43,429 nucleotides of DNA from a virus (lineage: Duplodnaviria; Caudoviricetes), in the IMG/VR virus record IMGVR_UViG_3300044496_000031, positions 1-43,429 of that record; one strand, written 5' to 3'. Positions within the stretch are counted from its first letter, which is position 1, and every line of letters begins with the position of its first letter. A model generated the notes under the pieces. The model had not been told where the DNA came from and did not search any database. It was given only the letters and a program-made list of their open reading frames with translations. The position numbers and the translations under genes are program-made. This document shows, in pieces, positions 1-43,429 of this stretch.

Positions 1-78
1 GCCCGGCGCGGCGGCCGCGGCGGCGCCTGCCGCGGGGTGATTGCCAAGACGAAACAAGCTGAACGATGCCGCTGTGAT
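1..78. repeat. Terminal direct repeat, copy 1 (matches 43352-43429 at 75/78 positions)
   Basis: Direct comparison: mismatches at position 28 (t vs g) and 60-61 (tg vs ac). Confidence 0.95.
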
Positions 79-429
79 CGGCCCGGTGCTCGCTTTGTAA
101 AAGGCGAGCTCTTGGCGCTTGCCGTTCGTTGTGACCTCGAAAATGAGATCGGAGAGCGACGAGAAACCCGCGTTGAGCTGCGCGTTGGGCCGGCACGCGC
201 GACGGTAGCCTCTCCCCATACGGCGCCAAATGTCCCAAGCGCGATCGAGTGCAGTCGCCTCGAATCCGGCGCGGATCTCGCCGGTGAAGTCGCCGCCAGG
301 CATCGCTCTCACGTTGCCCGGCACGCCGGCGACCGCGACCGGCCAATAGAAATCGCGCATCGCCGCGGAAACCTGCGCGACCTTTTCCTCGCCGAGCCAA
401 CGCGCGAGCTGTCCGCTGTGAGTGTGCAT
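1..429 (-). CDS. 5' part of an origin-spanning putative virion/tail-associated protein (about 371 aa when joined to 42665-43351); not in the ORF track
   Basis: ATG at 429, just after the stop of 432-2105. Reads MHTHSGQLARWLGEEKVAQVSAAMRDFYWPVAVAGVPGNV...LFRLGNHPAAGAAAAAAPG, runs in frame into the ORF at the other end, and is paralogous to 41493-42662. Confidence 0.85.
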   Translation of the reverse strand, partial: MHTHSGQLARWLGEEKVAQVSAAMRDFYWPVAVAGVPGNVRAMPGGDFTGEIRAGFEATALDRAWDIWRRMGRGYRRACRPNAQLNAGFSSLSDLIFEVTTNGKRQELAFYKASTGPITAASFSLFRLGNHPAAGAAAAAAPG

Positions 430-431
430 GG

Positions 432-2105
432 TCAGTATCCCTTGTTGGTCGCGAGTAGATGCGCTTTGTTGGTCACGGTGCGCCATTCAAATCCGAGCGC
501 GTCGGTCTTGCTGCCGGTGACGGTTAGCACGACCGGGAACGGCGTATCGGTCGAGCCTACGAGATTGGCGCCGGCGGTGAGCACCCGGCCTCCGGTTGCG
601 TCCTGCGGGAGCCAAACGCGAATGATATCGCCGTCCTTGCCATTGGTAATGTCGAGCGTGAGCGGCCCGGTGAGTGCGCCAACCTCGACATGGAAAATTG
701 ATTCGGCGAACCCGGTTAGGTCGACCGTGACCGTGGCAGCGTAGGCGTAAGACAAAAGCCGCGTGCCGCTGACGCCGAGCATGGTGCGCACTTGCGCGAC
801 GGTGAGATCCGCGACGTTCGCGGTGCCGCCGGTGTTGTTGCCCTTGAGCGTGAGCGTTGCCGCCTGCGCGAGTTTGGCATTGGTCACTCCGTTCGCGGCC
901 AGGCCGACCGTGACGGGCCCGTTGGCGCCCCCGTCGGTGACTGTGGTAACGGTTGCCTCTGGCGTGAGCACGCGCTCTGCTGTGAGCGTGCCATCTGTGG
1001 CAAGTGTCACGTACTGCGCGCCGGTCGGTGCGCTGGCTGCACCGCTGGCCGCGAACACGGCATTGGCGCCGACCTTGGTGAGCACCCATCCCGCCGTTGC
1101 CGAAGCGACATCGGTGAGCGCGTTGATCGCGAGCGGTTGCGTGTTCTGCCCGGTGCCACCGTAGGCGATCGCAAGCGGCACCGACAGCGTTGCCTCGCCC
1201 TCGACTTGGAGTTGTGACACGCCGTCGTCGGTGCCTGTCCCGGCCAACAGACGCCCGTAAATTCTGGCATAGGTTGGCGTCGCTCCCGAGCGCCCGAACT
1301 CAAATACTGTGCTGACTGCCGCGCCGGCATCGTTGAGCGTGGAGAGCGAAAAATAACTCTTGGTAAGGAACGCCCAATGTTTCTCGTTCGCTGGTTGGTT
1401 GACGTCGGAAATCTGCAGGTAGACTAAGGGCGACAGGCCGCCCGTCGTGTTGATGAACTTGACCCCCGTATCCGCGGGGCCGAGGACAAAAGTGTCCGAG
1501 AAATTTCCGTCGCCGCGGAGGAATTGGTTGAGCGTGCCGGGGAAGTTGAACGGGTTGCCGTTGTTGGTGATCGTGAGGTCGGCGCCATCGTTCGACAGCG
1601 TGATCCCGGTGCCCGCCTTCACCGACATAAAGCGGTGATTACTGCCGATGCTGCTGACGTAGAGCCCGGTCCCGGTGCCGAGATTGGTGAACGTGTTGCC
1701 CGCGCCAGCGCCGAGGGCCTCGAGCAAACCGATTCGGCGATCGAGCTGCTGCAGGCCCATGATCGCGTAATCCCAATCCTTCTCAATCGTCTCGGCGGGC
1801 AGAGTGTCGTGGGCCACGTAGTTGTCGAGCTGCGTGAATGGCACTTCGCGCAGAATCTCGAGCTGATACAGGGACGACAATGGCGACAGCGCGCCCATCG
1901 TGGTGATCGTGCCGCCGGCGAGATTGCCCGCGCCGTTGAGGGTGTAGTCGGTGCCGCGCACCAGGACCAGGCGCGTGCTGTCGGAGATCGTGATTCGCGT
2001 AACGTAGATGTGCGGGTCGGTGATCCAGTAGAACGGGATCGCGAAGGCGGTCGTCGCACCGTTGCCGTTGTACGTCTGAATGTTGCTCGGATAGGTGACG
2101 GTCAT
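432..2105 (-). CDS. Tail fibre protein 1 (T7 gp17-like N-terminal anchor)
   Basis: N-terminus YNGNGATTAFAIPFY...GTDYTL...ILREVPFTQ...ETIEKDWDYAIMGLQQ is typical of podovirus fibre anchors; Gly/Thr/Ala-rich body; follows the ejection genes. Confidence 0.85.
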   Translation of the reverse strand: MTVTYPSNIQTYNGNGATTAFAIPFYWITDPHIYVTRITISDSTRLVLVRGTDYTLNGAGNLAGGTITTMGALSPLSSLYQLEILREVPFTQLDNYVAHDTLPAETIEKDWDYAIMGLQQLDRRIGLLEALGAGAGNTFTNLGTGTGLYVSSIGSNHRFMSVKAGTGITLSNDGADLTITNNGNPFNFPGTLNQFLRGDGNFSDTFVLGPADTGVKFINTTGGLSPLVYLQISDVNQPANEKHWAFLTKSYFSLSTLNDAGAAVSTVFEFGRSGATPTYARIYGRLLAGTGTDDGVSQLQVEGEATLSVPLAIAYGGTGQNTQPLAINALTDVASATAGWVLTKVGANAVFAASGAASAPTGAQYVTLATDGTLTAERVLTPEATVTTVTDGGANGPVTVGLAANGVTNAKLAQAATLTLKGNNTGGTANVADLTVAQVRTMLGVSGTRLLSYAYAATVTVDLTGFAESIFHVEVGALTGPLTLDITNGKDGDIIRVWLPQDATGGRVLTAGANLVGSTDTPFPVVLTVTGSKTDALGFEWRTVTNKAHLLATNKGY

Positions 2106-2112
2106 GGCGTCC

Positions 2113-4659
2113 TCATTGCTGCGCGATCACGCGCCCTACGTTGGGCTGCGTGGCTGTACCGATCGGCCGGCCCGGTTGCCACCAGTAGCGCGAGCCAAAT
2201 TGCCGCTCGGCGCGCGCCTGCATCCGTGAGAGATATCCCGGGTTGAGTTGGTCCTGCACGTAATCGAAAATGTAATGATCGGTTGCGGCCTTCGTGTACC
2301 AAAGGTTCGCGCCTGGCGTGAGCTGCTTCCCGAAATTCACGGCCTCTTGGCCGAAGTGCGTGGGCGCATTGCCCATCGCCGCGACCGCGTTGCCGAGCGT
2401 TAGGTTGCCGAGCTGCGCGACCGTGTTAGGCAACGGCCCGAGTGTTGCGCCGAGCGCGGAGCGCGCATCGCCGCTCGCCTCGCCCGCTAGGAAGTCGCCG
2501 TATACGCCGAGCGCGCCGCCTTTCAGCACCGCGGCGATCCAGTTTTTCAGCATGACCTTGCCGTCGCCACCGTACAGCGGTCGCGGCTGCTTGCCGGCGA
2601 GCATGTCCTGAATCTCGACCGCGAGCGCGCCCATCAAGCTCGACATTACAAAGAGCGGCGCAATGTAACGGAGCTTCCCGCCGACGGTGTCCTGGCCTTC
2701 CCATCCCCGCTCGACGAAGTGCTTGCGCACGAACGCCCAGGGGAAGGACTTGAATTGCCAAAACGCCTTGGATAGCTCGCCCTTGACGTCGCCCTTGGAG
2801 GCGCCGCCACCCATCATCAAGCGATCCGCGGCGCCCGGCTCGACAACGGCCATGTGACTCTCGGTGATCGCGATGCCGAGGATTTTCTGCGCAGCGTCGC
2901 GGCGCAGAGCGTCGTTGCCAATCGTGACCTGGTCGGGCCGCAGCGCGAGCGCCGCGAGCCGATCGTCGCCGATGCCGTAGATTGCATCCGGCGTGAGCAG
3001 GCGGCCGAAATTCGTGCCCTCGAGCTCGGCCTGGCGCCATACCTGATAGTGCAGGTCGGTCACGCCATGCGCCTCGAGGAGCTTGCGATCGACAGCCGGC
3101 ACGTCGGCCAGCGTCTCGTGACGCCCGATGAGATTGCCCAGGGCGCGCATGTGCGTCGCCGCGTAGCCACCGCGTAGCGCATCGGTCCAGTGGGTGAGCC
3201 CCGACACGCGCAAGATGCCCTGCGCCATTTTCCCGGTGAACGATTGCCCGAGGCTGTCGACCTGGAAGCGCCGCGCCGATTGCATGGTCGAGCTCATCAT
3301 CAAGCCGGCGTGCTCGAGCTGGTCGCGCCCCTCGGCGGATCCGAACAGCGCCCGCAAGGCGTTCGAGTACGCGCCCCAAACGCCGACGCGGTTGTAAGCC
3401 GCGGTCATCGTCAAGGTGCCGACGTCGGGAATCGACGACCACAACGCCGAGCCCAGGTGAGCGGCAACCATGACGTTGCGGCCTTCCTCGAACGCGCGCG
3501 CCGTGCGCGAATTGGTCACGCCGTTGGTGTAGCCGGCCAGGTAGCGGTAGGCGTTGGCGATGTCCTGCGCCTCGGCCGCGGCATTCGTGCGCGCATGGCG
3601 CGAATCGCGCAGCGCGGTGTCATTCTGGAACGCGAATTCGTGATCGGCGTTCGGGCCGAACTGCTCCATGAGGGAGATCTCGCGCGCCATCCGGCCGACG
3701 TTTCCCGTCATCGTCGCCCACAGGTCTTTCCCGCCGAATCGGTCCTGGTACGCGATATAGCCCTCCGCGTCCTTGAAGTGGAGAACGCGGTGCGCGAGCT
3801 CGCGCTTGGCGATCGACGCCGAGCGCCCGCCCTGGCCTGGCTCGATCTTGTTGGCGCCGCCGGTGGCGATCGAATCCCACGATTCGGAAAGCAGCGCATC
3901 GAATTCGGCATCGTCGAGATAGCGCCCATTCTCGTGCACGTAGCGCGTGCGATCGAGCTTCGGGCCGATGTCGTCCTTCCATGCCTGTCGGGCCTGATCG
4001 CTGCCGTCGCCGAACACGCGCAATTGATCGTGATGCTGCGGATAGCGCCAATCGGCCAGGCGGTTCAGGATGCCGCCGGCGTCCTTGAAGTGCCCCGCCA
4101 TCGCGTCGGCAACGTCCGACCAGGCTTTCGCGGCGCGCTTGGCCATCGCGCTCCCGGTGTCCTGGCCGAACAGCTCGCGCGTGACGAGCCCGGCGCCCTC
4201 CTTGTTGGCCATCATGCCGAACACCTTGGGCCCGACTGCCTCAAAGGTTCCGGTCAGCCGGCGCGCGTAGTCCTCTTGGATCGCAAGGTGCCGTTCCTCG
4301 AGCGACGTGCCGCGCGACCGGCCATCGTTGTTGACGAACAGCGTACGCCTAAGCGCCTGCTGGCGATCCATGCCGGCCGCCTGCATTTCTGCGAGGCTGC
4401 CCTCGATAGCGTCGTGCGTTTGCACCGCGCGCAACGCCATGCGCTTCGTGTCAGCGGCCTCGGTCGCGAGCTGCTTCGCGGCGAGCTTCGCCGCTTCGTC
4501 GAGCCGCGTCGCGACCGCCTGCGATTGGAATTTCTGTAGGTCTTGGCGCGCGAGCTCGCGCATGTTGTCGCGGATCCGTTGCTCGATTCCATCGGCCTCG
4601 GCCTGGGTGATCTCGCGGCCGGCGGCGCGAGAAACCGCGGCGATGCAGCGCGCCCTCAT
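2113..4659 (-). CDS. Large internal virion (DNA ejection) protein
   Basis: 848 aa. N-terminus MRARCIAAVSRAAGREIT and C-terminal QFKSFP, GGALGVYGDFL, PGANLWY and YWWQPG motifs resemble epsilon15/APSE-type ejection proteins; position fits. Confidence 0.8.
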   Translation of the reverse strand: MRARCIAAVSRAAGREITQAEADGIEQRIRDNMRELARQDLQKFQSQAVATRLDEAAKLAAKQLATEAADTKRMALRAVQTHDAIEGSLAEMQAAGMDRQQALRRTLFVNNDGRSRGTSLEERHLAIQEDYARRLTGTFEAVGPKVFGMMANKEGAGLVTRELFGQDTGSAMAKRAAKAWSDVADAMAGHFKDAGGILNRLADWRYPQHHDQLRVFGDGSDQARQAWKDDIGPKLDRTRYVHENGRYLDDAEFDALLSESWDSIATGGANKIEPGQGGRSASIAKRELAHRVLHFKDAEGYIAYQDRFGGKDLWATMTGNVGRMAREISLMEQFGPNADHEFAFQNDTALRDSRHARTNAAAEAQDIANAYRYLAGYTNGVTNSRTARAFEEGRNVMVAAHLGSALWSSIPDVGTLTMTAAYNRVGVWGAYSNALRALFGSAEGRDQLEHAGLMMSSTMQSARRFQVDSLGQSFTGKMAQGILRVSGLTHWTDALRGGYAATHMRALGNLIGRHETLADVPAVDRKLLEAHGVTDLHYQVWRQAELEGTNFGRLLTPDAIYGIGDDRLAALALRPDQVTIGNDALRRDAAQKILGIAITESHMAVVEPGAADRLMMGGGASKGDVKGELSKAFWQFKSFPWAFVRKHFVERGWEGQDTVGGKLRYIAPLFVMSSLMGALAVEIQDMLAGKQPRPLYGGDGKVMLKNWIAAVLKGGALGVYGDFLAGEASGDARSALGATLGPLPNTVAQLGNLTLGNAVAAMGNAPTHFGQEAVNFGKQLTPGANLWYTKAATDHYIFDYVQDQLNPGYLSRMQARAERQFGSRYWWQPGRPIGTATQPNVGRVIAQQ

Positions 4660-7600
4660 GCCGCCGCCTTCTCGCAGTTGACCGCGGTTTCGAATAGCGG
4701 CGCGTCGGCCTCGGCCTGGTCGGCTCGGCTTTGCGCCTTGTGCATGGCGCTCGCGGGCGATCGCGGTGCGCCGGCCCGCCCGGGGAACGAATCAGCGGCA
4801 TCGAACAGGGAGCCGGAAAGAACGCCTGGCTCGCCCGCGTAGCGGATCCCGGCGGCGACCAGGTCGGGCACCGTCGGCACTTCGGCGCCAAGGAAATCGG
4901 CTTGCTTCGGGTTGCCGGCGCGCTCGAGCTCGCGGTACATGCCTGCGACCATATCGGACATCGCGCGCGCGCTGCGCGTGTTGGCATCGAGGAAGGCCAG
5001 GATCGCGCGCGCCTCGGGCGTCATCGACGGGCCCATGAGCTCGCCCTGTGCAAGAAAGTCGGCGGTGCGCGTTCCCTCGGATTTGAGTTGGCTGAACTTC
5101 TCGACCGCGGCCAGTACGTCGGGCAGCGGGTCAACCGGATGCAGGTCGCCGCGCCGGATGGCGTCGCGCGCGGCGGCAACCGGAGGGCCCGCTTTCGTCA
5201 ACGCATTGCCGACATTCTTGGCGCCAGGATCCGCGAGCTCGACGAGCCGCTGAAGGGTAGGATTGTCGCCGTAGGCTTTGAACAAGACCGCGTTGCGCAG
5301 CCGGATCATGCCCTCTTGCGACAGCGCGCCGACAGCGTCGACGAGTGCCGCCTGCTCGGTGCCGGGAAACTTGCCGATCCAATTCATGACGAAATCGCGA
5401 TTCGCCGGCGCGTTGAGATTGCCGTCCTCGGGCACGTAGAACCCATTGAGATCGGGCAGGCGTCCCGCGTCGACCGGAGCTTGCTCGAGGAGGGACATAC
5501 GCATCCCGGCGCCCTCGTTGCTCGCGATCGCGGCCGCGCGCACGTCGACACCTTCGCCCAGGATGCGCACCAGCATCGGCCGGCCCATGCCCTCGGCGGC
5601 CTTGGGGTCGATCCCGAAGCGCGGCAGCGCGGCGATGAGCGGCGCGCGGTACGTATCGCCGGTGCCGTCCTCGTAGGCGCGCTGCACGGCCAGCACGCGA
5701 CCGTTGCCGCCGACGACGCGACCATCGGCCGCCAGCGTGGGCGCGCCGAAATCCATCTGCGGGGATTCAGAGAGGAGCCGGAAGTCGAGCGCGCCGGCAA
5801 TCTTGGCGACCTGCGCCTCGGATGCGGCGCGCGTGCGATCGCGCGCCTGCGTCTCGCCCTTGCCGACGGACGCGGCGACCTGGTCAGCGTCGACCAGGGC
5901 CCATGTGACTTTCTCGTATTTGTCGCCGACCTTGACGGTGTCGGACTTGCCGGTTGCCGCGGGTGTTAGCTGTTGCGGCCGTTCTGTTTCAGCCCTTCCA
6001 CCATCGCCGCCGCGGCCCTGTCCGCGAGCTTGGAGCCCGGGCTCGGCTGCGGGGAGGGCGGGCTCGCCTTGCGCGAACCCACGGTATACAGCGTCGGAGA
6101 TTTGACCTTTTGCTTTTGCATCTTCAAGCGCCTGCCGAAGTTGATCGCGCAGGACAGTACGATTGTGCTCCTTCCCGGCCAGAAAATCAACATTCACCAG
6201 GGTTTGCTTTCCCACGCCGCGGCTGTTGTCGACAAAGCGGAAGTGAACGCTACCAGCGCGATCAGCGTACTCGCGCTCGAGCTGCAGCATGACCTCGCGC
6301 GAGCCGACGTGCGTGTCCAGGTGCTCGGCGAGCGGCACGGTGCGCCCGCTGCCGAATTCGCCCTCTTGCCGCATCGCCCGCCGCATCGCCCCGCGCAGCG
6401 CGTCGACGGGCTCGCGGTACACGTGGACGATAATCGCCTCCTTGCCCGCCTCGAGCGCCTGGTCGACCTTCGCTTTGGCGCTCTCGTACTTGTTCATGTT
6501 TGTGTCGTACACGATCTGCGCCGCGTCCTTGACGGCCCCCATGCCGGGCGCCTCGAGGCCTGTCGTCTTGCCGGCGCCGGTGCCGCCGGCGGTGAACAGC
6601 ACCGCGGCCTCTTGACCTTCGGCCGGCGGCTCGGCCAGGCGCTTCGCGTAGAGCTGCTTGATAAACCCGCTCGCCGGCTCGTGCACCGCGCGCGATCTTT
6701 CAGAGCGGTTTTTCAGGTAGGCCGGATCGAGCTCGCGCGCGACGTCGGTGCTCAACACCTTCCCGCCCTCGGTTTCTGGAATCTTCGCGTAGGCGGCCTC
6801 GAGCTCGGCCAGCGGGCGGGCTCCGAATGCTTGCTCGACCGCGCGCTCCTCGGGCGTGAGATCCTTTTCCGACGGCGTGTAGCGCACGCGCTCGACGGGC
6901 GCCGCGATCGGCGCCGGTGCCGGTTCCTCGGCGATGAGCTCGGCGGTCGCCTTTTGCACTTGCGCAACGGAGCCGTTCGGATCCTCGACGAACTTGGCCT
7001 CGGGATGCTCGACGACGTCGACGCGCGGCTCGCCCGACAGTAGGGCCATCGTCTCGCGCGCGATCGCGTCGTTGACCGTGTTGGCCGTCTCGATGTCGGC
7101 AGCAACGCCGGCGACGTCGCGATTGTGAAGCTCAGACTTGACGACCATCGCCGCGTCGACGGTGGAGGGCGCCGGCGCGTCCATCGGCTTGACCTCGGGC
7201 ACCGCGCCGCTCATTTGCTTTGGCTGCGCCACGTGCGCCCAGGTGCCGAACGCCAGGCCGAGAATGAGATCGGCGGCCATGCCGGATTTGTCTAGCGTCT
7301 GATACTGCGCCGCCTGGTCGGGATAGCCCGCGCGCCGCAACAGGTCGGACGTGAGCCCGCGATTTTCCGCGCCGAACACGAGATTGACGCCGGCACCGAA
7401 CGCGGCCGACTGCCACAACGGGGCGCCAGCCACGCTAACCGGCAGGTAAGCGCCGGCCGCGGTCGCGACGCCCTCGACGGTGCCCTTGAGCAACGCCGTA
7501 CGCGGGTCCAGGCCCTCGGCAAGTCCGGTCTTGACGCCAGAGTAGCCCTCAACTGTGCCGGCGAGCGCAGCGGCGCCGGGAGGGCCGCCGGCGGCGAATC

Positions 7601-7955
7601 CCGCGGCGAACAGGGAACCCACTTCGGCCAGGCCGTGCAGCGCGCGCCCGACGCCGCCTACAACGTAAGGATTCGGGCGTAGCTTCTGGACCTGCGCGTC
7701 GGTCTTGGCCGCTTCCGCGCGCAGCCACGTCTCGGTGTCGGTGCCGAAAAACTTGTCTGCGGTCATGCCGGCGGGGATCGCCGCGTCGCCGGCGAGCTGC
7801 CCGATTTTGGCGGCCGCGCTGAACAAGCCGCCACCGAAAGCGGTGGGGATACCGCCAAAGGCGCTCGCCGCCATATCCTCGGGCGTTGCTGGATGCAGCG
7901 AAGCGCGATTCGCCTGCGCTGCTTCCTGGCCCGGCGCGATGTCGAAAAAGCTCAT
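4656..7955 (-). CDS. Internal virion/ejection protein with inserted zeta-toxin-like P-loop kinase and ddrB-like ParB domains (polyvalent protein)
   Basis: 1099 aa. Ala/Gly-rich hydrophobic N-terminal region; Walker A FTAGGTGAGKTT, VYDTNM, IVHVYREP and GRTVP; then QARDR...ESPQMDFGAP...VVGGNGR. Confidence 0.75.
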   Translation of the reverse strand: MSFFDIAPGQEAAQANRASLHPATPEDMAASAFGGIPTAFGGGLFSAAAKIGQLAGDAAIPAGMTADKFFGTDTETWLRAEAAKTDAQVQKLRPNPYVVGGVGRALHGLAEVGSLFAAGFAAGGPPGAAALAGTVEGYSGVKTGLAEGLDPRTALLKGTVEGVATAAGAYLPVSVAGAPLWQSAAFGAGVNLVFGAENRGLTSDLLRRAGYPDQAAQYQTLDKSGMAADLILGLAFGTWAHVAQPKQMSGAVPEVKPMDAPAPSTVDAAMVVKSELHNRDVAGVAADIETANTVNDAIARETMALLSGEPRVDVVEHPEAKFVEDPNGSVAQVQKATAELIAEEPAPAPIAAPVERVRYTPSEKDLTPEERAVEQAFGARPLAELEAAYAKIPETEGGKVLSTDVARELDPAYLKNRSERSRAVHEPASGFIKQLYAKRLAEPPAEGQEAAVLFTAGGTGAGKTTGLEAPGMGAVKDAAQIVYDTNMNKYESAKAKVDQALEAGKEAIIVHVYREPVDALRGAMRRAMRQEGEFGSGRTVPLAEHLDTHVGSREVMLQLEREYADRAGSVHFRFVDNSRGVGKQTLVNVDFLAGKEHNRTVLRDQLRQALEDAKAKGQISDAVYRGFAQGEPALPAAEPGLQARGQGRGGDGGRAETERPQQLTPAATGKSDTVKVGDKYEKVTWALVDADQVAASVGKGETQARDRTRAASEAQVAKIAGALDFRLLSESPQMDFGAPTLAADGRVVGGNGRVLAVQRAYEDGTGDTYRAPLIAALPRFGIDPKAAEGMGRPMLVRILGEGVDVRAAAIASNEGAGMRMSLLEQAPVDAGRLPDLNGFYVPEDGNLNAPANRDFVMNWIGKFPGTEQAALVDAVGALSQEGMIRLRNAVLFKAYGDNPTLQRLVELADPGAKNVGNALTKAGPPVAAARDAIRRGDLHPVDPLPDVLAAVEKFSQLKSEGTRTADFLAQGELMGPSMTPEARAILAFLDANTRSARAMSDMVAGMYRELERAGNPKQADFLGAEVPTVPDLVAAGIRYAGEPGVLSGSLFDAADSFPGRAGAPRSPASAMHKAQSRADQAEADAPLFETAVNCEKAAA

Positions 7956-10408
7956 TGCGGGATCTTGTCGGCCATCGACGTCCGCGGTCGCGGTGTGATG
8001 TCGAGCTCGATCGGGCGGCCGCGCGCGTCGTGCAACACCTTGCCGGCAGCCGTCAGTTGATAGGCGTCGCGGTTCGGCGACTGCGCGGGGATCAACCCCA
8101 ACGAGTAGAGCGGCGGAATCTTGTAGCCTGCGCTCGCCGCCGCTTCGGTGTACCTGGCCGTGATGTCATCGACGAACCGCGCATCGTCCATGCCCCACGG
8201 CTTGATAACTTTGCCAGTGTCCGACGTCGTCAAGTCGTTTCCGCCCTTGCCGCCGTTCCAATCGTAGACGCCGCCCGTCGCGACGAGGGCGGCCTGCTTC
8301 GCCGCCTCGGTGTTCACGTTGCCGCTAATGTCGCCGAGCTCCGCAAGCTTGCCGGCGTAATACGTGCGATAGAGCTGGTACGCCGCGGCCTCGCCCTGCT
8401 CGTTGCCGCGGAAAGCGTTGCCGACGGTGTTGCGCCACTCGCGCCGCAGATCCTCCTCCTTGGGGAGTGTGAGCGGGCGACCTGGCTTGCCGTCCTCCCC
8501 TTTCTGTCCCTTGGTCGGGTTGAGCACGGCCTCTCCGCGCAGCATCGTCTCGCCGGCGGTCTGCGGTGTGATCGTGACGCCATCGGAGAAGATTCCGCCG
8601 CCGTACTCGAGCGACGTGGTCTTGACGATGAGCCCGCCGACCGCGGCCGTGACCGGAGAATCGGGGCGAATGGCGCCGACGGTCGCGCGGTAGACGTTGT
8701 CATCGGTGAGCGACGTTCGCATTTGCGTCAGAAATTGCATCTGCGTCGACGGAGTCGAGCCGGTCCACTGTTGCCGCAACGCGGCCGCCTCGCCCTTCGT
8801 GAGCGCGTTGTAGTCGCCGGTGCCGTAGCTGTCGCGCATCTTGATCGCCACGCCCTGCCGGCTCTTGAGCTCACTCATTGCCGCCGGTCCATCGGTCCAG
8901 GTGATCGGCGCGACCTGCGCAATGCCCTGCTGACCAGCGGCCCAAATCGGATCGGCCTCGCGCTGCTTGGACACGGTCGCGAGCGCGTTGTCGACGATCT
9001 TCGCCGTGTGCGAGAGCGTGACCATATCGCCCGGTTGCAGTCCTGGCGCGTCGAGCTTCGCGTACGCGGCCGCGCGCGTCGCGTTCATTTGCTCCGGGGT
9101 CATGGTCTGCAGCGAGCCGACGATGGTGCCGGTTTGCTGGATCTCGAGCGCGGCGCGGTAGTGCTGCTCGCCGACGCTCTTGCCGTAGGCGCCGACAAAC
9201 TCCTCGAGCGCCGGGATGGTCGGCGTTTTCCCGAATTCCGCCGCGGTCGCGGCGTCGGCCATGACCACGCGAATGCGCGCTTGCGCCTGGCCCTGCAAGT
9301 GCTGGATCGCCGCGTCGGCGTGCGATTTCATGGCGACAATGTCGGAGACGCTCATGCGCGCCATCCAGGCCGGCGCGTCCTTCTGCAATATCGGCGCGTT
9401 CGGCAGGTCGGTCGGCGGTTGCGACGGTGCGACGTCGACCATGGTGCTCGACATTGCCGCGGCGAGCTGCGTCGGCGTTTGCGCTGGCAAGCGGGCGCGC
9501 GTCTGTGCTATTTCCGTGTTGACTGCGGTGCGCTCCCGGTCGGTGATCCCGGGCGTTTTGAGCTCGTCCTGCAGCATGGAAATGCGCACGCGATCGCGCG
9601 CCGCTTGCTCCTCTGGCGTGACCTTGCCAGTGCCACCGTAGACCGGAGCGGGCTCGGCGGTGTCCTCAACGCGCGAGATCGGGCTCACGGTCACGGTTGA
9701 CGGGGGCACGATGCCGAGCGCGTCATTGGCGAGCCGCTGTGCGGAATACGGGTCGCGCAGCGTGAAGCCGACGGCCGCGGCCTTAGTCAGCGCCGCGTCA
9801 GACTTCTCGCGCAAGTCGTCGCGGATCCGAAGCGGGAGCTTCGATGCCTCGATCTGCTTGTAGACCGCGTCGCGAATCGGCTCGTAGACGGTGTCGTCAT
9901 TGGCGAGCACTTTGGCGAATTGCGTCGTCGAGTCCTGAACCTGCTGGCCCTTGTATTCGATCGCCTGCTGCGCCTGCCACGAGATTGATTTCTCGTACAT
10001 ATGCAACCCGAGGGTTGCCATGTTCGCGCGAAGGAATTGCTGCGCCTTTTGGTTGGTCGTGCTGCCAACGACGATCGCGGCGTGCTCGTCGAACTGCTGC
10101 ATGAATTTCGGCGCGAACCCTTCGGGGTTGTCGCCCTGCGCGTCCTGCGCTTCTGCGAGCTGCTGGTAGGCCGATGCCGCTGCCCTGGCTGACGTGACGT
10201 GCGCCTCGGCGACCGCGTTCTCATCCTCGCGGTGGCGCTCGATCTGCTGCTGGCGCTGGATCGCGCTGCTGACATTGTCGAGCGCGCCACCGAATGACGC
10301 GACGGCGAGCCCGGTGTTGTCGAGCGGTGCGCGCGCGTCGCCGGGGCGCCGGCTGCCCGCGTTGGGGTCGACGCCGACGTTCGGCTCGTAAGTGGGTAGC
10401 CTGGCCAT
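7952..10408 (-). CDS. Internal virion/ejection protein
   Basis: 818 aa, starts MARLPTYE, helical, C-terminal KVIKPWGMD; second of four genes in the ejection cluster. Confidence 0.75.
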   Translation of the reverse strand: MARLPTYEPNVGVDPNAGSRRPGDARAPLDNTGLAVASFGGALDNVSSAIQRQQQIERHREDENAVAEAHVTSARAAASAYQQLAEAQDAQGDNPEGFAPKFMQQFDEHAAIVVGSTTNQKAQQFLRANMATLGLHMYEKSISWQAQQAIEYKGQQVQDSTTQFAKVLANDDTVYEPIRDAVYKQIEASKLPLRIRDDLREKSDAALTKAAAVGFTLRDPYSAQRLANDALGIVPPSTVTVSPISRVEDTAEPAPVYGGTGKVTPEEQAARDRVRISMLQDELKTPGITDRERTAVNTEIAQTRARLPAQTPTQLAAAMSSTMVDVAPSQPPTDLPNAPILQKDAPAWMARMSVSDIVAMKSHADAAIQHLQGQAQARIRVVMADAATAAEFGKTPTIPALEEFVGAYGKSVGEQHYRAALEIQQTGTIVGSLQTMTPEQMNATRAAAYAKLDAPGLQPGDMVTLSHTAKIVDNALATVSKQREADPIWAAGQQGIAQVAPITWTDGPAAMSELKSRQGVAIKMRDSYGTGDYNALTKGEAAALRQQWTGSTPSTQMQFLTQMRTSLTDDNVYRATVGAIRPDSPVTAAVGGLIVKTTSLEYGGGIFSDGVTITPQTAGETMLRGEAVLNPTKGQKGEDGKPGRPLTLPKEEDLRREWRNTVGNAFRGNEQGEAAAYQLYRTYYAGKLAELGDISGNVNTEAAKQAALVATGGVYDWNGGKGGNDLTTSDTGKVIKPWGMDDARFVDDITARYTEAAASAGYKIPPLYSLGLIPAQSPNRDAYQLTAAGKVLHDARGRPIELDITPRPRTSMADKIPQ

Positions 10409-10942
10409 TTATCCGCCGCCTCCGAACGTAGAGCCGCCGCCCGAGCGCGCGCCCATGCCGCCGTAGTAGCTGGCTGCGCTGTTGACGATCCCGGTCGCCG
10501 CGCCCCAATAACCGGCCGTGCGCGCAGCGCCGGCGCCAGCGTGCGACAAAGACGCCTGGTATCGTTCCTGCTCGGCCGCGACCTTGAATCCGCGCGCGCG
10601 CAAGTCAGTGTTGTAGATCGTGCTCAACGAATCGAGCTCGGCATTGGTCGCTGACTGCTTGGCGATCGCGAGCGCCGATCCGCTCGTAATGTCGAACCCG
10701 GATTCAGCAAGGGCCGCGGCTTGTTCGCCGAGGATCCCGCCCGCGCGCCGGCGCACCGCGGCCTCTTGCGCCGTGCCCTGCTGCCAGGCAACGACCGCAT
10801 TCTGTTCGGCGAGCTGCGCGTTGTAGTCAGCCTGCGCGCCCTGCTGATTGAGCTGCGCCGCGCGCGCGTTGCCCTCCTGCACCGAGCCGATCGCTTTGGT
10901 AGCAGCGGCAGCGATGGTGACGCCGACAGCGATCCAAGACAC
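10409..10942 (-). CDS. Small internal virion (ejection) protein
   Basis: 177 aa, Ala/Gln-rich with hydrophobic N-terminus and G-x-Q-x-A-x-x-A-x-SG...GSAL motif. Confidence 0.75.
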   Translation of the reverse strand: MSWIAVGVTIAAAATKAIGSVQEGNARAAQLNQQGAQADYNAQLAEQNAVVAWQQGTAQEAAVRRRAGGILGEQAAALAESGFDITSGSALAIAKQSATNAELDSLSTIYNTDLRARGFKVAAEQERYQASLSHAGAGAARTAGYWGAATGIVNSAASYYGGMGARSGGGSTFGGGG

Positions 10943-10943
10943 G

Positions 10944-11360
10944 TTAGCCCTCCACCAGTTTCGGCGTGCGAAATGCGAGATATTCGTCGTGGTCCTTGGC
11001 GATGAGCTGCGCCTCGAGCCGCGAGAGGTCGGTTTCGTGAGTGCCGTGGATGGTCGTCCAAGTCGTGTCCTCGTGCGCCCATCCGACGCGCTTGGTTCCC
11101 GGCGGCGAGATCATCGTGAACGGCGCGCGGATCTCTTTCATGCCGTTCTCGGTGAGCACTGTTATGTGCCCCTGGCTGATGATGTTGATGTGCTCATGCT
11201 TGTGAATTTTCCCGGTGACGACGCTGCCCGCCGGAATCGTGATCTCGCGCGCGTAAACGCCGTCCGCAAACCAGTGGCGAACGGGAATCTCGATTTGCGG
11301 CATCGTGCGCATTTCGTCCTCGAGCCGCTGGATCTGGTCGCGCATCGCCGGGGCGTTCAT
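10944..11360 (-). CDS. Cupin-like phage protein
   Basis: Start re-called at ATG 11360 (ATGA overlap). HWFADGVYAREITIPAGSVVTGKIHKHEH...SPPGTKR...HEDTTWTTIH. Confidence 0.7.
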   Translation of the reverse strand: MNAPAMRDQIQRLEDEMRTMPQIEIPVRHWFADGVYAREITIPAGSVVTGKIHKHEHINIISQGHITVLTENGMKEIRAPFTMISPPGTKRVGWAHEDTTWTTIHGTHETDLSRLEAQLIAKDHDEYLAFRTPKLVEG

Positions 11361-11755
11361 TTCACCCTCGAGTACAAGTGCGCCTGGCTGCCGTCGGGGA
11401 AATAGGAGCGCAGGATGCCCTCGAAGCTGAACCCCAGGCGCAGCGCCCACTCGTCGGCTCGCGGGAAACGGATGTCGGCCACCAGCTCGATGCGACGGAA
11501 ATGCGAGCTCTCGACAACGCCCTTGACCACGCGATGCACAAAGGGCAGTTTCGCCGCGTTGCTTCGGTTGAGCAGCGTCCACGCGATCGCGCGCCCCTCG
11601 CACATATCGACAATCCCGCCCACGCACCAAACGCCGTCATCGTCGACGGCCGCGTAAGCGCCCTCACGGATGAGCTCGACGACGTTCGGCAACGATGCGA
11701 GCTCGGCCGGGTGAACGGCGAGGAAATGCTCGACGGTGGCGGGAACGATCTGCAT
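11357..11755 (-). CDS. GNAT-like acetyltransferase-fold protein of the podovirus tail region
   Basis: WALRLGFSFEGILRSY motif; usual position upstream of the ejection genes. Confidence 0.7.
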   Translation of the reverse strand: MQIVPATVEHFLAVHPAELASLPNVVELIREGAYAAVDDDGVWCVGGIVDMCEGRAIAWTLLNRSNAAKLPFVHRVVKGVVESSHFRRIELVADIRFPRADEWALRLGFSFEGILRSYFPDGSQAHLYSRVK

Positions 11756-11756
11756 T

Positions 11757-12401
11757 TCAATTCGTGTTGAAGTCGATCCGGCGCCCGGTGCCGCAGTCAG
11801 CGCGCGGGCAAGTATTCACGCCCGGCCAGCTACCGGCTGACGGCAGGCGATTCACGATCGTCACCCAATAGTCAGTGTTCGGCTGGATGGTGACTGAATA
11901 ACCTGGCGTCGGCGTGCCGACCGACATCTTGATCGACGGCGTTTGACTCGCCACCGCAAACAGGATCGGCGGCGCGGGCGGGTACTGACGCGCGACGTTG
12001 CACCCCTGCGCAGGCGATAGGCTTGCAACGACGACGTTGTAATTCGGCCCGCTCGTGTTGCCGAGATTGAAGGATGCCTTGTCACCCAACCCGCCGCTGC
12101 GGAAGTGAATCACTAGCGCCGAGGTCGGGCCGAAGTAGCCAAGCGCCTGATTCACGTTGGAGGATGTCGGCCATTGCGTCTCCATCGGAGACACGCCGAA
12201 ACCGTCGCAACCCGTCGTGTAGATCGGCGGCGGGATAACCGGCGGCGCCGGCGGCGGTGGCACGCCTGGATCGCTGCAGGCAATCGTCAATTGCGTCCCG
12301 GTGTTGCTGATAACGGTCAGATTCGGGCACGCCTTGACGGCGATGTCGGCCGCGCCGGCGATGCCAGCGACGAACCAAAGCAGAATGGCGAGGCGCTTCA
12401 T
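11757..12401 (-). CDS. Secreted Pro/Cys-rich hypothetical protein
   Basis: Start re-called at ATG 12401 (ATGA overlap with the endolysin stop). MKRLAILLWFVAGIAGA signal peptide, PPPPAPPVIPPP linker, six Cys. Confidence 0.7.
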   Translation of the reverse strand: MKRLAILLWFVAGIAGAADIAVKACPNLTVISNTGTQLTIACSDPGVPPPPAPPVIPPPIYTTGCDGFGVSPMETQWPTSSNVNQALGYFGPTSALVIHFRSGGLGDKASFNLGNTSGPNYNVVVASLSPAQGCNVARQYPPAPPILFAVASQTPSIKMSVGTPTPGYSVTIQPNTDYWVTIVNRLPSAGSWPGVNTCPRADCGTGRRIDFNTN

Positions 12402-13585
12402 GCGGTCCCCTTGTTGGCGAGCTGTGCGATGGTCGCGTCCTTCGCCGCGCTGTTGCGCGACGATCCAAGATAGAAGCCGAGGACCGCGGTGAGCGCGCCG
12501 CCGACGATTGCGCCGATGACGAACGCCTGCATATCGGTCGAGAAGCTGCCACGGAAAAGCACGGCGTACACGACGAGGTACACCAGGATCATCACCATCA
12601 CGGCAATGAGGAAGGTCGGATTCCCCCAAATCGGGCCGCTGTCCTGTTGCTGAATCCCGCGCGTGGCCGCCGCGTTGCGTGACGTCTCGGCGTCGAGGAA
12701 GGCGCTGCGGTCGTACTCGTTCAAGCGATCGAGCACGGGGAGGAGTTTATTGAGCTCGTCGGCAACGCTCGGGCTCGCGAGCACGGCCTGTGCAGCCATC
12801 GCGGCGACCTTCGGGTCGGACTGCGCCAGCTCTACCGCTTGCTGTGTGTTGACCGCGCCCGGGACTGCCTTCGTGAACGTGTCGATGATCGACGACACGA
12901 GCGGGATGTAGTCGGATGCGTGCGGCGAGCCGCCGGCGGCGCCGGTGGTCGGGACCGCGTTGACGACGCCCTGCAGGCCCGGGATCTTAAAGAGCTGCGG
13001 GATGAGCTGCATTATCATCGGCAGGAAGATTGCGGCGGCGCCCATGGGTTTCTCCGGTTGTGCTGGTAGCGTTGTCGAGCGGTCCTCGATCGGCGCGGCG
13101 GGTTGTGTTTGGCCGGCGAGCGTGCCGCCGTATTGTTGGAATACCAGCGCCGCCTTGGCGAGCGTATAGCGGCCGCTGTTCTCGTTGGCGCCTGGCAGCG
13201 ATGTCCACTCGTTGCGGCACTTGAATATGGCGATCTCGAGCCGGCCGGCCTCAACGTCCTCGAGCGCGCCGCGCTGCTTGATGAGCCAGAGCGCGCACTC
13301 CCCTTGCGATTCGGGGGAGAAGTCGCGCGGGCCCACCGCAGCGGTGAATCGGTCCCACGTCGTTTCGGTGATCTGGAATGCGCCGGCCGCGCTGGTCGTG
13401 CTCATCGGTGGCGCGCTGCGCCAATTCTCAACGAGCTTGTGCGTGTCGCGATCGAAGTGAATGCGGGGATGGTCGGCCGTGCTTTGGAACGTCGAGCCGT
13501 AGACGATCAGATAAAACGCGCGCGCGTCCTGCGAGGACTCACCTTCGCGAATGACTCGCAGGAACGCGGCGCTATTGGGTGACAC
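12398..13585 (-). CDS. Endolysin (lambda R-like lytic transglycosylase/lysozyme) fused to a holin-like membrane domain
   Basis: AFLRVIREGES, TSAAGAFQI, DFSPESQ and EWTSLPG at the N-terminus; two C-terminal hydrophobic helices ending GFYLGSSRNSAAKD. Confidence 0.85.
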   Translation of the reverse strand: MSPNSAAFLRVIREGESSQDARAFYLIVYGSTFQSTADHPRIHFDRDTHKLVENWRSAPPMSTTSAAGAFQITETTWDRFTAAVGPRDFSPESQGECALWLIKQRGALEDVEAGRLEIAIFKCRNEWTSLPGANENSGRYTLAKAALVFQQYGGTLAGQTQPAAPIEDRSTTLPAQPEKPMGAAAIFLPMIMQLIPQLFKIPGLQGVVNAVPTTGAAGGSPHASDYIPLVSSIIDTFTKAVPGAVNTQQAVELAQSDPKVAAMAAQAVLASPSVADELNKLLPVLDRLNEYDRSAFLDAETSRNAAATRGIQQQDSGPIWGNPTFLIAVMVMILVYLVVYAVLFRGSFSTDMQAFVIGAIVGGALTAVLGFYLGSSRNSAAKDATIAQLANKGTA

Positions 13586-13597
13586 GTCGGCCGATCC

Positions 13598-13822
13598 TTA
13601 GTCGGTGGTGTCGGGGTCGGGGTTGGCCGCGACCGCATCGGAGAGCGGAGTGTCGGACGCCAGGATGCGATCGGTGAAGGCCGTGAGCACGGCCGGGTTG
13701 GTGGCGTTCGCCGCGACATACTTGGCGAACTCTTGGATCAGCACCTTCGCCGAGGCTTTCACGCCCTCGGTTTGTGTGACCGCTGCTTCCATTGCTGCTA
13801 CTGCATCGCTTGCTGCTGACAT
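13598..13822 (-). CDS. Small hypothetical protein (lysis region)
   Basis: Strong RBS (AAGGAG) before the ATG; 74 aa, ends NPDPDTTD. Confidence 0.75.
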   Translation of the reverse strand: MSAASDAVAAMEAAVTQTEGVKASAKVLIQEFAKYVAANATNPAVLTAFTDRILASDTPLSDAVAANPDPDTTD

Positions 13823-13881
13823 GGTTGAATCTCCTTAGGGGATTGAACGCAAAGCGGGCTCACGCCCTCCGTGCTCTTGGG

Positions 13882-14079
13882 TTAATCGGTTGTGTCGGGG
13901 TCGGGATAGGCGTCGAGCGTCGCTTGCAGATCTACGTTGCTCGCGGCGAGACGAACCGCCAGAGCTTTCACCTTGGGAACGATGCTGCGTTCGGCGGCGA
14001 TGTCCTGCAGAAGTTTGAGCAGGCCGGGCTCGAGGGAAATGCGAATTTCGACGGTCTTGGGCATGATGATCCAGGGCAC
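13882..14079 (-). CDS. Small hypothetical protein (lysis region)
   Basis: RBS AAGGAG before the GTG; 65 aa, ends YPDPDTTD. Confidence 0.65.
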   Translation of the reverse strand: MPWIIMPKTVEIRISLEPGLLKLLQDIAAERSIVPKVKALAVRLAASNVDLQATLDAYPDPDTTD

Positions 14080-14091
14080 GATTCTCTCCTT

Positions 14092-14481
14092 TTAGATCCC
14101 GCAAAAAAGTTTCCAGGCGTGAAGGTTGCAACCCCATTGCCACGCGGCGACGGCGCCGGCCAGCGTGCCGACGATCGCTATGGTCGCAATCGCCTTGGTT
14201 CCGAGCCATGCGACGAAATCGCTAACGTGACCGACGAACCGCGTCCCCTTCTGAATGTTGAGGTAGGCGTCGAGGACCGGCTGCAGCTCGTCGCGCCAGT
14301 TGCCGGTTGTCTCGATGTGCTCCTTCTGCCTTTCGGCGATGGTGGTGACGCGAGTAACCAGGCCGCTCATCGTGCTGTCCTGCGTGTTGAGCCGCGCATC
14401 CATGTGCTCGCGCAGCGAATCAAGCCGCTTGCCTAACACGTCCTCCCTCCGGCGTTCGATCGTTTCGTCGCTATCGGTCAA
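14092..14481 (-). CDS. Membrane-anchored coiled-coil protein (possible holin/lysis accessory)
   Basis: Helical N-terminus with one C-terminal hydrophobic segment; overlaps the tail tube B stop. Confidence 0.6.
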   Translation of the reverse strand: MTDSDETIERRREDVLGKRLDSLREHMDARLNTQDSTMSGLVTRVTTIAERQKEHIETTGNWRDELQPVLDAYLNIQKGTRFVGHVSDFVAWLGTKAIATIAIVGTLAGAVAAWQWGCNLHAWKLFCGI

Positions 14482-16817
14482 CGCGAATCCTCAACAGTGA
14501 GCTTCGGATAAACCGCGGAAACCGTGTGCGGCAACGGTTGGTCCTGCTCGAAATAGATCGTCGGCTCGTCAACGAATGCCAGCGTGGGCTCGACGTAGAA
14601 ATTTCCGCTTTGCAGCGGGACCGGGTCATTCATGCCCATATCCTGCCGGCGCATTTCCTCGCGGTCGATCGTCGGATCCGTCGGCGTGATCGCGTAGCGG
14701 AAGCCCACCGAATTGAGCACGCGCACGACGAACGCGAACACCTTGGAAATCTTCCCCTGCGGTGCGCCGGTCGCGCTGCTTCCCTGCAGCGGCAACGAGT
14801 GATAACGCGACACGGGCCGGAAACCTATGCGGCCTTGTCGAATGTCGGCCGTGGGCTCGATCGCCATGCCGGCCGCGGTGACGATCGTGTCGGGCAGCAC
14901 GCAGCCGTTGAGCAGTCCCGCCACTGTCGAGCCGACCGGGAACTGAACTGTTGGCAGCACGATATTGGTCGCGCCCGAGGCCACGTTCACGGGCTGCGAG
15001 CAGTCGAGATAATTCGCGTTCAGCGTGTTGGGAATGTCGTGCGTGTAATACTGGCCGGCAAAGATGAGATCGACCGCCGGCCCGATGAGCTCGATGGTCG
15101 TCGCGGAGGCTGCAGGCGCTTCCTGGCGCCGAACAATCATCCACAGATCATCGTTCACGCCGTCGGGTGACTTCACCGTCGCCATTGCCGACACCAGCGG
15201 CCCATCGGGGAAAAAGAAGCGATTGCCGCCGAGGAAGTGCCGCGCCCATCCGTAGACCTTTTGCTTGCGGTCATAGGTCAGACTGAACAGGCGCCCCGTG
15301 TTCGCCGCGGCCCACAGCACCGACTCCGGTTGCCGCTGGTGCACGATCGACAGATAACCGCCGGGCGGCGCCAGGTGCTCGGCCAGCATCGACAGATCGT
15401 CGGACTGCCAGGCGTCATTCGTGAAATCGTACGAGAGCTCGCGCACGCGCTTGCCGCCGCGCTGCAGGTAGAGGAGCGAGTTATCGACGCGAATTGGCAG
15501 GCCCGCGCGCGAGCCGTAGCCGGTGTGCGGCACGGCTTGGGCGTTACCAGGCCCGAACGGCTCCGCGGTCGCCTGGGGCCCGATTGCCCACTCTCCGCTG
15601 GCGGTTCCGGCGAGCAGCACGCCGCCGCCTGCAGCCAGCCAGAGCACGCGATCGTTGCGCACGCCGGCGAGCGTCCCGGTGTACGCGAGATCGCGCTGCG
15701 GTTCGCCGCCAAAGGTCGCGGTGAAATTCTCGAAATCGCCGGCGACGCTCGTCCAGATCGTGTTATCCCGAGCGAAGCACAGGCGCTCGCGAAAGAACGC
15801 GACCGACGAGGGAAACCCCGCGGCCAGGGTCCACGCCTGGCGCGCCCACCGCGTCGTGGCGTCGGTGACAAGCGAGCCCGGGAGCTCAAGCGCAATGGTC
15901 GCGATAACGGTCGTGCTGTTGGTGAATGCGGTGATCGCCGCCACGCCATAGCCGTCGTCCGTGAAGCGCCAATGCACGCCGGTATCGCCGTCAGCGCGCG
16001 AGCCGACCACGTGCGAAGGCGGGAAAGTGCCGGTCGTCGCGGTGCTCAACGCAATGTAGTTGTGCCCGTTGGAGCGACGGCGATCGCCAATCGTGACCGC
16101 CTTGCCGGCCTCCCATTGCTTGATGACGTCGGCCTTTAGCTGCTCCAAGTAGAAATAGAGGGCGACGTCGGACGGGGCGAACAGCGGCGCCGACGCGGTC
16201 AGCGTGACGCCGACGCCGGTGGTAGCACTCGCCGAGACGGTTATCGTCTCCAACGGATTCACGTCGTTGAATGGCGTGGGGATGTTGTTGCCGTCGCCCA
16301 TGTACGCGAACGCGAATTTGTACTGCGCGATGCGCGTGAGCTTCACGACCAGCGAATTCTTGCAGGCGATCCACATGACGTCGTTCGATTGCGCCCATTG
16401 CAGGCCGAGCCCGTCCGGCGAGGCGTGCTCGTCCTTGACCAATAGGTCCGACGTCTGCCACGGGGTTGCGAGCTCCGCGGGTGCGCCAACAAAGAACGGC
16501 GACCATGAACCGGCGTTGTCGACGATCTGCCGGCGCGTCGCCGCGTCCCAAAAGCGCATGTACCCGCCGCCGACCTCGAGAATGAACTCGTTGGCGGTAC
16601 TCGCCGCGAACGGGATCAAGATGACGGTGCCGCCCTGCTTCGTGGCGCCGATGTACTGCGTTCCCAAGCGCCGCCGCAGCGGACCTTGCACAGTCGGAAT
16701 GTAGTTTTCGCAGAGCTGCGCCGATGAGGCGTATTTCTCGTAGTCGGTGCGCGCGTGCATCAACGGCGAGACTTCGCCCCCGTTGAAATTGACGAGCGCC
16801 GGATCTCCGCGGGCCAC
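14478..16817 (-). CDS. Tail tubular protein B (nozzle)
   Basis: Start re-called at GTG 16817. NFNGGEVSPLM.AR.D..KY, QGPLRRRLGT, QSNDVM, GFPSSVAFFRERL and GWARH motifs. Confidence 0.85.
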   Translation of the reverse strand: MARGDPALVNFNGGEVSPLMHARTDYEKYASSAQLCENYIPTVQGPLRRRLGTQYIGATKQGGTVILIPFAASTANEFILEVGGGYMRFWDAATRRQIVDNAGSWSPFFVGAPAELATPWQTSDLLVKDEHASPDGLGLQWAQSNDVMWIACKNSLVVKLTRIAQYKFAFAYMGDGNNIPTPFNDVNPLETITVSASATTGVGVTLTASAPLFAPSDVALYFYLEQLKADVIKQWEAGKAVTIGDRRRSNGHNYIALSTATTGTFPPSHVVGSRADGDTGVHWRFTDDGYGVAAITAFTNSTTVIATIALELPGSLVTDATTRWARQAWTLAAGFPSSVAFFRERLCFARDNTIWTSVAGDFENFTATFGGEPQRDLAYTGTLAGVRNDRVLWLAAGGGVLLAGTASGEWAIGPQATAEPFGPGNAQAVPHTGYGSRAGLPIRVDNSLLYLQRGGKRVRELSYDFTNDAWQSDDLSMLAEHLAPPGGYLSIVHQRQPESVLWAAANTGRLFSLTYDRKQKVYGWARHFLGGNRFFFPDGPLVSAMATVKSPDGVNDDLWMIVRRQEAPAASATTIELIGPAVDLIFAGQYYTHDIPNTLNANYLDCSQPVNVASGATNIVLPTVQFPVGSTVAGLLNGCVLPDTIVTAAGMAIEPTADIRQGRIGFRPVSRYHSLPLQGSSATGAPQGKISKVFAFVVRVLNSVGFRYAITPTDPTIDREEMRRQDMGMNDPVPLQSGNFYVEPTLAFVDEPTIYFEQDQPLPHTVSAVYPKLTVEDSR

Positions 16818-16818
16818 G

Positions 16819-17418
16819 TCAGATCCTCGACGCAATCCAAGCGTTGTCGGGCTGCGCCTCGGGCGGTGTTTCAAAGGCATTCATGCGGCTCGCCGTGCCG
16901 ATGACGCCGACGTAATCGACCTCGATGCTCTGCTTTTTGCTGCTGCTCTCCGTGATCGCGTGACAGGTCACAGTCGCGAGGCGGTGCGCGAATGCGCTCA
17001 AGAATGCCGCATCGAACTGCGAGGCGTCGGTCACGTCGGAGACGTAACGAACGGGGAGCGGTGCGGCGAGGTTGCTGCGAATCTTCCGGCCCTCAATCTT
17101 GTACGTCGAAGTGTCCGAGCCGATGTAATCGTCCGTGACCAGGCCGACCCAAAACTCACTGACCTGGACGACGCGCAGGCAATCGACCGGGAGCTGATAT
17201 TCGAGGTTGAATCCCCAGGTGGGCACGCTCACCAGCGCCGGCAGCGAAGCGCGCACCATCGCGAAGGCCCAATTATTCGCGCGCAGCTCGGCCTTGCGCA
17301 CGAGATCGTAATTCGCCTTCATTACGCGCGCGCGCTTGACCTGGTCGTCGAGCGACGTGATCGGGTCCGCGCCCATGAGGGTGAGCGCGAGATTGGCGAT
17401 GTCGACGGGTGCAGCCAT
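16819..17418 (-). CDS. Tail tubular protein A (adaptor)
   Basis: VDIANLAL..MGADPITSL, WAFA, YQLPVDCLR and FDAAF motifs. Confidence 0.85.
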   Translation of the reverse strand: MAAPVDIANLALTLMGADPITSLDDQVKRARVMKANYDLVRKAELRANNWAFAMVRASLPALVSVPTWGFNLEYQLPVDCLRVVQVSEFWVGLVTDDYIGSDTSTYKIEGRKIRSNLAAPLPVRYVSDVTDASQFDAAFLSAFAHRLATVTCHAITESSSKKQSIEVDYVGVIGTASRMNAFETPPEAQPDNAWIASRI

Positions 17419-18569
17419 TAGCGAGATCTCCGCGGGGTATAGGCCGTGGTCGCGCCACCGCCCGACGCGCTGCCGGTGAACTCGGTGCCGTCCGCACCAA
17501 AGCCAACGCCGGTGAGAACGTCAGCCTCGGCGGGGAGCACCAGGTCGCCATTGAATTCGATGCCGTCGGCGCCGAAGTTGACCCCGTCGCGCACGTCGTT
17601 CTCAAGCGGCAGCGTGACGGTGCCGGTGAGGTTGTCGGTGGGTCCGTACACGACGCCGAACTCGACATCGTCCTCGGCCGGGAATGTGCCACCAGCGCCG
17701 GCACCAGCGGGCACGGTCGGATCGCGCATGTAGATGATCGTCGCCACGATCGGCGTCACGTCCTGCCGCGTCAGACCACCCAGGTCGGGCGCGCCCTCTT
17801 TGTAGGCGACCAGTTGATAGTCGATATTGCGCAGGAGCATGGTGAAATTGCCGGCGCCGTCGCTCACCGTTTCGGCGATGATCTTGGGCCCGGCCTCGAC
17901 GTAGCGCCAGCCGGATTGATACGCGATCACACGGCAATCGGGCACTGGAATGGATGTTTCGTCGACCGTGGTCCCGGTCAACAGGAACACCTGGTAGCTC
18001 TGCTGCGGAGGATAGAGCAGTTGAATCACGCGCCCGAAATTGTCGGGTAGCGTCGTTGACGTAATGACCTTGAGCAACCCGCTGTCCTTGACCTCGCGGC
18101 GCGGGTTGGCGATCAATGGCGTCGGCGCCGCAAGCGTGTTGTCACTCGACAGCACGCGGTCGAATGCCGGCGCTGAGGGCGATGGGAGCATTACATCCAG
18201 CCCGTACAGCTCGCCGTTGCTGTCCTGCGGGACCTGCGAGTAGAGCCACTGAATCGCCGGATCAATCAAAGGACTCGCCGGCTTGGCCGGGCCGATCGGC
18301 ACCATGCCCACGCGCCCGTTGCTGGTTGCCATCGGGCCGATGCTTTCAGGTTTGGCGAAGTAGGGATTCCATCCGACCAGCGCGCGAGGCACCGCAAAGC
18401 CCGGCATCCTCGAAGTGACCCACTCCCCTTGCAGCACGTTCTCGCCGTGCCACGCCACGCCCAAGTCCTGCCACGGCTCGAATGCCGGCCCGAGCGGGAA
18501 ATCGCCAATCGTCAGGTTTTGAATGACCTGATCCGAGGGCTCCGGGAATCGGTTGAAAATGACGCGCAC
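17418..18569 (-). CDS. Putative virion structural protein with three C-terminal P-x-E-x-DV-x-x-GV-x-[YF]G repeats
   Basis: 383 aa, tight junctions with its neighbours, visible tandem repeats of about 23 aa. Confidence 0.65.
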   Translation of the reverse strand: MRVIFNRFPEPSDQVIQNLTIGDFPLGPAFEPWQDLGVAWHGENVLQGEWVTSRMPGFAVPRALVGWNPYFAKPESIGPMATSNGRVGMVPIGPAKPASPLIDPAIQWLYSQVPQDSNGELYGLDVMLPSPSAPAFDRVLSSDNTLAAPTPLIANPRREVKDSGLLKVITSTTLPDNFGRVIQLLYPPQQSYQVFLLTGTTVDETSIPVPDCRVIAYQSGWRYVEAGPKIIAETVSDGAGNFTMLLRNIDYQLVAYKEGAPDLGGLTRQDVTPIVATIIYMRDPTVPAGAGAGGTFPAEDDVEFGVVYGPTDNLTGTVTLPLENDVRDGVNFGADGIEFNGDLVLPAEADVLTGVGFGADGTEFTGSASGGGATTAYTPRRSR

Positions 18570-18573
18570 GCGA

Positions 18574-19125
18574 TCACGGCGTCAATTGTTCGATGAGGAA
18601 CTGGTGCATGGTCATGGAGCCAGTTGCCACCGTTTGAGTGAATCGGAAATCGAGCGCGTTCGCGATGGTGGAGTCAAAGCCCGTGCCCACTACAGGCGGG
18701 GTGTTGAACGGCACCGATGCACCGCCCGGCCCTGGGCCCGTCGCCGGTAGCGCAGTCAGAATATTGGCCTCCGACCGCCACCAGCCTTGACCGAACAGCG
18801 TTGCACTGACGCCCGTGCCGACCGAGCGGCAGGTCAGCAACACGTCGAGCCACCACGACACGTTGGTCTTGGCGACGACGTTGAGCGGAATGGCCAGCGT
18901 ATCGAACGCCGTCACCGCGCCCATGCGCAAATCGTAGCGCGCGGTCCCCGGCGTCGTGACTACGCACGAAATCCGACCGGATGCGCTGATTCGCCACTGG
19001 CGACCAATCTGCCAGTAGCCGGCAGGGATCGACGTCGGCACATAAGTCGGCACGCATGATGCTGCAGCCGCCGCGGTCAGCGTCGGGCCATCGGAGTAAC
19101 TCGAGGCTATGACTTGGACGGCCAT
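18574..19125 (-). CDS. Putative beta-rich virion protein
   Basis: 183 aa in the head-tail operon; TAATG overlap with the upstream gene. Confidence 0.65.
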   Translation of the reverse strand: MAVQVIASSYSDGPTLTAAAAASCVPTYVPTSIPAGYWQIGRQWRISASGRISCVVTTPGTARYDLRMGAVTAFDTLAIPLNVVAKTNVSWWLDVLLTCRSVGTGVSATLFGQGWWRSEANILTALPATGPGPGGASVPFNTPPVVGTGFDSTIANALDFRFTQTVATGSMTMHQFLIEQLTP

Positions 19126-19601
19126 TACACGACCGCCGCAGCGATGCGTTCCGCGCGCTCGACAGCGGGCCCGAGCTCGGCGAGCCTGGCCGTCAGCTTC
19201 TCCACGCTGGCGCGCAAGGTTTCCTCTTGGGCCATCAATTCGACCATGCGCTCATCGTGAGCCGACTGAATGGCCTTGACGGACTCCGTTGCTTTGCGCT
19301 CTTTCTCGGCAGCGTCGGCGACGGTTTTCGTCGCGTCCTTCGTGGCCGTGGCACGAACCGCGGCCGCCTCATCGCGCAATGCCTTCGCCTCACCCTTGGC
19401 CGCTTCAACGTCGGCCGAAGCCTTGCCGAGCTCGGCCTTGGCCGCAGCGTTCGCTTTCTCGAGCTCGCCGCGAACGGTGTCCATGTTCGACAGCACCGCG
19501 AGCGCGTTGTCGGCCTCGCCGAACGCACGAAATACGCGCTGCATGTTGCCGATTTCGGCAATGGCTTGTTGCAAATTCGGTTTCTGCTTCTCAGCCATCA
19601 A
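19125..19601 (-). CDS. Coiled-coil hypothetical protein
   Basis: Ala/Glu/Lys-rich heptads; ATGA overlap. Confidence 0.7.
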   Translation of the reverse strand: MMAEKQKPNLQQAIAEIGNMQRVFRAFGEADNALAVLSNMDTVRGELEKANAAAKAELGKASADVEAAKGEAKALRDEAAAVRATATKDATKTVADAAEKERKATESVKAIQSAHDERMVELMAQEETLRASVEKLTARLAELGPAVERAERIAAAVV

Positions 19602-19948
19602 CGCCCCCGTCGGATGTAAAGCGTTGCGACCAGCGCGGTCGTGCCGTCGCCCGCGGTCACGTTGGGACGAACATAGCGGCAGATCTCCGCGATCTGCTCG
19701 AGCGCGGCGGCCGTCTTGCTGATTGCCGTGGTCTGTGCGTCCGTCAACGTGTAATAGTTGCCGGCGACGTTCCCGCCTTGCAACACGATCGTGCCGCCGG
19801 CTCCGAACGTGCCAGAAAATTCGATCGAGCCGTCGGCGAAATCAGCAAGCTCGACGGGCTCCCCGGTGTCCGCGTTCGCCAGCGGCGCCCAAACGTATTG
19901 CTCGACGTTGGTCGCCAGTTGCGTACGTACCGCCTTGATGACGGCCAT
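19598..19948 (-). CDS. Putative virion protein
   Basis: GTFGAGGTIVLQGGN...YVRPNVTAG beta-sandwich-like sequence in the head operon. Confidence 0.7.
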   Translation of the reverse strand: MAVIKAVRTQLATNVEQYVWAPLANADTGEPVELADFADGSIEFSGTFGAGGTIVLQGGNVAGNYYTLTDAQTTAISKTAAALEQIAEICRYVRPNVTAGDGTTALVATLYIRRGR

Positions 19949-19951
19949 GGC

Positions 19952-20152
19952 TTAGACCGGGGGCCAGGTGTCTTTCGTGATCGCGGCGATGATCGCCTCG
20001 AGCGCGCGCACCGTACGAATTTTGCTGTTGTTGGCCGCGTCATAGGTGACGCGAACCTCAACGGGATTGCCGGCCTGGCTCGCGGCGTTCTCGACAACGG
20101 CGCTGAATGTGTCGTTGCCGAATTGCGTTACCGAAAAGAAGCGGTCTGCCAT
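19952..20152 (-). CDS. Small hypothetical protein
   Basis: GGAGG RBS; 66 aa, ends WPPV. Confidence 0.7.
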   Translation of the reverse strand: MADRFFSVTQFGNDTFSAVVENAASQAGNPVEVRVTYDAANNSKIRTVRALEAIIAAITKDTWPPV

Positions 20153-20168
20153 GCTACCTCCATGCGAG

Positions 20169-20189
20169 TCGGGGGCCGAAGCCCCCGGA
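20169..20189 (-). other. GC-rich hairpin with cUUCGg tetraloop after the capsid-decoration gene
   Basis: Minus strand CGGGGGC-TTCG-GCCCCCG. No U-tract, so more likely an mRNA stabiliser or attenuator than a classic terminator. Confidence 0.55.
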
Positions 20190-20200
20190 TCGCGTTGTTA

Positions 20201-20695
20201 CTACACGCAGTAAGTAGCCTGGATCGTCGCCTGCCCGGCCGCGGTCGCCGCCGCCGTGAGCGTCCCGCAGACATCGAAAAAGCATTGCGGGTCCGCGGTC
20301 AAACCGGCCGCTTGCCACAAAGGCTGCTCGATCAATGTCGGCGACAGCGTGGCCGCCTCGTTGGTTACGTCGGTCCACGGCGCCAGCGCCGCCGCCCACG
20401 TTTGCGCCGACGCGAAAAAGTCCACGTCGACGACGGCGCCGGTATCGGCTCGATACAAGCCAATGTCGGCAATGGCGCCCGTGGTCGCCGTGCAGCGCAA
20501 AAGGATCTGCGAAATTCTGGCGTTCGACGGGATGCGGCAGAACTTGTAAATCGACGCGATCGAATCGCCGTTCGCGATCTCGACCTTGCCAATCGCGGTT
20601 TCCAACATCGAGCGCGCTTGGCGTGCGACGGGCAGCGAGCCGCCCGGTGTGTCCATCAGCGTCAACGCCGCTGACTTGACAGTGACAACAGCCAT
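20201..20695 (-). CDS. Capsid decoration/cement protein
   Basis: Directly after the capsid gene, strong RBS (AAAGGA), 164 aa beta-rich (RIPSNARI, DIGLY). Confidence 0.65.
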   Translation of the reverse strand: MAVVTVKSAALTLMDTPGGSLPVARQARSMLETAIGKVEIANGDSIASIYKFCRIPSNARISQILLRCTATTGAIADIGLYRADTGAVVDVDFFASAQTWAAALAPWTDVTNEAATLSPTLIEQPLWQAAGLTADPQCFFDVCGTLTAAATAAGQATIQATYCV

Positions 20696-20733
20696 GATCT
20701 TTCCTTTCGGTCAGTGTGTCAGGGGTTGATCGG

Positions 20734-21642
20734 TTAGCGCGCCCAAATCCGAACGACCTTCTTTTCCTCGAGGCGCGTCGCGTTGGCCATCATGTAGATG
20801 TAGACCTGCCACGGCTGGCCGGCGATGTCCTTGCGCTGCGAGACATCGGTGTTGACGTCGGCCCATACCGCCAGGTGCATCCCCGACTTGGCCCACATCG
20901 GGCACGAGCGCGATTGGCCCGCGGCGTCGTCCGTGCCCACGACCAGGCGCTCGGAGTGAATGAACTGCACGCCGAGGAACCGCTCGAGCCGACCCTCGCG
21001 CAGAACCGGCAGATTGCCCGGCCCGCCCATCGGGTTGTAATCCTGGCTCGTAATGGTGATCTCGTTGAGCAGCGACTCCTCCTCGATCGCGCTGATCGCG
21101 CAGAAAATCGGATCGTCGGGGTCGACCTCGCTGGCGCGCAGCAAGCGCACGCCGCGCTTCAACTTGTCGACGTTCATGTTCGACGCGGTGCCGCCCAGGT
21201 TGACGCTGACCGTGTTGCCGGCCAGGATCGGCGTGGACGTCGCACCCGTTTCGCCGGTCTGCGCGGCGGCCGTGAACGCGGCGATGATGAGATCGTCAAA
21301 TTTCCGGTTGGCGCCCTGAATGGCGTTGGTCAGGTACGAGCTCTGCGGGTCGGACAGGACCTTGAGCTTGTCGAAGGTGTCGACCATCTGCGGCAGGTCG
21401 AACGCGAGCGGCGCGACCCAACGGCGGTCGACCACAGCGTCGACGCGACCGATCGGCGGGAACTGCCCGATAACCGGCAGCATTTCGACTTGGCCGAGCT
21501 GATCGACCGGGCTGACTTGCTTGCCGCGATAGCCCGATTTGTAGGTGACGGCATCGCGCAAGCGCGACGTCTTTTGTTGCAGCAACAGCTCGACGTTGGT
21601 CGCGAACTGTTGGCCGTATAGCTGCGGGAGATTGATGGACAC
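20734..21642 (-). CDS. Major capsid protein
   Basis: QQFATNVELLLQQKTSRLR, DKLKVLSDPQSSY, NRKFDDLII, FLGVQFIHSERL and ATRLEEKKVV; follows the scaffold gene. Confidence 0.9.
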   Translation of the reverse strand: MSINLPQLYGQQFATNVELLLQQKTSRLRDAVTYKSGYRGKQVSPVDQLGQVEMLPVIGQFPPIGRVDAVVDRRWVAPLAFDLPQMVDTFDKLKVLSDPQSSYLTNAIQGANRKFDDLIIAAFTAAAQTGETGATSTPILAGNTVSVNLGGTASNMNVDKLKRGVRLLRASEVDPDDPIFCAISAIEEESLLNEITITSQDYNPMGGPGNLPVLREGRLERFLGVQFIHSERLVVGTDDAAGQSRSCPMWAKSGMHLAVWADVNTDVSQRKDIAGQPWQVYIYMMANATRLEEKKVVRIWAR

Positions 21643-21685
21643 GGTGGGCCTCGAGAAAACACGTTAGAGAAACGGGTTCTCGTAG

Positions 21686-21819
21686 GGCTTGTCCGTCCAC
21701 TCGGGCCGCTTGCGCAGTTGTCCTTTCGAGCGGGGCCTGCTACTTGCCGGATGACGCGCCGGCCGCGCGAAGCTCTTAGCTCAATCACCCGGCCCGCGGA
21801 CCTCCCGCGGGTTGTCGGG
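21686..21819 (-). ncRNA. Putative structured cis-regulatory RNA in the capsid leader (three hairpins with GACAA bulges)
   Basis: Hairpins at 21788-21819, 21714-21740 and 21686-21707, each with an unpaired ACAA after a paired G. Confidence 0.45.
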
Positions 21820-21856
21820 TTCAGTGGTGGGGATGATGCGTAGGGTTTTTCAAATG

Positions 21857-22762
21857 TCAAGCGGCCTGGCGTTGCGCGGCCAGGATCATGTCGAGCTTGA
21901 GCTTCTCGGCCGCTTCCGGCCCGGTCGGGTTGGCCATGAGCCGCTTGCCCCACTCCCTATCGTTGATGAGTGCCGTCATCCTGGCTTGCGCGGCCTGCGG
22001 GCTGATAATGCCGTCCGTCGGCTGGCCCTTGATGAGCTGGTCCTCGCTCTGGAACTTGCCCGCGGTGTGAAAGATGTTCGCCGTGAGCTCGACCCCGATC
22101 GCGGCCTCGATCGCGCCCATGATGTCGTCGCGACCGATTTCCGCCCCGGTGCCGGGATCCTTGTACTTCTCGGGCACCAGCACGCGCACGGCGCGCCGCG
22201 TCTCCTCGAGGTAGCCCGGGAGCTTCTCGCCGTGCTCGGTCACAAGGGCCTGCATTCGCTTGCCGTGCTCGACCTTGGCGGCCGCCTCGAGCGTCTCCTG
22301 CGCCTTGGTCCCGAGCCCGTCCATGGTCGCCCGTGCCTCGGTGAGAAAGCCGGCGAGCTGGCTGTCGCTCATGTTGTGCTTGTGCGCGATCGGCACCAGC
22401 GCCTTTGCCCAATCCTGATCCTTGAGCGCGTCGGGCAGCTTGTAGCCCTCGGGCGTCGGCGGTATCCCCATCTTCGTGCGGAATTCGGCCAGGCCCTCGA
22501 CGTCGTCCGCACCTTTTGGCAAGCGCACGAGCGTTTTCGGATCGCCCTTGGCCAGCTTCTCGAGGTTGACGTAGCTCTCGACGAAGGTGTCCGCATCGGG
22601 GTTGCCCTTGAGCTCCATCAGTCCGTTCCACTTCTCGGAATGCCAGCGGCCGGCAGGTGCGGCGGGAGCAGCGGGGGCGCCTGGTGCTGGTGCTGCTGGT
22701 GCAGCCGTAGCGGCGGGGGCGGCTGGCGTTGCGGGCGCGGTCATGATCTCACTCGGCGGCAT
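21857..22762 (-). CDS. Capsid scaffolding protein
   Basis: Ala/Pro low-complexity N-terminus, SYVNLEKL, MGIPPTPEGYKL; lies between portal and capsid. Confidence 0.8.
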   Translation of the reverse strand: MPPSEIMTAPATPAAPAATAAPAAPAPGAPAAPAAPAGRWHSEKWNGLMELKGNPDADTFVESYVNLEKLAKGDPKTLVRLPKGADDVEGLAEFRTKMGIPPTPEGYKLPDALKDQDWAKALVPIAHKHNMSDSQLAGFLTEARATMDGLGTKAQETLEAAAKVEHGKRMQALVTEHGEKLPGYLEETRRAVRVLVPEKYKDPGTGAEIGRDDIMGAIEAAIGVELTANIFHTAGKFQSEDQLIKGQPTDGIISPQAAQARMTALINDREWGKRLMANPTGPEAAEKLKLDMILAAQRQAA

Positions 22763-23048
22763 ATTCGTTTTCCAGTTGAATGACGCGATCGAAGGCGACC
22801 AGCGGAGTGCTCGCCATTTTCAGAACGTGCAACAGCATTTCCCGGCGCCCTTCCGCGAGCGCCATCGCCAGCGGGTCGACGGTGCCGGTGTGCGGTGACA
22901 CCATCATCGTGCTCCGCTGGTAGTAGCCAAAGCGCGCGAGCTCGGCCAGCACGAGGCGAGTGTCTTGGTCGTTGAGGTTGGAGAACACGCGCTGGAACGC
23001 AGCGACCGTGTCGCGCTGGCGCATCAACGCGGCGAGCGGGTTAATCAT
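22749..23048 (-). CDS. Bbp19-like conserved phage protein
   Basis: FQRVF...VLAELARF...DPLAMALAEGRREMLLHV; follows the portal gene. Confidence 0.75.
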   Translation of the reverse strand: MINPLAALMRQRDTVAAFQRVFSNLNDQDTRLVLAELARFGYYQRSTMMVSPHTGTVDPLAMALAEGRREMLLHVLKMASTPLVAFDRVIQLENEYAAE

Positions 23049-24703
23049 TGCAGGAGCGCGCCCAGGTTATTCGGCGAGCTGCCCGCGGTGGCCTGCGCCT
23101 TCGCGAGCTTGTCCGCTGCAGCACCGAGCAAGGGCGCAGCTTCAACGGCCTGCTGCGCGGTCGCCTGGTCCTGGCTCTGCTTGCGCAGGGCCGCGATCGC
23201 TTGCGGGCTGCGGAGGATCGACTGCGGCACGTCGAACACATCGGACATTTCGACCGTGACCATATCGAAGTCGACAGCGTCGCCGACGTCGGGCTTCTGC
23301 TCCATGATCGGCAACAGCGACGAGAGAAAATTCTGAATCCCGATGCCCTTCTGCGCCTTCTGCGCCTGGTTAATTGGGCCCGCGTAGTCGGCTTTGATTG
23401 CACCATAGCCGCCGGCGTCTAGGAGCTCGGGCGGCATCGGTGGCAACAGGTTTGCGGCATTGGGGCCCAAAATGTCGAGCTCGCGCGCGATCATCCCGCC
23501 CAGGAGCTCACCTTGCACGCGCTGGCCAGGTGGCGCCATCAACGCCCCTTTCTCCTGTGCGCGAATGAGTGCTTCAGTCGCCGTCATCCCGGTCGGCTTG
23601 TCGACCAGGATCATGAACAGCGACACGTTGAAAATATCGTTGATGCGTGTGCGAACGCCCTGCACAACTTCCTCACCGAGCCCGACGTCAGCGCCCGTCA
23701 TGAGGGGATGCACGAGCTGGCGGCCCTGCTCGTCAACGCCGCCACGGTTCAACCCGCCCGGGCGCATCTGGAACGCAGCGAGCACGCCGTCATGCGGCAG
23801 CAACAGCGGAGGACTCACGACCAGGTGCGCAGCGCGCAGGATGGTTTTCTGCATCTCGTTCAGCATCTTGATGTCGGGGAGTGCTGTGATCCCAGGCCCG
23901 CGCCCGTACTGCTCGCCCGGCCCGGTCTGATAGCGCCCGACGGCGAAGGGGAACGTGCGGTAGCCCGCCTCGCGCACGACGGCCTTGTCGTCGATCGCGA
24001 TGTAGCACGAGCTGAACGGGAGCCGCGTATCGCCGCCGGCATAGCCCTTCATGCGCGCCGGCTGAACCACGTGCAGGAAGTCAAATGGCGTATCCGGTGT
24101 CTCCGTCGCGGCCTTGGCTAGCTTCGCAGGCAGCTTCTCGGCGCCGAACATCGACAGAGCTTGATGCGCGCGCAACGAAAACTTGCGGTGCATCGTGTCC
24201 ACGACGCCGTACTCGTTCTCACAGAAATAGTGCTCCGACGGATGCCCCGCGCGATAGACCAGGTGTTGCCCGACGTTCTCGTCGACGAAGATAACCGCAT
24301 TGCCGTAGGCGCCGAACGATAGGAACGCCTCACTGATCGCCTGGCCGAATTGCGCGCGCGATGCGTAGCGGCACGCGAACATGACATCTGTTGCATCGTC
24401 GCACCAGCGGCGCACGGCCCGGCTGTCCTCGAGGCGCGGATCAACCGGCACCAGCGAGTGCCAGCGTTGCGTGGCCGGGGTCAACATCGACTGCATCGCC
24501 GCCGCGAATCGCTCATTGGCCGAGATTGGCGTCGAGTCGAATACGCGCTGCATCCGTTTCTCGCCCGGCGTCAACGTGCGCACGAAATTCGCACTGTTGG
24601 GCATGACGAAGTCGCCGACCTCCTGCCAATGCGAATCGAAATTCGCGCGCCCCGTCTCGAGCTCGGCCTGCCGGCGCAACAGCAAAGGCGCGTCGAGTGC
24701 CAT
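23045..24703 (-). CDS. Portal (head-to-tail connector) protein
   Basis: 552 aa. FDSTP, LTPATQRW, GEQYGRGPG, LPDIKMLN and MTATEALIRAQEK motifs. Confidence 0.92.
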   Translation of the reverse strand: MALDAPLLLRRQAELETGRANFDSHWQEVGDFVMPNSANFVRTLTPGEKRMQRVFDSTPISANERFAAAMQSMLTPATQRWHSLVPVDPRLEDSRAVRRWCDDATDVMFACRYASRAQFGQAISEAFLSFGAYGNAVIFVDENVGQHLVYRAGHPSEHYFCENEYGVVDTMHRKFSLRAHQALSMFGAEKLPAKLAKAATETPDTPFDFLHVVQPARMKGYAGGDTRLPFSSCYIAIDDKAVVREAGYRTFPFAVGRYQTGPGEQYGRGPGITALPDIKMLNEMQKTILRAAHLVVSPPLLLPHDGVLAAFQMRPGGLNRGGVDEQGRQLVHPLMTGADVGLGEEVVQGVRTRINDIFNVSLFMILVDKPTGMTATEALIRAQEKGALMAPPGQRVQGELLGGMIARELDILGPNAANLLPPMPPELLDAGGYGAIKADYAGPINQAQKAQKGIGIQNFLSSLLPIMEQKPDVGDAVDFDMVTVEMSDVFDVPQSILRSPQAIAALRKQSQDQATAQQAVEAAPLLGAAADKLAKAQATAGSSPNNLGALLQ

Positions 24704-24924
24704 CAGCCAAGCACCGATTTGGTCGCCGGCGCGGATCCACCGAGCCCACCGTCGCCCGCAACCATGATCGTCGAGCGCGCGCCCTTACGCCGGCGCAGGC
24801 GGTCGGCCTGGTCCCGGTTCAACGCCGCGGTGTCGACCGTGGGCGGTGGCGGCGGTGCCTCGGGCACAACCGGGGCCGGCGCCTGCTTCTGCCCGCCTCC
24901 GAAAATCTTAGAAAGAAAGCTCAT
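24703..24924 (-). CDS. Small pre-portal protein
   Basis: Pro-rich, RRRKGARSTI...KSVLG, TGATG overlap with the portal gene; conserved position in podoviruses. Confidence 0.75.
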   Translation of the reverse strand: MSFLSKIFGGGQKQAPAPVVPEAPPPPPTVDTAALNRDQADRLRRRKGARSTIMVAGDGGLGGSAPATKSVLG

Positions 24925-24966
24925 CTTCGTCCCTCTCGTTGTCAGCCAACACGATGATGCTACAAA

Positions 24967-25401
24967 TTATCTTCGATGCAGGCCGGTCGCCGGGCCCGGG
25001 ATCGTCGGCAGCACGGCAACGGAATCGAAAACGAAAGGGGGGCCGACCGGACCGACCCCCGCAACGTTTTGCAGCGTAGCCGTCATGGTGTAGGTTCCGG
25101 CGACCAGCGAAACCGGCATGGAGCACGCCACACTTCCGGCCACGCCGGGAACATACGGCGCATCGGCAGGCACACAAAACGCCGCGTTTGACAGCGGGAT
25201 CGTGGACGACAGGACGACCGGAGAATTCCCCGCCGGCACGCCGTTCTTGATGAGGTTGCACGACGTTGGCTGATTCGGTCCCGGTGGGATTGCATCGCTC
25301 ACGATGTTGCACGTGATGGTGCAAAGGCATTGCTGATTTTGCGCGCTCGCCGCGGTGATCGCGAACAGGGACAAAAACAGGAATAGTGCGAGCTTGGTCA
25401 C
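24967..25401 (-). CDS. Secreted Cys/Pro-rich hypothetical protein
   Basis: Start re-called at GTG 25401 (GTGA overlap). MTKLALFLFLSLFAITAASA-Q signal peptide, six Cys. Confidence 0.65.
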   Translation of the reverse strand: MTKLALFLFLSLFAITAASAQNQQCLCTITCNIVSDAIPPGPNQPTSCNLIKNGVPAGNSPVVLSSTIPLSNAAFCVPADAPYVPGVAGSVACSMPVSLVAGTYTMTATLQNVAGVGPVGPPFVFDSVAVLPTIPGPATGLHRR

Positions 25402-25547
25402 AGCCGAAGCCCTCCGAGAACCTGGGTCAGCATCCACAACGCCATGCCGGCCCATCCGTAGGCCAGGTGCTGCGGCTCGGGCGTCTTGAGTGCGGCGAGG
25501 AACAAGAGCACGAAGCCGAGCAAAACAAGGAAAGTGTTGAGCGTCAT
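25398..25547 (-). CDS. 49-aa two-TM membrane protein (not in the ORF track)
   Basis: GGAGG RBS then ATG at 25547: MTLNTFLVLLGFVLLFLAALKTPEPQHLAYGWAGMALWMLTQVLGGLRL. Confidence 0.65.
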   Translation of the reverse strand: MTLNTFLVLLGFVLLFLAALKTPEPQHLAYGWAGMALWMLTQVLGGLRL

Positions 25548-25563
25548 TTGAATCCTCCGTTGG

Positions 25564-25854
25564 TTAGATGGTCGGCCAATCGAGCGGGTTTGCCTCGCCA
25601 GGTACGCGCGGCGGGACAGCGTCGATTGCGGTCACGCGATAGCCCTTGGTCGGGAACCCGTCAGCGCCCTTGTCGCCGTATTCCTGCGCCACGTGCCAAA
25701 TGCACTGATTTGGCAAGCGGTTCAATTCGCCGGCGATCGCGTTGAGATCGTCGATACCGAAATCCTCGTCAATCGGTTTCCATCGTGATGCTCTGCGCTG
25801 GACCGGCCCGAGAAGCGCGCTGGAAGGGTCGAGGATGAAGTGCGTGGCGCTCAC
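25564..25854 (-). CDS. Hypothetical protein
   Basis: GTGA overlap with the terL stop; 96 aa. Confidence 0.6.
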   Translation of the reverse strand: MSATHFILDPSSALLGPVQRRASRWKPIDEDFGIDDLNAIAGELNRLPNQCIWHVAQEYGDKGADGFPTKGYRVTAIDAVPPRVPGEANPLDWPTI

Positions 25855-27338
25855 GCTGCCTCGGCGTTGAATGGGTCGTAGTCGGTCTGCGCAACCTCGG
25901 GCGGCCCGCCGTACTGGCCAGGGCGAAAGCCCATCTCGAGACGCGCAACCGGATGCGCGAAGGTCATCGCCAGCGTGTCGCCATCATCGGGCGAGGCGAG
26001 CCCGCGCTTCTTCATGTCGGATTTCTTCTCGAGCTGGATCCGGTTGTTCTTGTCGAACCCGTACTGCAGGCTGCCGAGGTCATCGCGCAGCTTGGGGTCG
26101 ACGTCGATGCAGGCCGCGGTAGTGAGCCAATCGCGCATGAGCCCATAGCACTCGGCGCGCTTGTTGAAGTAGTCGCGCTCGTTGCGCGCGCTCGCGCCGA
26201 ATTGGACCTCGATCACGGGAAACTGCAGTTGCCGCACGCGATCGACCACGCCCCCGCCTACGCCGTTGCCGTCAATGAAGATGACCTGCGGCTTGGTGTT
26301 GGTGGCCCACTCGGCAACGAAGCCGGCGAGCTTCATGGTGTCCACGCCTCGGTACTTGCGCGGCGGGATGCTGCGCGCGTCGTGCCCCTTGCGCCAGCGA
26401 ATGACCGATTGATCGTCTCCGAACCTGGCCACGTCAACCGACATGATGAGCGGTGCGCCAAGATCCTCGACTACCTCGCGCGCCTGTGCTGCTTCGATCA
26501 AGTCGCTGCCGATAAACTGCGTTGAGCCGGCGCGCGGGAACACGCCACGCACGCGAATTCGCACAAAGTCGCTGTCCTCGCCATAGTCGGCGACCCACTC
26601 CGCGATTTGGGCCTTGTTCGCCATGCGCGCCGTCCTGCTGTCGATCTGGCGTGTTTTCCAGCGATGAGCGAAGCGACCATTGCCGAAGCACTCGCGGAAT
26701 CGCCCGGTGTTGCGCGTCGGGTTGCCGGCGACGAACCAAATAATCTCGGTTCCTTCGTCGGTCATGGCACCCTCGGACGTCTCCCAAATAATGTCGGGTA
26801 TCGAGCTGCCCTCGTCCATGACGAGGAGGATGCGCTTGCCCTTGTTGTGCAGGCCGGCGAATGCCTCTGTGTTGCGCTCACTCCATGGGATCAAGTCGAA
26901 GCGCCAATTCTTCTCGTGCCCTTCCTGGGTCGAATACAAGGCCGTGGCCGTGCACTCGAACATGAATTTGTTGACCGACAGGTTTTTCCACTTGACGAGC
27001 TCGGGCCATGTTTTCGTGCGGAGCTGCGTATCGGTGTTCGCGGTCACGACGCCGCGCGTATCCTCGCGCGTCGACATCGCCCACAGGATGAGCCACGCGA
27101 CGAAGGCAGACTTGCCGATCCCGTGGCCGGATGCGATCGCTTCGCGCACGACCTGGTTTGGCAGCTTGATCCCATCGCGGATCTCGATGAGCGCCGCGCG
27201 CTGCCACTCGTCGGGCCCATCGAATCCCTCGAGCTCGCCCTCGCCCCACGGGAATGCGTACATCACGAACCCGAGCGGGTCCGCGTGGAATTTCGCCACG
27301 TCCTGCACGATGTTCTCGTGAAATTCGTAGACGTTCAC
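25851..27338 (-). CDS. terL: Terminase large subunit
   Basis: Walker A ASGHGIGKS, Walker B LLVMDEGS, GNPTR, nuclease SVDVARFGDD and SPDDGD. Confidence 0.95.
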   Translation of the reverse strand: MNVYEFHENIVQDVAKFHADPLGFVMYAFPWGEGELEGFDGPDEWQRAALIEIRDGIKLPNQVVREAIASGHGIGKSAFVAWLILWAMSTREDTRGVVTANTDTQLRTKTWPELVKWKNLSVNKFMFECTATALYSTQEGHEKNWRFDLIPWSERNTEAFAGLHNKGKRILLVMDEGSSIPDIIWETSEGAMTDEGTEIIWFVAGNPTRNTGRFRECFGNGRFAHRWKTRQIDSRTARMANKAQIAEWVADYGEDSDFVRIRVRGVFPRAGSTQFIGSDLIEAAQAREVVEDLGAPLIMSVDVARFGDDQSVIRWRKGHDARSIPPRKYRGVDTMKLAGFVAEWATNTKPQVIFIDGNGVGGGVVDRVRQLQFPVIEVQFGASARNERDYFNKRAECYGLMRDWLTTAACIDVDPKLRDDLGSLQYGFDKNNRIQLEKKSDMKKRGLASPDDGDTLAMTFAHPVARLEMGFRPGQYGGPPEVAQTDYDPFNAEAA

Positions 27339-27703
27339 GGCTCGGTGCGCTTGCGCGCTGCTTGCAGAATCTCGGCGAAGTCAGCGGACGCGGTGTGCTC
27401 GAGCTCTACCCGATCGCCGTAGACCTTCGGCAAGAGTTTCGCGAGCAGAAACTTGCGCACGTCGACACGGATGCGCTTGTCATCGGCAGCGATCGACTTG
27501 TTGTCGGCGAGATCAATGAGTTTTTCCGCTTCGGCCTCGATGCCATCACGTTTCGCGCGGGCGTACCTGTCCGCAGCTTCAGGAGCTGATTTGAAGAAAT
27601 CGTAGAGGACGCTGCGAGCAATTTTGTTATCGCGAAGGGCTTTGCTGGCGTTGCCGTGCGCGGTTATGTCGGCGATGAGGGCGTTGAATTTGGCGGCGTC
27701 CAT
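27335..27703 (-). CDS. terS: Terminase small subunit
   Basis: YARAKR..IE...RIRVDVRKFLLAKLLPKVYGDR, directly upstream of terL. Confidence 0.88.
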   Translation of the reverse strand: MDAAKFNALIADITAHGNASKALRDNKIARSVLYDFFKSAPEAADRYARAKRDGIEAEAEKLIDLADNKSIAADDKRIRVDVRKFLLAKLLPKVYGDRVELEHTASADFAEILQAARKRTEP

Positions 27704-27711
27704 TCCGCGCG

Positions 27712-27739
27712 ATGGTGCGACGGGATTTCAAAAAGTCAA
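27712..27739 (-). promoter_or_regulatory. Candidate sigma70-type late promoter (TTGACT-16-CACCAT), probably giving a leaderless terS mRNA
   Basis: -35 at 27739-27734, -10 at 27717-27712, ATG at 27703 with no clear SD. Confidence 0.4.
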
Positions 27740-27867
27740 GTGGTAGGCGCTTTGGGTTTGGCGAGGAATGCGGCGATGGAGGCGAGGAGCGGTATGCGTT
27801 CGACGCGCTTGGAGTGCAAGGCTTTGGCGGTGAGGAGGGCTTTGGGCGGGGGGTTGATGCGTTTCAT
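27736..27867 (-). CDS. 43-aa basic hypothetical protein
   Basis: ATG at 27867 overlaps the upstream stop (ATGA). Confidence 0.45.
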   Translation of the reverse strand: MKRINPPPKALLTAKALHSKRVERIPLLASIAAFLAKPKAPTT

Positions 27868-28082
27868 GGTGCGATCTCTGGGCGAGGCAGGACGCCGGCG
27901 CCTGGGTAGCGTTTGAGCATTTCGGCTTGGGATGCTGGTGGGCACATGAAAACCTCGACCTCCTCGCCGCCTGGTTTGCGTACGAGCCACCATTCGCGGG
28001 CGATTTGGCGTTCGATGCGGTTGGCTGCGGCCTGGCTGATCGCCATGGCTCGAGCTTGGAGGTCGTCGATTGCGGTGGTCAT
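27864..28082 (-). CDS. Hypothetical protein
   Basis: ATGA-coupled to the replication initiator; 72 aa. Confidence 0.6.
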   Translation of the reverse strand: MTTAIDDLQARAMAISQAAANRIERQIAREWWLVRKPGGEEVEVFMCPPASQAEMLKRYPGAGVLPRPEIAP

Positions 28083-28813
28083 GCGCGTCGCCTGGCGTTG
28101 GCAGCGGTGTGCACGCGGTCTGCGAACAGCTCATCGCTCTCGCCTTGGATGCGAGGCATTCCGAGGGTTTGAGCGGTGGCGCTGACCCAATCCGGTGAGC
28201 TCCAATTCGCCGAGGGTTTTCTGCCTTTGACCCCTCCCGATTTATCGGGAATGCTTGTGCCGTTGCTCCCCTGCCGCGCGTCACCTTCACCAAACTCTAA
28301 GGCAGGTTTTAAGTGCTTTTCAGAAGCAAATGCAGAAGAAGAAGAAGGGGGGGGTTCCAAGGGGGGTTCCAAAAGCCCCTTATCTGCGTGAATTAAGGGG
28401 GGTTGAATATCCCCCGTTGAATTACGTGGCCTGCCCCCCTTCGCACCGTGTTCAGCGCCTTTGATTCCGTGCTCGGCGCCGGCCGAACCGCCTGCCGCGC
28501 GGACGTTGCGCAGGAGCTCGTCCTTGACCATGCGGCGCGAGAAGATGATGCCGGCCGCGTCGCGCGAGTACACGCCGGCGTCCTCGAGCTCGGTCATAAG
28601 GCGCGAGCACTCACGCTCGGACAGGCCGACCAGGCGCCCGAGCTGCGCCGGTGTCATGGCCTTCCCGTTCACGACCAGGTGCCCATAGGGCTCGCACTCG
28701 TGCATTACGCAAAGCATTTCAAGCCACAGGCCGCGCGCGGTCAGGGAGCACGATTGCAGAGCGGCGTCCTTGCGCCAATCGGCCGGGTAGAACTGGAAGG
28801 CGGGGCGTTTCAC
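28079..28813 (-). CDS. Phage replication initiator (lambda O-like position)
   Basis: MKRPAFQFYPADWR.D..LQSCSL.ARGLW.EMLC.MH, IFSRRMV, KGGRP and a low-complexity middle with internal repeats. Confidence 0.8.
   Translation of the reverse strand: MKRPAFQFYPADWRKDAALQSCSLTARGLWLEMLCVMHECEPYGHLVVNGKAMTPAQLGRLVGLSERECSRLMTELEDAGVYSRDAAGIIFSRRMVKDELLRNVRAAGGSAGAEHGIKGAEHGAKGGRPRNSTGDIQPPLIHADKGLLEPPLEPPPSSSSAFASEKHLKPALEFGEGDARQGSNGTSIPDKSGGVKGRKPSANWSSPDWVSATAQTLGMPRIQGESDELFADRVHTAANARRRA
28345..28441. repeat. Iteron-like repeats, putative replication origin inside the initiator gene
   Basis: GGGGGGTTCCAA twice, AAGGGGGGTTGAAT, opposed C-runs, AT-richer context. Confidence 0.55.
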
Positions 28814-29013
28814 GCTGCAACCGATTCCTTCCAGAATGGGATTTCGGGCGATTCCTTTCGCATGGCGTGGTACTCAAGCTGCGTGGCTCGAAGTTTGATC
28901 GCCTTGCCTGCGCTGTTGTTGAGCTCGCTGGCCGTTTTCACGTCGAGCGTGCCGGCTTCGAGTCCCTTCACTACGCGGCCGATGAGGGCTGAAACGTCGC
29001 CAATACTGTTCAT
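28810..29013 (-). CDS. Hypothetical protein (67 aa)
   Basis: Start re-called at ATG 29013 (ATGA overlap, GGAG upstream). Confidence 0.6.
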   Translation of the reverse strand: MNSIGDVSALIGRVVKGLEAGTLDVKTASELNNSAGKAIKLRATQLEYHAMRKESPEIPFWKESVAA

Positions 29014-29336
29014 TTCCTGAGCTCCTTTATCTTTCGTGTTAACAGCACCTGGGATTGTTTTGCGGTGGCAAGTTGTTCCGTAAGGTGCGCCGTTTTGATG
29101 CCTAACAAATCTGCCAAATAGCACGGCTTCAAGCGTTCTATTCTGTTCTTTCGATCGCGTCGATTCGCCGCTTTCCCGCTAGATGTTTTCTTCCAACGCG
29201 CTCGCCGCGCGGTTCGCCATTCGGGGTTTTTCTTCTCCCACCGCGCACGGTAAGCGTTGCATTTGTCGCGGTTTTTTTTGCTCCACTCCCTCATATATGC
29301 GGCATGTTTCTCGGCCGTCTGACTCATGGTTCGCAC
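29010..29336 (-). CDS. Basic Arg/Lys-rich hypothetical protein
   Basis: AT-richer segment; likely starts MSQTAEK at 29327. Confidence 0.6.
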   Translation of the reverse strand: MRTMSQTAEKHAAYMREWSKKNRDKCNAYRARWEKKNPEWRTARRARWKKTSSGKAANRRDRKNRIERLKPCYLADLLGIKTAHLTEQLATAKQSQVLLTRKIKELRK

Positions 29337-29947
29337 CTGGCCACGAGCTGCCCGCGGCCGGCGTACACCAGCGCGCAGCCGTCGGGAAACTTCACTACAT
29401 CCACACCATCTAGTGAGGATTCCGAGAAATCAATCGCTGCGGGCCTTGGCCGGTCGCGTGAGGCGCGTAGCGCGGTGGGCGCGAACACTATGCCGCGGCT
29501 CCATCCTGTGCCCGTCTCGCCCTCGATGCGTAGGGCCTGGCTGTTCTCATTCATGGGGTCCGGTGGCGGCGACAAGTACAGATAATCGGGGCGGTTTTTG
29601 AACGTGAGCCAGGCGCCGATTTTCCGCTGCGCATTCGCGGGTTCGCGATTGATGGTCGAGGCTTCGATGCCGACCAGGCGCGAGACGCTGCCCGGTTGCG
29701 CCCATGCCTCGGTGGCGATGCCGAACGCGATTTGATGCACGCCGGCGGCGTTGCTGGCGTTGATCTGCGCGCCCACTGTGACGAGCGTGTCGGGCGGTGC
29801 ACCGTTGTCGGTTACGCGCGTAGCTTCGACGACGGGCAAACCATAGGCGATTTGTGACTGTGCTTCGGCCGCGTAGAACGTGAGCATGGCCATGGATCCC
29901 GCGGCCAGGCACCAGCCGATGAGGCGCTCGGGGTCGCGTGTTCTCAT
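29324..29947 (-). CDS. Hypothetical protein with signal/anchor peptide and fibre-like beta repeats
   Basis: Hydrophobic N-terminus ending AEA-Q; ATGA overlaps on both sides. Confidence 0.6.
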   Translation of the reverse strand: MRTRDPERLIGWCLAAGSMAMLTFYAAEAQSQIAYGLPVVEATRVTDNGAPPDTLVTVGAQINASNAAGVHQIAFGIATEAWAQPGSVSRLVGIEASTINREPANAQRKIGAWLTFKNRPDYLYLSPPPDPMNENSQALRIEGETGTGWSRGIVFAPTALRASRDRPRPAAIDFSESSLDGVDVVKFPDGCALVYAGRGQLVARCEP

Positions 29948-30450
29948 GCGTCCACCAGGCGGCCGGGGAATTCAGTGCCAAGGGAGAGCCGCAACAACGC
30001 GCTCCGGTTGATCTCATCCCACGCGACGAGGCACGAGGGCGCGCCGGCATTGGCTGTTGCGCGCAGGCCCGAGCCGAAGTGGAAATTGATGCGGCCGCGC
30101 AGGAAATAGACCGCTGACGCCTTGCCCCAAATGCTATCGAAAAAGTGCTGCGTCTCGGTGCGCGCGAATATCAAGGCGATCGCGTTGCCGTGGGCCGCGC
30201 AGCGTGCGAGCCAGCGCGCGACGGAATTGTATGGCGGGTTGCACCAAACGCGGCCGCGCCACGGCAGATTGAGCCCGTTATCCTCGATGGTGAAATGCCG
30301 CTCGGCGGTCGGCCAGGGCCGCGCTACCGGCGCGCATGGATCAAGGTCGAAATGCCCGAGCGCACGCAGCAACGCCGGCGGCGTCAGCCATTCGTTTGTG
30401 GTCGCGCGTGGGCTATGGTGCCCGCCAATGCCGAGGGACAATGAGGTCAA
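29944..30450 (-). CDS. Phage N6-adenine DNA methyltransferase
   Basis: EWLTP, FDLDPCA, catalytic VWCNPPY, ARTET and FLRGRI; TTG start at 30450 with AGGAG RBS. Confidence 0.88.
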   Translation of the reverse strand: MTSLSLGIGGHHSPRATTNEWLTPPALLRALGHFDLDPCAPVARPWPTAERHFTIEDNGLNLPWRGRVWCNPPYNSVARWLARCAAHGNAIALIFARTETQHFFDSIWGKASAVYFLRGRINFHFGSGLRATANAGAPSCLVAWDEINRSALLRLSLGTEFPGRLVDA

Positions 30451-31067
30451 GCGATCTCCTCGAGCTCGACGACGCACGTCGCGCGCTTGCTGAACCTGCG
30501 CTCTATGATTAGCTTGTCGATTTGGCTGTCGTCGTGATACGCGCCTGCGTACATGAGGGCATCCTCGAGCGCCTTGATGCGGTTCGAAATGTCCTGGCGA
30601 ATATTGTTGGCCTGGTAGAACGCAGCGCGCAGGCAGATTCGGCCCTCGAGCGGGGGCACCCTGCCCTCGGGTTGCCGTGTGCGAGCGCGCACCAGTGCGA
30701 TCACTTGCGAGCGAAATTCGCGCTGCTCGTCGTGTAGGAATTTGCGCCCGTTCTTGGCTGTGCCGTAGAGCGCATTGACGGAAGGCGGCAGCGGTAGCTC
30801 GAAGGTCATTCGGCGCAGCGACAAGAGCGTCCTTTGTGGGGCCACGGCATCCGGGGACTCGTCAGGGAAGAAGCCGATTCGCGGCTCCTTATGCGCTAAG
30901 TTTTGGGGAGTAGCGCAATCCCCGGCGCCGTGGCTTTCGGTGTCGACGACCTCGGCGCGCATGGTGCCTATGCCGACGTCGACGAAATCTTTTTTCGCGT
31001 ACTCGCGCGCGCGCTTCGCCTGGTGCTCCTCGAGCTGCTCCTCGGTCCAGCGCATCACGTTGCTCAT
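30447..31067 (-). CDS. rusA: RusA-family Holliday junction resolvase with an N-terminal extension
   Basis: LPLPPSVNALY and QDISNRIKALEDAL...DDSQI; start re-called at ATG 31067. Confidence 0.85.
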   Translation of the reverse strand: MSNVMRWTEEQLEEHQAKRAREYAKKDFVDVGIGTMRAEVVDTESHGAGDCATPQNLAHKEPRIGFFPDESPDAVAPQRTLLSLRRMTFELPLPPSVNALYGTAKNGRKFLHDEQREFRSQVIALVRARTRQPEGRVPPLEGRICLRAAFYQANNIRQDISNRIKALEDALMYAGAYHDDSQIDKLIIERRFSKRATCVVELEEIA

Positions 31068-31372
31068 TTCGGTATGTCTCCCCAATTGAGCACGCTGTCG
31101 CCTTCGTCGGGGCGCGATAGCTTCTCGATCCCCCACTGTTTCAGCGCCGCGTAGGTGTGCGCATCGAAGCATTGCGAATCGACCGGCACGGGTTTCAACC
31201 CGAGCGCGGTGAGGGTGAGTGCGATGCGCTCCCAATTCGTGCGCTGCACGGTGGAATCATCGACGCCGAGCGTGAGCGCGACGGGGCCGAGGCCGACGAC
31301 CGCGAGGCGATGCAACATAACGCCTTGAGTCTTGCGTGTACGTGCATCGAGTGTGCGCGATGGTTCGGCCAT
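31064..31372 (-). CDS. CII-like transcriptional regulator
   Basis: HTH-like VALTLGVDDSTVQR and LTALGLKPVP, as in lambda CII; directly after cro. Confidence 0.7.
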   Translation of the reverse strand: MAEPSRTLDARTRKTQGVMLHRLAVVGLGPVALTLGVDDSTVQRTNWERIALTLTALGLKPVPVDSQCFDAHTYAALKQWGIEKLSRPDEGDSVLNWGDIPK

Positions 31373-31382
31373 GCCCTGCCCT

Positions 31383-31589
31383 TCACGCTGCTGTTGCTGT
31401 CGGTTCGCCGAAGATGTCGGGCCGCATTTTCACGGCCGGAATGCCGTACAGGCCCTCAAGCTTCTTGCAGAATTCGGCCGGGATGCGCGCCTTCTGCCAC
31501 TTGTTCACGGCCTGGGGCGTGATCCCGCACGCGGCCGCGATCGCTTGCTGTGATCCGGCCCTCTCGACGAGCTCGTCAAATACGTCCAT
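31383..31589 (-). CDS. cro: Cro/YdaS-like HTH repressor
   Basis: MDVFDELVERAGSQQAIAAACGITPQAVNKWQK.RIPA...MRPDIFG; start re-called at ATG 31589. Confidence 0.85.
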   Translation of the reverse strand: MDVFDELVERAGSQQAIAAACGITPQAVNKWQKARIPAEFCKKLEGLYGIPAVKMRPDIFGEPTATAA

Positions 31590-31596
31590 GGAGCAC

Positions 31597-31625
31597 ATAC
31601 TAAACCGCCCGTTTACGAAAGTCAA
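31597..31625 (-). promoter_or_regulatory. PR-like sigma70 promoter TTGACT-17-TAGTAT
   Basis: -35 at 31625-31620, -10 at 31602-31597; overlapped by two operators. Confidence 0.8.
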
Positions 31626-31636
31626 CCAGCGGTTGC
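31601..31636. promoter_or_regulatory. Operator pair OR (TAAAC-N5-GTTTA at 31601; TCAAC-N5-GTTGC at 31622)
   Basis: 15-bp palindromes 21 bp apart. Confidence 0.75.
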
Positions 31637-31685
31637 TTGTGCCCGTCGCACGAGCGGCGGTCAACACCTGGCCAAGCTGCTCGCC

Positions 31686-31883
31686 ATGGCCTACCCGCGG
31701 CGCGTCTCGCGCGAGCGCCTGCCACGTGATATTGAGGAGGTCGACGACGTGGTCGACAAGCGGACGTGCGGCCAGATTTTCGACACGCTGCCCCGTGACG
31801 AGCGGGCGAAGTGGCTCGAATACGGTGGCCTGCTGGTCGAGCGCCACGCCCCGCGCGGCAAGCCGGCCAAGGTCAAGCAATGA
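31686..31883 (+). CDS. 65-aa protein in the cI position with no recognisable HTH (possible repressor remnant)
   Basis: Divergent from cro and between the operator pairs; the upstream in-frame sequence gives no HTH either. Confidence 0.5.
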   Translation: MAYPRRVSRERLPRDIEEVDDVVDKRTCGQIFDTLPRDERAKWLEYGGLLVERHAPRGKPAKVKQ

Positions 31884-31912
31884 GACGCGGCACCTTTTTT
31901 TTGCATTGAGAC

Positions 31913-31948
31913 TAAACCGGGGGTTGACATTACTAAACGATGGGTTTA
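31913..31948. promoter_or_regulatory. Operator pair OL (TAAAC-N5-GTTGA at 31913; TAAAC-N5-GTTTA at 31934)
   Basis: Same consensus and 21-bp spacing as the OR pair. Confidence 0.78.
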
Positions 31949-31952
31949 CTAT
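31924..31952 (+). promoter_or_regulatory. PL-like sigma70 promoter TTGACA-17-TACTAT
   Basis: Near-consensus hexamers heading the plus-strand early operon; followed by a hairpin at 31961-31979. Confidence 0.88.
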
Positions 31953-31996
31953 GCAGTTGTGGCCTGGATTCGCCGGGCCTGAAAAGGGACCGAGAA

Positions 31997-32161
31997 ATGA
32001 AGCGTTCTTTTCAAGAGTGGATGGCCCTGGTGGACAAGATGATAGCGGCCGCGGTCGGCGTGTCGTCGAACGACCTGCCCGACTGTTGCTATCGCGATTG
32101 GTACGACGACGGCGTCAACCCGTTCCACGCCGCGGCGCGCGCGATCAAGGCGGCCTCATGA
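31997..32161 (+). CDS. Early hypothetical protein (54 aa)
   Basis: ATG at 31997 after AAGGGA; DLPDCCYRDWYDDG motif. Confidence 0.7.
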   Translation: MKRSFQEWMALVDKMIAAAVGVSSNDLPDCCYRDWYDDGVNPFHAAARAIKAAS

Positions 32162-32469
32162 GCGTCCTCAATCCGGTTTTCAACGTCGGAGACGTGCTCT
32201 ACGGCTCTTGGGGCTACGACCAAACAAACGTGGAATTTTTCGAGATCGTCAAGCTCGTCGGGAAATCCACCGTCGAAATAATGGAACGCGGCCACGAAAT
32301 GTTGAGCGGCGGCGGCGCCGAAATGAGCGCCCGCGTGATCCCCGCGAAAGCCTACATCGGGCTCGCGATGCGCAAGCGCATCGACCGCAACGGCCGCGTG
32401 AAGCTGCACGATTTCTGCCGCCTCGCCAAGTGGGACGGCTCGCCCAAATACAAAAGCTGGTACGCATGA
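32158..32469 (+). CDS. Early conserved hypothetical protein
   Basis: ATGA-coupled; VGDVLYGSWGYDQTNVEFFEIV motif. Confidence 0.75.
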   Translation: MSVLNPVFNVGDVLYGSWGYDQTNVEFFEIVKLVGKSTVEIMERGHEMLSGGGAEMSARVIPAKAYIGLAMRKRIDRNGRVKLHDFCRLAKWDGSPKYKSWYA

Positions 32470-32738
32470 AGGCCGCCCGCGTGTCGCCAGTGGCGCAAGC
32501 CTACGCGCGCAGCAAGCCGGGCCGCGAGGCACTGTTCGAGATCGGTCGCGCGATGGAATGCACCGAAGATAAGTGCGGCATCGTGTGGGAGCGTTTCGTC
32601 GTCGGTGGGGAGTCGCTGATTCTCGTGGCCACGCCGCACTGGTGGGACGTGTACGCACCGCTGACCAGTGACGGCGAGATCGCCGCCGTGGTCGCCGCGA
32701 TCAAGGCCCGCGCTGTTGCGGGCAAGGCGGCTGCATGA
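32466..32738 (+). CDS. Early hypothetical protein
   Basis: ATGA-coupled at both ends; starts MKAARVSP. Confidence 0.65.
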   Translation: MKAARVSPVAQAYARSKPGREALFEIGRAMECTEDKCGIVWERFVVGGESLILVATPHWWDVYAPLTSDGEIAAVVAAIKARAVAGKAAA

Positions 32739-33544
32739 ACGCCTACGAGCAGAAACAGGAAGCGCGCCGGTATCGGCTGTTGAGCCGCGCCGCCGCCCTC
32801 GAGGCCCAGGCCGAGAGCGCGAACAAGCGCTCTAACGACCTGGTCGCGGGCATCCCGTTCGGCCAGCCGATTCTCGTTGGCCACCATTCCGAAGGGCGCC
32901 ACCGTCGCACGCTCGAAAAGTCGTGGAACCTCATGGGCAAATTCGTTGCGCTGTCGGCGCAGGCCAAGGAAACCGCGCGCCGCGCCGATGCCGTGGGATC
33001 CGCCGGCGTGTCGTCGGATGACCCCGAGGCGCCCGACAAACTGCGCGCGCAGCTCGCGAAACTCGAAGCGCAACGCTCGCACATGGTCAAAGTCAACAAG
33101 CTCTTTCGCGCCGGCAAGGCGCCCGAGCTCGCGGTCTTGGGCTATGACCTGGAAAAGCTGCGCGTGCAGGTTGCCGCGCAATATTCCTGGGAGCGCGCGC
33201 CCTTCGTCGGTTGGGAGCTCTCGAACCTGGGCGCGAATATCCGCCGCATCAAGGCGCGCATCGAGGAGCTCGACCGCAAGGCGCCGATGATGGAAGCGGA
33301 CAGCGTCGAGCACGACGAGGGCGCATTCGTAGTCGTCGAGAATTTCGAGGCGAACCGGATCCAGTTGAAATTCGCGGGCAAGCCTGCGGCCGCGGTGCGC
33401 GACGTGTTGAAGCGCAGCGGGTTCCGGTGGGCGCCGAGTGAGGGCGCGTGGCAGCGCCAGTTGAAAGACGGAATCGTCGCCTCGGTACGCGGCGGTTATC
33501 TCGGGCAACAAATTCGCGACGCGATCGCAAAGGGGCAAGCATGA
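32735..33544 (+). CDS. DUF3560-like protein
   Basis: IPFGQPILVGHHSEGRHRR, SSDDPEA, LSNLGANIRRIKARI and LKRSGFRWAPSEGAWQR. Confidence 0.8.
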   Translation: MNAYEQKQEARRYRLLSRAAALEAQAESANKRSNDLVAGIPFGQPILVGHHSEGRHRRTLEKSWNLMGKFVALSAQAKETARRADAVGSAGVSSDDPEAPDKLRAQLAKLEAQRSHMVKVNKLFRAGKAPELAVLGYDLEKLRVQVAAQYSWERAPFVGWELSNLGANIRRIKARIEELDRKAPMMEADSVEHDEGAFVVVENFEANRIQLKFAGKPAAAVRDVLKRSGFRWAPSEGAWQRQLKDGIVASVRGGYLGQQIRDAIAKGQA

Positions 33545-33777
33545 AAATCGGCGCGTTTGAAGTCTCGCACGGCGATCGCGTTGCCTTCGTCGACGCGCGC
33601 GGCCAGGAGCGCACTGGCAAGGCGAACGGGCTGCTCTTGTTCCCGACGCATTGCGTCGTCGATATGGGCGGCCAACACGGGACGCCCTACGTCGTCCAGG
33701 CTGATCGGATTCTCTCCGTGCTCGCGCGGCGCAATCGCGGGCAAATGGATCTCCTCGCCGCGTCGGGGGTCGCATGA
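33541..33777 (+). CDS. Early hypothetical protein
   Basis: ATG at 33541 overlaps the previous stop. Confidence 0.6.
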   Translation: MKIGAFEVSHGDRVAFVDARGQERTGKANGLLLFPTHCVVDMGGQHGTPYVVQADRILSVLARRNRGQMDLLAASGVA

Positions 33778-34061
33778 ATCCGATCGACCAAGCACTCGCC
33801 CCGTTCAAGCCGCGCGATCCGAACCTCCGCGAAGGTCCGCGCATCGACGCCTGGCCCACCGACATCGAAGCACTGTGCAAGGAGCTCAGGGTCGGCCGCG
33901 AGCGGATCCGCAGCCTCGAGACGGCGCTCGAGGAGCTGCATGAGCTCGTCGACGACTATGTCGACGTGGTCGATGGCGAGGACGGCCAGCCGATGCCGAA
34001 CATGCCGATGCGCGTGCAGAACATCATCGACGCCGCACTCGGTCGGAGGCCCGCACCATGA
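33774..34061 (+). CDS. Early hypothetical protein
   Basis: ATGA-coupled; 95 aa. Confidence 0.6.
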   Translation: MNPIDQALAPFKPRDPNLREGPRIDAWPTDIEALCKELRVGRERIRSLETALEELHELVDDYVDVVDGEDGQPMPNMPMRVQNIIDAALGRRPAP

Positions 34062-34312
34062 TGCTCGAAGGATGGGACACCGACCCCGGCATGATCGCTG
34101 CGCAACAGGCGCGCGCGTACATCGTCAAACTCTACGATCCGCTTGGGCGAGTGCCCGACCGCTTCCTGACCGCGCGCGGAACGTGGACGGCGTCTCGCGA
34201 TCACGCGCTCATATTCGCAACGGAGCGGCTAGCGTGCGAATCCGCCGGATTCAAAGCGCGGACGCTCGACCTGCGCGAGCTCGATACCTGCGTTGAACGG
34301 TGGGCGCCATGA
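34058..34312 (+). CDS. Early hypothetical protein
   Basis: GGAGG RBS; ATGA-coupled. Confidence 0.6.
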   Translation: MMLEGWDTDPGMIAAQQARAYIVKLYDPLGRVPDRFLTARGTWTASRDHALIFATERLACESAGFKARTLDLRELDTCVERWAP

Positions 34313-34425
34313 GCCGCGACGACATCCGGTGGAGAACGGCGACCGCGTACGCCGAGCGCCTCATCTACGTCGGCGCGGCGGCGCTGATCGTGTGGCTGCT
34401 GGTGTGGCGCGGAGACACTCCATGA
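34309..34425 (+). CDS. 38-aa single-TM peptide (not in the ORF track)
   Basis: MSRDDIRWRTATAYAERLIYVGAAALIVWLLVWRGDTP; ATGA overlaps at both ends. Confidence 0.55.
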   Translation: MSRDDIRWRTATAYAERLIYVGAAALIVWLLVWRGDTP

Positions 34426-34574
34426 ACGTGACTACGTTCCTCACGAAATGGGTGCTCGTGTTCTGCCTGCTGGCCGATCTGCTCGTCTACGCCTGGCTGC
34501 GGTATCCGTGGTGGGCGTGCGGTCTGTGGGCTGCTTCCCTCGTGGGCGCGGTGCGCTACGTGAGGACAAATTGA
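34422..34574 (+). CDS. 50-aa two-TM peptide
   Basis: Start re-called at ATG 34422 with GGAG RBS; hydrophobic throughout. Confidence 0.55.
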   Translation: MNVTTFLTKWVLVFCLLADLLVYAWLRYPWWACGLWAASLVGAVRYVRTN

Positions 34575-34769
34575 ACGCGGTGCGCGAGCTCGTCTTAATC
34601 ATCCGGGTTGCGCAATGCCGCGCCTGCGTGTGGTGGAACGAGCACCAGCTCGAAAGCGCCAGGACCGGACTAGCACAGGCATACAACGCGCTCGACGCAT
34701 CGCGCGCGAATCTCCGAATCCACGACGGGGAGCAGTACCGCCCGCCGTCGTTTTTACTGAAAGGGAACC

Positions 34770-35003
34770 ATGAGCGAATCAAGGATTTACGAAGTACAGG
34801 TAAAGGGCTCGCCGGTGGTGCGCCTGGTCGACGCGGTCAGCGCCGCCCAAGCATTGCGCCACGTGGCTAAACAGCAATTCGAGGTTACGCTGCCGACGAC
34901 GAAGCGCGTCGCCTATCTCATGGGCAAAGGCATCGTACCCGAGGATGCGACACGATTGCCGGCGGATCCGATCGAGGCCAATCAAGCGGGGATTCGAGGG
35001 TGA
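34770..35003 (+). CDS. Hypothetical protein
   Basis: AAGGGA RBS; VRLVDAVSAAQALRHVA. Confidence 0.7.
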   Translation: MSESRIYEVQVKGSPVVRLVDAVSAAQALRHVAKQQFEVTLPTTKRVAYLMGKGIVPEDATRLPADPIEANQAGIRG

Positions 35004-35917
35004 GCCTCGATCGCCGCGGGTTTCTCGGCGGTTCCGACATCGGGCCGTTGATCGGGCAGTCGCCGTACAAGGATGCGTTCGGCCTGTATCTCGAGAAGCG
35101 TGGAGAGATCGAGCCGCCCGAGGAGGAGACGAAGGTGCAGCGGCGCGGCCGGATCCTCGAGCCCGCGATCGGGCAAATGTACGCGGCAGAGCATAACCGC
35201 GTGCTGTTGCCCGGCGAGACGTTCGCCGTCGACGAGCCGTGGCAGCGCGCCCAGGTCGATGCGATCGAGCATTTTACCGACGGCGTGATCGACGTGCGCG
35301 TTCCGGTCGAGATCAAGAGCGCGAGCGAATTCGCGCGCGGCAAGTGGGGCCCATCCGGCACCGACGAAGCGCCGACCGCGTACTGCGCGCAGCTCCATTG
35401 GCAAATGGCGGCTATGCGAGCCCCGTTCGGGCGCATCGTTGCGTTGCTCGGCGCCGATGACCTGCGCGTCTACACGATTGATCGCGATTGGGCGATTGAC
35501 GCCTTCCTGCAGGAGCAGGCGCGCGCGTTCTGGCAGCGCGTTCTCGACGGCAACGCGCCCGAGCCGAATTTTCAACATCCGAGCATCGCCGAAACGCTGT
35601 CGCGACTGTTCCAGAATCCGAAGGCCACCGAGATCCTGCAGGCCACGCCGCAGCTTACCGCCTGGCGCGACGTCATGGTCGAGGCCGGCGAGCAGGAGAA
35701 GCGTTACCAGGGCATCAAAGACGGCGCCAAGGCCCACTTGCTGCACGCGATGGGCAACGCCGCAATCATCAATTTCGGCGAGCAGATGTTCGAGCGCAAG
35801 GTCATCAATCGCGCCGGCTACACGGTGGCGCCGACCACGTACGTCGCCGGCACGCTCAAGAAAAGCACCGTCGCCGGCGCGCTGCCGGCATTACTCACCA
35901 ATGAGGTAGCCGCATGA
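35000..35917 (+). CDS. YqaJ-like recombination exonuclease
   Basis: RRGFLGGSDI...SPY, GRILEP, VEIKS, YCAQLHWQM and FWQRV; adjacent to RecT. Confidence 0.9.
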   Translation: MSLDRRGFLGGSDIGPLIGQSPYKDAFGLYLEKRGEIEPPEEETKVQRRGRILEPAIGQMYAAEHNRVLLPGETFAVDEPWQRAQVDAIEHFTDGVIDVRVPVEIKSASEFARGKWGPSGTDEAPTAYCAQLHWQMAAMRAPFGRIVALLGADDLRVYTIDRDWAIDAFLQEQARAFWQRVLDGNAPEPNFQHPSIAETLSRLFQNPKATEILQATPQLTAWRDVMVEAGEQEKRYQGIKDGAKAHLLHAMGNAAIINFGEQMFERKVINRAGYTVAPTTYVAGTLKKSTVAGALPALLTNEVAA

Positions 35918-36915
35918 GCAACGCAACACTCAAATCGGTTGCAGGTTCGGCCGTCGTCACAGCCGAGAACGATCCCGGCACGTTCCCCGGAATGCTCAAG
36001 GCGTACAAGGCCGAGATCGCGCGCGCGCTGCCGAAGCACATCAACGCCGACCGCATGTGTCGCATCGCGCTGACGTGCTTTCGTCTCACGCCGAAGCTGG
36101 CCGAGTGTCAGCCGGCGAGCGTGTTCGCGGCGCTCATTCAGGCATCGCAGCTCGGACTCGAGCCGGGACTGAACGGCCGCGCGTACCTCATCCCGTACAA
36201 GGCCGAGTGCCAATTCGTGCCGGGCTGGAAGGGCCTGGTCGAGCTCGCCAATCGCACGGGCCGCGCATCGTGCTGGACGGGCGCCGTGTTCGCCGGCGAT
36301 GAATTTGATTTCGCGCTCGGCGATGATCCCTACTGTAAGCACCGTCCGCAAGGTGAGGATGATCCCGAAAAGCTGTCGCACACCTACGCGATCGGGCGCG
36401 TGCGCGGCAACGAATATCCGATCATCGAAGTGTGGCCGAACGCGAAAATTCTCAAGCATCGCAACCGCTACAACAAGGTCGGCCTGAAACATTACTCCTT
36501 CGAGAATTGGGAAATGTACGCGCGCAAGGTGCCGCTACTGCAGGTCTTGAAGTACCTGCCGAGTAGCCCCGAGCTCGAGGCCGCGCTCGCGTTGAACGAT
36601 GCCGCCGAGCTCGGCCTGCGCCAAGGCTTGACGATCGAGGGCGCGCTCGCCAATGCCTACGAGCCGCCGGCGCCACAGCCGCCCGAGAACAAAGAGGGCG
36701 CGGACATCGAGGGCACCGAGGGCACCGAGGCCGCTGGCACAGAAGGCGGCAAGGTGACGCTGTCCTATGCCGCGGTGCGCGAGCAGCTCGACAAGGCGAC
36801 AACGCGCGACGGGCTCGACCAGGCGGCCGCGTCGATCGACCTGGTTGTCAATCTCACCCAACAGAAAGAGCTCACGGCGATCTACAAGGAGCGCAAGGCG
36901 GCGCTCGAGGCGTGA
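35914..36915 (+). CDS. recT: RecT-family single-strand annealing protein
   Basis: ALPKH..ADR, PKLAEC...S, QLGLEP...AYLIPY, GWKGLVELA.R and EMYARK. Confidence 0.92.
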   Translation: MSNATLKSVAGSAVVTAENDPGTFPGMLKAYKAEIARALPKHINADRMCRIALTCFRLTPKLAECQPASVFAALIQASQLGLEPGLNGRAYLIPYKAECQFVPGWKGLVELANRTGRASCWTGAVFAGDEFDFALGDDPYCKHRPQGEDDPEKLSHTYAIGRVRGNEYPIIEVWPNAKILKHRNRYNKVGLKHYSFENWEMYARKVPLLQVLKYLPSSPELEAALALNDAAELGLRQGLTIEGALANAYEPPAPQPPENKEGADIEGTEGTEAAGTEGGKVTLSYAAVREQLDKATTRDGLDQAAASIDLVVNLTQQKELTAIYKERKAALEA

Positions 36916-37097
36916 CCGTACCGATCGAGCGGCAGGTGCAATGCGTCGAGCGCGAGCTCAAGTTTCGCCGTCGCGTGTACGCGCGCCGAGTGGTCGAAAA
37001 GAGGATGACGAAAACACAAATGGACGACGAGCTCGAGGCGATGGAGGCCGTGCTCGCGACGTTGCAGTCGATCGCCGAAGGTCAACGCCTCATCTAA
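36912..37097 (+). CDS. Conserved small phage protein
   Basis: QVQCVERELKFRRRVYARRV; GTGA-coupled. Confidence 0.75.
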   Translation: MTVPIERQVQCVERELKFRRRVYARRVVEKRMTKTQMDDELEAMEAVLATLQSIAEGQRLI

Positions 37098-37107
37098 GGA
37101 GAATCAC

Positions 37108-37371
37108 ATGCCCAACGATTTCGACCTCACGAGCCCAGGCAAGCCGGGCGAGATTCCCGCCGGCGTCGTCGAGGAGCTGCGCGTCTTGCGCACGAACGCA
37201 AACGAATCGGTCGCGATATTCCGGGACGCCGTGAAGGTCCAGGCCGAGAAGCACAAGATCAAGCCGAAGGCGCTGCGCCGCTACGTCAACGCGCTCGCAA
37301 GCGACAAGGTCGACGAGACGCGCGCCGAGACGGTGGACCTCGAGAAGCTGCTCGGAGTGGCCGAGGTATGA
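37108..37371 (+). CDS. Small helical protein, possibly a GapR/T4 DsbA-like DNA binder
   Basis: AAGGAG RBS; FRDAVKVQAEKHKIKPKALRRYV pattern; the fold call is weak. Confidence 0.6.
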   Translation: MPNDFDLTSPGKPGEIPAGVVEELRVLRTNANESVAIFRDAVKVQAEKHKIKPKALRRYVNALASDKVDETRAETVDLEKLLGVAEV

Positions 37372-38582
37372 AAGCCGCCGCGCTCGTGTTGCTGTTGGTG
37401 TCGACGCTCGCCGGCGGTCAAACCTTCGAGGGATCGGTCGGAGGGTGGGCGCTCAACGCGCCGGCCGGCGATTCGTTCTTTCGCAATTACGGGACGGTCG
37501 ACGCCGCCGGAAATTACGCCTACCAGTATTTCAGTCTCTACAACGCGGCCGGCGTGCGCACGTCGAGCTACACAGAAAAGCCAGCCTTCCGCGCGGCGCG
37601 TATCGTCATCGTCAACGGCGCGAGCTACGCGCAATTCGGCGACGGCACTTGCGCTGCGTTCCCGCTCGGCGCACAGACGCCGGTTGTGTGCCCCCCGTTG
37701 CCACCGCCACCGCCGCCGCCCCCGCCGCCTCCACCGCCACCGCCGCCCCCGCCGTTGCCGGTATTCAATCCCGATCCAAGCCTGGTCAAGACGAAAAAAG
37801 TAATCGTCGTTCCGCTGCGCTATCAAGCGCCGCCGAGCACTGACCCCGTTGCGATCGCTGCCTACAACACTTCGCTTCCGCTGGTCACGCAGGCCGCGCT
37901 GCAGGGCACGTTCGCATCCATCGCCGCCTGGTGGCCATCGGAAACTTACGGGTTGATTCAGCTCGCCGTTACGGTGCTGCCAGAGGTCACGCTGCCGGGA
38001 TCGCCAGGGTGCGACAGCTCCAAGGTGTCGACCGCGGCCTATGTCGCGGCCGCCGGCAAACCGTACGACGTTTTGATCGGCGTGACCCCTTACGCCTGCT
38101 GGCAATATCACATGCGCACGATGGGGAGCGTCATCGTCAGCACGAACACGTACCAGGATTCAAAGGGCACCTACGCGCACGAGATCGGCCACGCCTTCGG
38201 GATCTTCCACAACGCAATTCGGATGCCGACATATTTCGAGTATGGCTCTGGCACGGATCAAATCGGGAGCCTCTCGAATAACCTGCTGCACTTGCTCGGC
38301 GACCACAAGAACCGGCTCGGCGTGTTGACGTTCAAGCCGTGCGCGAGCACGACGTTGCGCTCGATCTATCTCTACCCCGACGCCATTTGGTGCACGAATT
38401 ACGTCCTCGAATACCTCGCGGATTGGGGCCAGGTGTGGGTGCACAAGCGCGAATACGTGAACACGGGCAGTTACGGCGGCAGCGACACGACCGACGTCGC
38501 CAAGCTCTCGCCGGGGCAGAGCTACAGCGCCGGCGGCTACACGTTCACGCACAACGGCGGCGGGAAGGTGACGGTGCGATGA
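37368..38582 (+). CDS. Secreted zinc metalloprotease (metzincin HExxHxxGxxH) with a poly-Pro linker
   Basis: Signal peptide MKAAALVLLLVSTLAGG; 18 consecutive Pro; HEIGHAFGIFH at 38178-38210 followed by EYG..TD.IG. Confidence 0.78.
   Translation: MKAAALVLLLVSTLAGGQTFEGSVGGWALNAPAGDSFFRNYGTVDAAGNYAYQYFSLYNAAGVRTSSYTEKPAFRAARIVIVNGASYAQFGDGTCAAFPLGAQTPVVCPPLPPPPPPPPPPPPPPPPPPLPVFNPDPSLVKTKKVIVVPLRYQAPPSTDPVAIAAYNTSLPLVTQAALQGTFASIAAWWPSETYGLIQLAVTVLPEVTLPGSPGCDSSKVSTAAYVAAAGKPYDVLIGVTPYACWQYHMRTMGSVIVSTNTYQDSKGTYAHEIGHAFGIFHNAIRMPTYFEYGSGTDQIGSLSNNLLHLLGDHKNRLGVLTFKPCASTTLRSIYLYPDAIWCTNYVLEYLADWGQVWVHKREYVNTGSYGGSDTTDVAKLSPGQSYSAGGYTFTHNGGGKVTVR
37701..37754 (+). repeat. CCN x18 poly-proline tract
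   Basis: Direct reading of the sequence. Confidence 0.9.
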
Positions 38583-39148
38583 GCTCAAACGTACAAGACG
38601 CCTTCTGTCGCGCGATTGGTCACATGACTACGCCTGACAAGGTGAGCGATGCCCCCAAGTGTTGGATTTGCGGCAACCATCATCCAGAGCCGCACCCAAG
38701 CCGGGAGGCCGATTCTCTATGCCCGATCGATCCAAATCACGCGCCCGCATACGCCGCCCCGCCAGCCCCGGATTGGCGCGTGTGCTTCGTGTGCCCGTCG
38801 CCGGACGTGTGCGAGCGCGCGGGCAAGTGTCAGAGCCCAGCGCGTGCGGGGCCGCTATGTGCGGTTATCCCCGGCGTCTGGAATGATCCGGCGACAGCGC
38901 CAGTGCCGCCCACCGCGCCCGAGGCGGAGCCGTATGTTGACCGGCGCATCGGCACAGCCGTCTACATTCCAACTGATTGGACGCCCACCGCCAGCAAGCA
39001 GCCAGCGCAGAGCGATGCGGAGCGCCTTGCGCAGGCGGTCGGGCTGCTGCGGGACGTAGCGATGCAGCCCATACCTCTTGATGTGGATGACGCTATCCGC
39101 GCGTTCTTGGTCGAATTTGACCGCGACGCAAAGACAGGGGGCGGGTAG
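38579..39148 (+). CDS. Cys/Pro-rich hypothetical protein, last early gene
   Basis: Start re-called at ATG 38579 (ATGA overlap); CWICGNHH and CFVCPSPDVC motifs. Confidence 0.55.
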   Translation: MSSNVQDAFCRAIGHMTTPDKVSDAPKCWICGNHHPEPHPSREADSLCPIDPNHAPAYAAPPAPDWRVCFVCPSPDVCERAGKCQSPARAGPLCAVIPGVWNDPATAPVPPTAPEAEPYVDRRIGTAVYIPTDWTPTASKQPAQSDAERLAQAVGLLRDVAMQPIPLDVDDAIRAFLVEFDRDAKTGGG

Positions 39149-39274
39149 GTGCTGACCGTTTATCGGAAGCGACTTGATCGAGGCCGCTAGCGGTGGGGTC
39201 GAGTGGGGCCCGGTGGGCTAGGTGAGCGCCGGTGAAGTGTCGAGAAGAGCCCCTAAGTCACTGTATTAGAAGGC

Positions 39275-39314
39275 GCCCGGGTGGCGAAACAGGTAAACGC
39301 AAGGGACTTAAAAT
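39275..39314 (+). other. 5' half of tRNA-Leu(UAA), truncated just after the anticodon loop (attP-core-like)
   Basis: GCCCGGG-TG-GCG-AAACAGGTAAA-CGC-A-AGGGA-CTTAAAA-T gives the acceptor 5' strand, D-arm, anticodon 5' stem and UAA loop. No CCCT, T-arm or CCA follows. Confidence 0.75.
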
Positions 39315-39329
39315 GCGCCGTGACGCCAG

Positions 39330-39345
39330 TGTTCCACGTGGAACG
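39330..39345. promoter_or_regulatory. Chromosomal-type parS palindrome tGTTCCACGTGGAACg
   Basis: Perfect 14-bp palindrome matching the bacterial parS consensus TGTTNCACGTGNAACA at 15/16 positions; intergenic. Confidence 0.7.
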
Positions 39346-39380
39346 GTGGGGCCCTGGTGGGATCGGGCCCGGGGAAGGTG

Positions 39381-39698
39381 TCAGGATGCTTGAGCTATCT
39401 CCGTGCCGGCGGGAGGCGCAGCGTTCGCCAGCGCCCCGATTTCGGCGGCAGGAATCAATTTCTTGCCCTCCTCCTCGAGCCGCTTCGATTCGGCCTCGTC
39501 GGCCATCCGGCGCTTGACCCCGTCGGCGAAGTCCGTCTGCTCCTTGTTGAGCTTTTCGAGGCGCAGGGTCGCGTGATTGAATTCGTGCTGCGCGCTCTCG
39601 ATGCTCTTGGCCAGGAGCTCGCGCTGCAGGTTGTAGTTTTCCATCTTGAGCTTTTCGAGCTCGGTGGGTTCCGGCTTGAGGGGAATGGCGTCGGGCAT
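39381..39698 (-). CDS. Coiled-coil protein after tail fibre 2 (possible fibre chaperone)
   Basis: GGAG RBS; 105 aa; last late gene. Confidence 0.7.
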   Translation of the reverse strand: MPDAIPLKPEPTELEKLKMENYNLQRELLAKSIESAQHEFNHATLRLEKLNKEQTDFADGVKRRMADEAESKRLEEEGKKLIPAAEIGALANAAPPAGTEIAQAS

Positions 39699-39710
39699 GG
39701 GTGTCTCCGG

Positions 39711-41318
39711 TTAGGGGTTGAAGCACGGAATTCTAAGCGAGAAACCATCCACGATTACGTGAATGTACGTGCGCACGGTGGCCGGCACGCCGCCCGCGCC
39801 GCCCGCGGTCGCGGTGTTGCTGTTCTTGCCGCCGGTGGTCGCGCAGGCAAATACCCAATTCGTCGTGGTGTCGAACATGCTGATTGCGTCGTTGTTGTTC
39901 TGGCGCATCCGGCCGTTCGACAGGTTGACCTCGAAGCGGATCGTCGAAATGTTGGTCAGCTCGAAATTGCCGTTGACGTTGTTCCAGCGCATGTTGCACT
40001 GATTGATGGGCGTGGCGGTTTGCGCCTGCGCCTGGCCGCCAAGGTAAATGTAGTCGTTGGCCTTGACCATGAGCGCCGCGGCCGAGTAGCTGCCCCACGT
40101 GAGATCAATGCCGACCGTGAACGGCGTGAGCGCGCCGGTGCCGCCAGGTATGCCACCGTTGGCGATGAGCGGGGAGCCGAGTTGAATGCCGCGCTTCAAG
40201 CCCGCCGCGCCGGTGGTGTGCACGATGATCGCGCCGAAGTCGACAGGCTGCGAAGCGTTGGAGCGAATTACGGTGCCCGCGGCGATGCCGCCCGCCACGT
40301 TCTTGAACACTTCCGCACTGAACCCGTAGGTCGAATGGCTGAAACCGGCGAAGGTGCCTGAGTGGTAGGCATCGACGTGCACGCCGAACGCGCCCTGGTC
40401 GGTGCCGAGGTTGTTGATGCCGAAGTAACCCGAGACAGCGCCCGGCGAGCTGAACGTGCGAACCGCCTGCGTTTCGACCTGCGCCCGAATGCCACCGCCG
40501 GCGAAGCCGTCGCCGCCCGCCGTGCCCGCGATCGCGTGCTGGATGTAGATGCCGAAGTTGCCGCCCTCGGAGGCGTCGACCGGGCCGTCGAGCGAGACGT
40601 CGGTGCGCATTCTCATGTCGAGCATCGCGACGTAGTCGCTGGCCAGGAGGATCCCGGTGTCGGTGATGTCGACGCCGCCCTGCAGCGATTTCATGGTGTG
40701 ACTCGGGAGGGTGCGGTGCGCCTGCTTGTCCCACGTGTGATGCCCGGTCCAAGCGTAATCGAGGCTCGTGTCGATACCGCTGGCGCTCGAGCTCACGGTG
40801 ATGAGCGACGCGGTTTCGGTGACGATGGTGGAGCCGCCGCCGGTGATCCGCTTTAGCTGGACGACGTTGCCGACGGTGCCGGCGTAGACGTTGCCGCCGA
40901 CGCCGCCGATGTTCATAAAGGTCTGCGTGCCGCCATTGGTCAGCGTGAGAATGCCCTGCTGCATTTGCTGACAGATCATCGTGAGGTAGTCCCAATCCCT
41001 CTCGGCTGTCTCGCTGTTGAAAGTGTCGTGCGCGATCCAATTGTCGAGCTGCAGGATCGGGACAATGCGCTCGATGCGCAAAGTGAAATTGAGCGGCGGT
41101 GCCACGAACGCGGTCAGGAAGCCGCCCGATAAACTGCCCTCTCCCGTGAGCGTGTAGTCAGTGCCCTCGACCCAGGCCACTTCGTTCAGCGGGACGAGCG
41201 TTTCGATAAGTAGCACGCGAATGTGCGCGTTCGAAATCCAGTAGAAGGGGATCGCGAAAAGCGTGCTAAGGCCGTCGCCAAAATACTGCTGAATAGAGAG
41301 CTGGCTGGTGACTGTCAT
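39711..41318 (-). CDS. Tail fibre/spike protein 2 (T7 gp17-like anchor)
   Basis: N-terminus is paralogous to 432-2105 (FAIPFYWI...GTDYTL...ETAERDWDYL..ICQQ); the C-terminal part differs. Confidence 0.85.
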   Translation of the reverse strand: MTVTSQLSIQQYFGDGLSTLFAIPFYWISNAHIRVLLIETLVPLNEVAWVEGTDYTLTGEGSLSGGFLTAFVAPPLNFTLRIERIVPILQLDNWIAHDTFNSETAERDWDYLTMICQQMQQGILTLTNGGTQTFMNIGGVGGNVYAGTVGNVVQLKRITGGGSTIVTETASLITVSSSASGIDTSLDYAWTGHHTWDKQAHRTLPSHTMKSLQGGVDITDTGILLASDYVAMLDMRMRTDVSLDGPVDASEGGNFGIYIQHAIAGTAGGDGFAGGGIRAQVETQAVRTFSSPGAVSGYFGINNLGTDQGAFGVHVDAYHSGTFAGFSHSTYGFSAEVFKNVAGGIAAGTVIRSNASQPVDFGAIIVHTTGAAGLKRGIQLGSPLIANGGIPGGTGALTPFTVGIDLTWGSYSAAALMVKANDYIYLGGQAQAQTATPINQCNMRWNNVNGNFELTNISTIRFEVNLSNGRMRQNNNDAISMFDTTTNWVFACATTGGKNSNTATAGGAGGVPATVRTYIHVIVDGFSLRIPCFNP

Positions 41319-41327
41319 GGTGGCCTT

Positions 41328-41489
41328 TCAGGTCGCCAGAAAATAGCGTTGCTGCGCGCCGGTGTCGACGCTCGGATCCTCGAGCGTGATCGGCGGATTC
41401 GGGTCGTGCTCCGTGAGCGTCGGCGCCCATTGGTCGGGTTGATCGACGAAGAACGTCAGCGCGTGCAGCTCGAGGACCATCGTCGACAT
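41328..41489 (-). CDS. 53-aa hypothetical protein (not in the ORF track)
   Basis: MSTMVLELHALTFFVDQPDQWAPTLTEHDPNPPITLEDPSVDTGAQQRYFLAT; fills the gap between flanking genes. Confidence 0.55.
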   Translation of the reverse strand: MSTMVLELHALTFFVDQPDQWAPTLTEHDPNPPITLEDPSVDTGAQQRYFLAT

Positions 41490-41492
41490 TTT

Positions 41493-42662
41493 CTACCCGC
41501 TGATGACTTCGACGTAGCCGGACATAATTCCGGCGCCGTTGGTGTTTGCCATTCCCATGATCGCCAGGCACGCATCGTCGAACACTCGCGCCAGGTTGAA
41601 TGAGCTCTTAATGCCGTCGGCGATGCCGATGAACCCATTGAACGCGCCCGGGTCATTCAGCACGAGAGCCGTCATCCACGCGAGGGGGTGACAGAGCGTG
41701 AAGTCGGCGCCGCCCGTGATCGACGTGTCGCATTGCATTTGCGTCAGCGCGAGCACGCCGGTATCGCCCGCCGCCAATGGGACGAACCATGCCTGGCTAC
41801 CCTGGCCGCCGCCGAAGTCAGGGCGCCCGGTGATCTGTGTGTTCACTCCCGCGAAAGACGGGAAGCTCGCGCCGGTGTTGCCGTCTTGGTCCGTGTATTG
41901 ACACACGGTCCAGTTGTGCGCCGCGCTCTCGGTGCCGGTCGCCTCGACGTAGAGGAAATTTCCGGTCGCGTAATCCGCCGCGCCTGGCGTTGTGCTTTGA
42001 TAGCGCGTCGGCACGCCCGTCACCGCTTCGGTGGCCGTGCTGCTCATCGTCTTGGCGACCGCGAAAAGGCGATCGTGCAGCAACCCCGTCATCTGCTGCC
42101 CGCCGCCAGCGCCATTGTTAGCGTAGAAAACTGTCCTGCCGACAAAACTCAAATCGCCAGAGGGCGGATTCTGAAATGCGATAGCGCCCACCGATGCGCT
42201 GTTATAAACGGTTCCACCTGGCGCCGCCGCGCCCCCTGCTCCTGCTGGCGGGGATCCTGGAACGCCGGACGCATTACGCCAGCTCGAGCTCATATTGCCT
42301 TGCAAGGCCACCGAATTTTTATTCGCGAATGCCAACGTCTGTTTTTTACCCCCGTTCCCTTCGGAGATTAGATCGGCCAGGGAGGCGAAGCCGGGCATCA
42401 TCAACGTGCTGCGGCGCTGACTGACGCGCCGGATCGCGCGTCGCGTTTTAATTGCGAGCTCGCGCAAGTAGTCCTCGGCCGTGGCCTCGTAACCGCCGCG
42501 GCACTCGCCAACGAAATCGCCATCGCCACAAGCGTAGACGTTGCCCGGCACGCCCGCCACGGCGATCGGCGGCCCGTACCATCCCCGCATTCTTGTCGAG
42601 ATATTGGCGGTGCCCTGCTCGCCGAGCCAGCGTTGCAACCTGTCGGGATGCGTGCTTTTCAT
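41493..42662 (-). CDS. Putative virion/tail-associated protein, paralog B
   Basis: 389 aa; shares DRLFAVAKT.SSTATEAVTGVPTRYQSTTP, AHNWTVCQYTDQDGN.GA and LARVFDDACL with the origin-spanning gene. Confidence 0.8.
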   Translation of the reverse strand: MKSTHPDRLQRWLGEQGTANISTRMRGWYGPPIAVAGVPGNVYACGDGDFVGECRGGYEATAEDYLRELAIKTRRAIRRVSQRRSTLMMPGFASLADLISEGNGGKKQTLAFANKNSVALQGNMSSSWRNASGVPGSPPAGAGGAAAPGGTVYNSASVGAIAFQNPPSGDLSFVGRTVFYANNGAGGGQQMTGLLHDRLFAVAKTMSSTATEAVTGVPTRYQSTTPGAADYATGNFLYVEATGTESAAHNWTVCQYTDQDGNTGASFPSFAGVNTQITGRPDFGGGQGSQAWFVPLAAGDTGVLALTQMQCDTSITGGADFTLCHPLAWMTALVLNDPGAFNGFIGIADGIKSSFNLARVFDDACLAIMGMANTNGAGIMSGYVEVISG

Positions 42663-42664
42663 GT

Positions 42665-43429
42665 TCAGCCTGCGGCCAGCGATACGGTGCCGGCAAAATT
42701 GGTTGTGTTCACAGTAGGCTTGATGAGCTCAAGGAAACACAAGCACGCATCGTCGAACACTCGCGCCAGGCCGAATGTGCTGTTGATTCCGTCATAGGTG
42801 CAGGCGACGTTCGCGATGGGGCACGGTAGAAATGCAAGCGCGTGGCCGATGACGAAATCGAGCGCGCCGGTGATCGAGGCCGAGTTTTGCATTTGCGTAA
42901 GCGCCTGAACGCCGAAGTCTCCCGCCGCGAGTGGGAAGAACCAGGTCCCGAGCGGCACGTCGATGCGATTGGCGTGGCAAGCACTGATGCCCACCGAGCT
43001 CGGCATTGTCGCGCCCGCATTCCCGTCCTGGTCGGTGTATTGACAGACGGTCCAGTTGTGCGCTCCCCCTCCCAACGCGGCGCCGGGGCCGACCTCGGGA
43101 AACATGAAATTCCCGCCCGCGTAGTCTGGATCCGTCGGCGTCGTGCTTTGGTAGCGCGTCGGCACGCCGGTCACGGCCTCGGTTGCCGTGCTGCTCGCGG
43201 TCTTGGCCACGGCGAAAAGTCGATCGTAGAGGAGCAGCGTGTTATTCGACTGCGAGCTCATTGGCTGTGCAGTCGTAATGTGCGTGGTGTCGCCGCCGGC
43301 CGGGTTGGTGAAGATAAGCGCCCCGGTGGTGGCCGACGTCGGCGCGGCCCCGCCCGGCGCGGCGGCCGCGGCGGCGCCGGCCGCGGGGTGATTGCCAAGA
43401 CGAAACAAGCACAACGATGCCGCTGTGAT
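42665..43429 (-). CDS. 3' part of the origin-spanning paralog A (continues from 429..1)
   Basis: Open to the window end and in frame with 1-429 through the terminal overlap. Confidence 0.85.
   Translation of the reverse strand: MTAASLCLFRLGNHPAAGAAAAAAPGGAAPTSATTGALIFTNPAGGDTTHITTAQPMSSQSNNTLLLYDRLFAVAKTASSTATEAVTGVPTRYQSTTPTDPDYAGGNFMFPEVGPGAALGGGAHNWTVCQYTDQDGNAGATMPSSVGISACHANRIDVPLGTWFFPLAAGDFGVQALTQMQNSASITGALDFVIGHALAFLPCPIANVACTYDGINSTFGLARVFDDACLCFLELIKPTVNTTNFAGTVSLAAG
43352..43429. repeat. Terminal direct repeat, copy 2
   Basis: gcccggcgcggcggccgcgg...gatgccgctgtgat, same as 1-78 apart from 3 nt. Confidence 0.95.

Follow-up and report, generated by a model that had tools for sequence, protein, structure and literature searches.

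Mycobacteriophage D29, which two reports derive from a temperate, StarStuff/L5-like parent by a natural change to lytic growth (PMC5712189, PMC6550527), is the closest described parallel to the phage analyzed in this work, being a case of the same kind of event, a repressor deletion (PMC5712189). D29 lost 3.6 kb, keeps a working integrase and has stoperators, whereas our phage lost 157 bp at cI, has no integrase that was found, and combines a lambda-type PR/PL-cro-cII switch with a host-type parS site. Immunity regions of the lambda type have cro and an HTH repressor gene in divergent orientation between PR and PL, repeated operators, and cII located past cro. Lambda-dv plasmids contain PR-cro-cII-O with the origin, are autoregulated by Cro, and carry no late or lysis genes. 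Pseudomonas phage AF and phage phiV10, podophages of the epsilon15/phiV10 type, are temperate; they carry cI, and their PL arm ends with an integrase gene. Plasmid prophages of the RedRock, P1 and N15 type encode both ParA and ParB of their ParABS systems. Bacillus phage phi29 has five parS sites that are read by host Spo0J and used for spore entrapment (PMC2731898).

The window, i.e. the entire analyzed stretch of 43,429 nucleotides, is the genome of an epsilon15-like podophage of sediment origin, and the CheckV completeness of the record is 100 (Table 1). Its terminase is 47-49% identical to those of AF and phiV10 over 98% of the length, and podophage virion genes, a lambdoid early region and RecE/RecT are shared with both phages, while the broken cI and the lack of a detected integrase set the window apart. 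Downstream of PR, the late gene set is complete and shares its strand, and the genome ends join in frame within one late-region gene, giving a circle. An assembly artefact, with CI or an integrase residing in missing sequence, has a minimal probability. IMG/VR classes the record as linear and the 78-nt terminal overlap includes three mismatches, but against this stand the in-frame joining inside a single gene, the cI junction bridged in three sequencing runs beyond the possible source run and in contig L017, and the att site bridged in runs X3 and X11.

Table 1. Coordinates of the features discussed in the text
Feature	Position	Strand	Basis or remark
O-like replication initiator	28079..28813	-	PHROG 13246 replisome organizer, E 5e-6
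Iteron-like AACCCCCC repeats inside the O-like gene	28345..28404	-	repeat family D10; putative origin
CII-like activator	31064..31372	-	PHROG 725, E 6e-10; PHROG 191, E 3e-5
Possible PRE-like site in the cII start	31332..31364	+	TTGC-N6-GTGC, then weak -10; weak
Cro	31383..31589	-	Pfam YdaS 1e-13, P22_Cro 9e-6, HTH_3 2e-4
PR promoter	-35 TTGACT 31625-31620, -10 TAGTAT 31602-31597	-	sigma70-like site
PR with operators OR1 (31602-31614) and OR2 (31623-31635)	31597..31635	-	promoter and palindrome search
Deletion junction, 3-bp GCG microhomology	31657..31660	+	alignment to L015, L016
65-aa ORF, cI remnant without DNA-binding domain	31686..31883	+	clusters with P0002; model HTH helices are residues 6-59
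PL promoter	-35 TTGACA 31924-31929, -10 TACTAT 31947-31952	+	sigma70-like site
PL with operators (31914-31926, 31935-31947)	31914..31952	+	same as in cI-intact sisters
YqaJ exonuclease and RecT, PL arm	35000..36915	+	annotation by family match
13-codon mini-ORF directly 3' of the last PL gene	39149..39190	+	sequence; possible integrase scar (see text)
Orphan att-like site: arm-like motif (39254-39267) and tRNA-Leu(UAA) 5' half (39275-39314)	39254..39314	+	sequence
Host-type parS	39330..39345		1 mismatch to consensus; 0 of 100 shuffles match
Terminal overlap	1..78 with 43352-43429		75/78 identical, same reading frame

We conclude that the window likely represents a recent turn to lytic growth by an otherwise ordinary temperate phage, and not a new way of persisting in cells, i.e. 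likely a natural clear-type derivative, which is an already known kind of event. The best explanation of the locus, to which we assign a probability of about 0.78, is the deletion in cI: because the 157 bp removed include the DNA-binding half of the repressor gene, a repressed prophage likely cannot form and growth is likely lytic only. Such a case would represent an environmental temperate-to-lytic change caught at base-pair resolution, and is a caution that a switch or att site left orphaned in a viral contig often reflects a recent deletion.

The earlier note had stated that no HTH repressor occupies the cI slot. No HTH is encoded there; however, the slot holds the 3' half of cI and not an unrelated ORF. 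By cluster look-up, the 65-aa ORF is an exact C-terminal match to residues 58-122 of a 122-aa repressor, P0002, which is present intact in two sister contigs (L015 and L016, 3.1-3.6 kb long). Taken alone, the ORF belongs to no family in Pfam or PHROGs, a homolog search returned only the ORF itself, and a single 13-residue viral match and an Atlas score of 0.76 were obtained. Where the switch region is shared, the sisters are 97.3-98.9% identical to the window; what sets them apart is a 157-bp insert that contains a fifth operator. A single deletion thus took OR3, the likely -10 box of PRM and, from cI itself, 48 codons as well as the start codon, and the model helices 6-20, 24-31 and 35-44 of P0002 are all inside these missing codons. 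Two small deletions were considered and rejected, since the alignment contains one deletion and the chance 'ARRT' match results from a 12-bp repeat. Close relatives separated from the window by a simple recent deletion, which the earlier note had named as speaking against a switch maintained without CI, were therefore found for cI, and its first suggestion, a recently lytic derivative of a temperate phage, is supported by the intact cI and third right operator of both sisters.

On sequence and predicted structure, P0002 is a short XRE-type repressor. Its matches to HTH_23 (5e-5), HTH_3 (1e-3) and PHROG 4779 (4e-6) are weak but consistent, all family matches being below the Pfam cut-offs. The predicted structure comprises a four-helix N-terminal domain (pLDDT 68-84) and a C-terminal part with pLDDT <50; XRE-family proteins were the top matches in a fold search, none of them at E<=0.001, and a repressor alignment against PDB gave no sequence match. 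The intact allele matches the lambda-type immunity region, which is broken in the window; P0002 differs in having no S24 self-cleavage domain, and PF00717 is absent from the genome.

The deletion junction is bridged without differences in four of eight runs (X1, possibly the source, X2, X4 and X5). The same junction occurs on a second haplotype, L017, that differs in 38 of 3833 columns. Run X11 contains the intact allele, and its loose end equals the first bases of the deleted sequence. The occurrence of the deletion allele on two backgrounds, together with cI-intact sisters in a like habitat, makes the system suitable for population studies of lifestyle switching. Between the remnant and the intact allele there are three synonymous and no non-synonymous changes, which are too few to call and do not demonstrate decay.

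The remnant is likely a silent stump. That it is instead expressed, e.g. from a CII-driven PRE, and poisons homoimmune CI as a dominant-negative subunit appears highly improbable. This alternative would suit the loss of the DNA-binding helices, predicted C-terminal helices left in an open frame from Met58, the lack of amino acid changes, the retention of cII and a weak PRE-like site, and the two backgrounds of the allele. However, the deletion took the likely -10 box of PRM, Met58 has no purine-rich ribosome site before it, and an oligomeric role has to be assumed for a C-terminal part of low pLDDT. The PRE-like call is based on the lambda CII motif, and with 44 one-mismatch sites genome-wide the site in the cII start is suggestive by position alone.

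The remainder of the switch agrees with what had been claimed before, namely PR and PL promoters with four operators, cro and cII-like genes, and an O-like initiator with iterons. PR and PL make up two of the three sigma70-like sites within positions 30000-40500. The operator-like 13-bp palindromes, starting at 31602, 31623, 31914 and 31935, are arranged in two pairs with 21-bp spacing, and the pairs together form a 39-nt inverted repeat. Their count of four compares with a shuffle mean of 0.04 (maximum of 1 in 2000), with the motif derived from these very sites. Cro is the sole HTH_3 match of the genome in a six-frame search and is identical at the protein level in L015 and L016. IMG/VR searches with Cro and RecT yielded no close relatives, although near records may have been kept from these searches. 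No RNA entry was listed, a result without bearing on expression. The O-like initiator (PHROG 13246, E 5e-6) is 44-59% identical in its N-terminal part to 10 viral loci, and three of the four genome copies of the AACCCCCC/GGGGGGTT words fall within its gene. The retained PR, PL, four operators, cro and cII may be explained by Cro tuning early transcription during lytic growth, or alternatively by a loss too recent for decay.

The intact allele has three right and two left operators. In the window OR3 is absent, and the centre of OR2 has two substitutions (31628-31629) that go with the deletion allele, while OR1 and both left operators are identical to those of the cI-intact sisters in the alignment. 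Because of these unchanged operators, CI made by lysogens of the temperate sisters would probably still repress the deletion phage. This argues for a helper-dependent temperate life, in which sister CI provides repression and an integrase acting in trans provides integration at the half-tRNA att site. Sediment metagenomes contain both allele types, four of 64 biallelic sites exhibit all four combinations with cI state, as recombination would produce, and D29 is reported to form lysogens given L5 repressor (PMC5712189). Even so, we consider helper dependence distinctly unlikely: no helper integrase is known, contigs of the unrecombined att site occur in X1, X3 and X11, no phage-host junction is distinguishable among the loose ends listed, and the four-gamete sites may be assembly chimeras. 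It can also be an occasional event rather than a way of life.

As the earlier note had observed, no recombinase is evident: whole-genome six-frame searches with PF00589, PF00239 and PF07508, as well as with PF00717, PF02195 and PF13614, were empty at E<=10. The attP-like locus that it had proposed was verified as a half-tRNA att site without an adjacent tyrosine integrase and is likely a vestige. Its 14-nt upstream element is an arm-like motif. The tRNA-Leu(UAA) 5' half ends one base past the anticodon loop, a search of the genome revealed no T-loop 3' half, and host tRNA 3' halves are seen among the loose ends at 39314. Tyrosine-integrase att sites that target tRNA genes and carry a 5' tRNA fragment account for 159 of 3919 Islander islands (PMC4383910), and the window shares with tRNA-targeting attP sites both this fragment and the break at the anticodon loop. 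The same break point is found beside tyrosine integrases in L021, L152 and L161. In these three loci the integrase is located 110-460 nt downstream of the half-tRNA on the opposite strand, whereas the window has parS and a late gene there. Exact searches with the half-tRNA yielded no matches in GTDB genomes, and the half-tRNA followed by parS had no viral matches.

Other origins of the half-tRNA were weighed. That the half is what remains of a complete phage tRNA, as in the Xanthomonas phages Langgrundblatt and Pfeifenkraut, is less likely in view of the break point. A group I intron exon was rejected (Rfam was empty, and the downstream sequence is unlike L142 and other intron cases), as was a structured RNA in the att-parS stretch (z = -0.16). 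The mini-ORF next to the last PL gene has no similarity to four integrases and was dismissed as an integrase scar.

The parent of the window phage may already have been without an integrase, because colinearity of the X11 contig excludes the slot used in L021, L152 and L161. Colinearity of this contig extends over 39155-39926, a stretch without an integrase; 38902-39154 is bridged by none of the listed pieces. In none of the close relatives was an integrase seen, which counts against the preferred explanation. Among viral records that share O, RecT or Cro, a tyrosine integrase is present in six of 13, and in four of the five near-complete ones.

The claimed parS site was also borne out (Table 1). 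It matches the P. aeruginosa in vivo site at 15 of 16 positions (PMC5098823). Unlike the RedRock, P1 and N15 systems, the genome encodes no ParA or ParB detectable with PF13614 or PF02195, and a ddrB-ParB domain sits inside a virion protein. The arrangement is phi29-like in that a chromosomal-type parS is present with no par genes of its own, but there is one site instead of five, it adjoins the att vestige, and ParB binding is a prediction. X11 keeps att and parS unchanged, yet is without the PL-proximal genes of the window (zero cover at 32173-32463 and 32755-33045; its joint skips 32738-33540). Since X11, which holds the cI-intact type, already has parS, this site appears to predate the cI loss. 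Its likely role is to dock host ParB in the course of infection, as in lytic phi29, and a plasmid state is not required.

The earlier note had further proposed that Cro alone, perhaps with the 65-aa ORF, throttles both promoters while host ParB handles segregation. This is unsupported, as the ORF is a stump whose likely -10 box and native start are gone, and parS was already present with the cI-intact type. The corresponding carrier state, in which Cro limits PR and O and a replicating plasmid is segregated through parS, would resemble lambda-dv in its PR, cro, cII and O with origin. Although parS, PR, Cro and an iteron-bearing O are all still intact, we judge it very unlikely. The complete late gene set downstream of PR separates the window from lambda-dv, one deletion from a cI-intact parent accounts for the arrangement, and parS is both apparently older than the deletion and, in phi29, a feature of a lytic phage (PMC2731898).

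An unlikely but broader proposal concerns the sisters: cI-intact relatives without an integrase may keep a CI-repressed, non-integrated state via host ParB at parS, with att already vestigial, the window phage being a lytic offshoot and the two types recombining within the same sediments. If true, this would suggest that a lambdoid phage can maintain lysogeny with the help of host ParB. One difficulty is that CI would silence PR and the O-like initiator, and a separate replication route would be needed.

Viral contigs commonly carry host-type parS, with approximately 4,500 stretches compared to 64 for a control word. An integrase was found in one of 26 parS-bearing viral records versus four of 29 control records; the difference was not significant (Fisher p = 0.36), and parS was rejected as a sign that an integrase is lacking. 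The rate of one in 26 fits lytic use and non-integrating lifestyles equally.

Two sister contigs, L015 and L016, carry an intact repressor gene; relative to them, 157 bp are missing from the window at one junction, formed via a 3-bp GCG repeat. The deleted piece contains OR3, a fifth operator that overlaps the start codon, as well as the ATG, 48 codons and the larger part of the likely PRM -10, a GACAAT box. OR1 and the two left operators are as in the sisters, OR2 differs at two bases in its centre, and the Cro protein is the same. All switch parts listed in the earlier note are present. Its first option, a recently lytic derivative, holds: the sisters carry intact cI and the window is one deletion away. 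Its headline, a temperate switch kept without CI, is not supported. We conclude that the window phage is likely a natural repressor-deletion derivative of a temperate phage, a kind already known.

The 65-aa ORF in the cI slot shares a 90% cluster with the 122-aa sister protein P0002 and corresponds to its residues 58-122. A six-frame search of the window for S24 was empty at E<=10 and the only HTH_3 match is Cro, as had been anticipated, but the slot itself holds a repressor remnant. P0002 has sub-threshold HTH matches in residues 4-63. Its AlphaFold model, based on a 4-sequence alignment, has a mean pLDDT of 56, with helices at 6-20, 24-31, 35-44 and 49-59 reaching 68-84 and the C-terminal part below 50. 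No Foldseek match to this model was found at E<=0.001; the best rows are XRE-type domains including ClgR, HipB, SinR and P22 c2. Taking into account these HTH matches and folds, and the position of the gene between PR and PL, oriented away from cro, we infer that P0002 is a short repressor of the CI type that lacks an S24 domain and would act by repression. Two more distant relatives (P0018 and P0019, one of them on a 38.9-kb contig) are 74% identical, and their gene calls begin at the recognition helix.

Searches for tyrosine integrase, resolvase and serine recombinase in all six frames were likewise empty at E<=10, in agreement with the earlier note, as were those for ParB and ParA families; each of these families, and S24 as well, gave matches in at least 6 and up to all 14 of the control genomes. 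Four integrases compared by tblastn with the closed window sequence gave a best E of 0.21. The sequence itself shows that the window has lost the HTH, OR3 and native start, and no integrase or par genes were found. In lambda, CI holds the early promoters off, Cro tunes lytic early transcription and CII serves establishment. By analogy, PR and PL could not be held off without CI, Cro would moderate early transcription during lytic growth, CII would have no useful role in establishment, and the retained operators would remain binding sites for the CI of a sister lysogen. The lambda-dv plasmid, under Cro control, offers a comparison; passages of PMC3017604 and PMC8313558 contain nothing on this control. 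A documented parallel is D29, which like the window has a 5' repressor deletion via a 3-bp repeat, and which has homoimmune temperate relatives and forms lysogens once repressor is supplied (PMC5712189 and PMC6550527, in part). Oenophage OE33PA is described as a further 'ex-temperate' case (PMC9867325, in part).

Coordinates of features in the window
Feature	Position	Strand	Remark
1099-aa virion-region protein	4656-7955	-	ddrB-like ParB domain (E 2e-24), Zeta-toxin-like (E 7e-7)
sigma70-like promoter match	21860-21833	-	around major capsid gene
sigma70-like promoter match	20722-20694	-	around major capsid gene
cI deletion junction	31659/31660		
65-aa ORF	31686-31883	+	cI slot
First PL genes	32004-33540		swapped cassettes relative to L015/L016
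Stretch skipped in L016	32738-33540		L016-like joint in X11
404-aa protein	37368-38582	+	PL arm
Stretch colinear with X11 contig	39155-39926		
5' half of tRNA-Leu(UAA)	39275-39314		ends one base past anticodon loop

A metagenome scan with P0002 returned five loci. The gene is intact in L015 and L016 and in its short form in L017; the other two are distant matches to the N-terminal part, with no DNA-level relation to the window. L017 has the same deletion junction and its last 2,045 bp are identical to the window, with 38 differing columns further left; all four combinations with cI state occur at 4 of 64 biallelic sites. The shared junction and these combinations suggest that the deletion arose once and then recombined with a wider pool, a pattern that chimeric assembly could mimic. 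Of 24 matching sequencing runs, eight were examined for the junction. Contigs span it without differences in X1, a possible source, X2, X4 and X5 (X1, X2 and X4, which come from the same year and habitat, may be one campaign), a loose end in X11 shows the allele to be intact there, and no piece among the matches listed bridges it in X3, X9 and X15. As to whether relatives share the losses and keep parS, the cI deletion recurs in L017 but L015 and L016 are cI-intact, and X11 appears to be so; parS is kept in X11. At the start of the PL arm the deletion type carries DUF5419, a 103-aa gene and DUF3560, and L016 has other small genes there.

The window parS matches the in vivo P. aeruginosa site at 15 of 16 positions (PMC5098823, in part), and is not a chance match. 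Its 15-base core is estimated to occur in 4,500 viral stretches versus 64 for one permuted control. Among the first 80 records listed, integrase was found in 1 of 26 parS records of at least 30 kb versus 4 of 29 controls chosen likewise (p = 0.36), and G066, one of the 13 related records taken up below, combines a parS-type word with integrases. Host Spo0J acts on five parS sites of phi29 (PMC2731898, in part). Among titles and abstract openings, no study was found that deals with host-type parS in phages of proteobacteria, which does not prove absence.

The T-loop 3' half of the tRNA was not found in the window genome. A break-point pattern search yielded one viral and 38 genome loci, many of them whole or intron-bearing tRNAs by ARAGORN. 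Phmmer with the L021 integrase over all 39 matched L021, L152 and L161; Pfam confirmed integrase in the same three among 24 ORFs scanned (23 of 51 near 18 hand-picked loci, plus that of L021), 110-460 nt downstream of the half-tRNA on the opposite strand. Together with 5' tRNA fragments in 159 of 3919 Islander islands (PMC4383910, in part), these provide precedent for an att site. X11 appears to contain the cI-intact type only, since the PL-proximal genes of the window have no cover and the L016-like joint is present. Its colinear contig has seven differences, none in att or parS; therefore a sister integrase, if any, would have to lie upstream of 39155, where no piece among the matches listed bridges, or elsewhere, which counts against a tidy integrase-loss story. 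This contig starts 6 nt past the stop of the last PL gene, at the start of a 13-codon mini-ORF, possibly a scar. Using O, RecT or Cro as query yielded 13 less closely related records; six of them have a tyrosine integrase, including four of the five near-complete ones.

Six loci (L142, L143, L146, L147, L155, L170; Steroidobacter, Thiohalophilus and uncultured Gammaproteobacteria) have intron-bearing tRNA-Leu(UAA) of 220-284 nt by ARAGORN, with introns that look like group I. In L154, L162, L167 and L168 the 5' half is followed ~120-140 nt on by a complete gene copy, possibly as 5'-fragment island remnants. Xanthomonas phages Langgrundblatt1 (L246, 4008-4092) and Pfeifenkraut (L247, 4001-4085) have tRNA-Leu(UAA) and tRNA-Gln calls that their listed annotation does not contain; those for tRNA-Gln overlap annotated CDS.

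The window is the full IMG/VR record (43,429 bases, CheckV completeness 100%, classed as linear). It was treated as a closed circle because 75 of the terminal 78 bases are identical between both ends, which join into a single gene in a single frame. All runs covering at least half of it are sediment metagenomes. It encodes podophage virion genes, with a terminase 47-49% identical to those of Pseudomonas phage AF and phiV10, and a lambdoid early region with cro, cII-like, RusA, Dam methylase and O-like genes on the minus-strand arm and YqaJ and RecT on the plus-strand arm. We recognised no antiterminator of the Q or N type in this genome. The 1099-aa protein is likely an injected internal protein rather than a partition ParB. 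The 404-aa protein starts with a signal-peptide-like stretch and has a long linker of poly-proline, an HEXXHXXGXXH motif and weak Astacin and Reprolysin matches; a putative secreted zinc-protease-like gene is unusual content for an early operon.
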